Assembly: GCA_001774395.1 (NCBI GenBank)
Contig: MEZX01000002.1
Coordinates: 96,753 to 160,752, forward strand
Length of the DNA: 64,000 bases
Direction: 5' to 3'
From: Candidatus Berkelbacteria bacterium RIFCSPLOWO2_01_FULL_50_28
GTDB taxonomy: Bacteria; Patescibacteriota; UBA1384; 2-12-FULL-50-11
Below the pieces are notes generated by a model that saw only the letters and a list, made by a program, of their open reading frames with translations, did not search any database and was not told the DNA's origin. Below are positions 1 to 64,000 of the stretch, piece by piece. Numbering within the stretch: position 1 is the first letter of the stretch; each line of letters begins with the position of its first letter. Position numbers and translations under genes: made by a program.

Positions 1-2
1 AA

Positions 3-965
3 GGGGTTCGACAGGCTGCGGGAAAAGCCGCCCAACAAGCAGCTAAGGCGGCTACTCGGGCGGCTATGGCTGCGGCAAGAGCAGTCGGAGCGCTTATCTC
101 GTCCGGCCCGGTTGGATGGATAATTCTCGCCATCCTGATCATTATTATTCTGGTTTTTATTCTCATAGCGATCCCATCGTTTAGCGGCATATTTGGTGGC
201 GGGCCTGGATCTTACCCAACCACCCAGGTCCAGAAAGAGCAGGCAACACTACTGGCGGCGCTAGCCGGTGATCGTATCTCGAAAAACGAAGTTGTTTTAG
301 AAGTGGTTAAGGATGAGAAAGAGCGCTACGGCCGCATCGAGTCCAACGCCACAAAATATGACCCTAGCTTGAGTGCTTCCATCACGGCCAAGAAAGTTGA
401 ATTTAGCAAGCTACTCGATTCGATGATGGCCGAAACTAATCTCGACCGCAAAAAGGCCGCCGTCAAAGACATTCAGGCGAAAATGATCTTGTTTGAAAAC
501 ACCCTGCCGTTTGGGAGATGGATTTTTAGCATCGCCAGCGCCAGTGTCGATCAGCCAAGCGGCAATTTTTGTCGAGTGACAAAGGTTGCCGGCACCCTAG
601 CCTGCGCCTCATTCGTCTCAACTGTTTTGTCTGACGCCGGCGTACCCAACTCGATCGTTGCTACTACTGAAGCCGTTTGGGAGATCGCCGGGTTGCGAAC
701 GGTCGTGAACCGCCCAGACACCAAAAGCGACTCGCTGTTCGATAAAAGCAAAGGGGCTTTACGTCCAGGGGACATTATCTGGTGGGGCGATGGGAACTGT
801 AGCTCGGTCAAACGAGCCACCAAAATATTTGATCACGTCGGTTTTTACATTGGAGACGGCATGTCGATTGATAATAGTTCCGAATTGGAGAAAGTGGCAA
901 AACGCCATGTAACCGGCCGTGATTGTTGGGCATTTAACGGAGCCAAGAGATATGGTAGCGACTAA
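3..965 (+). CDS. Membrane-anchored NlpC/P60-family cysteine peptidase (5' partial; frame is open to the window edge)
   Basis: Ala-rich region, TM helix (GWIILAILIIIILV), then C-terminal LACASFVSTVL ... LRPGDIIWW ... DHVGFYIGDG motifs (catalytic Cys/His of NlpC/P60). Confidence 0.75.
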   Translation, partial: GVRQAAGKAAQQAAKAATRAAMAAARAVGALISSGPVGWIILAILIIIILVFILIAIPSFSGIFGGGPGSYPTTQVQKEQATLLAALAGDRISKNEVVLEVVKDEKERYGRIESNATKYDPSLSASITAKKVEFSKLLDSMMAETNLDRKKAAVKDIQAKMILFENTLPFGRWIFSIASASVDQPSGNFCRVTKVAGTLACASFVSTVLSDAGVPNSIVATTEAVWEIAGLRTVVNRPDTKSDSLFDKSKGALRPGDIIWWGDGNCSSVKRATKIFDHVGFYIGDGMSIDNSSELEKVAKRHVTGRDCWAFNGAKRYGSD

Positions 966-3900
966 CCGTCGAGGGCTCTTGGTATTACTGGCGACCCTGA
1001 TTGCCGTTTCACCGTTAATGCTCTCTGTTGCTTTTACCACGCCCGTTAAGGCGGTCGCCAGTTCTGTATCGTGGACGGACGGCGCTAACGGCTCACCGGA
1101 GGATATGCTTGGAAACCCCAACTACTACCAGGTCGCCAGCTCTTTAACCACCCTTGGAGCAGTGCTCTCCACCCGCGACAAGCTAGTGATATCGCCGCAG
1201 GACATGAATTACATCAAAGACGGAAAAGTGGACGTGCGCACCACTGATTACCTGATCTACCTAGTAACACCTGTTGAACTGGGCGGCGCTGGATTCGACC
1301 ACATCAAAGCCGGGCGGCTACTTAAAAACTACGACAGCGAGGGCGTTGGCAAATACGACCGCGAGACACTGGCCGCGGTGGAAGAGGACCAGAGCTTTGT
1401 CTCAACCCATAACCGCGGCACGGCGGTTGATGTTACTCAAGTTGGCTCAATTACCTGCAAACTAATCGAAAAAAGACACGTCGGTGGCAATACTACAAAG
1501 TGGCAAGCGCCCCGTAACATCGAGGTTGCCTGGCAGTCAACGGCCGGCATCGCTCGTCATCCCACACCGAAAGGTCCCAGTTTGGTGGAGATTGCCGGCG
1601 GTCTTACCGCCCAGGGCTGGTTGCGGCTCCTTAACGATTCCGGACAGCTGGACGAGGTGGCGGACTTTGTTAAGGGGCTGGACTTCAACAGTATCGTTGC
1701 CTATGTAGGGGCAAACATTCTTATCAAGCACTACGGCGCTGGTGACGTGACTTCCGATCCGCTAGCCAACGGCTTAATCGCAACGATCGGCGCCTCGGTT
1801 CTGCAGAAATCTATTCCCGATCTGCCAGCCGGTTTTGGAATTGCCTCGCGCGACGACGACATCCGCGTGGCTATGGTTAAGGCGCGGCTTGAAGAAACAC
1901 TAAACTTGCCGCCCGGGTCGCTTCGTGGCTGGGGTTGGAACGAGCTACTTAAGAGCACCGGCAAGCGTAACCTCGAGGGAGCGTTAAGCCTGCCTGCCCT
2001 ATTTCTCGAATCGCACGATCTAGCCCAACTCAACTCCTCCGCCAAGAACAACGGGGCAGTTAAGATGCTGAAGCGCAACGACGACGCGTTTAATGTGCCG
2101 CGCGGCTCCTTAGAAAAGATTCGCGCCAACGACGAGGATGGCTTGAAGTTGGCCGGGGTAAATATCCTCGCCGATGCCTTGCGCCTAACCGACGTCCAGA
2201 AGAGCGAGTTGTTGAAGATTGCTCAGAATAAACCGGGGCATGTTGACCTAACGGCCGTGCCGCTCGACGACAAAATTACCCCGACAGATCTACAGCTACT
2301 CTTCTCCCCCAAAGACTCCGACCATCAAGAAGTAGCCGGTAAATTCAAACAGCTCGGTCTCCAGATGTTGCAAGAGGCGATCAAGAAAGCGACTCCCAAC
2401 CAGTATCTCGGCGTTACAACTGACCTACTGAATAAGTTGGCTTACGGACAGCAAGATATGTTGCTCGGCAAGGTCACCGACGATATCGGGGCCAAAAAGA
2501 TTGCTGCCGACTCTGGGATAAAGGTTGAAGATTCTAAGAAGATCACTAGCGGCAAAGATAGCCCCTTGGCCAGCCAGATCGCCAAGTACATTAACGACGA
2601 GTTTCGTCTCTCGGGCAACGGCGCGGTAAATGCCGAGGAAACCAACGGCGTTCTAAAAGGTAGCAACTTCAAGGTTTTCGAGCGCCTCGGCGGAGCGCAG
2701 ATCGACAAAGCGTTGGATTTCAACTCTGGTACCAGCTTCGAGATCATTAGCGGCAAGAAGGATCTTGGCGATGGCTTGAAAGAAGCCTTTGCTCGCTCGA
2801 TCGGCTCAATTGTGGGTATTGATCGTGACTACCCATTGGACTTGAACGGTAACTTACAGCGCAACTACGGCACAGCCATCATTGAGTCCCGACTCGGTTT
2901 AACGAAGGGTCGGCTGAGCAGTATGAGTAGTGAAGAGAAAGTAACGTTTTTTGGCGGCAACAAAGATTCCTGGCAGTATAGCGATGTGCGCCTCGGTCTA
3001 CCTGCCGGCAGCTCGCAAGCGTTCTTTGAAGGTAAAATCACCGCCGACCAGCTAGCCGACAAGGCGGCCAACAACAACATCAAAGAAATCGCCGTCGATC
3101 AAATTTGGAATTTTTTCGATACTTCCGGTAAGTACAAAGTTGGCGACAGCGACGCCAAGGAGATTATTGAAACATTTAGTGACTGGTCGGCGAAAGAGCC
3201 GGCAGACCGCGACAAAGCGATTGCTCTAGCGCTGAAGATCGCCGGACGAAGCTTCGACCAAAAAGCCTCCTTTGCGATTGACTTTGTACGTGGCATTTCC
3301 GACGGCGGCCAAGACGAACAGAATACTAAACGAGTGATCAAAGAGGGCGTTCGGTTACTTTTCGAGGCGATGGGGATTAACGAGAAGTTCGGAGGCTCTC
3401 AGTCGCCAGACAAAATGGCCGAACTTTTGCTGAAAACCTACCAAGACACTTCCTTTAATCCAGCCGGTTCGAGCGGTAACCCCGAGATCGGCGGAATTCC
3501 CCAAGGACGACTGGAAGATTTCATCAGTAAAGCCACCGGCATCCCGAAAGAGTTCATGCCTGATATACGGGCTTTTATCGGTGGCGATTACCGCTTAGCT
3601 ATCAACCACTGGTCTGGAGCGATGTGGACCGATTTTGCCAATAGGTTCCTGCCTGAAGACAACGTTCTTAAATACGAAGATATTCGCAACTCAGTTATTA
3701 TGGACAACCAGACGTTGATCGATCAGGAAGCGTTCCGCCTTTATACTGTTGCCCAGGAAGAGCTTGGCGCCACCTATAACCTAGAAAACTTCAACCTTCT
3801 CAGCTACGACCAGCAGCAAGAGTTCCGCGCCCAAGCGCGTAAGCAACTGATGCAGCGCTTTGACGCCGAAGCCCGTTACAAGATTTCTGATGCCTTTTTG

Positions 3901-5334
3901 AATCAGTCGCTATACGACAAAAAGATCGTTGTGCCGAAAGATTTCTCCAAGATTATGTTTACCGGCACCGACAAACAGCGCGGCGAGCTTCTAACCGATT
4001 TCGCCATTGCCAATCTTGATGTAGCCCTAACCGAAGTCATACCTGGGTACAAGGCAGGGACATTGCAGTTGATGTTCGATGGCGACCTAACGGATACCGA
4101 GAAAAAGGCGATATTACTGAACCAAATATACAGCTACGGCGCCCAGCTGGCCGGATCGTCATTCAACAGTATCACTGGGCTCGGTGAGGACTTTTTGGGA
4201 GACTTTGCGACATTTGTGGTCTCTGGTGGAAAGAGCAACTTCTACACTGACCCGAAGTACGAGTCGATGTGGAGCTCTCTGGACGGTTGGCTGACGAGTA
4301 ATATAGGGATCGACGGTCTGCCAGTGGGAATATCGAAGTCAATTTACCTGGCGTTTAACGGTAAGTTTGATGCTGGTCGCAGCCTCAAAGGGGCGAACGG
4401 ACAGATCATCGTACCGTCACTCAATAGCCTCGGGCGAGACTTTCTAACTAACCGCGTTACCCAGTGGGCCGACGACGCTCTGGGAATGCCGGCTGGCACC
4501 GTCTATCAGTTGTACCAAGCAACAGTTGCTGTTATCCGGGCCTCCGAAGCGCTTTCGGCAATTCAGGCCGCGGCACCGGCGCTCAACTTAGTTGGTGTCT
4601 CCGCCGACCAGCTCACCGCCGCCGCTCGGGGTAATCTGCAGGCCGCCCAGAATCAACTCGTTTACCTTGCTATCACCACCGCTTTGAATGCCTGCGCCGC
4701 TTGCCAGGAGTTCTTCGGTTCAGTCGATCAGGCACTCGCCGCTCCCCCGGGTTTCACCAACGCCGCCGTCGCCGGTGCGATCGCCAACTCGCTTGGTATG
4801 GGCCCGATCGGGCTCTACATTGCCGCCGCAATATACTTGTTTGGCGTTTACGACGTTGACTACCGCTGTCCGGTGCCGCCGAACGAGCGCTACGCCTACA
4901 CCCAGTTCGACGAAAAGCCAGACCAAATCGTCTACAAGTGGGGTAGCTACTACAACGACCCCGCAGTTACGGTGAAGTCTAACCCCAAACTAGGGAACAA
5001 ATACTTGGGTAAATTTGACGAAAACCCGTTTGATTGGGACAACAGTGTGCCGTTTAGCGACGGGAACGATTCCAACCTCTGGATGTACTGGTCGCGCTAT
5101 TTCACTGGACGATTGCTTGAAGCAACGCTGGCCTATACCGCCGGTAAGGATAGTCGTGATAAACCAAACCAGATAATTACTTTTCGCCAGGCTAATGTGG
5201 AGTTCTTCGGCACTACCGCCGCGGCCGCTTTTGGTAGCAAAGGAAAAGATAACGAACGCGTGGGGCTTGGATTCTCGCAGAAGTCGACTAAAACCACCGA
5301 TTGGGTTCACATTGGGTTTGGAGGGTACTTCTAG
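952..5334 (+). CDS. Very large secreted protein (~1460 aa) with helical repeats and split M15/DD-peptidase-like Zn motifs
   Basis: Signal peptide MVATNRRGLLVLLATLIAV...VKA; STHNRGTAVD (HxxxxxxD) near N-terminus; PNQII...DWVHIGF at C-terminus; recurring [DE]xxLGLPxG[ST]-like motif. Confidence 0.7.
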   Translation: MVATNRRGLLVLLATLIAVSPLMLSVAFTTPVKAVASSVSWTDGANGSPEDMLGNPNYYQVASSLTTLGAVLSTRDKLVISPQDMNYIKDGKVDVRTTDYLIYLVTPVELGGAGFDHIKAGRLLKNYDSEGVGKYDRETLAAVEEDQSFVSTHNRGTAVDVTQVGSITCKLIEKRHVGGNTTKWQAPRNIEVAWQSTAGIARHPTPKGPSLVEIAGGLTAQGWLRLLNDSGQLDEVADFVKGLDFNSIVAYVGANILIKHYGAGDVTSDPLANGLIATIGASVLQKSIPDLPAGFGIASRDDDIRVAMVKARLEETLNLPPGSLRGWGWNELLKSTGKRNLEGALSLPALFLESHDLAQLNSSAKNNGAVKMLKRNDDAFNVPRGSLEKIRANDEDGLKLAGVNILADALRLTDVQKSELLKIAQNKPGHVDLTAVPLDDKITPTDLQLLFSPKDSDHQEVAGKFKQLGLQMLQEAIKKATPNQYLGVTTDLLNKLAYGQQDMLLGKVTDDIGAKKIAADSGIKVEDSKKITSGKDSPLASQIAKYINDEFRLSGNGAVNAEETNGVLKGSNFKVFERLGGAQIDKALDFNSGTSFEIISGKKDLGDGLKEAFARSIGSIVGIDRDYPLDLNGNLQRNYGTAIIESRLGLTKGRLSSMSSEEKVTFFGGNKDSWQYSDVRLGLPAGSSQAFFEGKITADQLADKAANNNIKEIAVDQIWNFFDTSGKYKVGDSDAKEIIETFSDWSAKEPADRDKAIALALKIAGRSFDQKASFAIDFVRGISDGGQDEQNTKRVIKEGVRLLFEAMGINEKFGGSQSPDKMAELLLKTYQDTSFNPAGSSGNPEIGGIPQGRLEDFISKATGIPKEFMPDIRAFIGGDYRLAINHWSGAMWTDFANRFLPEDNVLKYEDIRNSVIMDNQTLIDQEAFRLYTVAQEELGATYNLENFNLLSYDQQQEFRAQARKQLMQRFDAEARYKISDAFLNQSLYDKKIVVPKDFSKIMFTGTDKQRGELLTDFAIANLDVALTEVIPGYKAGTLQLMFDGDLTDTEKKAILLNQIYSYGAQLAGSSFNSITGLGEDFLGDFATFVVSGGKSNFYTDPKYESMWSSLDGWLTSNIGIDGLPVGISKSIYLAFNGKFDAGRSLKGANGQIIVPSLNSLGRDFLTNRVTQWADDALGMPAGTVYQLYQATVAVIRASEALSAIQAAAPALNLVGVSADQLTAAARGNLQAAQNQLVYLAITTALNACAACQEFFGSVDQALAAPPGFTNAAVAGAIANSLGMGPIGLYIAAAIYLFGVYDVDYRCPVPPNERYAYTQFDEKPDQIVYKWGSYYNDPAVTVKSNPKLGNKYLGKFDENPFDWDNSVPFSDGNDSNLWMYWSRYFTGRLLEATLAYTAGKDSRDKPNQIITFRQANVEFFGTTAAAAFGSKGKDNERVGLGFSQKSTKTTDWVHIGFGGYF

Positions 5335-6522
5335 ATGCGGCGCGGAGGGGCCTTGTGGCTAATTGTCATCGTTATATTTATCGTCCTGACGCTGGTGGCA
5401 GTGGTCCTGCCGTTTGCGGCTTTTGTCGGCATTGGCGCCAGCGGCCCCATTGCGCAAGCAACTGGCGCAGGCGGTAGCGGGCTAGGATGTTTTGTTGCCG
5501 ACCAGGAATTCTCTAATATATCTGTCGCTAACAATCCCGACGAAATCGTCGTCAAACTGGGCGCTAAGTATCCCGCCGCGAAACTGAACGCCGCTTATAT
5601 TAAACAAGTCCTCGAGAGAGGTAAGAAGGAAGGACTCAACCCCCTTATACCGCTGGCTATTTGGAACGGCGAACAGAACTTCAAGAACCCCGAGAAGGCT
5701 TTTGGATACGGCTATCGTGACTCCGGAACCGACAAAGGAGTATCAAATTGGGACGCGCAGTTGAACGGCGTTTACCGCTCGACCCGTTTGGCGACGCAGT
5801 CTCAGGACCCTTACGACAGCCCTTCCGGAACAAATTCATTCACTCGACTTTTCTACCACTACACTACGGCCATGAAAGTAATCTACGAGAACAGCGGTAA
5901 CTCTTGGGACGAGGAAGCCACCTATAAGGACGGTAGTAAGCCTCTAAAGAATCGCCTTGCCGTAATTCGCTTGCTCGCTCCCAGCCAAGTTACCTGTCAA
6001 TCCGTACTGGTCTCTGGTGTGAGCTCCGGGCAAGGGAACGACGGCGTGCCGCTTTTCAAGCAAGGTGATTACAAAAACATCGATTACGCCCCTGGCAATA
6101 GTATCGCCGCATCCGGCTGTTGCACAACTGCTGCTGCGATGATTCTGCGATTTTATGGCAAGCTCGACGCCGATCCAATCTCAATCTCGAAATTCTCCTA
6201 CCAAAATGGAGCCTATGTAGCAGGTAAGGGGACAGATCACGCCAAGTTAGTGCCACTGCTGGCTAAAAAATACAGCCTGAACTACGAAGTTCTGGGAAAC
6301 GACTGGAGCAGAGCGCTAACTCACCTCACTAACAACCATCCGCTCTTAGCGGCAGGGAAGGGCGCCCTACCGTACACTTCAGGCGGTCACTGCATCGTGA
6401 TAACTGGGTATAACGCCAAAACCGGCGAGCTCCGTATTAATAACCCGGCCAAAGGTGACGGACCGTATCCGTTAAGCCAAATTAAGTCCGAGACACATGC
6501 GCTATACTTTTTGGGACGATGA
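5335..6522 (+). CDS. Secreted/membrane-anchored protein with lysozyme-like N-domain and C39-like peptidase C-domain
   Basis: N-terminal TM; GLNPLIPLAIWNGEQNF (lysozyme-like helix); VPLFKQ..SGCCTTAAAMIL..GGHCIVITGY..INNP (Peptidase_C39-like Q/C/H pattern). Confidence 0.75.
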   Translation: MRRGGALWLIVIVIFIVLTLVAVVLPFAAFVGIGASGPIAQATGAGGSGLGCFVADQEFSNISVANNPDEIVVKLGAKYPAAKLNAAYIKQVLERGKKEGLNPLIPLAIWNGEQNFKNPEKAFGYGYRDSGTDKGVSNWDAQLNGVYRSTRLATQSQDPYDSPSGTNSFTRLFYHYTTAMKVIYENSGNSWDEEATYKDGSKPLKNRLAVIRLLAPSQVTCQSVLVSGVSSGQGNDGVPLFKQGDYKNIDYAPGNSIAASGCCTTAAAMILRFYGKLDADPISISKFSYQNGAYVAGKGTDHAKLVPLLAKKYSLNYEVLGNDWSRALTHLTNNHPLLAAGKGALPYTSGGHCIVITGYNAKTGELRINNPAKGDGPYPLSQIKSETHALYFLGR

Positions 6523-7112
6523 GTAAGAAACTAATATTTGTCATTGGTGGGCTGGTAGCCATTGGGGCACTGCTGTTTGCTTGGTTCTCTCAACGTGGCA
6601 CCCTAGAGGTTGTCCTCGGCCAAGAAAGTAAGATCAAAAATGGTGTTGAGTTCAGCCTGAGTAATGACAAATTCCGTCAAACTCGCACTCTTCCCGCCAC
6701 CTTAAAAATGTCACCAGGAAAATACACCTTGTACGCCTACGGTAAAGACAGTGACGTCTTTCGTCGCGAGTTTTCGATAGTCGCCGGCGATAAAACATCG
6801 ATCGAAGTACTATTGGGGAACAACCCCAACCAAGCCCTAATAGACTCGACGACCGATTTTAATAACGCCGAGAGTATCCCGTACTACACACTCTTCCCTT
6901 ATGATGGTGGGGATTTTGCAATTGAAGCAACTCCAGACTTTGGTGACAAGCGCATTTCGAAAATAACCATTACCGTGTTTCACCGCTTCGCTCCACCAAG
7001 TGATGCAGAGATGTACACCTCCGAGCGTGATATTGGCGTTAAGGCCGCTAAGAAGTGGCTACAAAAAAACCAGGTGCCTTCGAGCATCCCAATCGAGATC
7101 ATCGACAACTAG
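6519..7112 (+). CDS. Membrane-anchored hypothetical protein with PEGA-like beta domain
   Basis: N-terminal TM, GTLEV...TLPATLKMSPGKYTL pattern; ATGA overlap with upstream gene. Confidence 0.55.
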   Translation: MSKKLIFVIGGLVAIGALLFAWFSQRGTLEVVLGQESKIKNGVEFSLSNDKFRQTRTLPATLKMSPGKYTLYAYGKDSDVFRREFSIVAGDKTSIEVLLGNNPNQALIDSTTDFNNAESIPYYTLFPYDGGDFAIEATPDFGDKRISKITITVFHRFAPPSDAEMYTSERDIGVKAAKKWLQKNQVPSSIPIEIIDN

Positions 7113-7390
7113 CCTCGACCGCGCTCAACCGAAATCCGCAGCTTTCTTGGTGAAGTTTTACCGCCCACAACCAATCCGACAATTGCGTAAATTTTTGGCT
7201 TTAGAAGGCTCAGTTTGAACGCCCCCTGCTCAGACTCGCAGTTAATCACAATATCCTTGGGCCGAATAACAACTCTTACCTTTAAGCCAAACTTCTCAAG
7301 TATTTTGGTTTGAATTTGCTGCGCTTGATAGATGCGCTTCAGCGGCCCTGAGTCTGGTTGGTGCAAGATACTCTTTAGAGACTCAAGCAT
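7109..7390 (-). CDS. Putative DciA (DUF721) helicase-loader-like protein
   Basis: 93 aa basic protein overlapping the end of recF, the conserved position of DUF721/dciA; sequence only loosely recognisable. Confidence 0.5.
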   Translation of the reverse strand: MLESLKSILHQPDSGPLKRIYQAQQIQTKILEKFGLKVRVVIRPKDIVINCESEQGAFKLSLLKPKIYAIVGLVVGGKTSPRKLRISVERGRG

Positions 7391-8432
7391 TACGGCTCGG
7401 ATTATTTAAGTTAATTAGGTCGTACCCCTTAAGAGCTGTCTGCTCTACTTTGGTTAGAATCACTTGAAAACCGGGGTTAAAGAGCCCCAACGCCGCTTGG
7501 CCGTTCTTTTCGTCTAGCTCGGAGAACAGATCATCCAGCAGTACGAGCGGTTCGCGACCAAGTGAGCTAGCAACAAAGTCCGCCTCCGCCGCCTTCAAAG
7601 CCAACACCAGCAGCCTGGCCTGACCGCGCGAGCTGAATCGGCGCGCCGGCCGATCGTTGAAGTAAAAAATAACCTCGTCACGATGCGGTCCGAACAGATT
7701 CTGGCTAGCTTTTATCTCCTGTTCTTGTAGCGCCGCTATATCTTCGTCACTGAAGTCGTACTTCAACCCAAAAGATCCCGGAATTATCTTGTGCTTCTCA
7801 GTAAGCCACTCCCCGATAAAAGTCGTCAGCTCGCTGCGCTTTTCTCTAACTGTTCCCGTTAATCGCACCAGCAGTTCGTTCCATGGCCCAAGCTCGTCTC
7901 GCCCAGCCCGGCCGATTTTGATGGAAAAAAGTAGTGCCGATCTCTCGCGCAGTACTTTTTGCAGTTCAAGGTAGTCGTAACGAAACTGCTTATCTATTTG
8001 AAAGAGGACGCCGTCAAGATAGCGGCGGCGGCGCTCCGGCGCTCCGAGCACGATATCTAAATCACTAGGGAGAAACAGAACTGTTGGCAGGGTACCAATA
8101 AAGTCCAGCCATTCGGTTCGGTTACCATTTACAGCCAGGTGTCGTTCGTTTACTTGGGCCCCAGGGAACGGAGAGCCAAAGAAAAGTTCGACCTCCGTCT
8201 CTTTACCATCTTGCTGGATAGTCGCTGAAAGCCGAAAACTGTCTCGCTCAAACATAACAGCTTCCGAAAAAGACACCCCATGCAAACTCTTACCAATAGA
8301 TAACAGGCGGATCGCTTCCAGCAGGCTGGTCTTGCCGCTACCGTTATCGCCCGAAACAACAGTTTTCTTACCTAATCCATACTCGGCCTCGGTAAAGTTG
8401 CGAAATCGCTCTAGGCGCAATTTCTGCAGCAT
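7383..8432 (-). CDS. recF: DNA replication and repair protein RecF
   Basis: FRNF, GDNGSGKTSLLEAI Walker A, GPHRD, SRGQ, LLDDLFSELD. Confidence 0.96.
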   Translation of the reverse strand: MLQKLRLERFRNFTEAEYGLGKKTVVSGDNGSGKTSLLEAIRLLSIGKSLHGVSFSEAVMFERDSFRLSATIQQDGKETEVELFFGSPFPGAQVNERHLAVNGNRTEWLDFIGTLPTVLFLPSDLDIVLGAPERRRRYLDGVLFQIDKQFRYDYLELQKVLRERSALLFSIKIGRAGRDELGPWNELLVRLTGTVREKRSELTTFIGEWLTEKHKIIPGSFGLKYDFSDEDIAALQEQEIKASQNLFGPHRDEVIFYFNDRPARRFSSRGQARLLVLALKAAEADFVASSLGREPLVLLDDLFSELDEKNGQAALGLFNPGFQVILTKVEQTALKGYDLINLNNPSRNA

Positions 8433-9521
8433 CTAGTCGCTGCGTAACGGCATCAACAAGTAAAGCATCTTCTCCCCACCTGTCGGACGAACAACTATCG
8501 GGCTCTTAGCGTCATTTAGGCCGATCTGGACGTCCCCAGAGAGAACCGCCAGGGCATCGATTAGATACTGGGCATTAATCGAAACTATTACCTCGCTCTC
8601 AACTTTCTCCGTTAACGGAATTTCGTTAGTGTTCTCCCCTAATTGAGTTGAAACTGCTGTGATTGTTATCTTGTTATCTTTAAAAAGAATCTTTGTGCTG
8701 TAGGCCGAGTCGCGCGAGAAGAGGCTTGCCATACGAAGCCCTTGAAGTAACGAGCTCGAGGCAACGGTTAGGGTGGTGGGGGTTTTCTTGGGGATAATCG
8801 CCTCATAAGCTGGGTAGCTACCATCAAGAACTCTGCTCGTTAGACGAGTATCGCCAACAACAAACTTTACCTGATTGGTGGAGGCAGACATTGTAATCGT
8901 GTCAGACCCGTCCAGTTTAGAGAGCTCCGCCATCGTTCGGCGAGGAAGGATGAAATCACCCTCAGTCTCTTGATTTAGAGCAATCTCGCAGCTGGCCAGA
9001 CGATAGCCATCCGTACCGACAACGACCAGGTTCTTACCCTTGAATCGCCAGAGTAAACTGTTCAAAATCGGTCGGGAATCGTCCTGAGCGCTGGCGATAA
9101 TGCAGCGGCTAATTGCCTCCACGATTTTACTAGTCGGAAGCTCGACAGAACTCTCCCCTTTTGCCTGGGGAACGCTCGGATACTCCTCGGCTGGTAATCC
9201 TTTTATCTGAGCTTTGTGGTTCAGGGAGGATATCTTTAATGTGGTGTCGTCACCCTCTATAAGGATCTCTTTATCGGCATTACTTTGTAAATAATCCCCA
9301 AAAAGACGAGCTGGGACGGTGAGCTTTCCAACTTCTTCTCCGTCACCAACAACCTCAGTTTCTATGGTTTGTTCTAAGTTTGTGGCTTGAACCACCAATT
9401 TGGTCTTACTGGCAATCAGCAGGATATTTTGAAGTATCGGTAATGTTGACCGATTGGAGGTTAGTCGTCCGGCAATGCCAACTGCCTTAGCTAAGTTTTC
9501 GCGCGTGGTTCTAAATTTCAT
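8433..9521 (-). CDS. dnaN: DNA polymerase III beta sliding clamp
   Basis: TLPILQNIL, ATNLE, GTDGYRL, YLLMPLR C-terminus; follows dnaA. Confidence 0.97.
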   Translation of the reverse strand: MKFRTTRENLAKAVGIAGRLTSNRSTLPILQNILLIASKTKLVVQATNLEQTIETEVVGDGEEVGKLTVPARLFGDYLQSNADKEILIEGDDTTLKISSLNHKAQIKGLPAEEYPSVPQAKGESSVELPTSKIVEAISRCIIASAQDDSRPILNSLLWRFKGKNLVVVGTDGYRLASCEIALNQETEGDFILPRRTMAELSKLDGSDTITMSASTNQVKFVVGDTRLTSRVLDGSYPAYEAIIPKKTPTTLTVASSSLLQGLRMASLFSRDSAYSTKILFKDNKITITAVSTQLGENTNEIPLTEKVESEVIVSINAQYLIDALAVLSGDVQIGLNDAKSPIVVRPTGGEKMLYLLMPLRSD

Positions 9522-9539
9522 TTTGTGTCTTAGTGGGTT

Positions 9540-9751
9540 GGTGAATATATATTTTATTTAGTTTACCTAAACAGTATTTGTAATTAGCGTTGGGGATTTG
9601 TGGGTTGTATGGTTTCATCTCTGTGTAGAAAAACTTACATCCTGTGGAAAAGTTGTGCAAATCCTGTGGAGTACCAAACGAACCAGTTGTACCGACAGTA
9701 CTTACTTTTTGCGTCCCCTTCTGGTTGGTAGTTTTCCACATGATATCCACT
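9540..9751. other. Probable oriC (dnaA-dnaN intergenic region)
   Basis: DnaA boxes TGTGGAAAA 9643-9651 and TTTTCCACA 9732-9740 (match TTWTNCACA), near-matches at 9622, 9654, 9665, 9743; AT-rich putative unwinding element 9544-9586. Confidence 0.8.
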
Positions 9752-11095
9752 TTAGTCATGAAGGGAATTAATAATTATCTTAACATCATTCTCAGTATCT
9801 GGGTCGTTCTTCATCTGTGCCTCAATCTTTCGCGAGCCGTGCATTATGGTAGTGTGGTCCCGGCCGCCGAGCTGATCGCCAATTTGGGGGAACGACTGGT
9901 CTAGAACTTCACGCAGTAGATACATGACGATCTGCCGCGGGTAAACCAGCTCTTGATGACGTTTTTTACCCAAGATATCACTTGGCTCTATCTCGAAATG
10001 GTTGGCGACACAACGAATAACTTTTTTGGCGGTGAGGTTACTCTTGTTGGCTCGACTAAGGTCTTTAACTGTAACGCGAGCAAGCTCCAAATTTAGGGGG
10101 ATTTTCTCAAGTTGAGAACGAGCGGTAAGTTTCGTTAGGGCTCCTTCCAGCTCGCGGACGTTATTAGTTATTTGGTTGGCAACGTAATCTATGACCTCAT
10201 CGGGGATGTTAACCCCCATTTGTTCGGCTTTTTCCCGTAGGATTGCCGAGCGGGTTTCGAAATTGGGCGACTGGATATCGGCGATCATTCCCCACCCGAA
10301 GCGCGATATCAGCCGCTCCTCTAAGTTGGACATCTCTTTGGGGAGTCGGTCGGCGGTAAGAATAATCTGACGGTTGGACTGGTGAAGGGTGTTGAAGGTG
10401 TGGAAAAACTCCTCTTGGGTCCCCTCTTTGTTGGCCAGAAATTGGATGTCGTCAACCAGGAAGACGTCAACGGTGCGGTAGCGGTTCTTGAATTGGTTGA
10501 TGGTCTTGCTCTGTAAGGCATTAATGAACTCCCCAGTGAAAGCCTCGCATGAGGTGTAGATAATCTTTTTCTTGGGGTGGATGTGGTAAATCGCGTTGGC
10601 AACCGCTTGCATTAAGTGGGTTTTCCCCAGCCCCACCCCACCGTAGATAAACAGCGGGTTATAGGCGCTGCCGGGTTTTTCGGCGACGGCTTGGGCGGCG
10701 GCAAAAGCCAGGCGATTATTATTCCCCACCACGAATGTGTCGAAGGTGTATTTCTGGTTGAACTGCGGCGGTTCTCGCGGTGGCTGTTTTGCTTTGTCGT
10801 CGCGATCTTCAACAACCTGAAGTAACGGTAGCTCGTCGACGTCAACGGCTTTCGTGGCTGAGACCACAAGACGCAGTTCAGTATCGGCTCCAAAATGGTC
10901 GCTCAGGATTTTGGTAATACTCTTCGCGGCGTTCGCTTCAACCCAACTCTTTGTGTACAGGTTGGGCACGGCCAGAGTAACGGTATTATCAATCCGCTCC
11001 ACAAAACGAACCGGTTTTAACCAGGTATCGAAGTTCGGCCGACTCACGGTCGATTTAAGTTGTTGTAAAATGTCTTGCCAAATTGCTTCGCTCAT
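9752..11095 (-). CDS. dnaA: Chromosomal replication initiator DnaA
   Basis: YNPLFIYGGVGLGKTHL, DDIQFL, NVRELEGAL, GGRDHTT; start placed at ATG 11095 (MSEAIWQ). Confidence 0.98.
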   Translation of the reverse strand: MSEAIWQDILQQLKSTVSRPNFDTWLKPVRFVERIDNTVTLAVPNLYTKSWVEANAAKSITKILSDHFGADTELRLVVSATKAVDVDELPLLQVVEDRDDKAKQPPREPPQFNQKYTFDTFVVGNNNRLAFAAAQAVAEKPGSAYNPLFIYGGVGLGKTHLMQAVANAIYHIHPKKKIIYTSCEAFTGEFINALQSKTINQFKNRYRTVDVFLVDDIQFLANKEGTQEEFFHTFNTLHQSNRQIILTADRLPKEMSNLEERLISRFGWGMIADIQSPNFETRSAILREKAEQMGVNIPDEVIDYVANQITNNVRELEGALTKLTARSQLEKIPLNLELARVTVKDLSRANKSNLTAKKVIRCVANHFEIEPSDILGKKRHQELVYPRQIVMYLLREVLDQSFPQIGDQLGGRDHTTIMHGSRKIEAQMKNDPDTENDVKIIINSLHD

Positions 11096-11135
11096 TAATC
11101 TTATTTTAGGTTCAACCGCATGGAATGTACTAGAG

Positions 11136-11209
11136 TTTTCCACAGAGGGCAACTACTGCCCAAGGAACTGGCAACTAGGAACCTGGAACTGGTCGGCCAC
11201 TTATACACA
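11136..11209 (+). promoter_or_regulatory. DnaA boxes in the dnaA-rpmH intergenic region
   Basis: TTTTCCACA 11136-11144 and TTATACACA 11201-11209, both matching TTWTNCACA. Confidence 0.7.
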
Positions 11210-11275
11210 CCCTCTAGCCCCTAGTCCCCAGCTCCTAGTGCCCTTCAGTTAAATCTGTTACAATAGTCAGTAACA

Positions 11276-11413
11276 ATGGTGAAGAGAACTTACCAAGGCA
11301 ATAAACGACATCGCGCTAAAACCCACGGCTTTTTGGTGCGCAGCAGAACTTCTGGCGGGTTACGCGTGCTTAAGGCGCGTCGCCGCCGAGGCCGGGCGAT
11401 ACTGGCACTGTAA
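11276..11413 (+). CDS. rpmH: 50S ribosomal protein L34 (not in ORF track, 45 aa)
   Basis: [45 protein letters not shown]; TAATG overlap with rnpA; extended -10 TGTTACAAT at 11256-11264. Confidence 0.96.
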
Positions 11414-11760
11414 TGCTGCCGCGGATCAACCGCCTCAAACGTCAGGAAGATTTTAAAGCAGTTCGCTTATCCGGCCGCAAAGCCAAGGCGGGTCGTTTAC
11501 TGGTGAATTTCCTGCCGCAACAAGTAGGTTCCGTGAGCCGCGGCGCTGTCGTCATTTCTTCCAAAGCCGTCAGTGGCTCGGTCGAGCGCAACCGGATTCG
11601 TCGCCTAATGGCCAAGTTGATGCGTCAACAGTTTGATAATTGGGCTACTCGCTCGGCGGGTGATATGGTGGTAGTGTTACTTGGGAGTGCTGATGTTTCT
11701 TCGTCTGAAGAACTCACAGCCGATTTCAACAAATGCTTAGAAAAACTATCGTTAAATTAA
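11413..11760 (+). CDS. rnpA: Ribonuclease P protein component
   Basis: [23 protein letters not shown] (RNR motif); rpmH-rnpA synteny. Confidence 0.93.
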   Translation: MLPRINRLKRQEDFKAVRLSGRKAKAGRLLVNFLPQQVGSVSRGAVVISSKAVSGSVERNRIRRLMAKLMRQQFDNWATRSAGDMVVVLLGSADVSSSEELTADFNKCLEKLSLN

Positions 11761-11990
11761 TCGAGCTTTATCAAGTTAGTGTCTCACCCGACCATAGCGC
11801 CCTGGGTCGCCGTTTGATGGGTGGCGCTTGTCGCTACCAACCAACGTGCTCCGAGTACACCAAGGTAGCAGTAGGACGGTTCGGGATAAAACGAGGGTTG
11901 GGCATGGGCCTGAAAAGGATCTCCCGCTGTCACCCCTTCACCACGGGAGGGTACGACCCAGTACCCGCAGTAATAACCGAATCCCGATAA
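11733..11990 (+). CDS. yidD: Membrane protein insertion efficiency factor YidD
   Basis: CRYQPTCSEY ... RISRCHPF..GGYDPVP. Confidence 0.95.
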   Translation: MLRKTIVKLIELYQVSVSPDHSALGRRLMGGACRYQPTCSEYTKVAVGRFGIKRGLGMGLKRISRCHPFTTGGYDPVPAVITESR

Positions 11991-11994
11991 ATGA

Positions 11995-12060
11995 TAAAGT
12001 TTGAAAATTGTAAAACTGTAAATTATTTGGAAATTGGAAACTGTAAATTGAAAATTGCTG
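11995..12060 (+). repeat. AT-rich degenerate heptamer tandem repeat (about NAAA[TC]TG)
   Basis: gaaaattg taaaactg taaatta...gaaattg gaaactg taaattg aaaattg between yidD and yidC. Confidence 0.7.
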
Positions 12061-12067
12061 AAAAACG

Positions 12068-12808
12068 ATGAAAGAGTTTTTCAGGATTATTCTCTACAAA
12101 CCGCTCTTCAACCTATTGATGTTTTTCGCGTGGATAGTGCCGGGACACAGTATGGGGTGGGCGATTATTATGCTGACGATCCTAGTGAATGTGGTGCTCT
12201 GGGTTCCCAAGAGCAAATCGCTGAGAATGCCGATGTTGCAGGCCCAATACCGTGACGAGATAAAAGCTCTCCAGGATAAGTATAAAGACGACCGCAACAC
12301 TCAAGCTAAGATGCTGATGGCCTTTTACAAAGAAAAAGGCATCAACCCGATGGCTGGCTGTCTGCCACTTTTGATCCAACTACCAATACTCTTTATTCTA
12401 TACAAAGTCTTTATGGTTGGCCTTAATACGGTACGACCCGACTTAATTTATTCGTTCACGCCGCACTTAAACACAATCAACACCCTCTTTTTTGGCATCG
12501 ATCTCGCCAAACCAGAAAAAATCTTCTTACCCATAATTGCGGCCGCCCTTCAGTTCGGGCAGTCGTACTACCAGATGAAATTAACTCCACCGTCGGGCGA
12601 CAAGAAAGACGTCTCGGCGATGATGAGCAAACAGATGATGTATATGTTGCCGGCCATCACTCTCTTCTTTGGTATGACGCTACCGGCGGGGCTGATGCTT
12701 TACTGGGGCACCTCGACCGGTCTGTCGTGGTTGCAGCAAGTGCAGATCGCTAGAACTTTCAAAGCCAAGCCCAAAACCCAAGTAACTGTGCGAACCCGCC
12801 GACGTTAA
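12068..12808 (+). CDS. yidC: Membrane protein insertase YidC/Oxa1 (short form)
   Basis: GWAIIMLTILV, GINPMAGCLPLLIQLPI, LPAGLMLYW. Confidence 0.95.
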   Translation: MKEFFRIILYKPLFNLLMFFAWIVPGHSMGWAIIMLTILVNVVLWVPKSKSLRMPMLQAQYRDEIKALQDKYKDDRNTQAKMLMAFYKEKGINPMAGCLPLLIQLPILFILYKVFMVGLNTVRPDLIYSFTPHLNTINTLFFGIDLAKPEKIFLPIIAAALQFGQSYYQMKLTPPSGDKKDVSAMMSKQMMYMLPAITLFFGMTLPAGLMLYWGTSTGLSWLQQVQIARTFKAKPKTQVTVRTRRR

Positions 12809-12947
12809 AACTTTGGCGGGCGGCCCACCCACCTCACCTGGCACTGGCGGGCAGGCGAAAAAGAGGTGACTGCGCGCCCGGCCAACAAAGGCCCGAACAG
12901 ACGGTATCAGATAGGGCGCTTGGTCTAGACTAGACGCCTAATTACCC

Positions 12948-13063
12948 TATAGTCGCTGGTAAGCGACAACCGCGACGTACCCTTGGGACTTTTCTCGTCG
13001 TGTATAGTCGCCGGTACGGCGACAACCGCGACGTTCCCTTGGGACTTCGTCCCGTCGTGTATA
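12948..13063 (+). repeat. Tandem ~56-bp duplication, each copy with two hairpins
   Basis: tatagtcgctggtaagcgacaaccgcgacgtacccttgggacttttctcgtcgtg followed by tatagtcgccggtacggcgacaaccgcgacgttcccttgggacttcgtcccgtcgtgtata. Confidence 0.85.
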
Positions 13064-13098
13064 ATTCGACTAGTCGCCTAACGGCTCTGGAGGTTGGA

Positions 13099-14136
13099 AT
13101 GAAGTTTTTGCTTCAAACAGCGCGGCCGATCACGCTCGTCGCGTGGATTCCGCCATTCGTTGGTTGTCTGTTGGGTGGCAATTTGTCTTGGGCCACCTTA
13201 ACAGCCTGTCTTGGAACGATGGTTGCCGTGGGGCTCATTAATACCCATAACAATCAAACCGATCGTCGGATTGATCGGCACAACCCATTGAAGGACACAC
13301 TGGCAATGCAGCACCCCGTGCGAAACCACCAAGTCGTGACAGCGAGTGGTTCGATCCTGGCGCTGTTGCTACGCCAAATTGGATATAACTTTCTCCTGCT
13401 CTCGACCCTCTACTACGTGGGGGTGTTCTACAACTACTTTCTCGGGCGCGTGCCCGTCGTGAAACGCCTAGCGGTAGCGATAGTAGTCGCATCGACATCG
13501 TTCATCGCAGCCGACAGGCCTAACCTAGCCCTGTGGGTTTGGGCTAGCGCAGTTGGACTCTTCATCTACTGTCGAGAAGTTGGCAAAGATCGGGCAGATG
13601 CCCAGGAGGATACCATGGCTCGTTTCTTTCGAAAGGGTGCGCCAGCTGATTCCTGGTGCATCATCGCCCCGTTTATGGGCGGGCTAATCTACGCGACGAC
13701 GACACTTGCTCTCGGGGTTTCGCTGACGTCGACCCATTTGGTCGTTAGTCTCGGTATTGCACTGACGATCTTCTCGTTTATGCAGATCCGGGCTCGCCAC
13801 AATTGGTACCGAATGCGGTTTCCCCATCGCTTGATTGCAGGCCAGTCCGGCCTGACGCTGGCGCTCGCAGCCTTGATGCCGCCATTTGCGCAGGGGATCC
13901 TGCCGATTGTTGTCTTCAACCTGACAACAATCTACGTTCGTTCGTGCCTGACGACGCGAGCCAACGTAAGTTGGTGGGCCAACCTGCACGATGCCTACCT
14001 TTGGGCATCGCTGCTCTGGCTGGCGATGCTCGGACCAGGAGTGTTTTCTGTCTCGACATTCACGATCTCAGTCATTGTTCTGATCGCCGTGTTTGCCTGG
14101 GAATTCCAGCGAACGCAGCACTTAAGAACCGCTTAA
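13099..14136 (+). CDS. UbiA-family prenyltransferase-like membrane protein
   Basis: Multi-TM; TARP start, NTHNNQTDRRIDRHN (NDxxDxxxD-like) and REVGKDRADAQED (second Asp-rich motif); GGAGG RBS before ATG 13099. Confidence 0.6.
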   Translation: MKFLLQTARPITLVAWIPPFVGCLLGGNLSWATLTACLGTMVAVGLINTHNNQTDRRIDRHNPLKDTLAMQHPVRNHQVVTASGSILALLLRQIGYNFLLLSTLYYVGVFYNYFLGRVPVVKRLAVAIVVASTSFIAADRPNLALWVWASAVGLFIYCREVGKDRADAQEDTMARFFRKGAPADSWCIIAPFMGGLIYATTTLALGVSLTSTHLVVSLGIALTIFSFMQIRARHNWYRMRFPHRLIAGQSGLTLALAALMPPFAQGILPIVVFNLTTIYVRSCLTTRANVSWWANLHDAYLWASLLWLAMLGPGVFSVSTFTISVIVLIAVFAWEFQRTQHLRTA

Positions 14137-14140
14137 CCAG

Positions 14141-14170
14141 CGAGGCCGCTCGGATTTCCGAGCGGCCTCG
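14141..14170 (+). terminator. Strong hairpin, probable terminator
   Basis: CGAGGCCGCTCGG-attt-CCGAGCGGCCTCG followed by taacattttt. Confidence 0.65.
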
Positions 14171-14306
14171 TAACATTTTTGTCGAACCTTGGTTTCGAGT
14201 CGGACGGACTAACAAAACCGTCTGGGCCGTCACCACCTCCCACGGCTTAACCTGGATTTTTACTCTAAAGTTAGGTAAACTTTGTACCAGTACGGTCGGG
14301 TGCCAT

Positions 14307-14388
14307 GGTGGGTTGGCAGAATGGTAATGCAGCGGTCTTGAAAACCGCCGGGCGTAAGCCCTTGTAGGTTCGAGCCCTACACCCACCG
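14307..14388 (+). tRNA. tRNA-Ser(TGA)
   Basis: Acceptor GGTGGGT/ACCCACC, anticodon arm GCGGT-CTTGAAA-ACCGC, long variable arm, TTCGAGC T-loop; CCA not encoded. Confidence 0.95.
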
Positions 14389-14507
14389 CACTTCGAGTCG
14401 CTGGGCTCCCTCAGTGTAAACTGAGGACAGGCGACCCGAACTACCCCGAGCGACCTGTCCTGAGCGGATTCGAAGGAAGTCGGGGGCGGTACATTACAGT
14501 CACATTT

Positions 14508-14528
14508 GCGCCCGTAGCTCAGTGGATA
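14508..14528 (+). repeat. Exact copy of the first 21 nt of tRNA-Arg(GCG)
   Basis: GCGCCCGTAGCTCAGTGGATA identical to 14599-14619. Confidence 0.95.
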
Positions 14529-14598
14529 CTCCCGAGTCATCCTTTGAGCTACTGGCACCAGCCAGTATTAGATGCCTACAGTTATGTATGTAGGCTTG

Positions 14599-14671
14599 GC
14601 GCCCGTAGCTCAGTGGATAGAGTATTTGCTTGCGGAGCAAAGGGTCGCTGGTTCGAGTCCAGCCGGGCGCG
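14599..14671 (+). tRNA. tRNA-Arg(GCG)
   Basis: GCGCCCG/CGGGCGC acceptor, TTTGC-TTGCGGA-GCAAA anticodon arm, GCTGG-TTCGAGT-CCAGC T arm. Confidence 0.93.
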
Positions 14672-14861
14672 CAGATACTAAAAGTCCGAACCGCATTTAT
14701 TCACTTTTCTCGAAGAAAATCGCTACTCTAAGCTTTTGGGAATCACGCAGATTAATAATCGCGTCGCACAATTAATTTTTTTGAACCTGTAATGGTTCGA
14801 TTCCGGTTAGGTCGTTGTACGGGAAAACACTATTGACTGCCACTGTGATTTCTTATAGAAT

Positions 14862-15347
14862 ATGCGCATAACTGCGACAACCTCGCAGGGGAGGCAGAGA
14901 TTGAAGTATCTCCTTTTCGCCCTTTTCGCCGTCTGTCTGATCGGCTGTGCCGATCCGATCCAAGAAGCAGTGGAACAAGACAACCGTGAGTTCCAGATAC
15001 GAGACACTCAAAGAACTCGGGAATCGACCCAGATGCCGATCGCTCGATCCGCCAGCAACTACGTCTCCAAGACGATCAACGATAAACTGCTCCTTCTCGG
15101 AGAGGACGAGTGGCTGATCGTGGAAGTCCACATGCCAACCGCGGAGAATCGAATCTTCGTCCTCAGCAAAATTGACCCAGAAAGCAAGGTCCGTATAACT
15201 GAGGTTGTCGAATTCAAGGAGAAGGATTACGGCTGGGGAACCGGAATGATTGCTTGGGTCGGCGATATTGTCAGAAAAGCTCCTGTTTTACCCAATGATT
15301 TGATGGGGACAAATAGGAGCATGCCGAAGTGTGGCTACACTTTCTGA
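14862..15347 (+). CDS. Hypothetical lipoprotein
   Basis: Hydrophobic stretch ending in LIGC lipobox; TTGACT-17-TAGAAT promoter just upstream (true start may be slightly downstream). Confidence 0.55.
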   Translation: MRITATTSQGRQRLKYLLFALFAVCLIGCADPIQEAVEQDNREFQIRDTQRTRESTQMPIARSASNYVSKTINDKLLLLGEDEWLIVEVHMPTAENRIFVLSKIDPESKVRITEVVEFKEKDYGWGTGMIAWVGDIVRKAPVLPNDLMGTNRSMPKCGYTF

Positions 15348-15396
15348 CCTGGTGAATCGATTTGTCATCAGTGATCCACGTGGCGCCAACACGAAA

Positions 15397-15428
15397 CCGT
15401 CGGAGAGATCTCTCCGACGGCTACTTTT
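15397..15428 (+). terminator. Perfect 24-bp palindrome with T-tract
   Basis: CCGTCGGAGAGATCTCTCCGACGG-ctactttttt. Confidence 0.65.
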
Positions 15429-15576
15429 TATCTTCATAAGCGTTCCCACCCTCAATTTAAGGAAGGGAGCGAAACTCTCGAAAAAGAATTAGGAAGAATC
15501 GAAGCTCAGAAGAAGAAATAGGATTGTCTTCAGCGTGGTTCGGACTTTCGTGTGCCGGCGCGCAAGAGTTTAGGTT

Positions 15577-16254
15577 TTAGCCGTGGGCAATGGTGATGGC
15601 CCAGACGGTTTTGGCGCCTTTGCGGCGCAGGAGTATTGCCGCTTCCCCCAGGGTGGCGCCGGTGGTGATGACGTCGTCAACGAGAAGAATATTTTCTGGA
15701 ATCTCTTTCGTTCCGACGTAAGCGAAACATCCGTGCACGTTGGTGAGGCGCTTGGTTTTTGTTAGTTTCGCTTGGGCAGGAGTGTCATTTTTGCGCTTCA
15801 ACAGGTTGGAAACTTCCTCACGGCCGGCAAACATTCTTTGTGACAGAACCTCGCTCTGGTTAAACCCACGCTTGGCTAAGCGTTTTTGATGAATTGGGAT
15901 CGGCACGACCGTCCATTCCGAATGCGGCAGGCGTCGCAGATAATGCCGTCGAAAAGTATCAGCGTAAAAACTCAAGGCGTCAAAATGTCCGCCGTACTTG
16001 GCTTGCTGAACCAGGTCTTGAATTACCGGCTCGGCGTAGGAAAAAAGACTAACTACCCCGTCAAGCGGTACTCGCTCTTGGCACTTGGGGCAGATGCCAT
16101 TATCGGCCGCCTTATCACAGATGACACAGCTTTCGGGACGGCTCGCGGTCAGTTCTCTGCGACAATCGTCACAGATCCAGCCGCTCTCTTGGCCACAGCC
16201 GAGGCAGTTAACGGGGGCAACGAGGTTTTTCAAAGCATTTCCTAGCTCGGTCAT
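15577..16254 (-). CDS. comF: ComF-family competence protein (Zn-ribbon + phosphoribosyltransferase fold)
   Basis: CxxC repeats, RGFNQS, ILLVDDVITTGATL; start placed at MTELG. Confidence 0.9.
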   Translation of the reverse strand: MTELGNALKNLVAPVNCLGCGQESGWICDDCRRELTASRPESCVICDKAADNGICPKCQERVPLDGVVSLFSYAEPVIQDLVQQAKYGGHFDALSFYADTFRRHYLRRLPHSEWTVVPIPIHQKRLAKRGFNQSEVLSQRMFAGREEVSNLLKRKNDTPAQAKLTKTKRLTNVHGCFAYVGTKEIPENILLVDDVITTGATLGEAAILLRRKGAKTVWAITIAHG

Positions 16255-16307
16255 TGTCAACATTATGGCTTGACTGACCATATCATAACTCGCATAATAA
16301 ACGCACT

Positions 16308-16685
16308 ATGGCTAAGAAAGAAGAAATTCAGGAGGAGTGGGTTGACGAAGAAGAAGAGGGTCAGCTCGCCATCGACGCCTATCAAGACGAAGACAATATC
16401 TACATCAAGGCGCCGATTGCCGGAGTGAGCGTGGAAGATCTAGAGATTTCAATTACCGACGAAGTGGTGACGATTAAGGGCACGCGACGCAACGAAGGAG
16501 ATTTGGCGCGCGAGAGTTACTTTGTTCAAGAGTGCTACTGGGGTTCGTTTATGCGCTCCTACATTCTGCCAGTATCGGTTGATGCGGCCAAGGCCGACGC
16601 CAGTTTGCGTAACGGCATTCTAACGATTCGCATTCCGAAACAAGAGAAGACCAAGACGAGAGTTCTTAAAGTTCAAGTAGATTAA
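16308..16685 (+). CDS. Hsp20/alpha-crystallin small heat shock protein
   Basis: ECYWGSFMRS..LP, ASLRNGILTIRIPK. Confidence 0.93.
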   Translation: MAKKEEIQEEWVDEEEEGQLAIDAYQDEDNIYIKAPIAGVSVEDLEISITDEVVTIKGTRRNEGDLARESYFVQECYWGSFMRSYILPVSVDAAKADASLRNGILTIRIPKQEKTKTRVLKVQVD

Positions 16686-17063
16686 CGGCGAGGCCGTAGG
16701 GGCTTTATTACCCAGGAAACCGGGGGTTTTTTCGTGGGGGTGAACGAATATTATTCATACTACCTCTAAAGACGCAATTTTTTGCGAGGGTGAGGGGCTC
16801 GGAGTTGCGAAGGCCGCCCCTACACCCTCGCGCTCCCTACCCCGCCACGCTTCTCACAGAGGTATGGAGAAAAAGCTTCGGGGGTTCGCGACGAGCGTCG
16901 CTCCACCGTCCCGGCTAAACCACTCGCTTTTTCGGGCTATCAATATTCTGAAACCGGCGGCACGGACCTGCGCCTGCGTACTCTTGCCGGTTTTCGGTTA
17001 TGAATATAAAAATCGCCCGGGAAGCGTGGAAGCTTCTTCGGGCATTGGCGGTGGTCGGAGCGG

Positions 17064-17996
17064 TCAGCCACCAAATCGAGTGGTAGTCACGCGGTAGCAG
17101 TCGATCAGCTCCCGTTTTCGATCCTCGGCGGGGACATTCAGTTCGATGCAGCGCATCCCGACAACAAGTAGGTGTTGGGCAACCACCGGGTTGAGAACCT
17201 TGTGGCCAGCCTGTTTTGTTCCGAGTATTAGATCGAGCTCGTCAAGATGGCCCTTGGTTAGGACCCGGTACGCCTCGCTCCAATCGACGATCTTCGATTC
17301 GGCAAGAAGGCGGTCTAGGGTCTTATAGTAGGCGCCGTCAGCCAGACGGTTGAGAATCTGCGACTCGACGGTATGAGCTCGCACTTCCTCATAAACCCAC
17401 TCGTCCAACTCCTTGCTTGCGACTGACCCCAGCGCGTTACGCTGGTGCTGCAGGGCGTGAGATAGTTCGTGCCCAAGCAGCGAGGTGAACACTGCCGGTG
17501 GCCAATCGACCGCGGCAACGAAAACCACCTTACGGCTAGCGTCGTACCAGACGGCTGCGGGGTGAAGAGGTCCGTCCTCCTTTGGATAAAAGACGATCAG
17601 CACCTTTCCCCCGGGATAACTCAAGTCGTCCGAACTGATACCAACGCCCATCTTGGAGCTGATGACAACGCCGACGTTGAACTTCGAGAACGCCTTCGCG
17701 ATCTCTTTGGTCTCGTCCGTTGTCGGGCCAAGACGGTTGAGCGCCTCAGTGATGTTGCGGCGCAACGGGTCGGTCAGCTTCTTGTTAGCCTGACTCTCCG
17801 GCACCTGACGCTCCAGCCACCAGGCGCTTTCGTTGTGACTCGCCATATACGCCCTGATCTCTGACTGGATCTGTGCGAAGTTGGCGGGTGGTTGGGGCGC
17901 CGCAAATGAAGGCGGTGACTTCACGGCGACGGGCTTGTTACCCGAGCAGCCGTAAAGACCGAGAACAAAAATGAAAAGAGCGATGAGATACCTCAT
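17064..17996 (-). CDS. Lipoprotein, putative zinc metalloprotease
   Basis: LYGC lipobox; GHELSHALQ (HEXXH) and downstream EEVRAH; GAGGAGGA RBS. Confidence 0.7.
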   Translation of the reverse strand: MRYLIALFIFVLGLYGCSGNKPVAVKSPPSFAAPQPPANFAQIQSEIRAYMASHNESAWWLERQVPESQANKKLTDPLRRNITEALNRLGPTTDETKEIAKAFSKFNVGVVISSKMGVGISSDDLSYPGGKVLIVFYPKEDGPLHPAAVWYDASRKVVFVAAVDWPPAVFTSLLGHELSHALQHQRNALGSVASKELDEWVYEEVRAHTVESQILNRLADGAYYKTLDRLLAESKIVDWSEAYRVLTKGHLDELDLILGTKQAGHKVLNPVVAQHLLVVGMRCIELNVPAEDRKRELIDCYRVTTTRFGG

Positions 17997-18036
17997 GCGT
18001 ATTCCTCCTCTGCGGTCGAGCCGCAGTTATGCGGAA

Positions 18037-18065
18037 ATTCTACCCTAGATAACCGAGAAAGTCAA
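18037..18065 (-). promoter_or_regulatory. Sigma70-type promoter of the HEXXH lipoprotein
   Basis: Minus strand TTGACT-ttctcggttatctaggg(17)-TAGAAT. Confidence 0.75.
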
Positions 18066-18321
18066 TGGGAACGAGCTATTTTCTCCAAAAGTGCTCTAGG
18101 TTTCCGTATGTGTTAAAACACATACGGTGGCTTAGGGAATTCGGTATTTTAATAACCAAAAAGTGAGCGTTTTAGTCGGCTATCAATACCGAAGGCAGAG
18201 AGTTTGAACAGTGACACTTCCGGTTCAAACCTTGAGGCTTTCACCCCCCCCTAAGTTGGGAGGAGATGTTTTCCGAGGGGCGTCGCGGACGACGAGGCAT
18301 CTAACCACCTCCCTTTCCCAT

Positions 18322-18466
18322 GGTGCGAGAAGTTATCCTTGCGACCGTGCGGAGGGCGAAGCGGGCATGGTTTCCTGAGCTTGTCGAAGGAAGAGCGAGC
18401 CCGAGCCCGAAACCCAAATTCTCGCTGGGAATTTGGAGTTGGGTCGAAAGGGTAACTTGTCGCACC
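18322..18466. repeat. MITE/REP-like element with 25-bp imperfect terminal inverted repeats
   Basis: GGTGCGAGAAGTTATCCTTGCGACC (18322-18346) vs reverse complement of GGTCGAAAGGGTAACTTGTCGCACC (18442-18466), 3 mismatches; nested hairpins inside. Confidence 0.7.
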
Positions 18467-18520
18467 GCTCTCTCCCCAACTTGAATAAAAACTCTATTTG
18501 CGAGACGCTGAAGTCAACAA

Positions 18521-19885
18521 ATGAAGAGGGGGCTGATAATTCTTGCTGGTTTGGGTGTACTCCTGATACTCGTCGTGGTATTTATGAACATTTTTGGCGG
18601 CAAGACGCCTGACAGCAAGTCGGCACTCAAGGTATGGCTGCCCTTCGACGAAGTAGCGACTTATAAAAAAATCTCTAAGGAGTTTCAGGCTAAGCATTCC
18701 AGCATCGATCTGGAGTTTAGATACATTGACGCCAAAGACGCCAAGGACTACGAGGCAACGGTTATCAATGCTATTGCTGATGGTGAGGGCCCAGACATCT
18801 GGTTGGCACGGTTCGATTGGATACCCAAGCACGCCGCCAAGTCTCTACCGGCCTCATCGGGCGGTCTTACTGATGCGGTAACCCAGCTCAAAGTTCTGGT
18901 TCAATCTAATATCGTCGACTTGAACACTTACAACGGCGAGCTCTACGGCGTGCCGCTGTTTGCCGATTCGCTGGCGATAATCTACAACAGCGATTTTTAC
19001 CGTGAAAACAGTCAGAACTTTTCCCAGAAAAATCTAGCTTTCCTCGATCAGTACCCGAAAAGTTGGGCTGAGCTGAAGCGCAATGTTGGTCTAATCAGTT
19101 CCAACAGCGGCGCGACGATAAAGCGTTCAGGCTTAGCGATGGGAACAGTGAAAAATACACTTGCTCCCGCCGACGTTCTGACGGCCTTTTTGCTCCAGTC
19201 CAACTCGACGATTTTAAGCGAAGACGGCAAAGACGTGATATTCAATCTGGCGGCTTTCAAGAAAGGTAAACCAACATTCCCCACCGCTGAGGCGCTGTCG
19301 TTTTATACGAGCTTTGCCTCGCCAAAGGCGACTAACTATTCTTGGAACGCCGCAATGGGCGACCCAGTTGAGGCGTTCGTGGCCGGTAAGACGGGAGCCC
19401 TCATCGGTTACTACTCAACACTACAAGCAATACTTGATCAAGATCCGACTATCTGGCAAAAAATCATTGTAACTCCCATGGTTCAGAAAAATCCCAAGGC
19501 CGAGCGTATCGACTTCGTGATGGGCTGGACGCATTTAGTCAATCGCGACAGCACTGCTCCTGAGGCGGCCTGGCAGTACTTGAGTTATCTGGCGCAAGAC
19601 ACGGCGCAGTACGACTATGCAGAATCAACCGGTAGAATTGAAGTAGCCAAGCGCGATCGGGGCCTGGCGGAGCGCTCCGAGGCTAATATGTCGCGAGATG
19701 AGATATTTGGCGCTCAATTTGATACGGGTCAGTTGTTTATCAAACGGGAGTGGCAGTTGGTAGACGTTGTTCTGCAAGACGCCATTAACCAAGTGATTGT
19801 GAGCCATCGCACAGCCCAGAACGCCATCGATTCAGCCGCCAGCCGTTTCAAGGTTTTTCTGCAGGACGCTAGCGTGGGGCAGTAG
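18521..19885 (+). CDS. Extracellular solute-binding protein (SBP_bac_1/8-like), membrane anchored
   Basis: N-terminal TM, LKVW, AIADGEGPDIW, GELYGVPL..DSLAIIYN, AWQYLSYL. Confidence 0.85.
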   Translation: MKRGLIILAGLGVLLILVVVFMNIFGGKTPDSKSALKVWLPFDEVATYKKISKEFQAKHSSIDLEFRYIDAKDAKDYEATVINAIADGEGPDIWLARFDWIPKHAAKSLPASSGGLTDAVTQLKVLVQSNIVDLNTYNGELYGVPLFADSLAIIYNSDFYRENSQNFSQKNLAFLDQYPKSWAELKRNVGLISSNSGATIKRSGLAMGTVKNTLAPADVLTAFLLQSNSTILSEDGKDVIFNLAAFKKGKPTFPTAEALSFYTSFASPKATNYSWNAAMGDPVEAFVAGKTGALIGYYSTLQAILDQDPTIWQKIIVTPMVQKNPKAERIDFVMGWTHLVNRDSTAPEAAWQYLSYLAQDTAQYDYAESTGRIEVAKRDRGLAERSEANMSRDEIFGAQFDTGQLFIKREWQLVDVVLQDAINQVIVSHRTAQNAIDSAASRFKVFLQDASVGQ

Positions 19886-19887
19886 AG

Positions 19888-20163
19888 ATGCTGTTACCTA
19901 TCGAGAGAGCGCTAGCTCAAGGAGGTCCCGCAACCACTGGCTCGAGTTTTAGCGATTATCTGTCAGTGCAAATCGGCCGGGCGATCACCCTGGCTGGGCT
20001 CTTGGCGGTGTTGATGATAGTTTACGGCACGTTCCGCTACGCCACTTCGGGCGGTGACGACACTAAAACCAAAGAAGCGAAAGACATAATCTTGGGTGCG
20101 GTTGTTGGATTTTCCTTGTTAGTTTTAATAAAGATCCTCGTGCCGCTGTTGGGGCTGGAATGA
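19888..20163 (+). CDS. VirB2/TrbC-like (T4SS-type) pilin
   Basis: Two TM helices joined by YATSGGDDTKTKEAKDIILGAVVG. Confidence 0.8.
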   Translation: MLLPIERALAQGGPATTGSSFSDYLSVQIGRAITLAGLLAVLMIVYGTFRYATSGGDDTKTKEAKDIILGAVVGFSLLVLIKILVPLLGLE

Positions 20164-21242
20164 CGAAACTTGTTAAGCTCTTTTTCGGGTTGGCTTTCAG
20201 TCTGACACTGGTATTTTATGCTGGCGGGGTTGCCTTAGCGGACAGTAAACTGGTTGGCTTTTCTCCAAATCCGCTTGAATTTGCCACCGACTCAGCCAAC
20301 AAAGAGATAGTGACAGCCACCGTTTCGCCCGCACCGGCCTCGGCGCTGACGGTTAAATTAGTTGCTAATGGTAAGGTGACCCTTGGCAAGACGACGCTCT
20401 CTTTTAGCCCCACTGACACTACTGACACGTTCGGCGTTACCCCGGCTTCGGGGCTCAAGAGCGGCGACATCGTCATAATAACCGCCGAGGGGAAAATTGG
20501 CGCAGTAACTTACAAGGGAACGCTCGAGGCCGCGATCGGCGTGGTGGCACACCCTAACCCCAACGCTGGGAAAATAGATTGGAATAAAGTTCCCGGCACG
20601 ACCATCACCGATCTGAATGTTTTCCTGAACAAAGCGATAACTGGCGCTCTTTGGGTGATCGCTCTGGTGGCTTTTGCCGGATTAATCGCCGCCGGATTCA
20701 TGTATATAACCGCTGGCGGAGACGCGGCCAAGGCGGAGAAAGCCCGCAAGACGATTATCTGGTCGATTGTCGGGGTGATTCTGGCCTCAATTTCCTACAC
20801 GTTACTTCTGACCGCGGCGCAATTTAGGGGCATCGATTACACTGCAATTCCCCAAGAAACAAGCGATAGCGGCTCGACCGCGGATGACGGTTCTGCAACG
20901 ACAGGTTCGGGAGTCGGATTGACGGTTAGCGACACAGCGGGTACAAATTTTGCCGATGTTATTCCTCTCGACCAAACAACCCAGCTTTCATATCCGCTCG
21001 AGATTGTATTGAATAGTGCCCCAGCCGGTACGGTCACTGTCGAACTAATAACACAGGGTAATTTGCCGCTCACCCTTGCCGGTAGCAGTACGATGACGTT
21101 TGACGAAACCAGTTGGTCAACGCCGCAATCTTTTGGTGTTTCCTATGCTGGTGACGGTCAACCAGGTCAAGCGGGGCAGGTTCTGATCAAAGGCTCGGAC
21201 GGCTCTCGCCAGACAATTCGATTCGAGGTGCCAAATGTTTAG
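20160..21242 (+). CDS. Pilin-domain protein flanked by two Ig/Calx-beta-like domains
   Basis: Signal peptide; central GFMYITAGGDAAKAEKARKTIIWSIVG pilin motif; beta-rich domains on both sides. Confidence 0.75.
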   Translation: MTKLVKLFFGLAFSLTLVFYAGGVALADSKLVGFSPNPLEFATDSANKEIVTATVSPAPASALTVKLVANGKVTLGKTTLSFSPTDTTDTFGVTPASGLKSGDIVIITAEGKIGAVTYKGTLEAAIGVVAHPNPNAGKIDWNKVPGTTITDLNVFLNKAITGALWVIALVAFAGLIAAGFMYITAGGDAAKAEKARKTIIWSIVGVILASISYTLLLTAAQFRGIDYTAIPQETSDSGSTADDGSATTGSGVGLTVSDTAGTNFADVIPLDQTTQLSYPLEIVLNSAPAGTVTVELITQGNLPLTLAGSSTMTFDETSWSTPQSFGVSYAGDGQPGQAGQVLIKGSDGSRQTIRFEVPNV

Positions 21243-22815
21243 TCGTCTTGCTCTTGGAGCAAAGCGCTACCTATTCGTGGCTATGTTGACTCTCTTGAGT
21301 CTGGCTCCGGCTTTGAGCTTTCCTGCCCCCGCTAGGGCCGCCGACCCGTTTCCGGTAGACTTTAGCCGCGTTGAGGTTAACAGCCAAAAGCAGGCCCAGT
21401 ACCGGGCGGACATTTTCCAAATTTATTCAGATCTAAAGAGCCAGATTGGCAGTCTGGGCAAATCGCGTGTTATCAAGGCGTTTGTGTTCTATCCGTGGGA
21501 TGTTCAAAAGATAAGCCCCAGTACCCAGGATGGATTTACGGCGGGCTACTTCCAACCGAGCACCGGTTATCTTGTGATAAATTCCGTCGAATTCGAAGAG
21601 ACTGAGAGCGTGAGAACCGTAATTGCTCACGAGCTACTCCATTCATTCGTTCCCGCAAACAACGGCTACGGATACAGCGGGGCGGGAGGCAAGGGCTACG
21701 TTTACGAGGAGATGCTGGCGGACTATTTCTCGAAACTCCACATTGGCGCGAGCCTGGGCGAAACCTACGCTGGTGCCGTAGCATCGCTTGGCTACTCTCA
21801 CCTGGCCAACCTCGTACCCCAAATACTAAACATCATCGGTTTAGCTGGGCAGAGTGATCCGGAAACAATACTGGAACGGGCTATATTTAGCAGCTCCAAG
21901 CTTGGGCTGATCGACCAAACTGTCGGCAAATACCTCACGGACAAAAACTTTTTGGCTAATCTCGGCGGCTTTCTCGACACAAGCCCCGCAAAAACCAATC
22001 TCACAGCGGCCAAGAAGTACCTCGACGAGGTAGAGAGAAAAATTCTTGCCACCAGCGCTAAATCGAGCTCTGTCCAGGTGCTGGTGAAGGGCCAGTTTAG
22101 CGCCGATTACGCCGACGTACTGACGATTCCGGAGAACGTGGAGGGTTTGTCGATTCCTCTGGAAGTTGCGTTGAGCGCCGCCCCTAGCAGCCCAGTTACG
22201 CTGACAGTGGCCGGGCGTGGGGCTCTGGTACTAACTTACACCGGTAGCGCTGATTTGGTCTTTGATTCAACTAATTTTGCCGACAGTAAATCTTTCAGAG
22301 TTTTCTACGACAAGGCGGCCAACAAGGAGGGGACGAGAGCAGAGATTAGTTTCTCTGGCCCCGGAGTGGATACAAAGACCGTGACGGTCGTCAAAGCCAG
22401 CGAGTTGAAAAGCGGCCCTGCCGGTGGGACGACCGGCGGAACTGGCGGCACGGCGGGTGGCACCACGGCGGCTGCTTCAGGAGTCGGCCCGTTTCTGGGC
22501 AAGCTCCTCCTGCCAGACTGTCTGCGCACCGGAGAAAAGGCTGTTAACGCCGAATTCGACACTTGCGTGCTCGACAGCGTGCGCCATTACATCGAGCTGT
22601 TACTTTTGCTGACGGCGTTAGGGGCGTTCGGTTATTTGCTTTACGGTGCCTTCTTATACGCTTCGGCCTTTGGCGATGAAGCGAAGGCGACGTTGGCCAA
22701 AAAGGTAATCACCGCGGCGCTAATCGGTGCGGCGCTCTCCACTCTGGCCTACTTGGCGATAATGTTACTGGCTCAAGGTCTCGGCGTCGAGGGCGGTCTA
22801 CTCCGAACGCCTTGA
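21235..22815 (+). CDS. HEXXH metalloprotease + Ig-like domain + C-terminal pilin domain
   Basis: Signal peptide; VIAHELLHSF ... YEEMLADY; C-terminal LYGAFLYASAFGDEAKATLAKKVITAALIG. Confidence 0.72.
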   Translation: MFSRLALGAKRYLFVAMLTLLSLAPALSFPAPARAADPFPVDFSRVEVNSQKQAQYRADIFQIYSDLKSQIGSLGKSRVIKAFVFYPWDVQKISPSTQDGFTAGYFQPSTGYLVINSVEFEETESVRTVIAHELLHSFVPANNGYGYSGAGGKGYVYEEMLADYFSKLHIGASLGETYAGAVASLGYSHLANLVPQILNIIGLAGQSDPETILERAIFSSSKLGLIDQTVGKYLTDKNFLANLGGFLDTSPAKTNLTAAKKYLDEVERKILATSAKSSSVQVLVKGQFSADYADVLTIPENVEGLSIPLEVALSAAPSSPVTLTVAGRGALVLTYTGSADLVFDSTNFADSKSFRVFYDKAANKEGTRAEISFSGPGVDTKTVTVVKASELKSGPAGGTTGGTGGTAGGTTAAASGVGPFLGKLLLPDCLRTGEKAVNAEFDTCVLDSVRHYIELLLLLTALGAFGYLLYGAFLYASAFGDEAKATLAKKVITAALIGAALSTLAYLAIMLLAQGLGVEGGLLRTP

Positions 22816-22873
22816 AGGAAATCTTGACAACGGTCAGACGATAGTTTGTAGTGATAATATAAGGGAGGAAGAG

Positions 22874-23215
22874 ATGAATTTATTAAGTAAGTTTGTAGGA
22901 GTGGCGCACGCGGAGACACAGTTTCGGGTAGATAACTTCAAGCTGTTCGATATGTTCAAGCCGAACAACGCCGAACAAGGTCTAAGCCAAATCATTACCA
23001 AGATTGTTGGATTTGCCATGCTGATTGCGGCACTGATCGCTTTCGGGTATCTGATAGTGGCTGGCTTCCAATATATGACAGCCGGCGGAGACGCTGCCAA
23101 AGCCCAAACAGCTCGTCAGGGAATTGTTAACGCCTTGGTTGGTATTATTATTGTCGTTATTGCTTACACCCTGCTTGCCTACGTCTCCTCTGTTACAAGA
23201 CGCGGTAATTTCTAA
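22874..23215 (+). CDS. VirB2/TrbC-like pilin, probable major pilin
   Basis: GFQYMTAGGDAAKAQTARQGIVNALVG; own TTGACA element and GGAGGA RBS. Confidence 0.85.
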   Translation: MNLLSKFVGVAHAETQFRVDNFKLFDMFKPNNAEQGLSQIITKIVGFAMLIAALIAFGYLIVAGFQYMTAGGDAAKAQTARQGIVNALVGIIIVVIAYTLLAYVSSVTRRGNF

Positions 23216-23219
23216 ACGA

Positions 23220-24728
23220 CTAAGCAACCGAACGAACTTCTTCCTCGGTAGTTAGGCCTTGGGCAGCTTTTTCTAAGCCATCATCAAGAAGGGTTCTGTT
23301 GCCGAGTTTTTTAAACATCTCCTCGAATTCCGAGAGCGAAGCCTCTCTTTTGATTAGCTCGATTGTCTGGGCATCTGGCACAAAATGCTCGACGATTAGA
23401 AATCGGCCACGAAAGCCGGTCTGATAACAAACATCACAGCCCGTACCGCCGCAAGCGGCGCAAACCCGTCGGACCAATCTTTGGGCCACAACCAAGCTAA
23501 TGGCGTCGGCCAACAGATACTTCGGGACGCCAATCTGTAGCAGTCGGGCAAACGAAGCAGCGGCAGAGTTGGTGTGAAGCGTCGAAAGCACCAAATGCCC
23601 CGTCAGTGCCGCATCAATAGCGATTTGGGCGGTCTCAACGTCCCGAATCTCGCCTACCATAATGACGTTCGGGTCTTGGCGTAAAACGGCCCGCAGGGCT
23701 TGAGGAAAATCAAAGCCGTCAGCAGGGTTCACTTGCACTTGCTCGATACCTTCGATGCGATACTCCACCGGGTCTTCGATAGTAACTATCTTCGAATCGG
23801 GTTTGTTCAGAAGCTGGAGCACGGCGTACAAGCTCGTTGTTTTGCCCGAGCCAGTTGGGCCGGTGAAAAGCACTAAGCCCTCTGGTCGTGAGACGGCGTC
23901 AAGGATTGCTTTCTGGGTGTCGGGCGAGACGTTAAGCTGGTCGAGCGAGAGAAAATTCTTAAATGTCAGCAGGCGCAGTTCGATGGTTTCGCCGTAAGCC
24001 GTCGGAACGGCGTTAACGCGAATATCAATGTGCTGCTCGCCGACTGTAAAGGTGAAACGGCCGTCTTGGGCGACTTTTTTGACGTCTAATTTTATGTGCG
24101 ACAGGGTTTTGATACGGGACGCCAGCAGGTGGTAGGTTTTCTCAGGCAAGTCGATCACCTCGACCAACTTGCCGTCAATGCGAAACCTAATCGCCACAGC
24201 GGTCTCCCCTGGTTCGAAGTGAACATCGGTCGCGTCGAGCGAAAGCCCCCCGGAAAGAATTGTTTCCAGTAGTTCGGTGGTTGAAACTTTATCGATCGCG
24301 TCCTTCAAATCTTTCAGGGTGCTGATTCTGACGGCGAACTGCTCTTTGGTTTGAGCCTTAGCGGGCCCGGTAACGGCCGCAACCAGCTCGTCGTAGCGCG
24401 TTAAACTATACTCGGCAGAACTTTTTGAGCAAATAAACGGCTGGAAAGTTAGGGACAGCTTCGCTCCCAATTCGCCCATTGCCTCGGCTAAGCCTTGGGC
24501 AAACGGGTTGGGGCTGGCAACGCGAACGTTGTGGCCGATTTTCATAAACGAGACAATCCTGAACCGCTCCGCAACATCTCGGGGAATGATGGCGATAACT
24601 TCACCCACAAACGGAAAGTTCACCAAATTAACGTAAGGCAGCTCTCTGGAGGCGGCAAACTCTGACGTGTGAGCTTCCTCGCGAGCCCTGTCGTACGAGT
24701 GAACAACGTTGCGTAAATCTTGGGTCAT
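23220..24728 (-). CDS. GspE/PilB-family pilus assembly ATPase
   Basis: MshEN-like N-domain, ATDVHFEP, AQDGRF, GPTGSGKTT, TIEDPVEY, LRQDPNVIMVGEIRD, TGHLVLSTLHTN. Confidence 0.93.
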   Translation of the reverse strand: MTQDLRNVVHSYDRAREEAHTSEFAASRELPYVNLVNFPFVGEVIAIIPRDVAERFRIVSFMKIGHNVRVASPNPFAQGLAEAMGELGAKLSLTFQPFICSKSSAEYSLTRYDELVAAVTGPAKAQTKEQFAVRISTLKDLKDAIDKVSTTELLETILSGGLSLDATDVHFEPGETAVAIRFRIDGKLVEVIDLPEKTYHLLASRIKTLSHIKLDVKKVAQDGRFTFTVGEQHIDIRVNAVPTAYGETIELRLLTFKNFLSLDQLNVSPDTQKAILDAVSRPEGLVLFTGPTGSGKTTSLYAVLQLLNKPDSKIVTIEDPVEYRIEGIEQVQVNPADGFDFPQALRAVLRQDPNVIMVGEIRDVETAQIAIDAALTGHLVLSTLHTNSAAASFARLLQIGVPKYLLADAISLVVAQRLVRRVCAACGGTGCDVCYQTGFRGRFLIVEHFVPDAQTIELIKREASLSEFEEMFKKLGNRTLLDDGLEKAAQGLTTEEEVRSVA

Positions 24729-24788
24729 TTAACTTATTGTAGCCGACTAGCTGATAGCGACCAACAGGAAGCTTTCTGTCGCGTGCGA

Positions 24789-24817
24789 CTGACTTTTGAG
24801 TGATAATGAGGTAAGAT
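24789..24817 (+). promoter_or_regulatory. Promoter upstream of the tRNA-Ser(CGA) repeat array
   Basis: CTGACT-17 nt-TAAGAT. Confidence 0.55.
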
Positions 24818-24831
24818 TTAGGTCGTTATCA

Positions 24832-24981
24832 GGAGAGGTCGCATAGCTCGGTTGATGTGAGGCCGCAGGCCGAAGACAACCGGGATGGAAACTTGGAGAG
24901 GTCGCATAGCTCGGTTGATTTTGAGCCAGAGGCGAGAAACAACCGGAGTACAAATCGGAGAGGTCGCATAGCTCGGTTGAT
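24832..24981 (+). repeat. Three copies of the 25-nt tRNA-Ser(CGA) 5' end separated by 38- and 37-nt spacers
   Basis: GGAGAGGTCGCATAGCTCGGTTGAT at 24832, 24895 and 24957 (third copy is the tRNA itself). Confidence 0.95.
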
Positions 24982-25043
24982 TGCGCCGGTTTCGAAAACC
25001 GGTATACCGCAAGGTATCGTGGGTTCAAATCCCACCCTCTCCG
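24957..25043 (+). tRNA. tRNA-Ser(CGA)
   Basis: GGAGAGG/CCTCTCC acceptor, CCGGT-TTCGAAA-ACCGG anticodon arm, long variable arm, TTCAAAT T-loop. Confidence 0.95.
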
Positions 25044-25045
25044 CA

Positions 25046-25399
25046 ATGGATGTAGATAAATGCTACAGCGATTGGATTAAGTTGATCGCTGAGTCGAACG
25101 ACAGTGACGAGCTGGTCACCCACTTTAGAGAACATGTCGGTGATCACTTTCACCATCATGACAACGAAGGTGAATTCGGTTTTAAAATATGGCTGACAGG
25201 GGTGGTCAACTTCCTTCGTGTATTTGAGCAGAAATTTACGGAAATAGAAAAAGCCGAACTACTTTTCCAGCTCTGTGTTTTCTACAAAGAAAAAGGTAAG
25301 GGCCCTAAACCGTCGTTCGATATTGATGTTTTTATGGAGAATTTTGATAGCAAAATAAAAGATTATTATCTTAAACGTAAATCAGCTAACAGAGACTAA
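25046..25399 (+). CDS. Hypothetical protein (117 aa), AT-richer than flanks
   Basis: ATG two nt after the tRNA discriminator; MDVDKCYSDWIKLIAES... Confidence 0.55.
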   Translation: MDVDKCYSDWIKLIAESNDSDELVTHFREHVGDHFHHHDNEGEFGFKIWLTGVVNFLRVFEQKFTEIEKAELLFQLCVFYKEKGKGPKPSFDIDVFMENFDSKIKDYYLKRKSANRD

Positions 25400-25474
25400 G
25401 AGATAAGCGTTCGCCATCTATCCAATTGCTCTGGACCGGAACGTCCTACACTAGGAAAAGCCCCTCAGGGTTCG

Positions 25475-26335
25475 CTACTTACTCTGGCTCGTTTTTACGG
25501 CCAAATAGAACGCCGTTGACTCGAGGATATGATCAGATTTGGTTAGCTTGAGAATCAGCGAGATGAAACTCTTGGCCAATCTTGATAGCGGGCTCCGCTC
25601 CGCTATGGTGGTCGAGGTGATCTTTTTTACCTGGAACCCGCCGTACTTTAACTGCTCTTTCACCTGGCCCACTGAATACTCCGTAACGTGGTAACTCGAC
25701 ATAAATCCGACGCCCTTTCCACGGGCGATTCTTGCTAAATTGCTGAAACGATAGCGACTGGGGGTGGAGATAATTAGCAGTCCGCCTGGCTTGAGGACTC
25801 TACTTATGGCTTTGAGCATCGCTAGCGGATCTGGTACGTGCTCCCAGATGTTGTTGCAAATGGCAATATCTAGCGACTCGTCTTTGAACGGCAGCTGGTG
25901 CGCGTCAGCTACAAAGAAAGTAACGCCTTTGTATTTTTTATGTGCGTAGTCGATGGCCGAAGTCGAGTAGTCGAGTCCCAGAACCTCCATCTTGGGGAAA
26001 TGTTTTTTAATTTCGGCTGTAATGTGGCCTTCGCCGCAGGCAATGTCCAAAAGCTTCAGACCCTTTCCCTGTACGCCCTTTAGCAAGTCCAGTGTGCAGT
26101 TGAAGCGGCGCCGGTGGAAATTGCTTGTCATATGATCACTTACCGCATAGGGATCCTCTGTGGCGTACTCGTCTGAGCCTACCAACTCGTCGGGATGAAG
26201 GAAAACGAGAAACTTATTAGGGTGCCAACTGCACGAGTATTTTTTATAGCCGCCCTTTTTCCATTCTTCCAGCGAGCAGGAGTCCTGCCCTAAGTTTATT
26301 GCTCTGCTTTTCGCTTCATCAAAGTATTCAATCAT
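25475..26335 (-). CDS. Class I SAM-dependent methyltransferase
   Basis: LLDIACGEG, GLDYS, DAHQLPF, EHVPDP, RVLKPGG. Confidence 0.9.
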   Translation of the reverse strand: MIEYFDEAKSRAINLGQDSCSLEEWKKGGYKKYSCSWHPNKFLVFLHPDELVGSDEYATEDPYAVSDHMTSNFHRRRFNCTLDLLKGVQGKGLKLLDIACGEGHITAEIKKHFPKMEVLGLDYSTSAIDYAHKKYKGVTFFVADAHQLPFKDESLDIAICNNIWEHVPDPLAMLKAISRVLKPGGLLIISTPSRYRFSNLARIARGKGVGFMSSYHVTEYSVGQVKEQLKYGGFQVKKITSTTIAERSPLSRLAKSFISLILKLTKSDHILESTAFYLAVKTSQSK

Positions 26336-26431
26336 GAGTGCTTCCTCGATTATTGTTGGCCAGCAACGCTTAGCTTACTTTTATCACAATAAGCCCTACA
26401 GAGACACCCTGCCAAGCTCCGTTCTCTGTTT

Positions 26432-26612
26432 AACGCAAAAAGCCGACTGCGAAGAAGCGGCTTTTTAACGCAAAAAGCCGATTGTGAAACAACGGTTTTT
26501 TGTGACGCAAAAAGCCGATCACGAGGACCGGCATTTACGTTGTTACCTAAAGACAATGTCGGTAGGCAACAACTAAAAAAGACGAACAGAATGTCGTCTT
26601 TTTTAGTTGTTG
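26432..26612. repeat. Tandem hairpin array
   Basis: ACGCAAAAAGCCGA at 26433, 26468, 26505, each closing a hairpin; then two more hairpins including a perfect 19-bp inverted repeat 26567-26612. Confidence 0.85.
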
Positions 26613-26839
26613 ATCTAAAGTGCAAATGACCCTTGCGGATCTTACCCAGTATCAATCTCGACGGTAAGAATGTCAAGGCGGCCGGTATTTAGAAACGTAT
26701 GCTATATATAGCATACGGGAGCTTAGGTAGCTAAAAGTAAAAAATGTAGTTCCCCAATGTGTTAGCACCGGGGTAAAGAAATACCCCCGCTCCACTAGGA
26801 AACGGGGGTTGACGGACGAGCCGTCGAAATCGGAAGGGG

Positions 26840-27550
26840 TTAGCGCTTCTTGGACTTCTCCAAGTCGCGCGGGTCGGTGCCGGTCATCGCCTTGGTGAGG
26901 CGACAGAAGGCATCGTCAAGCTCGCGGGAGACGTTGTCTCCGCTATCTTGCGAGAAGCCGACTCGGCCTAGGTCGACCGAGAGGCCCTTTCTGCCGGTGT
27001 CTGCACCGAGGACATCGAAGATGCCGTTGTCGGCGCTCGAGAAGCCATCGGGGTCGGCAATCTCCACCGAAATTTCGGCAAAGTCCTTCTCCGAATAGGC
27101 AGATGCAAAGATCCCCTGAAAGAGGTTTTGCAGCCGACCCTGCATATCTTGGAATCCCCTGTATTGGGTCGCCGAAACATGCACAACTGAGCACCCTGCA
27201 ACGTCGGGTTTCTCGCCTCTTTCAAGCAGGCGTCCGAGTCGGAGGTCACGACCCCAGTACTTCGCCTGGGTCTTGACCTTCTTGATGATCAGATCGTCGC
27301 TGTAGCCGCTGTTGTTGTCGTCGACCATGAAATACAGTCTGGAACCCGTCGGCAGCACGACTCGGCCCGTGTTGGCGTTGAGCTTGTCGTTAGCGCGGTT
27401 TAGGTCGCCATCGAGGCGACTATCGACCGCCTGGGCGACCAACGAGTTGGCCGCCTCGCCTACCAAGTTGGCGGCGAGGTCACGAAGCGACTGCGCCGGC
27501 GCAAGCGCCGACGCGATGACGAAAGTTAATCCGATAATCGTTTTCTTCAT
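26840..27550 (-). CDS. Secreted hypothetical protein
   Basis: Signal peptide MKKTIIGLTFVIASALAPA; own promoter and downstream hairpin 26783-26809. Confidence 0.7.
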   Translation of the reverse strand: MKKTIIGLTFVIASALAPAQSLRDLAANLVGEAANSLVAQAVDSRLDGDLNRANDKLNANTGRVVLPTGSRLYFMVDDNNSGYSDDLIIKKVKTQAKYWGRDLRLGRLLERGEKPDVAGCSVVHVSATQYRGFQDMQGRLQNLFQGIFASAYSEKDFAEISVEIADPDGFSSADNGIFDVLGADTGRKGLSVDLGRVGFSQDSGDNVSRELDDAFCRLTKAMTGTDPRDLEKSKKR

Positions 27551-27619
27551 TTCCTTAGTTCCTTAACGATTTCGAGTGCGCCCTTCCGGGCGTTTTACCA
27601 CCCGAAAGTTTCTGGGGCC

Positions 27620-27648
27620 ACTTTACCAGATAAACCGAGAAATGTCAA
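27620..27648 (-). promoter_or_regulatory. Sigma70-type promoter
   Basis: Minus strand TTGACA-tttctcggtttatctgg(17)-TAAAGT. Confidence 0.75.
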
Positions 27649-27777
27649 GGGATTCGGGTGTAATTATTGACCACGGATAGTTTAGCTCTCGTATATATTA
27701 TAATATATGAGGGAGCTAGATCATGAGTGACCGAGAACACTGTATATGGTATAATTCTTTAGATTCACCTGTGTGAA

Positions 27778-27797
27778 ATGGAGAGGTCGCATAGTGG
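27778..27797 (+). repeat. Copy of the tRNA-Ser(GCT) 5' end
   Basis: ATGGAGAGGTCGCATAGTGG identical to 27909-27928. Confidence 0.92.
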
Positions 27798-27910
27798 GCC
27801 GGAAGCGAGGGAACGCAGCTTTCGGCGGGAAATGAAAGATTTCCCCGGCGGCCACGTATGCCCAGTTTTTTGCTCGAGGACGATAGGCCGAGCTAGAATG
27901 TTGAAAACAT

Positions 27911-27997
27911 GGAGAGGTCGCATAGTGGCCGAGTGCAGCTCACTGCTAATGAGTTGAACCCGTAAGGGTTCCCAGGGTTCGAATCCCTGCCTCTCCG
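27911..27997 (+). tRNA. tRNA-Ser(GCT)
   Basis: GGAGAGG/CCTCTCC acceptor, GCTCA-CTGCTAA-TGAGT anticodon arm, long variable arm, TTCGAAT T-loop. Confidence 0.95.
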
Positions 27998-28061
27998 CCG
28001 TCGCCTCGCTGAAGCTCGGCTTTGGCGGACAAGTCCGCTAAGCTGGGCGTAAGCGGGACAA

Positions 28062-28301
28062 ATGAAATATGTATATCTACTGAAGTGCTCTGACAAGCGC
28101 ACGTATATCGGCTGTACCGGCGATTTGAAAAGTCGACTCGACAGGCACATGAAGGGGCATGTGCCCGCAACTAAACCAAGACGGCCAGTGACTTTGGTTG
28201 GATATTTTGCCCTTGTAAGCGAGGTAAGGGCGTTCGAGTTTGGGAAGTATCTAAAGACTGGTTCCGGCCGGGCGTTCTTGAGCAAACGAGTTCTGGGTTG
28301 A
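28062..28301 (+). CDS. Small GIY-YIG nuclease-family protein (UPF0213-like)
   Basis: YVYLL..TYIGCTGDLKSRLDRH..G...TKPRRP ... KYLKTGSGR. Confidence 0.9.
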   Translation: MKYVYLLKCSDKRTYIGCTGDLKSRLDRHMKGHVPATKPRRPVTLVGYFALVSEVRAFEFGKYLKTGSGRAFLSKRVLG

Positions 28302-28340
28302 GTCCCAGCCTCTTGCTCGTTTTTTTGCTAGACTGAAGCT

Positions 28341-28841
28341 ATGGTCAAACACCACGAAGAGAAAAAAGCAGCGTCCTCTACCAAGAGAACAGATCTGGTG
28401 TTTGAAGGGCCGGAGTTTGTTCACTACGCCAAGGACCATCTCTGGTACATCGGCATCGTCTTGCTGGCGGCTGGTTTCTTCTTTTTGGCCCTGAAGTATC
28501 AGGATTACCTTACTGCCCTGGTTGTCTTGGCGGCTACCGTTGCCATCTTCCGGTTGGCCAACCTGAAACCGAAATCACGAACGGTGCGAGTTGGCGAGCG
28601 AGGCGTGACCTGGGGCGACCAGGTACTTCCCTATCATCAGCTCAAGGCCTTCTGGTTGTCGGAGAACGATGGCCACGCTGTTGTATACCTGGAACGCCTG
28701 AATTTTGCCCCAACAATTCAATTCACGCTACCCGAGGGGAAGGGCAGGACCGTTCTTGAGGTGCTCTCGGCCGAGCTACCGTATCACGAGCATCGCGGCG
28801 AACCGCTGAGTGACCGCTTAGGTCGGCTACTTCGCCTGTAA
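28341..28841 (+). CDS. Conserved hypothetical membrane protein (2 TM + PH-like domain)
   Basis: GPEFVHYAKDHLWY, two TM helices, YHQLKAFW. Confidence 0.7.
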   Translation: MVKHHEEKKAASSTKRTDLVFEGPEFVHYAKDHLWYIGIVLLAAGFFFLALKYQDYLTALVVLAATVAIFRLANLKPKSRTVRVGERGVTWGDQVLPYHQLKAFWLSENDGHAVVYLERLNFAPTIQFTLPEGKGRTVLEVLSAELPYHEHRGEPLSDRLGRLLRL

Positions 28842-28901
28842 GTTCCAGGTTCTCCATTGCTTGGAGAGGCCCTTTACGCTAGTTTGGAAAATAGGGTTAC
28901 T

Positions 28902-30086
28902 ATGCGAAAATTATTGATCAGTATCGTTATAATCAGTCTACTAACCATCTCGCTTAACATTCCCGAGCGGGCGCTAGCTTTTGATACCAGCTCGGACAAC
29001 TACCTTCGGGGCAAATACTACAATAACCTGGTTGGTGACGCTGATTTTATTGACGTTAACAGTATGACCGTCAGCCAGATCCAGGCCTTTCTAGTGAGCA
29101 AAGGCAGCTATCTCGCCCGTGCTCCTTCGAGCAAGCTTGGCTCGGGTGCCGGCGGCCGCAAGGCTTCTAGGATAATTTGGGACGCCTCACACGGTTATCG
29201 CGAAGCTTCGGGTACGTCCCGGGGCATAACGGTAACAAACACCGTCAGCCCGATGGTCCTGCTAGTGACGCTCCAAAAAGAGCAGAGCCTAATTACTCGA
29301 ACTACCTACGATTCGTGGGCGATGACCGCCTCCATGGGTTACGGCTGCCCCGATTCCGGCGGCTGCGACCCGACCTACAGAGGTTTCACAAATCAGGTTG
29401 AATGGGCGGCCTGGCAGATGCGCTGGAACTACGAGGCTTCCGGCAAGAATGAAGCTTGGTGGGACAGTAATTACCCGAACGGCTACCAGTACTTTGTGGG
29501 AAATACGGGCTCGTTTGGTTGGGGTAGCACCTACTACAACGTTATTTTCCGCAACAAATCGACTGGCTCGCTGTATCGCTACACGCCGCACGTCGGGTAC
29601 GGCAACTTCAACTTCTGGCGTTTAATGATTGATTGGTTCGACATCTCCCCGGTAACGCTAGGCGGCACAGTTCACTCAAGCGACGACCACGTGACCATCA
29701 GCGACACTACCTACCGCAACTTGGTAAAAATCAGCGGCTCCAAAGCTTCTAACTCGTTCGCTTACTACGGCAGTACTCTCCTTGCCGGCTCGGGCAAGAC
29801 GTCGTGGACTATCAGGTTTTCCCCGCAGGTTAGAAAACAGACTTACTACATCACCTACAAGAGTAGCGGCGGTACGACATTGGGAAGGAAAAAGATCATC
29901 ATCGATCGGCGCAAAGTGGGCGATGTAAACGGCGACGGTACCGTTGATTTGCTTGACGTCTCGCTGATGAGTGACGCTTGGGGCAAAGTCGTTCGAGACG
30001 ATGCCTCGTTGAATCTGAATCCAGAGGGCGATAGCGTGGTTGACTTGCTCGACATTTCATTGATGGCCAACAGCTATGAAGGCTAA
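28902..30086 (+). CDS. Secreted lysozyme-like-domain protein with C-terminal dockerin-like domain
   Basis: Signal peptide; SPMVLLVTLQKEQSLIT..MGYGCPDSGGC..GFTNQV; C-terminal duplicated GDVNGDGTVDLLDVSLM / NLNPEGDSVVDLLDISLM. Confidence 0.75.
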   Translation: MRKLLISIVIISLLTISLNIPERALAFDTSSDNYLRGKYYNNLVGDADFIDVNSMTVSQIQAFLVSKGSYLARAPSSKLGSGAGGRKASRIIWDASHGYREASGTSRGITVTNTVSPMVLLVTLQKEQSLITRTTYDSWAMTASMGYGCPDSGGCDPTYRGFTNQVEWAAWQMRWNYEASGKNEAWWDSNYPNGYQYFVGNTGSFGWGSTYYNVIFRNKSTGSLYRYTPHVGYGNFNFWRLMIDWFDISPVTLGGTVHSSDDHVTISDTTYRNLVKISGSKASNSFAYYGSTLLAGSGKTSWTIRFSPQVRKQTYYITYKSSGGTTLGRKKIIIDRRKVGDVNGDGTVDLLDVSLMSDAWGKVVRDDASLNLNPEGDSVVDLLDISLMANSYEG

Positions 30087-30111
30087 TAGCGAAAGGTTAC
30101 AATTTGGGGTA

Positions 30112-31431
30112 ATGCGACGCTTTTTGCTCTTGGTAGCGATCTCTATTCTCAGTTTGACCCTGAACTTTTCTTGGCTGACTCACGCCTTGGCTGCCGGCTC
30201 GATCGGTGCCTACGGCGGCGGCAACTTTGTGACCGGTGAAACTTTCACAATTTCTGTGGTTGCGGGCGGTGCGACCTTTGATTCACTGCAAGGGGCTATC
30301 TCGGTTTCCGGTGTGGCTGATATCGTCGGATTCTCTGCCGGCGGTGCCACCTGGCTCCCAGGCAAATCTCCCAGTAACGGCGGCCAGTTTGTCGGCCTAA
30401 CCAGTGCCACTAGTAGCTTAACCGTGGCGACGATAACACTAAGCTCGAGCGCTGTCGGCTCGGGAGCCGTCTCGGTTTCCGGTGTCCGTTTAGCTTATTC
30501 GGGTGACGAAGTTGGTACTGGCGGTGGGACTGCCTATTACAACATCTCACGCGCCCCCACTCCTCCCGGCACGGTGGTCGTCTCTTCCTCAACACATCCA
30601 AACCAGAATAAGTTTTACGGCCGAACAACTGTTCAGCTCGCTTGGAAAGCTCCAGCAAACGGCGCTGATGGCTACGCGGTGGTGTTCGACAAGAAAAAAA
30701 CAACGGTGCCTGTCACGAAGATCACCACAACCAAGAGAACGGTAACGTATACAAAAGTAGAGCTGGGCACACACTACTTCCACATTCGCTCAACAAACGC
30801 TGACGGTTGGGGGCCGACGACCACTTTCCGAGTTAACGTCAAAGAGCAGCTCAATGATAATCTGGCTGTGCCGATAATCACGGGCCTTGAGAAACTGCCG
30901 GCGTTTGCAACCAATGTCGAGAACGGCACGGTCAGCGGGTTCAAAATGTTTGGCAATCAACCAGTGCTTACTGGCTACGAGCTTGAGCTGGCTTTCGACC
31001 CAGAAGGTAGGATTCCAGAGAAGCAGAAAACCTCCGTTTTGGTTGCCGCCGATGGTAGCTGGGAAATAGTATTCAACTCGCAGATACCAAGTGGGTTCTA
31101 TGAAGTCACGGCTGTCGCCAAGAAGATCACGACGATCACCCCGCAGTCCGAGCCGCTTAATATCGAGCTCTCGGTTGCCAACGGTGGCGAGGCCAAAGTA
31201 ATTAGCGCGGACGATTTGCCAAAGCCTGACCTGACAGTAACAGTGGCGGGAGTGACGTTTGCAACCAAACAACAGCTGTGGAAAGTTGTTGTCGCGGGGG
31301 CGGTGGCGTTACTGATGATTGCGGTCCTGGGCTACGCGGCCTCAATTTATTTTCGGCGTTGGCAGCGCAGAAAAATCTCGAAAAACGACGACGATTCGCC
31401 CAAGCCGAGCAATCGCGCCACCTTACGTTAA
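30112..31431 (+). CDS. Surface protein with cohesin-like N-domain, FN3/Ig-like domains and C-terminal TM anchor
   Basis: Signal peptide; VTGETFTISV ... VATITLSSSAVGSGAVSV; SSSTHPNQNKFY ... GTHYFHIRS; C-terminal TM followed by basic tail. Confidence 0.6.
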   Translation: MRRFLLLVAISILSLTLNFSWLTHALAAGSIGAYGGGNFVTGETFTISVVAGGATFDSLQGAISVSGVADIVGFSAGGATWLPGKSPSNGGQFVGLTSATSSLTVATITLSSSAVGSGAVSVSGVRLAYSGDEVGTGGGTAYYNISRAPTPPGTVVVSSSTHPNQNKFYGRTTVQLAWKAPANGADGYAVVFDKKKTTVPVTKITTTKRTVTYTKVELGTHYFHIRSTNADGWGPTTTFRVNVKEQLNDNLAVPIITGLEKLPAFATNVENGTVSGFKMFGNQPVLTGYELELAFDPEGRIPEKQKTSVLVAADGSWEIVFNSQIPSGFYEVTAVAKKITTITPQSEPLNIELSVANGGEAKVISADDLPKPDLTVTVAGVTFATKQQLWKVVVAGAVALLMIAVLGYAASIYFRRWQRRKISKNDDDSPKPSNRATLR

Positions 31432-31480
31432 GCCACCAACAGATTGAATTAAAGAGTGTAAGGCAGCATACTTAGGGAAG

Positions 31481-32953
31481 ATGTCTCCTTGGGGTAAAGT
31501 TGCCAGCTCTGTTGCGATTCAATATTTCGGTCGGACGCTTGGCCTATTAGTCTCGTTGGCCTCGACAGCGATCCTTACCCGAACGCTTGGCGTCGCTCTT
31601 TACGGTGAATACACAACAGCTCTTGCCATCGCGGCGCTGGTTGTAACTTTTGCCGATCTCGGATTTTTCTGGTCCACAATCAAGAGCCTGAACGTTGAAG
31701 GTGATGCCAAGACCATCGCCAGCGAGATCTCGGGCATCCGTTTTGTCGTTGCCTCAATACTGACGGCCCTAATGCTGTTAATCGTTTGGCAAACGAGCTA
31801 TCCGCTCGAGGTAAAGCAGGCGGTCAGCGTCTTGGGAATTTTTACGGTTTCTGGAGCGATGAACAACGTGCTGATCGCCGTTTTCCAGCAGAGCTACGCC
31901 ATGGTGACGCCGACTGTGGCCGAGGCGGCCAGCCGTATTGTTAACCTCGGGCTGATAATGCTTGGCTATCTGCTAGGCAAGGACCTCATCTGGTTTATTA
32001 GCGCTGTTAGTATCGCCTCGGTAACGGGGTTACTTATCAACTGGGCGGTATTGAGCTGGCGTAACGGCGTCATCTGGCCGAAAATAATCGGTTTCTCCTG
32101 GAAAAAGTACTACCGTTCGGTGGCGGTTATCGGCGCGGTGATGCTCTTTAACGCGCTCTATCTGAAAGTGGACGTGATCGTCCTCTCTGCTCTTAAGAGC
32201 TCGGTTGACGTTGGTATTTACGGAGCAGCGCAAAGGGTGATAGAGGTTGCGATGGTGTTTCAATCACTGTTTCTCGCGGCAGCTTTCCCCTTATTTCTGG
32301 CCCGCTTTCGCGAAGGATCGGCTCAATTTTCTCGTACGGTCACGGAAAGCCTGATGGTGGTCTTGGCTTTCGGGCTGCCGGTTGCCCTGGTCCTAGCGTT
32401 GTTTAGTGGCGGTTTGATTAACTTCATTGCTGGTCGGGAGTTTCTAGAGACGACTACGCTCGTAATAAATGGTACAGCGATCACGGCGGCAACAGTCTTA
32501 GCGGTTTTGAGCGCTTACGTCTTGCTGGCGCATGTCGGCGGGGTTATTGCTCTTGCTTTGCTGACGTCGGACCACTTGCGGTGGCTGTTTTGGGTGAACG
32601 TTGGAGCGTTCTTGGTTAATATCGGTATGAATTTGGTGCTGATCCCCCACTACTCTTACTTGGCCGCCGCCGCTATGACGGTCGTCACAGAGCTGATTAT
32701 CGTGGCGGCTAATTTTTACTATCTCTGGAGTCGGCATAGGCCTGCTATCAGCGGGAGCACTGTTGGACGGCTACTGGGTTCTGCCACGCTGGCCGGGCTA
32801 GTTGCCTTATTCTTACCGAGTCAAGCTCATGTATTAGTTAAGGTTGTAGTTACCGTTGCCCTGTACGGTACGGCAGTCTTCCTGACGGTCCCCGCTTTGA
32901 GAGCTCTTGTGGTCAGAGTCTTCCAGCCGCCAACGGAGGAGTCGCAGGGATGA
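31481..32953 (+). CDS. Wzx-like flippase / polysaccharide biosynthesis protein
   Basis: ~12-14 TM, LTRTLGVALYGEY, ADLG, DVGIYGAA. Confidence 0.88.
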   Translation: MSPWGKVASSVAIQYFGRTLGLLVSLASTAILTRTLGVALYGEYTTALAIAALVVTFADLGFFWSTIKSLNVEGDAKTIASEISGIRFVVASILTALMLLIVWQTSYPLEVKQAVSVLGIFTVSGAMNNVLIAVFQQSYAMVTPTVAEAASRIVNLGLIMLGYLLGKDLIWFISAVSIASVTGLLINWAVLSWRNGVIWPKIIGFSWKKYYRSVAVIGAVMLFNALYLKVDVIVLSALKSSVDVGIYGAAQRVIEVAMVFQSLFLAAAFPLFLARFREGSAQFSRTVTESLMVVLAFGLPVALVLALFSGGLINFIAGREFLETTTLVINGTAITAATVLAVLSAYVLLAHVGGVIALALLTSDHLRWLFWVNVGAFLVNIGMNLVLIPHYSYLAAAAMTVVTELIIVAANFYYLWSRHRPAISGSTVGRLLGSATLAGLVALFLPSQAHVLVKVVVTVALYGTAVFLTVPALRALVVRVFQPPTEESQG

Positions 32954-34455
32954 ATTTTTATCAAAGAGTAGTATCTCATCGTTATTTCTTTCTGGCGGCC
33001 AGCGTTTCGATCCTTCTAACTCAGCTCATATTGAGCTACTACGGCAATTTTAGGTACAACTACGATGTTGCCCCGGGGGACGACGTCTATAACCATCTGC
33101 GTTATATCGAGACTGCGCGGAGAAACCCGGAGTTCTTACCGACCCCTAGCTACCCGCCGGGGTTCCATTATCTAGTGTTGGGCGCTTCCCTGTTACTGAA
33201 CACAACGCCGTCCAATATCCTACTGTGGGGCTGGCCGATTCTGTTGGTGCTCTCTTCTCTAGCGGTGATGCTGCTGGCGAAAAAAGTTTTTGGTGCGCGA
33301 GTAGCTCTTGTGACCTTGGCACTTTACGCTTTGGTTTCGCTGCAGCCGCTCCAGACGGCCTACGATGGGACGCTGGCCAACCTGTTCGCCGGTAATGTTA
33401 TCATGCCTTTAGCTCTTATCGCGCTCATAAACCTCTGGAAAGATGAGGGCAGGTTGATCTGGCGAAACGCTCTGCTTTTCGCTTTGGCGGCGTTTCTGGT
33501 TGCCTACAGCCACCACCTCAGCGCGATAGTCCTGTTCGGTACCTTCCTCCTGGCTGGAGTGGCGAGATTTGGTTATCTCGCCGTCAAAAGCCGATTCTCC
33601 GATAAGAAGGCTGTTTATTGGCTCGGCACGATTGTCGGAGTCGGGGTTCTGTCGGTTGTCGGATATCTCTACTTGGACGTTCTCTCGCCGTTGCGTTCGG
33701 TCGTGGCTACCGCGATGCACTCGGTATCACCTGATCGCGTTTGGAAGCTGGGCTACTACGTGACGAGAATCGGTCCGTTGGTGGCTTTCTTTGGCTTTGT
33801 TGGCATGGCCTTGGTGGTACTCGGCAGTATTCGCGGGCGGTTTAAGTTCAGCAATCCGACCGGCCTGGCGGTTGTCTCTGCCTGGTTTGCGCTCTACTTT
33901 TTCGGCTCCCTGATAAGTGCTATCGGCGAACCCGAACGGTTGGGTCGGGACTGGGCGATGCCGGGAGCGATCATGGCCGGTGCGGCTGTCGTGATGATCT
34001 TTCGATACTTGAAGAAGCGGCCTGAGCTGCTACGTCTGGCGGCGGCGGCTTTTGCCATTTTCTTTGCCGTTGGATTTCTGGTGAAGCTCGATCGGCTAAC
34101 TAGCTACAACACTATGGTTAGATTCAGCCAGGCCGATAGAACCACCATGGAGCTCGTTCGGTCCGGTGCTCTCCCGACGCCAATCTATATCTGGCCGAAG
34201 CACCCGTACTGGAAGATCGTGGTCCCCGACCTAATCGCCTCGCGAACGGTTAGGATAGTGGAATCTTTCGCAGAGGCCAAAAAGGTTCTGCGCCAAAAAC
34301 GGGGCTGTCTGATCACCGGCTATAACAAACCAGGTACTTATCCGGAGCGTCTGCAGAATAACAGCCCCCTCATACGGCTGATGAAGGTTAAGGGCGTTAC
34401 CGCGCATTATCTGCTGGAGGATAAGGTAAAAATTTGGTACATTCTCTGTGACTAG
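32950..34455 (+). CDS. GT-C-type multi-TM glycosyltransferase-like protein
   Basis: GDDVYNH, YPPGFH loop motifs, many TM helices. Confidence 0.6.
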   Translation: MNFYQRVVSHRYFFLAASVSILLTQLILSYYGNFRYNYDVAPGDDVYNHLRYIETARRNPEFLPTPSYPPGFHYLVLGASLLLNTTPSNILLWGWPILLVLSSLAVMLLAKKVFGARVALVTLALYALVSLQPLQTAYDGTLANLFAGNVIMPLALIALINLWKDEGRLIWRNALLFALAAFLVAYSHHLSAIVLFGTFLLAGVARFGYLAVKSRFSDKKAVYWLGTIVGVGVLSVVGYLYLDVLSPLRSVVATAMHSVSPDRVWKLGYYVTRIGPLVAFFGFVGMALVVLGSIRGRFKFSNPTGLAVVSAWFALYFFGSLISAIGEPERLGRDWAMPGAIMAGAAVVMIFRYLKKRPELLRLAAAAFAIFFAVGFLVKLDRLTSYNTMVRFSQADRTTMELVRSGALPTPIYIWPKHPYWKIVVPDLIASRTVRIVESFAEAKKVLRQKRGCLITGYNKPGTYPERLQNNSPLIRLMKVKGVTAHYLLEDKVKIWYILCD

Positions 34456-34458
34456 ACG

Positions 34459-35145
34459 ATGAAATTAACCGTTGTTATCCCAGCATTTAACGAGGAGGAA
34501 ACCATTGCCGAGGTCATCAGCGCTATCCCGAAAAAAATCAGCGGGGTTTCTCAGATCGAGATAATTGTTGTTGACGACCAATCCAGGGACAAGACCGGGG
34601 AGATCGGCCGCTCTTTAGGGGCAACTGTCTTGCGCCATCGGCTGAATCTAGGAGCCGGCGGAGCGACGTTAACCGGAATTGATGCGGCCAGAAAACGCGG
34701 AGCGGATATGGTGATAACGATTGACGGCGACGGCCAGCACGACCCCAAAGAAATCGTCAAGTTAGTTCAAGCTCACCTCGAGAGCGGGGCGGATCTGGTT
34801 ATAGGTAGCCGATTTCTCTCCGATTCCCTAGAAAAAATGCCGGCCTTAAAGAACTTTGGTAATCGGGTAATGAACGGTATTACTTACGTGTTCAGCGGTA
34901 AGCATGTGACGGATTCGCAGTCGGGTTTTCGCCTGTTTGGGCGACGGCTAATAGCTGGTTTTGACCGTTTCACCACCAGCGGTTACGAATTCTGTTCGGA
35001 GACAATAATCAACACCAAGAAGATGGGTTTGAAAATCGCCGAAGTGCCGATTTCAACGATTTATTTCGAAGGCCGTCGCGGCCAGAACCCATTGAACGGC
35101 GTGAATATTCTCTTGAAACTAATCTATAAGACGGTCACGGGCTGA
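34459..35145 (+). CDS. GT2 glycosyltransferase (polyprenol-phosphate sugar synthase, DPM1-like)
   Basis: VVIPAFNEE, VVDDQSRD, DGDGQHDP, DSQSGFR. Confidence 0.92.
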   Translation: MKLTVVIPAFNEEETIAEVISAIPKKISGVSQIEIIVVDDQSRDKTGEIGRSLGATVLRHRLNLGAGGATLTGIDAARKRGADMVITIDGDGQHDPKEIVKLVQAHLESGADLVIGSRFLSDSLEKMPALKNFGNRVMNGITYVFSGKHVTDSQSGFRLFGRRLIAGFDRFTTSGYEFCSETIINTKKMGLKIAEVPISTIYFEGRRGQNPLNGVNILLKLIYKTVTG

Positions 35146-35492
35146 TGTTAATTACACTCGCTAAAGTACTGGCGACGATTTTTGCCGCTTTGATAATCTC
35201 CAAGAGCATTTTGAGCTACAAGCAGCATAAGGAGAATCTGTTTCTGACCGCATTTTGGGTGATTACCTGGGGCGTCATTGTTCTGTTTGCGTTTTACCCG
35301 GACCTGATCGGCAGCCTCTTTGGCGAACGGAAAGTTGGTGTGGGCACCGTCTTAGGGATCGGACTGATGTTTGTCTACTTTGTCCTCTACCGAATTTATG
35401 TAAAAGCTGACAGAGTCGAACGAGAGCTTCAGAAATTGGTCCGAGAGCTTGCCGTAAAAGAAGGTGGCAGCAGTGACCCAAAAAACCCGTAA
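35145..35492 (+). CDS. DUF2304-family small membrane protein
   Basis: 3 TM helices and C-terminal LQKLVRELA; coupled to the DPM1-like GT2. Confidence 0.8.
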   Translation: MLITLAKVLATIFAALIISKSILSYKQHKENLFLTAFWVITWGVIVLFAFYPDLIGSLFGERKVGVGTVLGIGLMFVYFVLYRIYVKADRVERELQKLVRELAVKEGGSSDPKNP

Positions 35493-36438
35493 GGTTGTCT
35501 TTATTACCGGCTATCGACCTGGTGGGCCGTACTATTGGGCGGAGAAATTGGTAAAAAAAATTGGCGAGTTAGATTTGGGCTGGCGCGGCTCTCACCCCAA
35601 AACCCTTTGGCAAACTATCTATTCGGCGTTGATTGCGCCAAATGCCGATGTTGTCCACTCGACACTACCGGTGGCGTTTCATCTGTGGAGACGCCCGTTG
35701 GTGATGACGATCAAAGGTGATTTTGAGCGGGAGAAAGGACCGGGCTATCGCGGCTATCGACGAGCAATTGCCGCCGCCGATGCTGTTACCGTACCAAGCG
35801 AATTTATTAAGCGACAGTTAGGCCTCCACCAAGCGATAGTAATTCCCAACGGTTTCGACTTGCCTAACGCCGTCTCGCGACCTGAGACCGAGCCGGATGA
35901 CCCAATTAAGCTGTTAACGGTGACAAAGTTTCACTTTAAAGACAAAGCGAGCGGGGTGTTGAACTTGTATCGCATTCTGGAGTCCGTGGCCGGCCGATCA
36001 AACCGTCAGATAGTCTGGGACATTTTGGGAGACGGGGCTTTTCGCCGTGAGATCGAGTCGCAAGTAAAGAGTGAGAAAATCAAGATAAACTTCCGAGGTT
36101 TTGTTGACCCAAAGCCTTTCTATCAAAGCGCTGATGTCTTTCTTTATTACTCCGACCACGACAATATGCCTAACGCCATAATCGAAGCGATGGGCTACGG
36201 CTTACCTGTTATAAGCAACGATATCGGCGCCGTTGGCGAGATGATCGATGACGGCGTGAGCGGTTACCTCTGTCGTGACCAACAGGATTACACCGCGAAA
36301 CTTACCCAAATGCTAAAAACCCCCAGTGATTTGGCTGTACTCGGCCGTCAGGCGCGAGAGGTTGTGGCGACGCGGTTTGACAACGACGTCATTACGCGCA
36401 AATACCTAGAAATTTACGAACGGATAGTTACCAAATGA
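35464..36438 (+). CDS. GT4 glycosyltransferase
   Basis: IPNG, DNMPNAIIEAMGYGLPVI. Confidence 0.9.
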   Translation: MAAVTQKTRKVVFITGYRPGGPYYWAEKLVKKIGELDLGWRGSHPKTLWQTIYSALIAPNADVVHSTLPVAFHLWRRPLVMTIKGDFEREKGPGYRGYRRAIAAADAVTVPSEFIKRQLGLHQAIVIPNGFDLPNAVSRPETEPDDPIKLLTVTKFHFKDKASGVLNLYRILESVAGRSNRQIVWDILGDGAFRREIESQVKSEKIKINFRGFVDPKPFYQSADVFLYYSDHDNMPNAIIEAMGYGLPVISNDIGAVGEMIDDGVSGYLCRDQQDYTAKLTQMLKTPSDLAVLGRQAREVVATRFDNDVITRKYLEIYERIVTK

Positions 36439-38516
36439 GGAGCGACTTACTTCTTGTGAACTTGCTTGTCTCGGCCGGCCTTCTAGTCGGCGCCGTGGTT
36501 GAACGAATAACTGGCTTTGCCGTCGTACAGAATGTTTTTGGTCTGGCAGCTTTTATTTTGCTTGGTTTCAACTTGGCGACGCTAGCAAGGTTCAAGAGTA
36601 TCGTCTCATCCGATACAAACGAAAATATAATCTTTGTACCGCTTTTTTCGGTTCTTGCCGTCACCGTTCTTGGAGCGCTGGCCCGCCTGGCCCACCTAGA
36701 CAAGCCTTATGTTTTAATTGCCGCGGTGGTCACAGTTAACCTTGCAGTGGCTTTTTTCCTCCTGCGTCTGGACAAACAAAAAGCAAGAACGAAAAAAATC
36801 GATTGGCCAAACATGGCCCGCCATACAGTGGAATTTATCGCCGTGCACCGAACGGTTCTGTGGCTGCTAGTAGGTTTTGGCGTTCTGATGTCACTGCATT
36901 TTCTGACGTACCGTTTTATCCCAGAGGCCGATAGCTACCGTCAGCTGATGGCGGTTAGTCAATACCAGGCCAGCTCCTCGCTGCCCGATCCAAGCCGTTC
37001 GTTTTTGCTGATTCTAACCTCGGCCATTAATTACCTGACCGCAATTAGTCCTTACGCGCTCTTCAAGTTTGTGTTTCCGCTCCTCGGGTTCTCGTACATT
37101 GCAACCGCGTTTCTTCTTAGTCCGCTGCTGAAACATAAGTTTAGCCTGGGTTGGTGCGCGCTCTTGGCGATTAGCGCGCCAGTAGTTATCGAGGAGCTGC
37201 TTGTTACAAGGCCGCAGACACTAGTCATGGTCTTCTTCCCCATTACTCTCTATCTGCTCTACACTGCCCTCAAACGTCGTAGCTCCAACTATCTGTTCAT
37301 CGCTCTAGCTCTGAGCTTGACGCTACTGCTCTCCCACGAAACGGCCTGGTTACTCGTGATTACAGGGGCGGTAACCCTTCTCGTTTTCTATCGAGAATGG
37401 ATTAAGTCCCGCTGGCTTCCATTTACCTTCTGGGCCATTCTAGCGCTACTCGCTGTCACCCTCTTTGCTCCGCCACGCATTCTGGCCAAACTGCTGTCTC
37501 AGTTTATTGAAGCGAAAAACGCCTTGGCGGCGCACGGTGTTGACTGGTGGTTTATTGGCTCTTACACCAACGTTGACCAAAACAGGGTCGGCTGGCCGGG
37601 CATTAGTGCCCTGTATTACTACGCTTACAACCTGGGACTTGCCCTACCGGTACTATCTGTCGTCTTGCTTGCCAAAAGGCGTGTCCTTGAAAGATTGGAC
37701 ATCGCCTACGCCCCCTACGTCATTAGCGGTGGGCTCGCCTTTGCGATTGCTGAGATTCTGCCAAGGTTTAGGGTCTATTTCCTTCCGGACCGAGTCTGGC
37801 CGTTTATGGTCGCCTCACTTGCACCGATACTCGTTTATTACTGTATAAGGCTTGAATGGAAAGGCTGGTTGCGCCGCCTGGTTATCATTAGCGTCACGGT
37901 CTCGTTGGCTGCTAGCCTTGGGCTTAGTGCGCTCAAACAGGGGCGAGTTTCAAAGTCCGAGTACCAGGCCGCTTCGTGGCTGGCTAACAATAGCGGGCAG
38001 TCGAGCCTGGTTGTCAGCCAATCTGGGAACGGAGTTTTCATCAGATATTTTGCCGAAAGAAAGCTCGTCAGTTCGGATCGGCGATTCTTTTACGATCAAG
38101 ACAGCCAAGAGATCCGAGCTCTGATTGGCAAGATTAGGCCTGTCTCATACAACAGGGCTGAGCTTGAACATCAGCGTTTAGCGATCCACAAAAAGATGAG
38201 ATCGGCCCTTAACGAGTACGAACTGGCGGAGGACCCCGTTGTGGCAGAGCGGTTCTACCTGAGGCTAGCGGACCTGAAGAGAGGGATTGATAGGTTGGGT
38301 ATGCTCATCGAACAAACAAAGCGGCCGCTCTCGAGCGTGCCCGATGTATATATTCTCTACTCGCTAGATAAGTTTAACACTATCTATCGTTATCGAGCGT
38401 GGTGGATGGATCAGAACTTCTACCGGGCGGAAACCGAGTGGTTTGATACACACCCTGAGTTATTCTCCCAAGTTTACGACAACGGCCAGGTGCGGATCTG
38501 GAAATACAAAAAGTAG
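36435..38516 (+). CDS. Large multi-TM protein, GT-C-like, with soluble C-terminal domain
   Basis: YRFIPEADSY, TRPQ, LPDR, VYDNGQVRIWK; paralog of next gene. Confidence 0.6.
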   Translation: MRSDLLLVNLLVSAGLLVGAVVERITGFAVVQNVFGLAAFILLGFNLATLARFKSIVSSDTNENIIFVPLFSVLAVTVLGALARLAHLDKPYVLIAAVVTVNLAVAFFLLRLDKQKARTKKIDWPNMARHTVEFIAVHRTVLWLLVGFGVLMSLHFLTYRFIPEADSYRQLMAVSQYQASSSLPDPSRSFLLILTSAINYLTAISPYALFKFVFPLLGFSYIATAFLLSPLLKHKFSLGWCALLAISAPVVIEELLVTRPQTLVMVFFPITLYLLYTALKRRSSNYLFIALALSLTLLLSHETAWLLVITGAVTLLVFYREWIKSRWLPFTFWAILALLAVTLFAPPRILAKLLSQFIEAKNALAAHGVDWWFIGSYTNVDQNRVGWPGISALYYYAYNLGLALPVLSVVLLAKRRVLERLDIAYAPYVISGGLAFAIAEILPRFRVYFLPDRVWPFMVASLAPILVYYCIRLEWKGWLRRLVIISVTVSLAASLGLSALKQGRVSKSEYQAASWLANNSGQSSLVVSQSGNGVFIRYFAERKLVSSDRRFFYDQDSQEIRALIGKIRPVSYNRAELEHQRLAIHKKMRSALNEYELAEDPVVAERFYLRLADLKRGIDRLGMLIEQTKRPLSSVPDVYILYSLDKFNTIYRYRAWWMDQNFYRAETEWFDTHPELFSQVYDNGQVRIWKYKK

Positions 38517-38598
38517 GTGCAGCCGTTACTTAACTTTCGCCTCTGTTCTGGTATGATTCCTAGGAATGCAGTTTATTTTAACCTCTAAAAACTGATCG

Positions 38599-40545
38599 AT
38601 GTGGCTTATCGCCGTCGTCGTTGTTAACGCCCTACTTTTCTCGTTCCTTCTCTCGAGGTGGCATAAGGATAGGCTCTATTCTTTGAGCTTTGCGTTCTAC
38701 TACTTAATGATAGCCTGGCCGTTTTTATCCTGGGTGACGGCCGCGTTTCTGCCTGTACTTAACACCGCGCTGATCCTGTCGACACTGCTGACAACGGGGC
38801 TGCTATTAGGTAGTGTGCTGCTCTCTAGCAGACTTAACCTGGGCTCTGCGATGCACGATGTCAGAGTTTGGTTGGGCCAGTCGTTCTCCAGACACAGTCC
38901 CTTGTCGGTGGCTCTTTGGTTGGGCTTGCTCCTAGCACTGCTTGTCCCTGTTATTACTTACCGTTTCATCCCAGGACTAGACACTTACAAGTACCTAAAC
39001 GTTGTGAACTATATGGTTGACGTCGGTCAGTATCCCACGAGTATGGCCGTAGAGTTCAGTAGTGCGAACTGGTCTTATCCGCCGCTGATGCAGTACCTCT
39101 CTCACGGGTTGTCTTATCTGGGAGTAGCCCCGTATGTATTCTTCAAATATTTCGGTGTGCTTATCTTTTCTTTAGCGCTGTTCCCGTTTCTCCAACTGGT
39201 TAAGAGGTTTGTTGAAAAAAGGACAGTGGTTGTCTTGGCGATTATCGCCTTCTTTGCAACGCCGGCGATATTTTCCGAGCTACAAGTTGTTCGGCCGCAA
39301 CTGGTTATGTTCTTCCTCGCCCCGCTGTCGCTCGTGCTGATGATCGATTACCTAGAGACTAAGAGCAAAATACCGCTATTTGTCGTGGCGGCCTCAGCGC
39401 TAATTGGTACTGTCTACCACACTTTCCTGACGGTAGTTCTATTTATTCCGCTTGGTGTTGGGGTACTAGTAAAGAACTACGGCTGGATAAAGAGTAATAA
39501 ACCCAAGTTCTTGCTGGGCCTAGCCGTTACGGCGCTGGCTTTAGTCCCGTACTATTTTTTGCTTGACCTGCCAGCGAAGTTCGGTTGGCTATTCAAGATT
39601 ATCTTTACTCGCTCTGGTGAGCTAACGTTGCATAGTCCGTACTCGTTGAAAACCTACCTTGCTACCATCGGCATATTTACCGTCGGGCTCTGTTGGCTCG
39701 CTTTGGTTGGCTTGAAGGATAGGGCCCATTTGAAGAAAGCGATCATCCCAGCCTCCTTCTTCGCTCTCTTCTTTTTTGTGCTTGAGATATGGACGCGGCT
39801 TGGCTTCTCATTTCTGCCCGATCGATCGTTCCCCTTCATTGTCATCGCCCTAATTCCGCTCATTGCGCACGGTGTGGACTTGCTATGGAAAGACCGGCGT
39901 ATACAGGCTGTGGTAACGGTCGCGTTGCTCCTGCTACTGGCAAGTACGGCTTACATCGAGTCCCTCGACACTCGACAGTATGTGACGAGTAAAGAGGCTG
40001 AAGCGGCTCAGTTTATTAAAGAAAACTTTCCTCAGAATACGCTCATCGTTACTCAGGGGTCGAACTACCCACTGACTAACTACTTCGCTGCCCGTCGAGG
40101 TTCCTTTAAGGTTAGCTTTAGCCCACGGGATGTTTTCTATGCCGAGAATTCTGCGTCTGCCTTTAAAGTAATCGAGAGCTACATTGTAAGCACGAAGACA
40201 TATCGTCAGCAGTTAGTGGAGCGCATCGCTCCGCATCAAGCGCAGATATTAGAGCTGCTGAAGAGCAAAAGCTTTCGCGATAGCACCGTTTTTTCAAAAA
40301 TATCAGGTATCAACAATAAAACCGAAAATATCTATTTGGCCCTAGCGAAGCGTTCTTTTCGCGAGCCCGAGCCCGAAGAAGTCCTGATTCTTTTTTCTAC
40401 TGATAAGCTGGCTCGTTCGATCAACACCGACAGATACAAGTACAAGAATTTTCATGACGCGGACCTGTCGCTATTCGATGACGCGAGATTTTTCAAGAAG
40501 ATTTTTGACAACGGTGCGGTGAAGGTCTGGCGCGTCAAGATCTAA
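38599..40545 (+). CDS. Large multi-TM protein, GT-C-like (paralog of previous gene)
   Basis: YRFIPGLDTY, YPPL, VRPQ, LPDR, IFDNGAVKVWR. Confidence 0.6.
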   Translation: MWLIAVVVVNALLFSFLLSRWHKDRLYSLSFAFYYLMIAWPFLSWVTAAFLPVLNTALILSTLLTTGLLLGSVLLSSRLNLGSAMHDVRVWLGQSFSRHSPLSVALWLGLLLALLVPVITYRFIPGLDTYKYLNVVNYMVDVGQYPTSMAVEFSSANWSYPPLMQYLSHGLSYLGVAPYVFFKYFGVLIFSLALFPFLQLVKRFVEKRTVVVLAIIAFFATPAIFSELQVVRPQLVMFFLAPLSLVLMIDYLETKSKIPLFVVAASALIGTVYHTFLTVVLFIPLGVGVLVKNYGWIKSNKPKFLLGLAVTALALVPYYFLLDLPAKFGWLFKIIFTRSGELTLHSPYSLKTYLATIGIFTVGLCWLALVGLKDRAHLKKAIIPASFFALFFFVLEIWTRLGFSFLPDRSFPFIVIALIPLIAHGVDLLWKDRRIQAVVTVALLLLLASTAYIESLDTRQYVTSKEAEAAQFIKENFPQNTLIVTQGSNYPLTNYFAARRGSFKVSFSPRDVFYAENSASAFKVIESYIVSTKTYRQQLVERIAPHQAQILELLKSKSFRDSTVFSKISGINNKTENIYLALAKRSFREPEPEEVLILFSTDKLARSINTDRYKYKNFHDADLSLFDDARFFKKIFDNGAVKVWRVKI

Positions 40546-41321
40546 CTACTCGCCAAACCTAGATGTTTGGGTTTACGAGCCCGCCCGCCCCGCTCCATGA
40601 CCAACCGAAAGTGGCTGTGCAAGAAGTAAGAGGCGACAAAATTGCTACAAAATATCTGTCCGAACTGACGAAGTTGGCTCGGTGGTAACCAAGTAATTGT
40701 CGGTTTGCGAAACCCGGCGCCTGACAGCAGCTTAACCCAAACGTCCGGACTCTGGTGCTTGTGCCACTCGATACTGCGTACAAACGGATTTTTCAGCCCA
40801 ACAGTTGGGAAAAAGTTGTGGCGCGAAGCATCAGTTACCACCAACTTTGACCCAGGTTTAGCAATCTTGGCCAGCTCCTTAAAGATCTCTTTGTACGAGC
40901 GTTGGGACTCCCTATTTTCTCGCAAGGTAATGCAGGCATCTTCGTCTAGGTGGTTTATAGAGTGGTGAAGCAAAAGGACATCGAACTTCTCCCCTGTTGC
41001 TCGGTACTCCTGAAATGTTTTGGCGATCATCTTAATCTGCGGCAGCTTTAGAACGCCCGCAACCTTGCGGAATTTTTTTATGAACCCGCTCCGCGAGCCA
41101 GCCGCCTCTGGCTCCAAACAGACTACCTTGGATGCGCCAGCAAGGGCAGCGTGAAAGCCGTATGTGCCTGCTCCTGCCCCGATGTCGATCACGAGCTTAT
41201 CTTTTAGAACAACGTCGCGAAAGAGACTGCGAAGATAGTACTCCAAATTATTCGAAGATTTGCACAGCTTCTCTCGTTGACAGACGGACAGAAATTTCTT
41301 CATCGGAGACCGCTTGGTCAT
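40542..41321 (-). CDS. Class I SAM-dependent methyltransferase
   Basis: VIDIGAGAG, FDVLLLHHSINH. Confidence 0.8.
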   Translation of the reverse strand: MTKRSPMKKFLSVCQREKLCKSSNNLEYYLRSLFRDVVLKDKLVIDIGAGAGTYGFHAALAGASKVVCLEPEAAGSRSGFIKKFRKVAGVLKLPQIKMIAKTFQEYRATGEKFDVLLLHHSINHLDEDACITLRENRESQRSYKEIFKELAKIAKPGSKLVVTDASRHNFFPTVGLKNPFVRSIEWHKHQSPDVWVKLLSGAGFRKPTITWLPPSQLRQFGQIFCSNFVASYFLHSHFRLVMERGGRARKPKHLGLASS

Positions 41322-41343
41322 TTCTCTTCTTTTACCCTAAATT

Positions 41344-42468
41344 TCACTCGTTGCGAAGTAGCTCGGCAACGGCCGACTTGTATCGGGCGGTGTTTCTGAC
41401 GATATCGTGATTTTCCAGAGCATAACGGTAGCCGTTCTCGGAGAGTGATTTCCAGAGAGCGGGATTGCCCAGTATTTCTGAAAGTTGAGTTGCCATTTTC
41501 TTGTAATCACCCCCTGCACAAAACCCACACTTCTCTTTGTCGAGAAAGTTGTCCGGGTTTACACCAAGCGAAAGAATTGGGGTGGCGCTGGCCGCCGCTT
41601 GAACGAAGGTGTTGGGGAACCCCTCGAAGGTGGAAGTACTCACAAGCACCTTGGCCTGGCCGTAATACTCTGTAATCTGCTCAAATGGTACTTTTCCCAA
41701 AAGTGTCAGATTTGAGATGGCTTCTGCCTCTTCTGTTATCTTCTCGGCGAGAGCCTGGTTATGGGCATGCGGTGGCATAATCATGACAAACTTCTCGCTC
41801 GGGAAATCCCGGGCTAGTTGCAGAAACATCTCCGGTTGCTTTAGCGGCTGAGAGGAGGCCACCCAGAGCACACTCTCGCGTTTTTGGTTGACGTCACGCG
41901 CGGGGATGGTTAGGACATTTTTTAAAACAATGCTCTCGCGATGGAACTTCTCCTTCAGTATTTGCTGATGTTGACTGTTCTGGGTAAAAATTAGATCGGC
42001 GTTTGTTAGGCCAAACTTGAACATTCTCTCTTCAACGAAGGTTCGGTTGCGCAATCCCCCTTTCAGATCGGCCTCGGAAGCAGTCATATAGATAAACTTT
42101 TTGCGGGCTTTTCGGCAGTAAAGGGCAATTATCCCAGCTGAAGCGCCGCTAGCACGCTGTTGGTAAACATCGGCCCGGACGGTCTTTAGCAGCCGCCAGA
42201 GACGTATGGCGAAAGATATCTGACGCCATAGCGCCGGACCTTGCTTCGATTCTGCAGCGAGCTTGTAGACGGTAATACCGTTGAACGTTTCAACTGGTGG
42301 CTGTCCGTAGTCGCCAACTATAAAACTAACGACAAATCCAGGGTCTTTGCTAAGCTCGCTTGAGAGCAGGAACGATTGCAGCTCGGCGCCGCCGAACGCC
42401 CCGCTAACGGTCGGGTTGAAAAGTGGGTAGGCGCCGGGAGAGAAGAAGCAGATTTCAGTCGGTTTCAT
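41344..42468 (-). CDS. GT4 glycosyltransferase
   Basis: FGGAE, EGFPNTFVQA. Confidence 0.9.
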   Translation of the reverse strand: MKPTEICFFSPGAYPLFNPTVSGAFGGAELQSFLLSSELSKDPGFVVSFIVGDYGQPPVETFNGITVYKLAAESKQGPALWRQISFAIRLWRLLKTVRADVYQQRASGASAGIIALYCRKARKKFIYMTASEADLKGGLRNRTFVEERMFKFGLTNADLIFTQNSQHQQILKEKFHRESIVLKNVLTIPARDVNQKRESVLWVASSQPLKQPEMFLQLARDFPSEKFVMIMPPHAHNQALAEKITEEAEAISNLTLLGKVPFEQITEYYGQAKVLVSTSTFEGFPNTFVQAAASATPILSLGVNPDNFLDKEKCGFCAGGDYKKMATQLSEILGNPALWKSLSENGYRYALENHDIVRNTARYKSAVAELLRNE

Positions 42469-43811
42469 CGCTCCCTCTCTCTGCTAAGCAGGGACTTCAC
42501 GTAAACATACTTGCCGTTTTTAGTTTTTGGTATTGTTTCAACCTGTTTCCAGACTATTCGGCAAGATTCACCCATCACTAAACGGATTTTTGTTTCGATG
42601 TCTCGGCGGTTCTGAGCCGGAAGTTCTCCAAGTGGTACGAAAAGTATCTCAATTTCGTCACGTGTTTTTTGAACCACCTGGAACTGCCTTATCTGGCCTT
42701 GGTTCAAGGTGACCCCGACAAAATGGATGAAGAATTCGGATGGGACGGGGCTACCGTCGATGGCGGCCAAGCAATCTGTCACGCGGCCGGTGAGCTCCTT
42801 GAGAGTCGGAGTTGGAATCTTGCAGTCACAAGTTTGCGGCCCAAGCTCGGCCAGATCACCGATTTCGTAACGAATGAACGGGAACGAATAGTTGTGAAGG
42901 TTGGTAACGATTACTCTCCCCTTAGTGGCTGGCTGACCTCGGTCGTCTAGGATCTCGATAAAGTTATTGAACGGGAGCTGGTGCATCAGCCCATTCTGGC
43001 ACTCGCCGGCGATATCGCCCACTTCTCTGGTGCCGTAGAAGTCGTAAACCGGAGCCTGGAACGTCTTGCTGATGGATCTTCGCATATACTCGTATAAGTT
43101 CTCCGCGGCGCTAATAACAAGATGAGGAGAGTGTACTGTGAGACTATTTCTGCTGATGTAATCGGCCAGCTCAAACAGCGCTCCGGAATAGCCGCGGATC
43201 ACGTACGGTTTGTAGCTGTTAATTTTCTCCACGTACGAGCTCATGCTCGCCTCGTCCATCTTGAAGGCGTTAAGGACTACGGTGTTGCGCAAATAACTCA
43301 TAATCTTTTTCTTGAATCCCGTTTTGGCGCGCAATAGATCTGCTTCCGAGCCCCAGAGGATGATTTTCTTCACAGCGTCTTCATCCACTCCTAGTACGTT
43401 GGAGTAGTAATACTTGTTAGCGGCATTCTTCCACTTGGTGTATCTATCGTCGTGGATGAATTTAACAGGCTCACCAGTACTGCCACCGGTTCTTTTGTAG
43501 TACCAACGTCGAGTGTTCAGGTCGTGCGAAGTTAGGCTTTCAAAGTTTGAGCGAATGATATCCTTGGTAAGCAGTGGGATTTGGTCAAACTTAGTTAAGT
43601 CCACTTGGTCGCGGATAACAACACCAGCCTCGCGCAGAATCTTTTTGTAGTAAGGCACGTTCTGGTAGGCGTGAACGAGCAGCTCTTTTATCCTTTCCTC
43701 TCGCAACTCCTCCAGCTGGTTTTTACCAATCGCTCGGTTAATCTGCTCATATTCTTTTGAGTAGTCGTGGCGCCCGATTTTTAGGACCAATTTCCAGAGT
43801 AGTTGTTTCAT
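42465..43811 (-). CDS. Phenylacetate-CoA ligase family / CapK-like adenylate-forming protein
   Basis: AYQNVPYY, TGGSTGEP, YGTRE, PFIRYEIGD, GRVTD. Confidence 0.85.
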   Translation of the reverse strand: MKQLLWKLVLKIGRHDYSKEYEQINRAIGKNQLEELREERIKELLVHAYQNVPYYKKILREAGVVIRDQVDLTKFDQIPLLTKDIIRSNFESLTSHDLNTRRWYYKRTGGSTGEPVKFIHDDRYTKWKNAANKYYYSNVLGVDEDAVKKIILWGSEADLLRAKTGFKKKIMSYLRNTVVLNAFKMDEASMSSYVEKINSYKPYVIRGYSGALFELADYISRNSLTVHSPHLVISAAENLYEYMRRSISKTFQAPVYDFYGTREVGDIAGECQNGLMHQLPFNNFIEILDDRGQPATKGRVIVTNLHNYSFPFIRYEIGDLAELGPQTCDCKIPTPTLKELTGRVTDCLAAIDGSPVPSEFFIHFVGVTLNQGQIRQFQVVQKTRDEIEILFVPLGELPAQNRRDIETKIRLVMGESCRIVWKQVETIPKTKNGKYVYVKSLLSRERER

Positions 43812-43812
43812 T

Positions 43813-45099
43813 CTATGCAAAGCGGTTTTTCATAATAGTCGATATCATCACACCAACAGCGTAGGCCAGAATGAAGGCAAGCACCGCTCCCATGATATGG
43901 AGGCGCGGGATTAGCAGGAAGCCAAATAGCAGATTTATCCCGGCGATAAAAACGGTAATGAGGTTTGAAGTACGAATTCCGCGGAGTCCTTCTGAGGCAA
44001 ACGTCCAAATATAGAGCGTGTAATGAATGATCAAGGCACCGGCAACGGAGAACGCCAAGATTAGCGGTAGCTCGATCGGGTATGAGGCACCGTAAATTTT
44101 TAGAATTATCAGCTGGACTATGAAAAGACCCGGGATGACCGTGCCGTACAAAAACGGCGAGAGCCGTTTGATCTTGCTAAATATCGGCTGACGGGTAGAA
44201 AACTTGGCGGCCGTCGGGAAGAAAACCGATATGAAAACGGCGTTTAGAATGAAGGCGATATTTATGGATGAGGCGTAGTAGGCGCTATAAATCCCCACTT
44301 CTCCGACAGTTAGGTAGCCATTTATCAGCAGTTTCCCGGTCTGCACCAAGAAAGTCGAGGCAATTCCACCTAAGATTCCAGCGGCACCGTACATTAGGAG
44401 GTTTTTAGCAAAGGGAGGGCTGAAGCTGGTTGGCGAGAAGTAGCGTCGCAGATTTATGAAGCTACCAATAATTACAATACCGAAAGCGGCAAACACGGTG
44501 TAAATGGCACTGGTGAAAGATATTAGGTTGAACTGAATTAGTATGAGCAGGCCGACCAAACCGGCGATGCCGTAGAGCGCGTAAAGGTAGGACAGCTGCT
44601 TGAACATATTCAGGCTTCGCAGGCCACCTTTCGTTAACGAATCGAGCGTGTACAGAAATGCGTAGGCAATTGCCAGGTAGAATACTAGGCTTGGCACGTT
44701 GAAGATCCTTAGGAATCCTTCCCGAAAGGCGATGTAGAGCAGTATTGATACGAGACTTGCTGCAAAGAATATCAGAATGGCTGAGGAGATGTATTTTTTC
44801 CGCTCCCCATCGCTTGTCTGCTCAGCATTATATTTAGTAAGCGCGGTTGATAAACCAAGCGACATCGGTATGTAAAGAAACAGCGCTACCGAATTGACCA
44901 GGGAGAACCTACCGTATTGGTCTGGCCCAAGAACCCGCCCGAGCAGTACCTGAAACACAAAGCCTAGTACGAGTGATACGCCATAACCAATAGAAACAAT
45001 CCCCAGGTTTTTCGTGAAGTCCTTAGCCTCGCCAGACATTTTTTCGCCAAAAACCAGCGCGTAGATCCTGCCTACCAAACGGGCGGCTACTCCCTTCAT
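43813..45099 (-). CDS. Wzx-like oligosaccharide flippase
   Basis: LGRVLGPDQYG, EVGIYSA, multiple TM. Confidence 0.85.
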   Translation of the reverse strand: MKGVAARLVGRIYALVFGEKMSGEAKDFTKNLGIVSIGYGVSLVLGFVFQVLLGRVLGPDQYGRFSLVNSVALFLYIPMSLGLSTALTKYNAEQTSDGERKKYISSAILIFFAASLVSILLYIAFREGFLRIFNVPSLVFYLAIAYAFLYTLDSLTKGGLRSLNMFKQLSYLYALYGIAGLVGLLILIQFNLISFTSAIYTVFAAFGIVIIGSFINLRRYFSPTSFSPPFAKNLLMYGAAGILGGIASTFLVQTGKLLINGYLTVGEVGIYSAYYASSINIAFILNAVFISVFFPTAAKFSTRQPIFSKIKRLSPFLYGTVIPGLFIVQLIILKIYGASYPIELPLILAFSVAGALIIHYTLYIWTFASEGLRGIRTSNLITVFIAGINLLFGFLLIPRLHIMGAVLAFILAYAVGVMISTIMKNRFA

Positions 45100-45866
45100 G
45101 CCTTGCCTGATCCGACCGTCTTCCTCGCGATCAGGTAGATTTTGGGAGAGAGCTGGCTACCCTCTTTTGTTACGGGGAAAACGAATAATAGCTTATCAAG
45201 TAGGTAAAAAATTGGGCCAACAAGGCGTCTTAGGACGGAGTTTTCAAACAACAGTCGTTTCATAAGTCCCAGTCCCACCACTCCCAGGTAATCGCAGTAT
45301 AAAATTTTAAGATGGTGATTATTCGCTGCCTCGGCGAGCTCCTCTTTGGAAACTCTTCGGTGAATCGATTCCTTGCCCGACGCTTTCATTACGCGATTGT
45401 AGTACTTGGAGTCGAAGCCGTTTGGGACACCGATCACGAGTAACCCGCCGTCCTTTAGAAGCTCTAGGTGCTTACTAAAAATTGGCTCGAGCTCGGTGAA
45501 ATGCTCAACAAGTCCAGCCGACATCACCAAATCGTAGTTGTTGTGAGGTAAGGTGTGCTGGAAGATGTCCTGACAGTAAACATCACCCTTAATTTTTAGT
45601 AGGCGATAGTTTTCTTCTGTTGTCTTGCAGCCGTTCTCCTCGTAGTCAACGATATCGCACTGACAGCCAAAGCGTGAGAAAAAGAAATCAGACCAACGTC
45701 CCGGACAGCCACCGATCTCGATGATTTTTTTTGGCGGCTTACCCACCAGGTACTGGGCAATACGATCGCTTATTACTCGATTAGAGTAGTCGGTGTTGAA
45801 CCGAGCTGGCAGCGGCATGTGGCGCCAGTTATTTTCCCAGTGCTCTTTTTTGGTTAGTTTTTCCAT
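45096..45866 (-). CDS. Class I SAM-dependent methyltransferase
   Basis: IIEIGGCPG, YDLVMSAGLVEHF, LLKDGG. Confidence 0.85.
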   Translation of the reverse strand: MEKLTKKEHWENNWRHMPLPARFNTDYSNRVISDRIAQYLVGKPPKKIIEIGGCPGRWSDFFFSRFGCQCDIVDYEENGCKTTEENYRLLKIKGDVYCQDIFQHTLPHNNYDLVMSAGLVEHFTELEPIFSKHLELLKDGGLLVIGVPNGFDSKYYNRVMKASGKESIHRRVSKEELAEAANNHHLKILYCDYLGVVGLGLMKRLLFENSVLRRLVGPIFYLLDKLLFVFPVTKEGSQLSPKIYLIARKTVGSGKA

Positions 45867-45881
45867 TCTTCTCCTAGGTAA

Positions 45882-47000
45882 TTAACGGGTGGCCGACGTG
45901 CTCTTAAGGGCTTCGGCTAATTTTTCAACGTTGACGCTAAGGTCAAACTCTTCTGCTATTTTAGCACGCGCCAGGCGTCCTAGCTCTTTGATTTTTACCG
46001 GATCGTTAATTAAGCCGAGAAGCTTAGTCTCTAGATCACCAAGATTTCCTGGCTCAAAGAACAGCCCTTCGTTCTTGTCGAGTAGAATTTTGTTGCCACC
46101 AACGTTACTGACCAAGCAAGCGCAACCGGCGGCCATGGCTTCCATGATGGCGTTGGAGAGACCTTCGGAGAGCGACGGCATCACGAAAATATCAAACATC
46201 TTGTCTAGGCCGGCAACGTCTTTGCGTGAGCCTAAGAAGTGGATCTGCGGGTGCTGAAAAGCTTTAAGCGCCTCTTCGGCTTTCTCCTTCGGACCGGCAA
46301 AAAAGAAATGCAGATTCGGTCGTTTGCCAACCATCTTCATCGCCACGGTGGCCAAATCGTACCAGCCCTTCACCGATTCCAGTCGGCCAACGTAGCCGAC
46401 CCAAATATCGCCCGGTTTTTTCTTCAGGTCGCTTGGCGCCGCGACAGCGTCGAACTTATCGAGCTCTAGGCCGTTGTGAATGACAGTGTAATTGAGGCCG
46501 AGACGTTTGGCGTCTTCCACCAGCCCTTCATGTAATAGCACGACCTTATCGGCTGCTTTCATAATTCGGTTACCTACCAGCCGTGCATAGATAATCATCA
46601 CCAAGCCAACCAGCTTGCTTCTAGGAAACCAATTCACACCTGGGAAGGTATCGGTTTGCACAACCACTTTCTTGCCCATACGCTTCAAGGGCCAGATCGA
46701 GAGCGACGACCAGAACATATGTTTATTAATCAAAAAGGCGTCTGGTGACTCGGTGCGCACTAAACGTCGTACCGCTCCGTAAAGTCCGGGAATGATACTG
46801 AAGTTAACAGGGTCGGGTATAAACCAGTCCTTGATACGATGGATAGTCAAATTTGGTACCGGTCGCTCAACCGCGGCTTTTACTCCAGTAGTTAGTACAA
46901 CCACCTGATGATGCCGAGCCAACTCGAAGGCAGTCTTCTGACCAGAGATCATCCAACGATGCGGTTCGTCAAAATAAGGCACCACAACGAGGATTTTCAT
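45882..47000 (-). CDS. GT4 glycosyltransferase
   Basis: IHNG, VGRLESVKG, EGLSNAIMEAMAAG. Confidence 0.92.
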   Translation of the reverse strand: MKILVVVPYFDEPHRWMISGQKTAFELARHHQVVVLTTGVKAAVERPVPNLTIHRIKDWFIPDPVNFSIIPGLYGAVRRLVRTESPDAFLINKHMFWSSLSIWPLKRMGKKVVVQTDTFPGVNWFPRSKLVGLVMIIYARLVGNRIMKAADKVVLLHEGLVEDAKRLGLNYTVIHNGLELDKFDAVAAPSDLKKKPGDIWVGYVGRLESVKGWYDLATVAMKMVGKRPNLHFFFAGPKEKAEEALKAFQHPQIHFLGSRKDVAGLDKMFDIFVMPSLSEGLSNAIMEAMAAGCACLVSNVGGNKILLDKNEGLFFEPGNLGDLETKLLGLINDPVKIKELGRLARAKIAEEFDLSVNVEKLAEALKSTSATR

Positions 47001-47004
47001 CTAC

Positions 47005-48300
47005 CTACAGCGACCAGTAGACGCCGTTTTTGCCAACAATGTCGGCCGGAAAGAAGCTTTTCACGTCGATAACAACTGGCTTATCGTCGCCGAAGAGTTT
47101 TTTCATCTCGGTTTGGTCGAACTTCTTGAACTCATCGTGACCGACGGAAAGGATCACAGCGTCAAACTTCGCCCCTTCCGGCAGCTCGGCGTAGAACGGA
47201 AATTCGGAGTAGTCGTGCAGATCGTCTTTATTAACCACGGGGTCGTAACCGTAGATTTTAACCTTCAGGCGTTGCAGCTCGCGGATGGTGTCAGCGATCT
47301 TGGAATTGCGGGCATCGGTGCAGTTTTCTTTGAAGGTGAGCCCCATTACTAAGACTTTCGCGCCCTTAATTTGTTTTTCGGCGTCAATCAAGCTTTCAAC
47401 TGTCGCTTGGGCAACGTGCGCCGCCATCGAGTCGTTAATACGTCGTCCAGCCGTAAGCACTTGAGTGTGAATACCCAACTGCGCCGCTTTATGGACCAGG
47501 TAATACGGGTCAACGCCGATGCAATGGCCGCCGACTAGGCCCGGGGTGTAGCGGACAATATTCCACTTGGTGGTGGCAGCGTCGATCACGTCGAGCGTCT
47601 TGATGCCCATTTTCTCGCAGATCAAAGACAGCTCGTTCATCAGGGCGATATTAATGTCGCGCTGGCAGTTCTCGATAACTTTGGAAGTTTCGGCGGTTTT
47701 GATATTCGGCGCTCTGTGAATTCCGGCGGTAACGATTGAGCCGTAGAGCTCGCTTAAGGTGTCCAGTGTCTCAGGCGTGGAGCCGGACACAACCTTGACG
47801 ATTTTTGGAATGGTGTGCTCTTTGTCACCCGGGTTAACGCGCTCTGGCGAGTAGCCAACCGTAAAATCGCGGTTGTATTTCAGACCGGATTCCTTTTCCA
47901 GAATCGGCACGCACTCATCTTCGGTCGCGCCGGGGTAGACGGTCGATTCGAAAGTAACGATGGCGCCTTTTTTCATATTCTTTCCTACATCGGCACTGGC
48001 AAAGTGCAGAATTGATAGATCTGGGATGTTGGCCGAATCAACTGGTGTGGGGACGGCAACGATTACAATATCCGCTTCGTTGATGCGCTTGGCGTTGCTC
48101 GTCAAGTCAAGCTTGGCCGCTTCAACCTCCTCGATATCAACCTCGCCCATGCTCTCGATTCCCTTGCCGAGCTCCGCAATTTTGCGCTCGCTCTTGTCGT
48201 AACCAATCACGTGGTAACCAACTTTGCCAAACTCAACGGCTAGCGGCAAGCCGACGTAACCAAGACCTACAACTGCCAGGACGGGTTTTGTTTGTGACAT
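47005..48300 (-). CDS. UDP-N-acetylhexosamine 6-dehydrogenase (TviB/WbpO-like)
   Basis: GLGYVGLPLA, ESTVYPG, YSPERVNPGD, GGHCIGVDPYY, GLTFKENC. Confidence 0.92.
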   Translation of the reverse strand: MSQTKPVLAVVGLGYVGLPLAVEFGKVGYHVIGYDKSERKIAELGKGIESMGEVDIEEVEAAKLDLTSNAKRINEADIVIVAVPTPVDSANIPDLSILHFASADVGKNMKKGAIVTFESTVYPGATEDECVPILEKESGLKYNRDFTVGYSPERVNPGDKEHTIPKIVKVVSGSTPETLDTLSELYGSIVTAGIHRAPNIKTAETSKVIENCQRDINIALMNELSLICEKMGIKTLDVIDAATTKWNIVRYTPGLVGGHCIGVDPYYLVHKAAQLGIHTQVLTAGRRINDSMAAHVAQATVESLIDAEKQIKGAKVLVMGLTFKENCTDARNSKIADTIRELQRLKVKIYGYDPVVNKDDLHDYSEFPFYAELPEGAKFDAVILSVGHDEFKKFDQTEMKKLFGDDKPVVIDVKSFFPADIVGKNGVYWSL

Positions 48301-48305
48301 CTTAT

Positions 48306-49256
48306 TTACTCCTTTACAAAATGATGCAGGTTATTTTTATACCAATCAATGTAACGTTTAACCCCTTCCTCAAGATCAACCCGTGGCGCCCAATCCAGGA
48401 ATTTCTGCGTTTCCGAGGTATCGGGGAAGTTGCGTCTTGGTTCGGGCGCGACAAGCGCCTCGTAAACTATCTCCACCTTGCCCGGCACCAGGCGCTTGAT
48501 CGCTTCAACTATATCGAGGATCGAGTACTCGTTCGGGTTGGCGACATGAAGGATCCGATTTTTTGGTACTTTCGCGCTGACGGCCTTAATAGTCGCCTCG
48601 ACAGCGTCATCAACATAGGTGTAGTTTCGGAGCTGTTTCCCGTCGCCGTAGACGGTCAACGGCTTGCCCTGGAAAGCGAGCATCACAAGTTTGGCGATGA
48701 CTGCGGGGTAGTCGAGATTACCCTTTTGGCGCGGACCGTAAATGCTAAAGTATCTTAAAATTGTAATATTTTGGTCGTAAAGATCGTTGTAAATTTTGGC
48801 GTACATCTCGCCCACGGCTTTACCGACACCGTACGGGTGAAGCGGGTTGTAAGGAGTATCGGCAGTTAGGGTTCCTTCGCTACCGCCAAGAACTGACGAG
48901 CTCGAGACAAAAACAATTCCTCTTGTAACTTTGGCCTGCCGAGCGGCCTCAAAAACATTCAGCGTGCCGGTAGCGTTCGCCGCATGTGCCCCGAGCGGGT
49001 CGGCAATTGAACGCCCAGCGCGATTCATAGCCGCTAGGTGAAAAACAGTATCTTGTCCCTTAAATATGTCTTTGATTGCGTCGTAACTTGCGATGTCAAC
49101 CTGGTGAAAATCAACGCCAAGCGTTTTGATATGGGCTAGATTGTCATCGCCTGCACTTAAATTATCGATTACAGTTACCTTGTGGCCGTCCTTGATTAAT
49201 CTGTCGGCAAGGTGAGAACCAATAAAACCAGCTCCGCCGGTGATTAGCGCTTTCAT
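48306..49256 (-). CDS. NAD-dependent epimerase/dehydratase
   Basis: TGGAGFIGSH, YGVGK (YxxxK), YGPRQ, GDGKQLR. Confidence 0.92.
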   Translation of the reverse strand: MKALITGGAGFIGSHLADRLIKDGHKVTVIDNLSAGDDNLAHIKTLGVDFHQVDIASYDAIKDIFKGQDTVFHLAAMNRAGRSIADPLGAHAANATGTLNVFEAARQAKVTRGIVFVSSSSVLGGSEGTLTADTPYNPLHPYGVGKAVGEMYAKIYNDLYDQNITILRYFSIYGPRQKGNLDYPAVIAKLVMLAFQGKPLTVYGDGKQLRNYTYVDDAVEATIKAVSAKVPKNRILHVANPNEYSILDIVEAIKRLVPGKVEIVYEALVAPEPRRNFPDTSETQKFLDWAPRVDLEEGVKRYIDWYKNNLHHFVKE

Positions 49257-49334
49257 GCCCAGTTAGAATAACAGAGCCAGTAATCTTTGTCGAGCCTGTT
49301 AAGTTACAGCCCGTTAGGCTAGAATACAGCTACT

Positions 49335-50453
49335 ATGGCAAGAATAGCTCTTGACGCGCGCTTCTATCGAGCCGGTACCGGTGGGATCGGTCGTTACAGC
49401 CGCAATCTACTCGGGGAGCTATTGAAGATTGACCGAGAGAATCATTACACAGCGATCATTACCCCCGAAGACGAAGCAGAGTTTGATCTCAGGGCCCCGA
49501 ATTTAGATAAGCTAGTAGCGCCGATAAGGCAGTACACGATGGCCGAGCAGACTAAATTTCTCTCAATTCTGAATGCCCAGAAGTTCGATCTAGTTCACTT
49601 TACAAACTTTAACCACCCAATTCTTTACCGACGGCCGTTTGTGGTGACGGTTCACGATCTGATTATGGGCCTCTACCCGACCGGGGCGCAGAAGAAGTCT
49701 CGAGTGCGCCGCGCCGCGTACAGGTGGGTGATGAACGACTGCAAACGGGCGCGTAGGATTATCGTTCCCAGCCAAGCCACTCGCAACGACTTGGTAACTA
49801 TGTACAAGTTTCCTTATGACAACATGGCCGTGACACCGGAAGCCAGCGAGCCACTTTTTCGCGAACACACCGAGAGAGAAAAGTTAGCCATCAAAGAGCG
49901 ACTCGGGCTGCCGAAAAAATATCTCCTGTTCGTTTCCCGCTGGGAGGCCTACAAAGGCCTACCGGTTCTGCTTGAAGCTTACCGGCAACTGACCAGGCAG
50001 TGGCCCGATCTTGGGCTCGTGATCTGCGGCAAGCCGAGCGCCCAAAACCCAGAGGTCGCCCTACTTGTAGAAGCGGCGCAGAGCAATAACTCCAAGATTG
50101 TGACGCCAGGTTTTGTAAGCGATGAGGACTTGGCGGCCGTCTACGCCGCCGCCGAAATTTACGTCCACCCGAGTAGCTATGAGGGTTTCGGTATAATGAT
50201 TTTGGAGGCCTTCGCCTCCGGAGTGCCGGTGGTAACAAGCAATACTTCGAGTTTGCCGGAAGTTGTCGGCAACGCCGGGTTATTGGTTGACCCAAAAAAT
50301 CCAGACGAGTTGACCAATGCGGTTGAAAAAATCTTGACCGACAAAAAAATGGCTGACGATTTGCGCGCGAAAGGTTTTGAACGCGTCAAACAATACTCTT
50401 GGGCCAAAATGGCCGCCCAAACGCTGGAAATTTACAAAGAAGTTTTGGGGTAA
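49335..50453 (+). CDS. GT4 glycosyltransferase (MtfB-like)
   Basis: GIGRY, TVHDL, PSSYEGFG..ILEAFASGVPVVTSNTSSLPEV. Confidence 0.92.
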   Translation: MARIALDARFYRAGTGGIGRYSRNLLGELLKIDRENHYTAIITPEDEAEFDLRAPNLDKLVAPIRQYTMAEQTKFLSILNAQKFDLVHFTNFNHPILYRRPFVVTVHDLIMGLYPTGAQKKSRVRRAAYRWVMNDCKRARRIIVPSQATRNDLVTMYKFPYDNMAVTPEASEPLFREHTEREKLAIKERLGLPKKYLLFVSRWEAYKGLPVLLEAYRQLTRQWPDLGLVICGKPSAQNPEVALLVEAAQSNNSKIVTPGFVSDEDLAAVYAAAEIYVHPSSYEGFGIMILEAFASGVPVVTSNTSSLPEVVGNAGLLVDPKNPDELTNAVEKILTDKKMADDLRAKGFERVKQYSWAKMAAQTLEIYKEVLG

Positions 50454-50505
50454 AGAAAAGGCCGCGATCTCTGACCGCGGCGCTTTGTTGGATTCGAAGC
50501 AGGAG

Positions 50506-51060
50506 CTACTCGTTGGTCCGACGGTTTGCCAGCCACACTAGTGGCAGGCCAAGCCAGATCCAAAACGGGTCGACGATGGTGACAGCAATGAGTACCGTCT
50601 CCATCCACTTGGAGTAGCGGATCCTCTCGCTGCTTTCGACGTCTTCCAGTTTCGGCCAGCGACCGTCAAGAAGAATGAAAGCCCAGCGAAGGGTGTACTT
50701 GACCCTCCAGCGGTGAGCCGGGTAGCTCACGATGGCTAAGGTCGGAGGCCCTTTAAGCTCGGAGCTGTTCGCCACAATGCGTCGAGCGTAATGCCACATA
50801 TCTCTTGCGGTGCAGCAAGCTCTCGCCTCAATTAGCCCAACTCGACTGCTGTACGGATCTCCGTCGAACCAACGTGAGTAGACCACTGCTTCACTCTCAC
50901 TGTAGGCGTCGCGCTGACCGCCAACTAAGTCAAACGGATCGGTCGAGAACTGGACGGCGGCTCGCAGTCTTTCGAAGCCAGGCTCGCTAGGCTCAAGCCT
51001 CTCCTGATTCCACATGCGTTTTTGTGTCCCAGCCGTTGGGACGACGATTCGTCTCTCCAC
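50506..51060 (-). CDS. Divergent YdcF/SanA (DUF218)-like protein
   Basis: RLRAAV, SESEA, EARACCTARD, IVSYPAHRWR resemble DUF218 motifs; own TTGACG-17-TAGACT promoter and AGGAG RBS. Confidence 0.5.
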   Translation of the reverse strand: MERRIVVPTAGTQKRMWNQERLEPSEPGFERLRAAVQFSTDPFDLVGGQRDAYSESEAVVYSRWFDGDPYSSRVGLIEARACCTARDMWHYARRIVANSSELKGPPTLAIVSYPAHRWRVKYTLRWAFILLDGRWPKLEDVESSERIRYSKWMETVLIAVTIVDPFWIWLGLPLVWLANRRTNE

Positions 51061-51244
51061 ATCAGTGCTCCTTTTTCAGGTCCGCCCTCTCGGGCGTACC
51101 CGAGGGTGTTAAGCGAAGTCTACCAGGTTCGAGGCCAAACGTCAAGGGATCAGGAGGGCATTTCGTGCCCCTTGTCGCACGCCTTGTAGTGAGTTAAAAT
51201 CAAACCGAGTTGAGGAGTTAAGATTTTATGGAGATCAATTAATT

Positions 51245-53257
51245 ATGACGATTGAGCAGTGGGTTTTATACGGTGCAACAGGAGCAGGGGTTCTGACGAT
51301 TCTTTATTCGTTATATCTGACGAGGTGGATTATGAAGCAATCTGCTGGCGACAAAAAGATGCAGGAGATCGCTCTGGCCATTCAGCAAGGCGCTAAGGCT
51401 TACCTAAATCGTCAGTACAAAACCGTCGGTATCGTCGCTCTAATCGCTTTTCTCTTACTCGGGTTTTTACTGAACTGGAAAATTGCCGCTGGCTTTTTGC
51501 TCGGCGCCGTTCTATCTGGGTTATGCGGCTACATTGGCATGAACGTTTCGGTTCGGGCTAACGTCCGCACGGCCGAAGCGGCCAAGAGTGGTATGAAGCA
51601 AGCCCTGAAGCTGGCCTTCCGCGGCGGCTCTGTCACCGGTTTGATGGTTGTGGGTCTCGGTCTGCTTGGCACGACCGCTTTTTATTGGATTACTAAAGAC
51701 GTCTCGGCGATGGTTGGCTTGGCGTTTGGTGGCTCATTAATTTCGATATTCGCTCGGCTTGGCGGCGGGATTTACACCAAAGCGGCTGACGTCGGAGCCG
51801 ATTTAGTGGGTAAGCTTGAAGCCGGTATTCCGGAAGACGATCCGCGTAACCCAGCGGTGATTGCTGACAACGTCGGCGATAACGTCGGCGACTGCGCCGG
51901 TATGGCCGCTGACCTGTTCGAAACGTACGTTGTGACTGCCGTGGCGGCGATGCTGCTCGGCTCAATTATTGTTCCTGGAAACCAGAACGTGGTTCTGTTC
52001 CCGCTGGCTCTCGGTGGTATATCCATTCTTACCTCGGTAATCGGCTCGTGGTTTGTACGAGTCTCCAGCGCCCCCAAACCTAGCATTATGCGAGCGATGT
52101 ATGTCGGTCTCGCGGTAGCCGCGATTTTAGCCGCAGCGGCGTTTTACCCAACGACAAAATGGCTGATGTCGGGTGTGGCCGAATTTGACTTTAATAAGCT
52201 GTTTGGCGCCGGTCTGATCGGCCTGGTGGTGACGGCATTGATGATGGTTATCACTGAATACTACACCTCGACTAAATATCGTCCGGTGCGAGCGGTGGCC
52301 AATGCCTCCGTTACCGGGCACGGCACCAATATCATCGCTGGCTTGGCCCTTTCGATGCGCTCTACAATGCTGCCAGTGATCGTTATTGCTGCGGGAACCT
52401 TGGGAGCGTTTGAACTGGCCGGACTCTACGGAGTAGCGGTTGCCGCCTTTGCGATGCTCTCCCTAACCGGAATTATCGTGGCGATTGATGCCTACGGCCC
52501 AATAACCGATAACGCTGGCGGCATTGCCGAGATGGCCGGTCTGCCGGACACTGTTCGTGTTGTAACCGACGAGCTTGATGCCGTTGGCAACACCACCAAA
52601 GCCGTTACCAAAGGCTACGCTATCGCTTCGGCCGGTCTGGCAGCGCTAGTGCTATTTGCCTCCTACACCCAAGAGATTGCCGCTCGTGGCCAAGACGTCG
52701 CCTACTCACTCTCCGACCCGTACGTGATTATTGGACTATTTATCGGTGGATTACTGCCGTATATTTTCGCGGCGATGTCGATGGAAGCGGTCGGTCGCGC
52801 CGCCGGCGCTGTCGTGGCCGAAGTTCGACGTCAGTTTAAAGAGCGCCGCGGTATTCTGGAGGGCAAGGTTAAGCCCGATTACGCCCGAGCCGTCGATATC
52901 GTTACCGGCGCGGCGCTGAAGGAGATGATCGTCCCCGCTCTATTGCCAGTTGTAATCCCTGTCTTGGTCGGTTGGCTCTTGGGCCCGGCGGCACTCGGCG
53001 GACTGCTGATTGGAGCTATCGTGACGGGCCTGTTTGTTGGACTGTCGATGACAGCTGGCGGCGCCGCTTGGGACAATGCTAAAAAGTATATCGAAGAAGG
53101 TAATCTTGGTGGCAAGGGCAGTGAAGCACATAAGGCCGCCATTACTGGTGACACCGTTGGCGATCCGTACAAAGACACCGCCGGCCCGGCTATTAACCCG
53201 CTCATCAAGATTGTCAACATCGTGGCGCTGCTGATCGTTGCCCTGGTGGTTCGTTAA
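51245..53257 (+). CDS. hppA: Membrane-bound H+-translocating pyrophosphatase
   Basis: [59 protein letters not shown]. Confidence 0.96.
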
Positions 53258-53295
53258 AGCTTGCCGTCTGTGGCGCAACGGGGTAGTCTCAGGTC

Positions 53296-55071
53296 ATGAG
53301 GTGGGTAAAATTCAGACGGGTTTTAAAGCGGCATCCAGGGTTGTTTCTGATCGCTGGGGCGGTTGTCGTTTGTTACATCGGAGCGGTTGTCTGGTTTTCT
53401 GGCAGGGTTTTACCGCGTGTATACGTTGGAGAAGTAAAGCTCGGCGGTCTAACCTACGAGCAGACCGTGCAAACCCTGGCAAAGTTCAAAAAGGATTCCG
53501 TTCCAGCCTCGGTTAATCTTCTTGCCAAAGGTAAGACCAGTCGGGTCAAACCAACTGACATAGGCTGGAAAATGGACGTCGAGAAAACTGCTAAAAAAGT
53601 TTACGAACTTGGCCGGCGCGGCAGTTCGAGTCTTTTTTACCAATTCAGAGCGCCATTTGCGAAGACAACCGTCGTGCCGATCGTTGACTACGATGCGGAA
53701 CGCCTGGAAGCGGTGATAAAATCGTTCACGGTCTCGGTGGACGAGCCGGCAATCGACGCCTCGGCAACGCTCGTAGATGGAAAGGTTGTTCCTGTCAGTG
53801 ACCAACAAGGCGAAGTGATCGACTTGGAGGGTGCAAAGGCCAAGATTCTGGACCATTTCAGTAATTTTCATGGTGGCGATATAGCGCTAGAATCAGTTGT
53901 TGATTATCCCAAGATCGTACTTGGTAGCGCGGCGCTGCTGCAGAAATCGGTTCAAGAGCTAGCCAAAACAGAGCTAACTCTAACGTGGGAAGGTGGTAAA
54001 AAGAAATTGAGTAAAAATGGAATCCTGAGTCTCGTTGGGTTTGTCGGCAAGGTTCAGGGTGGGGCGAGTGACCTTGGTTTGCCCAAGGTTCTAACGGCCG
54101 CTTTTACCGATGCTCGAGTTCAAAGCTACTTGTCTAGCATCTCGGGGCTGACCGACGATCCGGTCGTTGAGCCAAAGTTAGCGATCGTTGATAAGAAGCT
54201 GACCGTTCTTAAAGCCGCCAAAGCAGGTCGTATGGTTGATTTGAAGAAATCATCTGCCAAGATACTTCTGGCTTTGCGGAAGGCCGAGCAGAAACGAACG
54301 GTGGCCTTGATACTGAGAGACAGGCCTCCGACAATAGACGTCGCAAACCTTGGTAAGCTCGGCATCATAGAACGCATCGGCTACGGCGAGACCAGCTTTT
54401 ACGGGTCACCTCCAAATCGAGTTCACAACATCACTCGTGGCGTGGAAATCTTGCAGAGTGCTTTAATCCGACCCAGGCGCGAGTTTTCGACAACTGGGAC
54501 GCTGGGTGCGGTTGATAATACTACCGGCTATTTACCAGAGCTTGTTATTAAAGAAAAGCGCACCGTACCGGAGTACGGCGGCGGGCTCTGCCAAGTTTCA
54601 ACAACCCTTTTTCGGGCAATCTTAGATGCTGGACTCAAGGTTACAGAGCGAACGGCCCACGCTTATCGAGTACCTTATTATGAGCCGCCAGTAGGCCTTG
54701 ACGCGACGATTTATATGCCCAAACCCGACTTGCGTTTCTTAAACGACACCCCTGGTAACATCCTGATCCAAGGTCAGGTGGTCGGTAACAAAGTCATTTT
54801 TGAGCTGTGGGGTACGAGCGACGGCCGCAAGTCAACAATTGGCACACCGAGAATCCTGAGCACTACCAAGCCCGGCGAGGCGATCTACGCCAAAACAGAT
54901 ACTCTGCCCGAGGGTGAAATCAAACAAGTTGAGCTAGCGCACGACGGGGCGGCGGTGTTGGTGGATTACGTTGTGACACGCAACGGCAAAACCATAATCC
55001 AGACGACGTTTAAATCGGTTTACCAAGCTTGGCCAGCACGCTACTTGGTTGGCACAAAAAAGAAGAAGTAA
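53296..55071 (+). CDS. VanW-family protein with putative peptidoglycan-binding repeats
   Basis: N-terminal TM; NRVHNI, GGGLCQVSTTLF, ERTAH, GLDATI, DLRFLNDT. Confidence 0.92.
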   Translation: MRWVKFRRVLKRHPGLFLIAGAVVVCYIGAVVWFSGRVLPRVYVGEVKLGGLTYEQTVQTLAKFKKDSVPASVNLLAKGKTSRVKPTDIGWKMDVEKTAKKVYELGRRGSSSLFYQFRAPFAKTTVVPIVDYDAERLEAVIKSFTVSVDEPAIDASATLVDGKVVPVSDQQGEVIDLEGAKAKILDHFSNFHGGDIALESVVDYPKIVLGSAALLQKSVQELAKTELTLTWEGGKKKLSKNGILSLVGFVGKVQGGASDLGLPKVLTAAFTDARVQSYLSSISGLTDDPVVEPKLAIVDKKLTVLKAAKAGRMVDLKKSSAKILLALRKAEQKRTVALILRDRPPTIDVANLGKLGIIERIGYGETSFYGSPPNRVHNITRGVEILQSALIRPRREFSTTGTLGAVDNTTGYLPELVIKEKRTVPEYGGGLCQVSTTLFRAILDAGLKVTERTAHAYRVPYYEPPVGLDATIYMPKPDLRFLNDTPGNILIQGQVVGNKVIFELWGTSDGRKSTIGTPRILSTTKPGEAIYAKTDTLPEGEIKQVELAHDGAAVLVDYVVTRNGKTIIQTTFKSVYQAWPARYLVGTKKKK

Positions 55072-55149
55072 CCAAAAAGAGCCCAGGGTCTTGACTGTCG
55101 GCCGAAAATGAGGTAAACTCAGCGCAGTTTAACAACCGGAGGTGCGTCG

Positions 55150-55479
55150 TTGCCACACGAATTATGTCGGAAGTTCGCCGCGCACGGTAATTTTATGCGC
55201 GGAAGTAAGCTGCTGAGCTACGAAGAGTGGTCGATGCTGGCTCGTTGTCTACTTGACGCAAGCAAGCAACCCAGGGAGGATCTTTTCGACGAGGCCCAGG
55301 TGCTTGGGCGGGCGAGAGAGATGGAACGTACGTATCGTACTCGGCTGCCCGAGACGAAAGCCATCGCCAAGCTCCGGGATGCGTATTATTCGGGGCTGAA
55401 GAAACTCGAGGCCTACGAGTCGCCAGCGAGGCCAGTGCCCAAGCCAGAGAAGCGCTACTATTGGCAAGATAGAGACTAA
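55150..55479 (+). CDS. Hypothetical protein
   Basis: TTGACT-17-TAAACT promoter at 55091, GGAGGTG RBS, TTG start. Confidence 0.6.
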   Translation: MPHELCRKFAAHGNFMRGSKLLSYEEWSMLARCLLDASKQPREDLFDEAQVLGRAREMERTYRTRLPETKAIAKLRDAYYSGLKKLEAYESPARPVPKPEKRYYWQDRD

Positions 55480-55590
55480 CAGCTTTCTCCCAAAGCCGCC
55501 GCGTCCTGAGGACTAGCAGGCCGGCGGCCCGATTTCTTTCCCTCGCTTACCCTCACGTGGGGTCGTCGGCAGACAGCTGCTCGGCGGCCC

Positions 55591-57201
55591 CTACTTTTTT
55601 GCTCCAGAGGCTCTAACTAACCCCGCAAATAGCGGATGAGGTTTATTGGGCCGACTTTTGAACTCTGGGTGAAACTGGCAGGCAATGAAAAACGGGTGGC
55701 CGTTAAGCTCGACTATCTCTACCAAACCAAGCTGCGGATTGACTCCCGAGAATCTTAGGTTTTGATCGGCCTCGAATTGAGGCAGAAACTTATTATTGAA
55801 CTCGTAGCGATGGCGATGACGTTCCTGAATTACTGGTTTTTTGTAAAGATTGCGGGCAAGTGTACCTGGCTTTAAATGGCAGTCGTAGTTACCGAGTCGC
55901 ATGGTCGCTCCGAAGCTACCGCTGATCATCTTTGCCACCTGATCTTCCATTAAGTCTATGACCGGCTCCTTCGACTTGCCGAATTCGGTTGAGCTGGCGT
56001 CTTTCAGTTTGAGCTCGTGGCGAGCGTACTCGACCACGGCCAACTGCAAGCCCAAACACAGCCCCAAGAAGGGAACTTTATTTTTGCGAGCCCACTCGAT
56101 CGCGAGAATAATTCCCTCGATTCCCCGTTTGCCGAATCCGCCGGGCACACAGATGCCATCGAGACTAGATGTTGTGAGTACTCGCGTCCCAGTTTTCTCG
56201 ATTTCTTCCGAATCGATGAACACGATCTCCAGCGCGAAAGGGCTTGTCCAGGCGGCCGCTTTGAGCGCTTCAATTACCGAGAAATAGGTATCTTTCATCG
56301 ACATATACTTGCCAACCAACCCAATCCGTAATTTCTGTTCTTTTTGGGAGTCGATTAGCTTTATTAGGCGAGCCCAGGATTTATCGGAGCTAGGCGACCT
56401 AGCGAGACGGAGGTGCTTCATAACCAACTCGTCAACACCTTGTCGCTGCATTATTCGGGGAACCTTGTAGATTGAGTCGACAGTTTCGAGCGCCACAACC
56501 TGCTCGTTTTTTAGCCCAGCAAACATAGCGATTTTTTCCAATTGCCTTTTTTTCACGGGAAAATCAGTCCGACAAAATACCAGGTTCGGGTGGATCCCCC
56601 GCTCGCGCAGATCGATTATTGAATTCTGAATCGGCTTAGTTTTCAGCTCTTCGGAAACTGGCAAATACGGCAAGTAGCCGACGTGGACGAAAAAGGCATC
56701 ACTGTTCTTTTCGTGTCCCACTTGGCGGATGGCTTCGATAAAGTGGGCCGATTCGATATCGCCGATAGTTCCGCCGATTTCGGTTATCACCACCTTGGCT
56801 CGAGATTGTTGGGCGGCAAGAAAGAGCCGTCGTTTTATCTCGTCGGTGATATGCGGGATAACTTGAACAGTTTTGCCCAAGTAAACGCCGTTCCGCTCGT
56901 TTTCGATAACTTTTTGGTAGATAGAGCCGCTCATTATCGACGAGTCACGGTTCAGCTCGACGTCCAGAAAGCGTTCGTAGTGACCCAAATCCAGATCGGT
57001 TTCTGCTCCGTCGGCAGTTACAAAACACTCGCCGTGTTCGCCCGGGTTCAGAGTACCGGCGTCGACGTTCAAGTACGGATCAAATTTCTGAATATAAACC
57101 GAGTGACCGTGACTTTTCAGGAGGTTGCCAAGTGAGGCGGCTACAACGCCTTTGCCTAAACCGGAGAGAACTCCGCCGGTAACGAAAATGTATTTCGTCA
57201 T
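55591..57201 (-). CDS. pyrG: CTP synthase
   Basis: TKYIFVTGGVLSGLGKG, DPYLNVD, CLGLQ, RHRHRYE, QFHPEF. Confidence 0.98.
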   Translation of the reverse strand: MTKYIFVTGGVLSGLGKGVVAASLGNLLKSHGHSVYIQKFDPYLNVDAGTLNPGEHGECFVTADGAETDLDLGHYERFLDVELNRDSSIMSGSIYQKVIENERNGVYLGKTVQVIPHITDEIKRRLFLAAQQSRAKVVITEIGGTIGDIESAHFIEAIRQVGHEKNSDAFFVHVGYLPYLPVSEELKTKPIQNSIIDLRERGIHPNLVFCRTDFPVKKRQLEKIAMFAGLKNEQVVALETVDSIYKVPRIMQRQGVDELVMKHLRLARSPSSDKSWARLIKLIDSQKEQKLRIGLVGKYMSMKDTYFSVIEALKAAAWTSPFALEIVFIDSEEIEKTGTRVLTTSSLDGICVPGGFGKRGIEGIILAIEWARKNKVPFLGLCLGLQLAVVEYARHELKLKDASSTEFGKSKEPVIDLMEDQVAKMISGSFGATMRLGNYDCHLKPGTLARNLYKKPVIQERHRHRYEFNNKFLPQFEADQNLRFSGVNPQLGLVEIVELNGHPFFIACQFHPEFKSRPNKPHPLFAGLVRASGAKK

Positions 57202-57267
57202 CGAAAGTTAAACTATCGTTCGGTTGGCGTGCTGTCAAACTACCCTGTTTTTCAGTACGCTTTTAGT

Positions 57268-58626
57268 ATGGATTTAGGCAATATATTTCGGGCGTACGAT
57301 GTGCGCGGAATTTACCCGTCGGAGATTAATGAGGCTGTGGCGCAACGCATTGCCCAAGCCGGGGCGCAGTTTTTGAACGCGAAAACTATGGCAGTTGGCC
57401 GCGATGTTCGCCTGTCGAGCCCGAGGCTGGAGAAAGCTGTTATTGACGGTTTGATAAGCGCAGGCGTGGACGTTATGGAAATCGGCGCTGTGCCAACCGA
57501 GCTTCTCTACTTTGCCGTGGGTTACTATAATCTCGGTGGCGGTATCCAAGTGACGGCCTCACACAACCCAGCCCAGTTCAACGGCCTCAAGTTTATCGGT
57601 GAAGGCGTTAAGGCTTTGAGCGAGGAAGACGGTTTGCAAGAGATTCGACACTTTGCCGACTCTGATCGTAGGTTTGACGCCGAAAGAGATGGTGAGGTGC
57701 ACTCTCGCAATGTTGAGGAAGCCTACTTCGACTTTCTGACCCAGTTTTGCAGTTTTGATAACGGTCGAAAATTAAAAATTGTCGCCAACAATAACTTCGG
57801 CCTGAGCGGACCGGTAGTAGAGCGTTTGCTGAAACGACTAGCTAGCGACCATATTCAACTCATCAAGCTCAATTTTGAACCAAACGGGACATTTCCCGAC
57901 GGTCCGCCTAACCCGTTGCTGGAGAAAGTTCAGAGACAAACCCGTGTGCAGCTCCTTGAGCACCAAGCTGATTTCGCCGTGATGTGGGACGCTGATGGCG
58001 ACCGGTGTATGCTAATGGATGAGCGAGGGGAAGTTATTGAGAACTGTCACCTGACAGCCTTGCTGGCTGTATACCTGCTCAAGGAAAACCCTGGATCGAA
58101 GATTATTCACGACCCACGAAATGTTTGGGCAGTTGACGAAGCCGTTAAGTCATCTGGCGGCGTGCCGCTCGTGAATCGAGCTGGACACGCTTTCATTAAG
58201 CACCGGATGAGAGAAGAGGGGGCGCTGTTTGCCGGAGAGACAAGCGGGCATTTCTACTTTCGCGATTTTTTCTTTGCCGACTCCGGAATTATCCCATTTT
58301 TGCTGTTTCTAAATATCGTGGCCAATTCAGACCAAAAAGTCTCGGAGCTTTTTGCCCATCTGCGCGCTAAATACCCAGTATCGGGCGAGATAAACTTCGA
58401 GTTTGAAGATAACTACAAAGTGGTCGAAGAGGCTAGAAAAAGATACATCAAAGGTGAGATTGATAATACCGACGGTCTATCAGTCAGCTATAAGAACTGG
58501 CGTTTCAATTTACACGTTGCCAACACGGAGAATCGCTTACGACTGAATGTGGAAGCGCATGACAAGTGGACTCTCCAGGCAAAAACCGACGAACTGGTGA
58601 CGTTGATAAAGTCTTTGAGCGCCTAA
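57268..58626 (+). CDS. Phosphomannomutase/phosphoglucomutase
   Basis: FRAYDVRG, TASHNP, DADGDR, GETSGH. Confidence 0.93.
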   Translation: MDLGNIFRAYDVRGIYPSEINEAVAQRIAQAGAQFLNAKTMAVGRDVRLSSPRLEKAVIDGLISAGVDVMEIGAVPTELLYFAVGYYNLGGGIQVTASHNPAQFNGLKFIGEGVKALSEEDGLQEIRHFADSDRRFDAERDGEVHSRNVEEAYFDFLTQFCSFDNGRKLKIVANNNFGLSGPVVERLLKRLASDHIQLIKLNFEPNGTFPDGPPNPLLEKVQRQTRVQLLEHQADFAVMWDADGDRCMLMDERGEVIENCHLTALLAVYLLKENPGSKIIHDPRNVWAVDEAVKSSGGVPLVNRAGHAFIKHRMREEGALFAGETSGHFYFRDFFFADSGIIPFLLFLNIVANSDQKVSELFAHLRAKYPVSGEINFEFEDNYKVVEEARKRYIKGEIDNTDGLSVSYKNWRFNLHVANTENRLRLNVEAHDKWTLQAKTDELVTLIKSLSA

Positions 58627-58667
58627 GCTAGGGGGTTGAATTCTAACTCGGGCGCTCGGGCGGAGCC

Positions 58668-58970
58668 TTACTCGTCTTTGTCTGGCAACGGTACCAGGCC
58701 AATCCCTTCGCGGGCGGCATGGATGTAGCAGACTCCGAAGAGCAGTTGCTTGCGCTTTCCATTCCTCTTCACCTCTCTGAGGGTCACGCGATCGTCGTAC
58801 CAAGCGCGGTCGCCCACGCGTACAGGCAGACAATTCTCAGTGTCGCAGAACCAACAGATGCCGCGGTAGTTAGCCGGCGGCGAATCCTTGGTTCGAACAG
58901 TCGGGTGAACGTTATGTCGAGCAATGGCCTCGGCAAGTTCACAAGTGACAAAGGGCGCCTTGTAGCTCAA
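58668..58970 (-). CDS. Small hypothetical protein, possible Zn-binding (CxxC...CxxH)
   Basis: CWFC and CYIH motifs; AGGAGGTG RBS before TTG start. Confidence 0.5.
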   Translation of the reverse strand: MSYKAPFVTCELAEAIARHNVHPTVRTKDSPPANYRGICWFCDTENCLPVRVGDRAWYDDRVTLREVKRNGKRKQLLFGVCYIHAAREGIGLVPLPDKDE

Positions 58971-59076
58971 GGCGATTCACCTCCTAAAGACCCGGAGGCA
59001 GTTCCACGGGGTACCACCCCCGCCCTGATGCACGTAGCAAAATAATCGTATACGAAACAGCGTGCCCAACAAGGGA

Positions 59077-60051
59077 TTATCCTACAATCAGACCCAGCGC
59101 TTTTTTGGCTTTGGCTAGTGTTTCGGCGGCGATCGGTTGGGCCTTTTTGCGGCCTTCCTCAAGAATCTGAACTAGTGCGTCTTCATCCTTGAGCAGGGCG
59201 TGATAAGTTTTCTGGATCGGGCCCAAAAAGGCGATAACGTCGTCAATGAGCTGTTCCTTAAGCTCGGAGTAGCGCAGAGTGCCGTCTTTGTACTGGTTTT
59301 CGAGTCTAAGGTACGTCTCACGATTGCCAATTCCTTCAAGAATCGTAAACAAGTTTTTGACCGCTGGGCTCATCTCTTTAGCACCCGGATCGGAATCAGT
59401 TACCGCTCGTTTGATCGTTTGGGTCACGGCCGTTTCGTCGTCGAGAAGTGTTATGGCTGAGCCAGGGATAGATTTAGACATTTTGTGCTTCGGATCGTTC
59501 AAAGCCATGATGCGAGCCCCAGTGTTGAGTAGCGGCTTTGGCTCAATAAATGTTTTTTCAGCATGAGCATTGAAGCTCCTGACTAATTCCCGAGCGAGCT
59601 CGAGGTGTTGAACTTGATCGTCGCCAACCGGTACGACTTCGGCGTCGTAGAGCAAGACATCGGCGGCCATCAAAACCGGGTAAGTAAAAAGACCGGCGTT
59701 CTGGCCGTGGCGATCGGATTTTTCTTTGTACTGGGTCATCCGGTTCAGTGCTCCCATACTGACAAAGTTGCTGAGAATCCAGGCCAGCTCGGTGTGTTCC
59801 GAGATATCAGACTGGAGGAAGTAGGTCGTATTCTTCGGATCAACCCCGCAGGCGATCAGCATCGCCGCAACGTGGCGAGTTAGGTAACTCAAGTCTTTGG
59901 CAGTCGGTCGAATCGTCAGGGCGTGGTAATCGGCGATAAAGAAAAAACAGTCGTAATCGTTTTGGAGGTCAACAAACTGCTTGATCGCACCTAAATAGTT
60001 ACCAAGGTGAAGTTCCCCGGTTGGTTTAATGCCGCTAACGAGTCTTTTCAT
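59077..60051 (-). CDS. trpS: Tryptophan--tRNA ligase
   Basis: SGIKPTGELHLGNY, YPVLMAAD, VPVGDDQ, KMSKS. Confidence 0.97.
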   Translation of the reverse strand: MKRLVSGIKPTGELHLGNYLGAIKQFVDLQNDYDCFFFIADYHALTIRPTAKDLSYLTRHVAAMLIACGVDPKNTTYFLQSDISEHTELAWILSNFVSMGALNRMTQYKEKSDRHGQNAGLFTYPVLMAADVLLYDAEVVPVGDDQVQHLELARELVRSFNAHAEKTFIEPKPLLNTGARIMALNDPKHKMSKSIPGSAITLLDDETAVTQTIKRAVTDSDPGAKEMSPAVKNLFTILEGIGNRETYLRLENQYKDGTLRYSELKEQLIDDVIAFLGPIQKTYHALLKDEDALVQILEEGRKKAQPIAAETLAKAKKALGLIVG

Positions 60052-60091
60052 TGGCTTGATTGTACCCGAAACGTTACCAACCTTCTAAGTC

Positions 60092-61288
60092 TTACTCGTA
60101 ACGAAGCGCCTCAAGCGGACTAATTTTCGTGGCTCGACGGGCAGGAATCAAACCGACTAACGCTCCCAGGAGTATTATTAGCCCGATTATCAGTAGTAGA
60201 AAGAGTGGCGGGGCGTAGTAGAAACTTGTTGTAGCGTTCCCGGTCGCCTTGGCAATCAGATTCACTATGCCGTTTAATCCGTAACCTACCCCAAGACCTA
60301 GCGCGATACCTCCGATACCACCCAAAATGCTAATAAGCATTCCTTCAACCAGGAACAATTTCCAGACATCACGCCGTTTGGTACCGAGCGTCTTCATAAC
60401 CCCAATCTCACGGGTACGTTCCATTAGCGAAACTGAGAGAGTGTTGAACATTCCGAGCGCCGCAACGAAGGTGGCAATTAGACCGAACCCGGCCAAGACG
60501 GTTCGAACGACGCTGAATATGCCGTTTAGCTGGCTGATAATGTCCCCGACGTATTCGGTTTGTAAACCGCCGAGATCGGCTATCTGTTGTCTGGTCTGGG
60601 CGATCTCCGAGACGTTCTCTACCTCAATCTTTGCGGCAGAGAAAGCAAATGCGCCGTAGGCGTCAACAACAGGCTGAATTGGAGCGGATAGATACGGTGT
60701 CTCACGGTCGTCAATAATTCCTACAACCGTGAAAGTAATCTCGTCTGTCTTTGGTTTGCCAGCTAATAGTCCCCCGCGCATTAAAGGTTGGAACGTAATT
60801 TTACTGTTCAGAACCTTCTCGGCCGGCAGGGAAAGCAAAGTAAGTACTGCGTCGGAAATCAGCAGCTCTCCCTTGTCGTCCGCAAACAAACGGCCTTTTT
60901 TTAGGGTTAAGTCAGTCTGTTGCAGATAGGTCGTGCTGTTGAATAGCGCAATAACATCTGCCTTTGTTGACGAGCTTGGAAGCGTTAGTTTGGCGGGCGT
61001 TTCCAGCTGGAGATGGATGCCCTTAACGTTGTTGAAGCTAGTAATTTTATTAACGATCTTACTATCGAGTTCGCCGATATCGCCAGTTCCCACCTTGACG
61101 TCAAAAAAGCTTAGAGATTTTGATTGAAGCGTTTCACGAATTGCCAAGCGTTGGATGCCGTAGCCGATTGAAACCAGGAATATTACGGCCGTGACGCCGA
61201 CAGCCACGCCACCGATTGTCAGCAAGGTACGACTGCGTCGGGAGGTTAAGTTTCTGAAGCCCAGGGAGATAATGTCTTTCCAGGTCAT
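60092..61288 (-). CDS. ABC transporter permease (MacB/FtsX family)
   Basis: RTLLTIGGV, ERTREIGVMKTLG, PARRATKISPLEALRYE. Confidence 0.93.
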   Translation of the reverse strand: MTWKDIISLGFRNLTSRRSRTLLTIGGVAVGVTAVIFLVSIGYGIQRLAIRETLQSKSLSFFDVKVGTGDIGELDSKIVNKITSFNNVKGIHLQLETPAKLTLPSSSTKADVIALFNSTTYLQQTDLTLKKGRLFADDKGELLISDAVLTLLSLPAEKVLNSKITFQPLMRGGLLAGKPKTDEITFTVVGIIDDRETPYLSAPIQPVVDAYGAFAFSAAKIEVENVSEIAQTRQQIADLGGLQTEYVGDIISQLNGIFSVVRTVLAGFGLIATFVAALGMFNTLSVSLMERTREIGVMKTLGTKRRDVWKLFLVEGMLISILGGIGGIALGLGVGYGLNGIVNLIAKATGNATTSFYYAPPLFLLLIIGLIILLGALVGLIPARRATKISPLEALRYE

Positions 61289-62169
61289 GGTTTCGTTACC
61301 TTGGTTTGGGGCTTGGAAATTTCTTGAGCTAAGGATGGCTTAGATTTGACTTGGGTTTGAACCTTGCCAGTCGCAGAGCTGTCAGACGCAGGCTTCGTGG
61401 TGGCGGTAGCATTTCGGTCTGCCCATGAGCCAAGGATATCAGATATGCCTTTGTTGTTGTCTGGGCTAGCTGGGGGTCTTTTCACTTCCACATTCACGAT
61501 CTTGCCGTCGATCATTGAAACGATCTTTGATCCGTAGGGCATGTGGCTCATATTGTGAGTGACCATAATGATTGTTTTTCCGAGCTGTTCGTTGATTGTC
61601 TTTAGAAGCTCCATGACGACTATCGACGAGTCGGTGTCTAGGTTTCCAGTAGGCTCGTCGGCAAAGATTACTTCCGGCTCGGTAATCAGCGAGCGCATAA
61701 GCGAACAGCGCTGTTGCTCACCAACCGACAGTTCGTGCGGGTGCTGGTTGGCCAGTTTTTCCAGGTTGAGCACATGAAGCATCCTGTCCGCCTTGGCAAC
61801 GGCATCGCTCTTGGGAATGCGGTGCAGTAACAGCGGAAAAGCGACGTTCTCTCGAACCGAAAGCGCTTTGATCCAGATTGGCTGCTGATGAACCATGGCA
61901 ATGTGGTGACTACGCAACTCAGTTCGTTGGTCTTCGTGCATGGCAAAGATGTCTTGGTTATTGAAGTAAATCTTACCTTCCGAGGGCGGCTCCAGGCCGA
62001 ACATTAGATACATAAACGTGGATTTTCCACAGCCCGACGGGCCAATTAAAATCACGAATTCACCCGGAGTAATCTCAAGTTCGAGGTTGTGTAATACCTC
62101 AATCTCGCGCTTTCCTATCGGATAGCGCTTAGAGATCTTATCGACCTTGAAGATTGCTTCTACTGCCAT
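61285..62169 (-). CDS. ABC transporter ATP-binding protein (LolD/MacB-like)
   Basis: GPSGCGKST, LSVGEQQR, ADEPTGNLD, VTH. Confidence 0.93.
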   Translation of the reverse strand: MAVEAIFKVDKISKRYPIGKREIEVLHNLELEITPGEFVILIGPSGCGKSTFMYLMFGLEPPSEGKIYFNNQDIFAMHEDQRTELRSHHIAMVHQQPIWIKALSVRENVAFPLLLHRIPKSDAVAKADRMLHVLNLEKLANQHPHELSVGEQQRCSLMRSLITEPEVIFADEPTGNLDTDSSIVVMELLKTINEQLGKTIIMVTHNMSHMPYGSKIVSMIDGKIVNVEVKRPPASPDNNKGISDILGSWADRNATATTKPASDSSATGKVQTQVKSKPSLAQEISKPQTKVTKP

Positions 62170-63998
62170 AGTCGTGATAGCCAACCGAAATTCTTTACTA
62201 GGGTTCGGCTGATTAGCTGAAGGGCGTTAAGGCGGCGAATACCGCCGGAAACGTTCTCGGGGTCGCTGTAGGTGATGTTGCCGGAGGAGTCGGCGAGTTT
62301 AACGCGGACCGAGTAAATTCCGCCGGCAGGTACGGAAATGCTGAGATTGTGCGATTGGTTCAGAGTATCCGCTTGACCGCTGATGTTGTAGGACGTTGCC
62401 GACGAGCCTTGAGCAACTTCAAGCTGAGCAACGGTTGGTTCGTTTGATTCTACCTTGGCGACCAGAATAGTTTTTCCGTCGGTTTGAGGTTGTGACATGA
62501 TGGCAAAGCTAAGAATCTCCGGAGGCTTGGTGTCGTCTTTTGTCGTGGCGTAGACGATCTCCGGAACGGCGTCGTTACCGAATGAGTCACTCCCGCCGGC
62601 GATAATCTTGTACGAACGTTTGGGTAACAGACCGCTAAGAACGATACTGTGCTTGGTGGAAAGTGGCTCACTGGCGGTTCGCTCTAGCTGAGTGGCACCG
62701 CTAGTTGAGTAAAGGACAGTTGTTGAAGTATCGATGTTAGAGGTATAGGTAACTTTTAAGGTTGGCGTATCAACTTTCAGTACTGGCTCAACCTCAACGT
62801 TACTGACAACCGGCATCGGCAGGGTTTCGAACTTGTTAATAACCTCTTGCGCAAAGACGTCACCGTCGCTCGTTACCATCCGGAAACCGTAAAAGTAATC
62901 GGTCGTGTCTTTCAGTCCCGTTAGGGCGATGCTGAAGTCCTGCCCGAAGCTGTCAAATTCCTTCACGCTACCGAACTCTGAAGTCTCGCCGTACTTCAGT
63001 TCGCCCTTAGCTTGGACGTTTGTCTTGAAACTGACCCGCGCGCTACTTAGGCTAATGTCGGTTACCTCAACGTCTTTCACTACAGGTGGCGGCGCGGTGG
63101 TTAGGTCCATCGCCCCATAGGTGGCGGTGTTGCCGTCAACATCGGTGGAGTAGAGGAAACATTTATAGGGGGTTGACGGGGTTAGCCCCTCGACTGAGAC
63201 GTTGTGAGCCAAGACTTGAGCGAAATCACCGGCAGTAATGTCTAAATCGTTAACTGTGAGACCGCATTTAACGAACGAAGTGCCCGAGCCGTCACCTTTG
63301 GCGCGAGTCGTGATCCAGCTGAAGGTGATGCGGCGAGCAAATATATTGGTGCTGATTGTCTCGCTGGCAATCGTTGGCGCGGAGGTGAACTTGCCAGTGG
63401 GGACGACGCTTAGACTGCTTGTGGAGACCGACTCGGTGTTGGTTTTAGTGTAGGCGGTGGTTTTGTAGTAGTAACGTGTGCCGCCGGTCAGGCCCTGGTC
63501 GACGTAAGCGGTGCCGGTGGTGCTGGAAATTACGGTGTACGTAACATCATCTGTGGAGCGGTAAACTTTGTACCCAGAGAAATTGCCTTCGTCGTAGGTG
63601 TCTGGTTCCTCCCAGGATAGAGCGGCGCCGTACTTCTGGGCGTCGCGATCCGAAAGGTCATTTAGATTGAAATCATTCGGTGCGCTCGGTGCGGCCGTAT
63701 TAGCGGAAAAGCTAACCTGCGCGTAGAGGTCGTAATCGACGTTGCCGGCGCCGTCTTTAGCGACCACGTAAAACGTGTTCTCTCCTTGCTGAGTCGCCAA
63801 CGCTGCTGGCCCAACCGACTCGGCCGATGTTTCGGTGCTATTGTTGGCGGTCGGTAGAGCGTTGACGCTCCAGCGGTAGCGCAGCAGCTCCAACTCTCCG
63901 ACGTACGTTAACGGCGGATCCCAAGTGATGGTAAAGGAGTTAGTCTCGGAGACTTCGTTATCCACTTCAATATTTTGCGGCGGGGTTGGTGCCGAACC
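62160..63998 (-). CDS. Fibronectin type III repeat surface protein (5' partial; open to window edge)
   Basis: Multiple FN3-like units (LSWEEP, GYKVYRS, GLTPSTPY, GLKDTTDY, GLLPKRSY). Confidence 0.85.
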   Translation of the reverse strand, partial: GSAPTPPQNIEVDNEVSETNSFTITWDPPLTYVGELELLRYRWSVNALPTANNSTETSAESVGPAALATQQGENTFYVVAKDGAGNVDYDLYAQVSFSANTAAPSAPNDFNLNDLSDRDAQKYGAALSWEEPDTYDEGNFSGYKVYRSTDDVTYTVISSTTGTAYVDQGLTGGTRYYYKTTAYTKTNTESVSTSSLSVVPTGKFTSAPTIASETISTNIFARRITFSWITTRAKGDGSGTSFVKCGLTVNDLDITAGDFAQVLAHNVSVEGLTPSTPYKCFLYSTDVDGNTATYGAMDLTTAPPPVVKDVEVTDISLSSARVSFKTNVQAKGELKYGETSEFGSVKEFDSFGQDFSIALTGLKDTTDYFYGFRMVTSDGDVFAQEVINKFETLPMPVVSNVEVEPVLKVDTPTLKVTYTSNIDTSTTVLYSTSGATQLERTASEPLSTKHSIVLSGLLPKRSYKIIAGGSDSFGNDAVPEIVYATTKDDTKPPEILSFAIMSQPQTDGKTILVAKVESNEPTVAQLEVAQGSSATSYNISGQADTLNQSHNLSISVPAGGIYSVRVKLADSSGNITYSDPENVSGGIRRLNALQLISRTLVKNFGWLSRLWQ

Positions 63999-64000
63999 AG

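Follow-up and report, generated by a model that had tools for sequence, protein, structure and literature searches.

The tRNA-linked repeats (TLRs) of Escherichia coli are described as short non-coding units arranged in tandem next to tRNA or rRNA genes. The last 18-19 bp of each unit are identical to the end of its neighboring gene; TLRs copy the 3' end and are located downstream, and their origin and function are mostly unexplained in that account (PMC8144298). A partial tRNA duplication that restores an intact gene is also left by elements that use tyrosine integrases (PMC8371274, PMC9897764; Williams 2002 as cited therein). The known bacterial sites given in these sources lie in the anticodon loop, the T loop or the 3' end, and the elements bring kilobases of cargo and an integrase, while pTN3-like archaeal integrases use the tRNA's 5' half (PMC8371274, PMC9897764). 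REP/REPIN and CGTC repeats are tiny, gene-less, imperfect hairpins thought to move as single-stranded DNA, and the CGTC repeats are reported to have no known transposase (PMC3733652). Finally, SegB of phage T4/T6 is a free-standing GIY-YIG homing endonuclease that cuts a tRNA T-arm motif in DNA and drives both homing and the segmental amplification of tRNA genes (PMC2330249, PMC13096335).

Here we consider a 64-kb window (the whole stretch of 64,000 nucleotides that was analyzed) from the 850-kb genome of the ultra-small Candidatus Berkelbacteria bacterium RIFCSPLOWO2_01_FULL_50_28. Within it, the 5' ends of the genes for tRNA-Arg(GCG), tRNA-Ser(CGA) and tRNA-Ser(GCT) recur upstream as exact copies of 18-26 nt at 14508, 24832/24895 and 27780, in units of 91, 63/62 and 131 bp; the positions and unit lengths agree with the original prediction. 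Each unit is arranged in the order copy, module, fold-back and spacer, followed by the intact tRNA gene, and the parts of these three loci lie on the + strand.

Ahead of tRNA-Arg(GCG) (14599..14672), an exact copy of nucleotides 1-21 (14508..14528) breaks after the GGAT of the D-loop. It is followed by a hairpin module of the ACTCC..GTC type (14529..14538), whose reverse complement (GAC..GGAGT followed by AT) occurs at 3' units, and by an imperfect fold-back (14539..14556) complementary to tRNA nucleotides 3-20, which pairs with 14510-14527. An alternative helix (14550-14556 with 14561-14567) is common to the Arg units of relatives, whose Arg(TCG), Arg(CCG) and Arg(TCT) units also contain the terminal hairpin at 14574..14595.

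The gene for tRNA-Ser(CGA) (24957..25044) has two tandem units. Unit 1 (24832..24894) comprises a 25-nt copy (24832-24856), a GA-flanked mini-hairpin (24857-24876), a D-loop fold-back (24877-24884, pairing with 24847-24854) and a spacer, and unit 2 (24895..24956) comprises a 26-nt copy (24895-24920), a diverged module of unit 1's family, a fold-back (24940-24949, pairing with 24909-24917) and a spacer. GA-rich mini-hairpins are dispersed across the genome. A CRISPR-like array was considered at this site and rejected: there are just two units, with spacers that show mutual homology and pairing with the repeat. At tRNA-Ser(GCT) (27911..27999), an exact copy of nucleotides 1-18 (27780..27797) breaks at the D-loop GG and is followed by two covarying hairpins of what we call the long (GG-break) family (27798..27845), a target-matched fold-back to tRNA nucleotides 10-18 (27852..27861, pairing with 27789-27797), and the T-run, third hairpin and tail of that family (27866..27910). 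The D-arm of this tRNA-Ser(GCT) is of the Ser(GGA/CGA) type and differs from that of 13/13 other Ser(GCT) genes examined in the order.

Two expectations about this layout were borne out only in part. The fold-back had been described as complementary to the D-arm, which is true of the Arg unit, where it covers the acceptor 5' strand and the D-arm, but at both Ser genes it covers mainly the D-loop. Likewise, the -10-like hexamer expected before each first fragment is good at Ser(GCT) (an extended box, TG-TATAAT, 27750..27755, 24 nt ahead of the fragment) and fair at Ser(CGA) (TAAGAT, 24812..24817, 14 nt ahead), both judged by match to the consensus only, but the Arg candidate is weak (TACATT at 14490, 118 nt behind tRNA-Ser(TGA)). 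Folding z-scores are -4.7 for the Arg unit, -2.0 and -2.8 for the Ser(CGA) units and -1.5 for the Ser(GCT) unit, and thus the last alone is not unusual by folding energy.

The duplication units are real, and are neither chance matches nor assembly artefacts. When the first 14 nt of each tRNA gene were sought within 300 nt, 7/44 genes had an upstream copy with 0-1 mismatch, compared with 0/44 downstream at up to two mismatches, and Pro(TGG), with 2 mismatches in 13, is an eighth gene with a 5' copy (8/44). A mirror form is present at the 3' end of seven of the 44. Independent contigs spanned the copies without differences at Arg (X4, X8), at both Ser(CGA) units (X1, X6) and at Ser(GCT) (X1, X4); X1 may be the source itself and X4 and X6 come from its study, whereas X8 comes from another, and an artefact was therefore rejected. 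In public runs, one contig had a weak joint, with a side of 24 nt, that bypassed the Ser(GCT) unit and was left uncounted, and a second contig search of these runs revealed no unit-skipping joints.

Presence in relatives is patchy. The Ser(CGA) site is filled in 10/14 genomes of the family and empty in 4, and its breakpoints are of three kinds (13/14, 18 and 25/26). The Leu(TAG) unit is 44/45 identical to those of two genomes of another genus in which the promoter side is at background identity (54-55/110), and a genome with a 91/110 identical promoter side has no unit; the unit is also better kept than its tRNA (73/84). The long family yields 9 strong matches in 7/151 genomes (3 of the 9 were not used in building the search model), every one at the D-loop GG of a tRNA gene, with Ser CGA, GCT and GGA and Cys GCA as hosts, and both sides have changed in 7/16 of its pairs. 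Sequence comparison thus assigns the inserts to recurring families, and the earlier idea that they are built from unrelated sequences does not stand.

Fold-backs are matched to their hosts. Two near-identical bodies in one genome carry differing fold-backs, each fitting its own tRNA, and in 123/156 units the fit of the fold-back to its own fragment exceeds the average for other tRNA types. Among 37 units with mutated fragments, the fold-back fits the tRNA better in 18 and the fragment better in 9, with 10 ties; an earlier count, in which fold-backs paired with the fragment's letter in 18/25 columns, was biased by alignment to the fragment. The 5' fragments end at nucleotides 13-26 in 159/164 units and are free of mismatch in 126/164, with breakpoints fixed either after an AT or at the D-loop GG. 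Breaks after AT account for 109/147 units, a share inflated by the Ser search pattern (the unselected comparison is 25/100 versus 14/191). Units are strongly biased to Arg, Leu and Ser genes, and when a D-arm AT is present they occur at 24/57 of these genes versus 1/43 others, so the AT is insufficient to explain targeting. Because units are related by descent, p-values overstate the significance.

The 3' units of this genome share with TLRs, as described in PMC8144298, identity to the 3' end of the adjacent gene. The window units duplicate instead the 5' end, are placed between the promoter and the gene, and have a target-matched fold-back; the nuclease link discussed below is absent from that TLR account. 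Like integrase elements (PMC8371274, PMC9897764), they duplicate a tRNA end and leave the gene intact, but the units are 25-170 bp long, break in the D-arm, and have no integrase, either inside the 62-131 bp window units or among the 28 window ORFs scanned, as had been noted at the outset. The sole tyrosine recombinase of the genome lies at C2:199201, approximately 38 kb beyond the window. Two reverse transcriptase genes are also present in the genome, neither adjoining a unit. Although the units resemble REP/REPIN elements (PMC3733652) as tiny gene-less imperfect hairpins, the three loci have no GTAG/CGTC tag at the hairpin foot, each family has a single copy per site, the target duplication is 13-26 nt, and a genome-wide search found no second copy of the window bodies. 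Furthermore, Y1/RAYT transposases were rejected as mobilizers because they do not co-occur with units: a Y1 match is present in 9/22 relatives and missing in 13/22, and the one Y1 gene of this genome is flanked by repeats that differ from the units. A phage origin was also rejected, as two unit patterns matched nothing in viral contigs.

A GIY-YIG gene among tRNA genes recalls SegB (PMC2330249, PMC13096335). Downstream of tRNA-Ser(GCT), beyond hairpins at 28000..28061, lies a 79-codon single-domain gene (28062..28301; UPF0213, bacterial Slx1-like) whose stop codon falls within a degenerate duplicate of the T-arm and acceptor 3' strand of tRNA-Ser (28293..28312). The protein matches just 32/215 positions of TIGR01453, far below the cut-off, and is predicted to be inactive because Gly61 replaces a Glu kept in 108/111 aligned proteins. 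SegB belongs to a phage and has a 27-bp site, whereas the proteins here are chromosomal, of about 80-95 amino acids, and consist of the catalytic domain only, with UPF0213 (1zg2) as nearest solved relative; the window protein has neither a DNA-binding extension nor an intact active site. The genes here are also nested in duplicated tRNA ends with hairpin modules. Specifically, of 110 short GIY-YIG ORFs sampled in the class, 61 have a tRNA gene no more than 350 nt away, in every case in the same orientation, and 23 of these 61 are inside tRNA-end duplications (18 with a 5' fragment upstream, 5 with a 3' fragment downstream). Two of the five 3'-fragment loci end in fold-back, module and fragment, as gene-less units do, and five related nucleases, located at Ile, Pro, Lys, Lys and Arg genes, carry one common D-loop module.

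The association is looser in other respects. None of the 18 nuclease-bearing 5' units has the short fold-back form, and most resemble dead tRNA copies with a module in a loop. Matches to the flanks of GIY-YIG genes were found for 12/155 5' bodies, 5 of the 12 being the same places fetched twice, and for 2/86 3' bodies, no more than for random DNA; none of the four window bodies is among them. Cassettes and gene-less units have like layout and junction type and little sequence identity. Co-occurrence with GIY-YIG genes, a check suggested at the outset, holds by locus but not by genome, since 11/22 genomes of the order have a UvrC-length GIY-YIG match alone, and those without a small gene include the unit-rich G009 (5' units at 9/34 tRNAs) and the single-contig G001. 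These nucleases are possibly the mobilizers of the units.

The mirror form extends the originally described D-arm insertion to the T-loop: 3' unit fragments begin at tRNA position 56-61, with no 7-nt loop overlap. The motif GA[GA]CG.AG[CT]GA occurs 0 times sense and 5 antisense in 162 5' units versus 15 and 0 in 96 3' units, and GAGTAT gives 2/8 versus 9/0. We relied on these longer motifs for polarity because a 4-mer mirror test that beat shuffles was nearly equaled by its reversed-only control (0.0095 versus 0.0114). Stem mismatches in 76 5' units favor the template strand (sense C-T 55 versus G-A 14, null 1151:1687; G-T 34 versus A-C 38, null 1813:1057), as does DNA folding in 104/158; the short units show no RNA-type G-U bias in their stems, and 3' units no significant strand bias. 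The mirror rule is not general, because the sense strand gives the better folds in the window's two Ser families, and six sense G-U changes are present in the long family.

Taken together, these observations suggest, with a probability of about 0.5, that the units are gene-less members of several families of miniature tRNA-targeting hairpin mobile elements. Filled and empty alleles of one site with target duplication, and one element at several sites, were both observed, as would be expected of a miniature non-autonomous element. The first of the two alternatives in the original prediction, an element that inserts at the D-loop and regenerates the tRNA 5' end, is supported by the empty sites, by different inserts at one site, by one insert family at several tRNA types and by nuclease-bearing units of like layout, except that several families exist rather than one. 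In this proposal, an element would enter the tRNA gene at a fixed D-arm point, and an intact gene follows the unit because the 5' end is duplicated. A small Slx1-like GIY-YIG nuclease, acting in trans or in the past, may nick a stem-loop of single-stranded tRNA gene DNA, and the unit might then be copied in when an occupied allele or a tRNA paralog serves as template for repair. Such homing-like copying would account for why units are concentrated in the multi-gene Arg, Leu and Ser families, whose 5' ends are near-identical.

The unit would then be transcribed as a leader. Instead of working as a switch, the fold-back likely hides the spare 5' end: by trapping this end ahead of synthesis of the real tRNA, it would keep the end from occupying the tRNA 3' acceptor strand, and the leader would be removed by RNase P at the second +1. 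Such masking would render the insert innocuous, and point mutation could not easily remove it. With real bodies, capture of the 3' acceptor strand is predicted at 0.68, versus 0.83 with shuffled bodies (lower in 79/133 units), and the predicted native fold is 0.29 versus 0.11. Masking would require kinetic trapping, because equilibrium prediction gives the swapped fold at 0.99-1.0 at the three window loci, with or without the fold-back. It is conceivable, and rather improbable, that the fold-back is instead a rewritable guide, pairing with the element's tRNA copy and the matching arm of an empty tRNA gene to steer a single-domain GIY-YIG nuclease that lacks its own DNA-recognition domain; insertion would then be programmed by base pairing, in a tRNA-targeting mobile system that relies on an 80-residue nuclease and is widespread in Patescibacteria.

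Other readings account for parts of the data. The units might be host-selected leader RNAs, the 5' counterpart of TLRs, from which RNase P frees a short structured RNA with a tRNA-like start, whose role would be that of a decoy, a protein sponge or a control on processing. Transcription, processing and binding to Hfq and CsrA are reported for three E. coli TLRs (PMC8144298), and units align at 75-92% between genera whose neighboring proteins are 45-56% identical. The Leu(TAG) conservation, the bias to three tRNA families, the G-U pairs kept on the transcribed strand in the long family, and the persistence of units in genomes without a small nuclease or Y1 transposase point the same way. However, presence is patchy, unrelated modules occupy one site, unit history is uncoupled from the promoter, and the same motifs stand reversed behind tRNA 3' ends. 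Rfam 15 gives no family either: over the window tRNAs alone reach the gathering score, and over four other unit loci nothing credible appears at E<=1. The anti-D-arm switch or decoy originally offered as an option is likewise unsupported, since the short units have no G-U excess and their mismatches favor the template strand, yet some units are strongly conserved across genera. We consider this leader-RNA explanation unlikely.

Equally doubtful is the view that the units are dead partial tRNA duplicates, left by nuclease cassettes or slippage and later colonized by generic stem-loop-inserting hairpin repeats, with pairing that is mostly leftover tRNA structure. This is true for some units, as native tRNA sequence resumes past the module in this genome at Ile(GAT) and Pro(TGG), as well as in several relatives, and 5' halves without module occur at Ile(GAT); most nuclease-bearing 5' units have this form, and the scattered GA-rich hairpins would fit. 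However, the fold-backs of all four window units pair with D-loop bases and positions 8-9, which native tRNA sequence cannot supply, the long module is found at tRNA D-loops only, and the window bodies are single-copy. In tandem inversion duplication, a direct copy, an inverted copy and a direct copy follow one another. The order of copy, inverted copy and gene, and the better fit of fold-backs to the tRNA than to mutated fragments, could accordingly reflect an origin that needs no dedicated enzyme, through snap-back synthesis with template switching on tRNA stems, followed by decay. We find this very improbable, given modules with compensatory changes common to several tRNA types and genera, fixed breakpoints, and direct copies that are exact while fold-backs are imperfect.

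We found no description of such units in the literature searched, and the inserts are apparently undescribed so far. With a 5' unit at 39/291 and a 3' unit at 53/291 tRNA genes in unselected samples, they are a routine part of tRNA loci in genomes thought to be nearly purged of spare DNA. They connect TLRs of unexplained origin with stand-alone Slx1-like GIY-YIG proteins of bacteria and with orphan hairpin repeats that have no transposase. Because filled and empty alleles exist alongside intact nuclease cassettes, the mechanism can be tested directly in vitro. Should targeting be guided by the fold-back, it would form with the nuclease a very small programmable insertion pair.

The original prediction held that three tRNA genes of the window are each preceded by exact copies of their own 5' end that sit in a fold-back, and both parts of this claim are borne out. 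ARAGORN and Rfam identify four tRNA genes and nothing else, and three of the four carry such a copy (the fragment) within a unit that further comprises a hairpin module, a fold-back pairing with the fragment, and a spacer. The first 21 nt are copied in the 91-bp unit of tRNA-Arg(GCG), the first 25 and 26 nt in the two units (63 and 62 bp) of tRNA-Ser(CGA), and the first 18 nt in the 131-bp unit of tRNA-Ser(GCT), and every fragment base-pairs with a segment further along the same unit. An assembly artefact is ruled out, as separately assembled contigs from public runs cross each window unit with zero differences. The interval separating tRNA-Ser(TGA) from the Arg unit has a GC-rich inverted repeat (14430-14495), a second hairpin occupies 14395-14435, and a 1471-aa ORF without a Pfam match (919-5334) stands directly ahead of the recF-dnaN-dnaA region.

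The pattern extends beyond these genes to the whole source genome (850 kb, three contigs, 93% complete), whose organism occurs in groundwater and soil metagenomes. The window covers C2:96753-160752 of this genome, and the genome's size, gene content and the named records bearing comparable units agree with Patescibacteria. The first 14 nt recur upstream with 0-1 mismatch at 7 of 44 tRNA genes, those outside the window being Leu(TAG), Leu(CAG), Gly(TCC) and Ile(GAT), with Pro(TGG) as a weaker eighth case, whereas downstream copies of the first 14 nt are found at 0/44 genes even with up to two mismatches. A mirror form, the 3' unit, in which the 3' end is copied downstream with at most two mismatches, is present at 7/44 genes. 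This genome and its relatives also encode a tRNA-Ile with a UAU anticodon (C3:78489-78561 in the source genome); its usual counterpart is the lysidine-modified CAU.

Across a species collection, the Ser-unit pattern occurs at no fewer than 120 loci. Among the matches listed, 73 loci have a Ser fragment of 30 nt or less, and the remainder are tandem whole genes, unrelated repeats, or unscored. Titles of listed records include Berkelbacteria, Daviesbacteria, Levybacteria, Uhrbacteria, Peribacteria, Moranbacteria, Gracilibacteria and Saccharibacteria, and many read 'uncultured Gammaproteobacteria' (as deposited). Matches in Bacillaceae (L059, L065, L083, L088) belong to a 104-bp-period repeat where no tRNA is called, and viral contigs gave zero matches to either of two unit patterns. 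Among 291 tRNA loci sampled irrespective of the trait, 39 carry 5' units and 53 carry 3' units. The units are real and widespread, and the 5' form with its fold-back is apparently undescribed in print: a search of openly available full texts found descriptions neither of such units nor of tRNA-embedded small GIY-YIG cassettes.

Unit anatomy was defined from 164 5' units and 96 3' units at 543 distinct tRNA loci. The 5' fragments begin at +1 or slightly upstream of it (131 of 164 include 0-2 nt of leader), and their ends fall at a few positions: 13-14 in Ser and Gly, 16 in Leu, 18 at the D-loop GG, 20-21 in Arg and 25-26 in Ser(CGA). Where a gene has AT within positions 11-22, units occur in 25/100 cases, versus 14/191 without, and these units are nearly confined to Arg, Leu and Ser genes (24/57, versus 1/43 of other AT genes). 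Three families are represented in the window. Arg has a short AT-break type; Ser(CGA) has two diverged copies of a 25-nt AT-break type that carries a GA-flanked mini-hairpin and is also present in the relative G012; and Ser(GCT) has a long GG-break type. The long family forms two hairpins in which 7 of 16 pairs are altered on both sides, as scored in the same six sequences from which the structure was derived. Its model yields nine strong matches in 7 of 151 genomes, every one at a tRNA D-loop; three are new, one of the nine is at tRNA-Cys, and a tenth, weak match (E 0.001) lies away from any tRNA.

In the relative G009, the Ser(CGA) and Ser(GCT) units have near-identical bodies, with differing fold-backs that each match their own gene. 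The window Ser(GCT) unit is 84% identical to that of G003, and the fold-backs differ in step with the tRNA. The D-arm of the window gene is unlike that in 13 of 13 further Ser(GCT) genes examined from the order. Co-conversion with another Ser gene as donor may have introduced D-arm and fold-back together. Comparison of orthologous loci reveals both presence and absence: the Ser(CGA) site is filled in 10 of 14 family genomes, with three breakpoints, and empty in four. G010 and G002 match the Leu(TAG) unit of the source genome at 44/45 positions and have promoter sides unrelated to its own; the unit is missing from G017, where the promoter side is 91/110 identical, so the history of the unit is separate from that of its flanks. 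These figures also speak for strong conservation, since proteins encoded nearby are 45-56% identical.

A 79-codon GIY-YIG gene follows the window Ser(GCT) gene, and its stop codon is contained in a degenerate T-arm copy of the tRNA. Glu is catalytic in GIY-YIG enzymes, and Slx1 is a structure-specific nuclease. The window protein has Gly where 108 of 111 aligned proteins have Glu and forms a long branch, and therefore the nuclease is predicted to be dead. It matches the UPF0213 structure 1zg2, a type placed among stand-alone bacterial Slx1-like proteins in PMC1564403; the passages covered of PMC9297842 make no mention of GIY-YIG.

We sampled 109 GIY-YIG loci from the top scores among 235 PF01541 matches across 61 genomes of the class, and retained 110 of 113 ORFs after removing three long ones. 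For 61 of the 110, a tRNA gene is no more than 350 nt away and always on the same strand, where a rough estimate of chance gives ~5%. Eighteen are flanked by a 5' fragment on one side and the intact tRNA gene on the other (in seven, the stop codon falls within the tRNA), and five precede a 3' fragment, two of these with fold-back, module and fragment end as in gene-less units. One D-loop module is common to five related proteins at four tRNA types (tree support 93/58, or 100/96 with a sixth). This proximity, nesting and module sharing indicate that nuclease cassettes duplicating tRNA ends are real and mobile-looking; gene-less units are tied to them by layout and place, not by sequence. Co-occurrence with GIY-YIG genes stands by locus and fails by genome: small GIY-YIG matches are missing from 11 of the 22 genomes that represent the order, though several of these carry units. 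Y1 transposases fit the unit distribution no better.

Stop codons inside the downstream tRNA are seen in the GIY-YIG genes of L259, L271, L272, L274, L279 and L281; RNase P cleavage of such transcripts would yield non-stop mRNA, which may restrain the nuclease. Leftover D-loop bases contribute to a new -10 box in L271 and L281. Closely similar GIY-YIG genes in three relatives (L503, L521, L523) follow an apparent tmRNA 3' end, and tRNA-Arg(TCT) of the source genome is followed by a gene-less version of their hairpin leader (C1:42452-42673). Another small GIY-YIG gene, with long hairpins after it (C2:366380-366640, L280), lies in the 16S rRNA gene, at a stem near its 5' end. Away from tRNAs, two near-identical, inverted-repeat-boxed genes with apparent 4-bp target duplications (C2:167182-167382 and C2:348605-348805) constitute a MITE-like nuclease element. 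The genome also has a RAYT-like Y1 transposase with one short palindrome on both flanks (C2:589389-589634) and encodes two free-standing reverse transcriptases, 320-350 aa long (C2:520651-521337 and C3:21363-21956), whose motifs look retron-like.

A clear stem is present in 76 of 161 5' units, and its mismatches fit folding of the template strand better (sense C-T 55 versus G-A 14; G-T 34 versus A-C 38), and shuffled controls give opposite ratios in both cases, with the caveat that related units are not independent in any of these strand statistics. For 104 of 158 5' units, DNA folding energies prefer the template strand, and RNA folding energies have no strand bias. Loops of 5' units are 45% purine and those of 3' units 69%, and motifs common to both forms face opposite ways at the two tRNA ends. 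Together, these data point to an element that works on single-stranded DNA and keeps a constant orientation relative to the gene end. Exceptions are the window Ser units, which fold better on the sense strand, and the long family, with six sense G-U changes; 24 scored 3' stems have no strand bias.

We favor the interpretation that the units are miniature tRNA-targeting mobile hairpins, to which we assign a probability of about 0.5. That they are leader RNAs selected by the host seems unlikely to us. Dead duplicates of tRNA genes that were subsequently colonised account for some units, and are equally doubtful as a general explanation. Enzyme-free snap-back products, for which tandem inversion duplications provide the background, are highly improbable.

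In tRNA maturation, RNase P cuts at +1. In folding predictions for 133 units, an upstream copy with a shuffled body captures the tRNA 3' acceptor strand at 0.83, and real bodies lower this value to 0.68 while raising the native tRNA fold from 0.11 to 0.29. At the three window loci, the predicted equilibrium still favours the swapped form, in which the upstream copy pairs with the acceptor strand, and thus protection would need the leader hairpin to form first, during transcription. The fold-back would be a safety catch on the spare tRNA 5' copy, and may double as a recognition or guide element for insertion.

Follow-up and report, generated by a model that had tools for sequence, protein, structure and literature searches.

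Hairpin units that copy the 5' end of tRNA-Ser(CGA) in a Patescibacteria genome, and their possible origin as gene-less mini-elements

The only gene for tRNA-Ser(CGA) among the 44 tRNA genes called in the host genome (850 kb in three contigs, 92.8% complete) is preceded by two short hairpin units, each of which opens with tRNA nt 1-25 in an exact copy. The array belongs to a family of units, widespread and apparently undescribed in print, in which the end of a tRNA gene is copied beside the gene together with a hairpin. The anatomy of the array and the insertion of its units between a promoter box and the working tRNA are established, and roughly one in four to one in three tRNA genes of the family have the same layout. 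The explanation that is preferred here, at roughly an even chance of being correct, is that the units are gene-less mini-elements which insert at the end of the D-loop, each duplicating tRNA nt 1-25, and which are moved in trans by a single-domain GIY-YIG nuclease; we infer the enzyme, the chemistry and the order of events in this explanation.

The array and its transcription unit

In the window, by which is meant the whole stretch of 64,000 nt that was analysed, the 25-mer occurs in three exact copies whose starts are spaced 63 and 62 nt apart (Table 1), where 100 shuffles give a chance expectation of 0, and no further copy is found in the window at up to three mismatches. The repeat extends from the acceptor strand through the final D-loop base of the tRNA, and named records with an identical tRNA start carry the labels Berkelbacteria, Patescibacteria or Saccharibacteria. 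The first-pass annotation of this DNA had described three identical 25-nt repeats, the last of them being the start of the tRNA, with spacers of 38 and 37 nt between them, and its positions and lengths, the exactness of the repeats and the identity of the last one are all borne out.

Metagenome assembly is prone to error near tRNA genes, which is the general ground for suspecting that such a structure is an assembly artefact or a chance repeat. The array is, however, crossed whole and without a difference by public contigs of two runs, X1, which is possibly the source of the assembly, and X4, which belongs to a separate study, so that it is not an assembly artefact; with the zero chance expectation, the differences between the two spacers and the occurrence of homologous units in other genomes, this explanation is refuted and retains practically no probability.

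Table 1. Features of the array and of related tRNA loci, in positions of the window
Feature	Position	Strand	Remarks
Weak -35-like hexamer	24789-24794	+	sequence
Extended -10-like box, probable tRNA promoter	24810..24817	+	14 nt upstream of copy 1
Copy 1 of tRNA-Ser(CGA) nt 1-25	24832..24856	+	exact; acceptor 5' strand to D-loop end
Unit 1 spacer, 38 nt	24857..24894	+	GA-capped mini-hairpin 24858-24875, CAACC arm 24877-24881, short tail
Copy 2 of tRNA-Ser(CGA) nt 1-25	24895..24919	+	exact
Unit 2 spacer, 37 nt	24920..24956	+	GA-capped mini-hairpin 24922-24937, CAACC arm 24940-24944, short tail; homologous to unit 1 spacer
tRNA-Ser(CGA), intact	24957..25044	+	54.5 bits; begins with copy 3
Related 5' unit at tRNA-Arg(GCG)	14508..14598	+	21-nt copy of tRNA start, strong fold-back (p 0.005; z -4.7)
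Longer related 5' unit at tRNA-Ser(GCT)	27780..27910	+	18-nt copy and two hairpins
79-aa single-domain GIY-YIG nuclease gene	28062..28301	+	PF01541 E 4e-8; PDB 1zg2 (UPF0213) E 2.5e-5

A -10-like box similar to that of the array lies 9-18 nt upstream of the first tRNA 5' copy at 17 of 25 Ser(CGA) loci, irrespective of the presence of units, and the DNA upstream of the array aligns to that of unit-less orthologues at 79-81% over 67 nt. It follows that copy 1 occupies the position which the tRNA start has in unit-less relatives, and that the units probably sit inside the precursor RNA of tRNA-Ser(CGA). The promoter proposed in the first pass stands only in part, since its two hexamers are present as claimed (24789-24794 and 24812-24817) but score 8/12 and were not called by a consensus scan.

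The array is flanked by a divergent PilB-type ATPase gene on one side and an orphan gene on the other. Open reading frames which run over the array itself (24857-25399 on the + strand and 24747-25046 on the - strand) were treated as shadows, the stretch from 25046 having no Pfam or NCBIfam match. The interval from the Ser(CGA) gene to the Ser(GCT) gene, which varies among relatives, holds two orphan genes, at 25046-25399 (117 aa) and 26840-27550 (236 aa), neither with a Pfam or NCBIfam match. A terminator-like stretch at 26426-26495 consists of a 35-nt sequence in two tandem copies that are 83% alike, together with an inverted repeat.

Homology and folding of the spacers

The two spacers are identical at 25 of 35 aligned positions (homology p 0.003), and they are homologous to the spacers of two other Ser(CGA) loci, L030 and L021 (p 0.0005-0.02), where PilB shares 42% and 51% identity with that of the host. 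At the rate at which the spacers have diverged, the probability that one neutrally decaying 25-mer would still be exact is ~2e-4, so that a fresh or a neutrally decaying tandem duplication can be ruled out, the former in agreement with what had been proposed from the sequence at first sight. The copies also track the tRNA variant of the host: all three in this genome have C-T at nt 16-17, where C or T-C stands at all 19 loci of the collection that share this tRNA start, and the copies at L021 and L030 each match the tRNA of their own genome. Copies which follow the resident gene in this way, and which are exact despite the divergence of the spacers, are therefore either templated on that gene or homogenised with it.

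These properties bear on the main alternative, which is less likely. On this account the units are leader repeats kept by the host, a 5' counterpart of the tRNA-linked repeats (TLRs) of E. coli: they would be old duplicates of tRNA nt 1-62 in which the anticodon arm was remodelled to a stem-loop, they would have multiplied by slippage or unequal recombination, with the front kept exact by conversion with the tRNA, and they would be retained because the leader RNA gives rise to a small RNA or influences how tRNA-Ser(CGA) is processed or how abundant it is. Spacers that are homologous between genomes at 42-51% PilB identity speak for such a history, and they count against mobile mini-elements in so far as units recognisable over that distance fit long retention as well as recent spread. 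The same holds for the colinearity of the spacers with tRNA nt 26-62, which fits remodelled tRNA halves and is significant only for the second unit of L030 (p 0.0055, against p 0.12-0.20 for the spacers taken singly). L030 also retains the pairing segment GGTTGAT although the first 18 nt of its second copy are lost, which again favours host retention, as does the placement of the units within a probable transcription unit; the TLRs of E. coli are themselves transcribed, and three of them bind Hfq and CsrA (PMC8144298). A one-to-one orthology of the units with those of L030 (first with first, second with second) was considered and set aside as too weak, with scores of 38 and 37 against 32 and 36 crosswise.

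Comparison of strains yields evidence of the same kind. A diverged strain in run X12 differs at 3 of the 88 nt that make up copy 1, spacer 1 and copy 2, whereas the neighbouring genes differ at 55 of 583 nt (p 0.03), in a comparison that uses separate contigs and assumes a single strain from their depth. This preservation of unit 1 is what retention by the host would produce. The X12 contigs give no cover over spacer 2, for which absence, divergence or low depth may be the explanation. No variation in unit number and no joints were found in the contigs of runs X1, X4, X8 and X12, contigs being a form of data that drops rare variants, and this constancy counts against mini-elements.

Each spacer consists of a GC mini-hairpin closed on both sides by GA and of a CAACC segment which pairs with GGTTG of the repeat, in six Watson-Crick pairs and one G-U pair, and the 41-42-nt stem-loops of the two units have folding z-scores of -3.7 and -3.8 in windows picked after inspection. 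The pairing of this helix is retained in all 5 homologous units, so that the complementarity pointed out in the first pass is conserved; it shows no change on both sides in any of them, which weakens the case for host retention. The earlier proposal that the spacers keep a pairing sequence and a small hairpin is upheld for the CAACC arm and the GC mini-hairpin, both of which are present in both spacers, but not in its full extent: taken over the whole 25-mer, pairing with the native spacers does not exceed that with shuffled ones (p 0.43 and 0.47), and AACCGG, which also occurs in the anticodon stem of tRNA-Ser(CGA) itself, may be inherited rather than selected. The idea that the spacers shield the cloverleaf is unsupported, the acceptor helix of the tRNA having an equilibrium probability of 0.03 with the native spacers against a mean of 0.20 with shuffled ones, and this lack of protection is a further point against retention by the host. 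A D-loop intron was also considered and rejected, there being no match to an intron family.

In the sizes of its repeats and spacers and in having a promoter at its leading end, the structure is like a CRISPR mini-array, and the first-pass annotation had framed it in this way. A guide array of CRISPR or TIGR type, in which the tRNA-derived repeat would be a processing handle and the spacers would be guides, is nevertheless largely refuted and has very little probability. CRISPR arrays have regular identical repeats of a size like that found here, but their spacers are unique, mutually unrelated and matched in viruses, whereas the present spacers are structured and homologous both to each other and to units elsewhere; their 25-nt cores have no exact match in IMG/VR, and a comparison with 50,697 phage records, of the kind that had been recommended, returned nothing better than E 6. 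Rfam likewise gave no match to a CRISPR repeat or to any tRNA-linked-repeat-like family. The absence of cas genes from the window had already been remarked upon, and it extends to the genome, in which, at 92.8% completeness, cas1 has 0 matches in a search whose control rings in 7 of 14. Nop (PF01798) and IS110 (PF02371) have no match in the genome either, with the caveat that divergent Tas proteins may escape the Pfam Nop model.

CRISPR arrays and casposon target-site duplications grow as repeat-spacer-repeat structures by duplicating the target next to the promoter, and the likeness to the present array lies in growth by duplication of a 25-bp target beside a promoter; the differences are that no cas1 was found, that the spacers are not foreign and that the repeat is the 5' end of an essential gene. 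TIGR-Tas loci, as described in PMC12045711, have a Tas gene with a Nop domain beside the array, whereas the neighbours here are the PilB-type ATPase gene and the orphan, and the units do not follow the TIGR definition of an array, since each is a conserved hairpin in which a 3-4-nt loop varies, as judged by eye. CRISPR-sized mini-arrays at the tRNA genes of CPR bacteria are explained, in annotation, as false CRISPR calls.

Related units and nuclease cassettes in the lineage

A copy of the gene's own end with a hairpin is found at 15 of the 44 tRNA genes of the host genome, 7 of them with a 5' copy upstream and 8 with a 3' copy downstream (a ninth 3' match, 319 nt distant, was dropped as chance-like). 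In seven genomes of the family, two of which are near twins, end copies accompany 29 of the 127 tRNA genes that have full flanks (9 of the 5' and 22 of the 3' kind, against 1 in the wrong-side control), these genes coming from 100 regions chosen from 150 listed of 392 tRNA matches. Across the class the copied end measures 13-26 nt, and two further tRNA genes in the window itself carry related units (Table 1). No published description of such a class was found in the main text of openly readable papers.

At 23 orthologous Ser(CGA) loci, from which L044 is excluded because the pattern used to find it requires a copy, there are no units at 13, one at 8 and two at 2, so that the number of units does differ among relatives, as the first pass had suggested should be checked. 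The units also vary in form, most of those at other Ser(CGA) loci having just 13 nt of the tRNA and folding back on that piece. Both the unit-less loci and the variation in form stand against the view that the units are kept by the host. Among 35 distinct 5' units, 11 fold back better than shuffles at p <0.05. The GA-capped mini-hairpin, a motif defined post hoc, occurs on the sense strand in 15 of 33 3' units (two tandem twins being counted twice) and on the other strand in 0 of 33, over a background of 0.9% in random windows and 2.0% in shuffles; its strict form is found in only 5 of the 35 5' units (3 sense and 2 antisense), a scarcity which tells against mini-elements, while its occurrence on either strand tells against leader repeats kept for their RNA.

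A loose unit pattern, applied to 162 genomes of the class, was found in the host genome, in G012 and in six matches in five genomes without the hairpin or tRNA context, and a second pattern, applied to 22 genomes of the order, added one match, in another context. The 13-nt fragment of tRNA-Ser, searched in 400 genomes of the phylum, gave 2 matches (control 2), one of which is a real GIY-YIG cassette, and this form is rare outside the family among those genomes. In viral contigs the 25-mer has 0 matches, and the 120 loci at which the loose pattern occurs there were dismissed as chance, none being preceded by a tRNA 5' end.

The connection with GIY-YIG nucleases comes from cassettes which have the layout of the units and, in addition, a gene. 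Full cassettes at L015 (same class) and L318 (same phylum) consist of a 5' piece of tRNA-Ser, a hairpin, a GIY-YIG gene and the intact tRNA, and the displaced piece at L318, where the GIY-YIG identity was read by eye from the frame rather than by a profile scan, stops at the D-loop end as in the Ser(CGA) array. In the window, GC-rich hairpins, an intact gene for a 79-aa GIY-YIG protein and a decayed duplicate of the tRNA's T-arm and 3' end follow tRNA-Ser(GCT) in the stretch 28000-28317, which is a probable full cassette of the 3' type; this tRNA-Ser(GCT) gene, 3 kb from the array, also has a 5' unit. The 79-aa protein is, to judge from its sequence, a candidate for the kind of enzyme that could act in trans. 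Among the 28 best GIY-YIG matches from other genomes of the class (a long UvrC-like match and one broken gene excluded), 18 lie beside a co-oriented tRNA and 0 beside one in the opposite orientation, and 4 of these 18 are preceded by a 5' tRNA piece.

Several observations limit this connection. No GIY-YIG gene is present in any Ser(CGA) unit seen, so that these units are linked to the nuclease cassettes by shared layout only, and just one of the six short GIY-YIG genes of the host genome is adjacent to a tRNA, at tRNA-Ser(GCT); both facts weigh against mini-elements. The GA-capped mini-hairpin is only modestly enriched near GIY-YIG genes, at 14 of 34, the distal controls, which are mostly coding, giving 5 of 28. 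In a tree of 35 proteins, three GIY-YIG proteins with SRM-like flanks form a clade of their own (100/93), outside which the protein of the window and the other tRNA-linked nucleases are placed, again to the disadvantage of the mini-element explanation. The link between nuclease and unit is accordingly circumstantial, and the units would be a non-autonomous form of the GIY-YIG cassettes.

GIY-YIG genes occur in other settings as well. At L047 (G000:C2:366380-366592) one is inserted close to the start of the 16S rRNA gene of the host genome, in the manner known from CPR rRNA insertions, and at L049 and L050 (G000:C2:167182 and 348605) near-identical genes, each bracketed by short inverted repeats, occupy unrelated non-tRNA sites and are a recently mobile IS-like unit. 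The genes at L069, L072 and L079, in the class, are flanked by NTS/SRM-like hairpins, from which it follows that Ssn-like systems occur in Patescibacteria.

Proposed insertion and closest known systems

In the preferred explanation, a 37-38-nt hairpin unit would enter at the end of the D-loop while tRNA nt 1-25 is duplicated; the tRNA gene would thereby be rebuilt behind the inserted unit, the displaced 5' piece would remain next to the promoter, and a second insertion event at the same site would give the third copy. By analogy with SsnA, a single-domain GIY-YIG nuclease encoded elsewhere would nick the tRNA gene or the hairpin in the form of ssDNA, after which host repair would copy the tRNA end; the hairpin would be a recognition signal or would shield the occupied site from being cut again. 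Such mini-elements and retention by the host can both hold, if the remnant of an invader is retained under constraint.

A third origin is improbable, namely that recombinase-driven islands integrated in the 5' half of tRNA genes and left empty cassettes or attachment-site scars behind, one reason being that excision of an integrated island normally leaves a single site. Integration has as its standard mark a restored tRNA gene with a displaced fragment next to it (PMC4383910), as is found here, and one tyrosine recombinase and three matches to large serine recombinases are present in the genome. However, integrative islands carry a recombinase and cargo between the fragments, whereas only 37-38 nt lie between the copies here and the window has no recombinase gene; moreover, the units occur at many isotypes and at both tRNA ends, and their conserved hairpin is unlike the product of excision. 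One Y1 transposase match is present elsewhere in the host genome.

The nearest published structures are the TLRs of E. coli, of which there are one to five short units per tRNA gene, which share a transcript with their tRNA and whose function is mostly unknown (PMC8144298). Both kinds of unit hold an exact copy of the end of the adjacent tRNA gene, but TLRs follow the gene and repeat 18-19 bp of its 3' end, whereas the present units precede it and repeat nt 1-25, with a spacer that folds back on the copy. To judge from sequence, the array looks like a 5' mirror of the TLRs and fails their 3' definition; units of the 3' end, a kind with which the spacers share the GA-capped mini-hairpin, exist at other tRNA genes of the host genome. 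In its way of working the array may be like a target-duplicating insertion.

The Ssn systems (Chenal et al. 2025, PMC11893778) combine a single-domain GIY-YIG protein of ~80-95 aa with short directional hairpin repeats, beside which SsnA is able to cut ssDNA, in a layout that the authors liken to insertion sequences and to REP/BIME. The main text of that paper has no mention of tRNA or CPR and is not known to describe target duplication; its supplements list SRM-bearing genomes, which could include CPR. The NTS/SRM consensus hairpin is absent from the host genome, in which the motif has 0 matches at up to three mismatches, and this, with the position of the tRNA-linked nucleases in the tree, separates the units from Ssn. 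SegB, a free-standing GIY-YIG homing endonuclease of T-even phages, is enriched beside tRNA genes and drives the duplication of tRNA segments (PMC13096335), so that a tRNA-adjacent GIY-YIG gene and duplication are common to both cases; phage SegB, however, amplifies whole segments with full-length tRNAs, whereas the present units are chromosomal and gene-less and duplicate ends of 13-26 nt. The rRNA genes of CPR bacteria have non-intron insertions with GIY-YIG genes (PMC11270868), which agree with the units in bacterial group, in nuclease superfamily and in targeting a stable-RNA gene, but these are described for rRNA only, in a main text from which tRNA is absent, and have no end duplication or arrays. 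TRIP1 (PMC10888264) was considered as well and is irrelevant to the array.

A broader generalization is possible but doubtful, namely that Patescibacteria have an undescribed class of mobile DNA in which hairpin mini-elements moved by GIY-YIG nucleases enter either end of tRNA genes and duplicate 13-26 bp of the target; it is with the same reserve that arrays may be said to grow beside the promoter in a CRISPR-like manner without Cas1 or a known transposase. The Ser(CGA) locus would then record two successive insertions, and in any case it offers a clean two-unit example with homologues. Small stand-alone GIY-YIG nucleases are known today chiefly as ssDNA cutters and homing enzymes. If the preferred mini-element explanation is correct, such nucleases drive insertion with target duplication, about a quarter of the tRNA genes in these streamlined genomes bear nuclease footprints, and tRNA-linked repeats, unexplained since 1978, acquire a testable origin.

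Several other tRNA loci have features of their own. The tail of the 5' unit repeats several of the leader bases that precede the first copy at L011, at L014 and at tRNA-Leu(CAG) (G000:C3:39021), so that the duplication can include the leader, which is not so in the Ser(CGA) array. At L253 (G003:C7:4790-6155) two tRNA-Met genes are each followed by two identical tandem 3' units, which are either a very recent duplication or an assembly artefact. In the window, a hairpin-rich stretch behind tRNA-Ser(TGA) (14390-14490), in which no copy of a tRNA end was detected, is closely like the stretch behind tRNA-Lys(CTT) on contig C1. A tRNA-Thr(TGT) with a 349-nt intron called by ARAGORN lies at G000:C3:85502-85925, ~700 nt from a large serine recombinase match, and a tRNA with the anticodon TAT (Ile), which is rare in most bacteria, is called at G000:C3:78489-78561.
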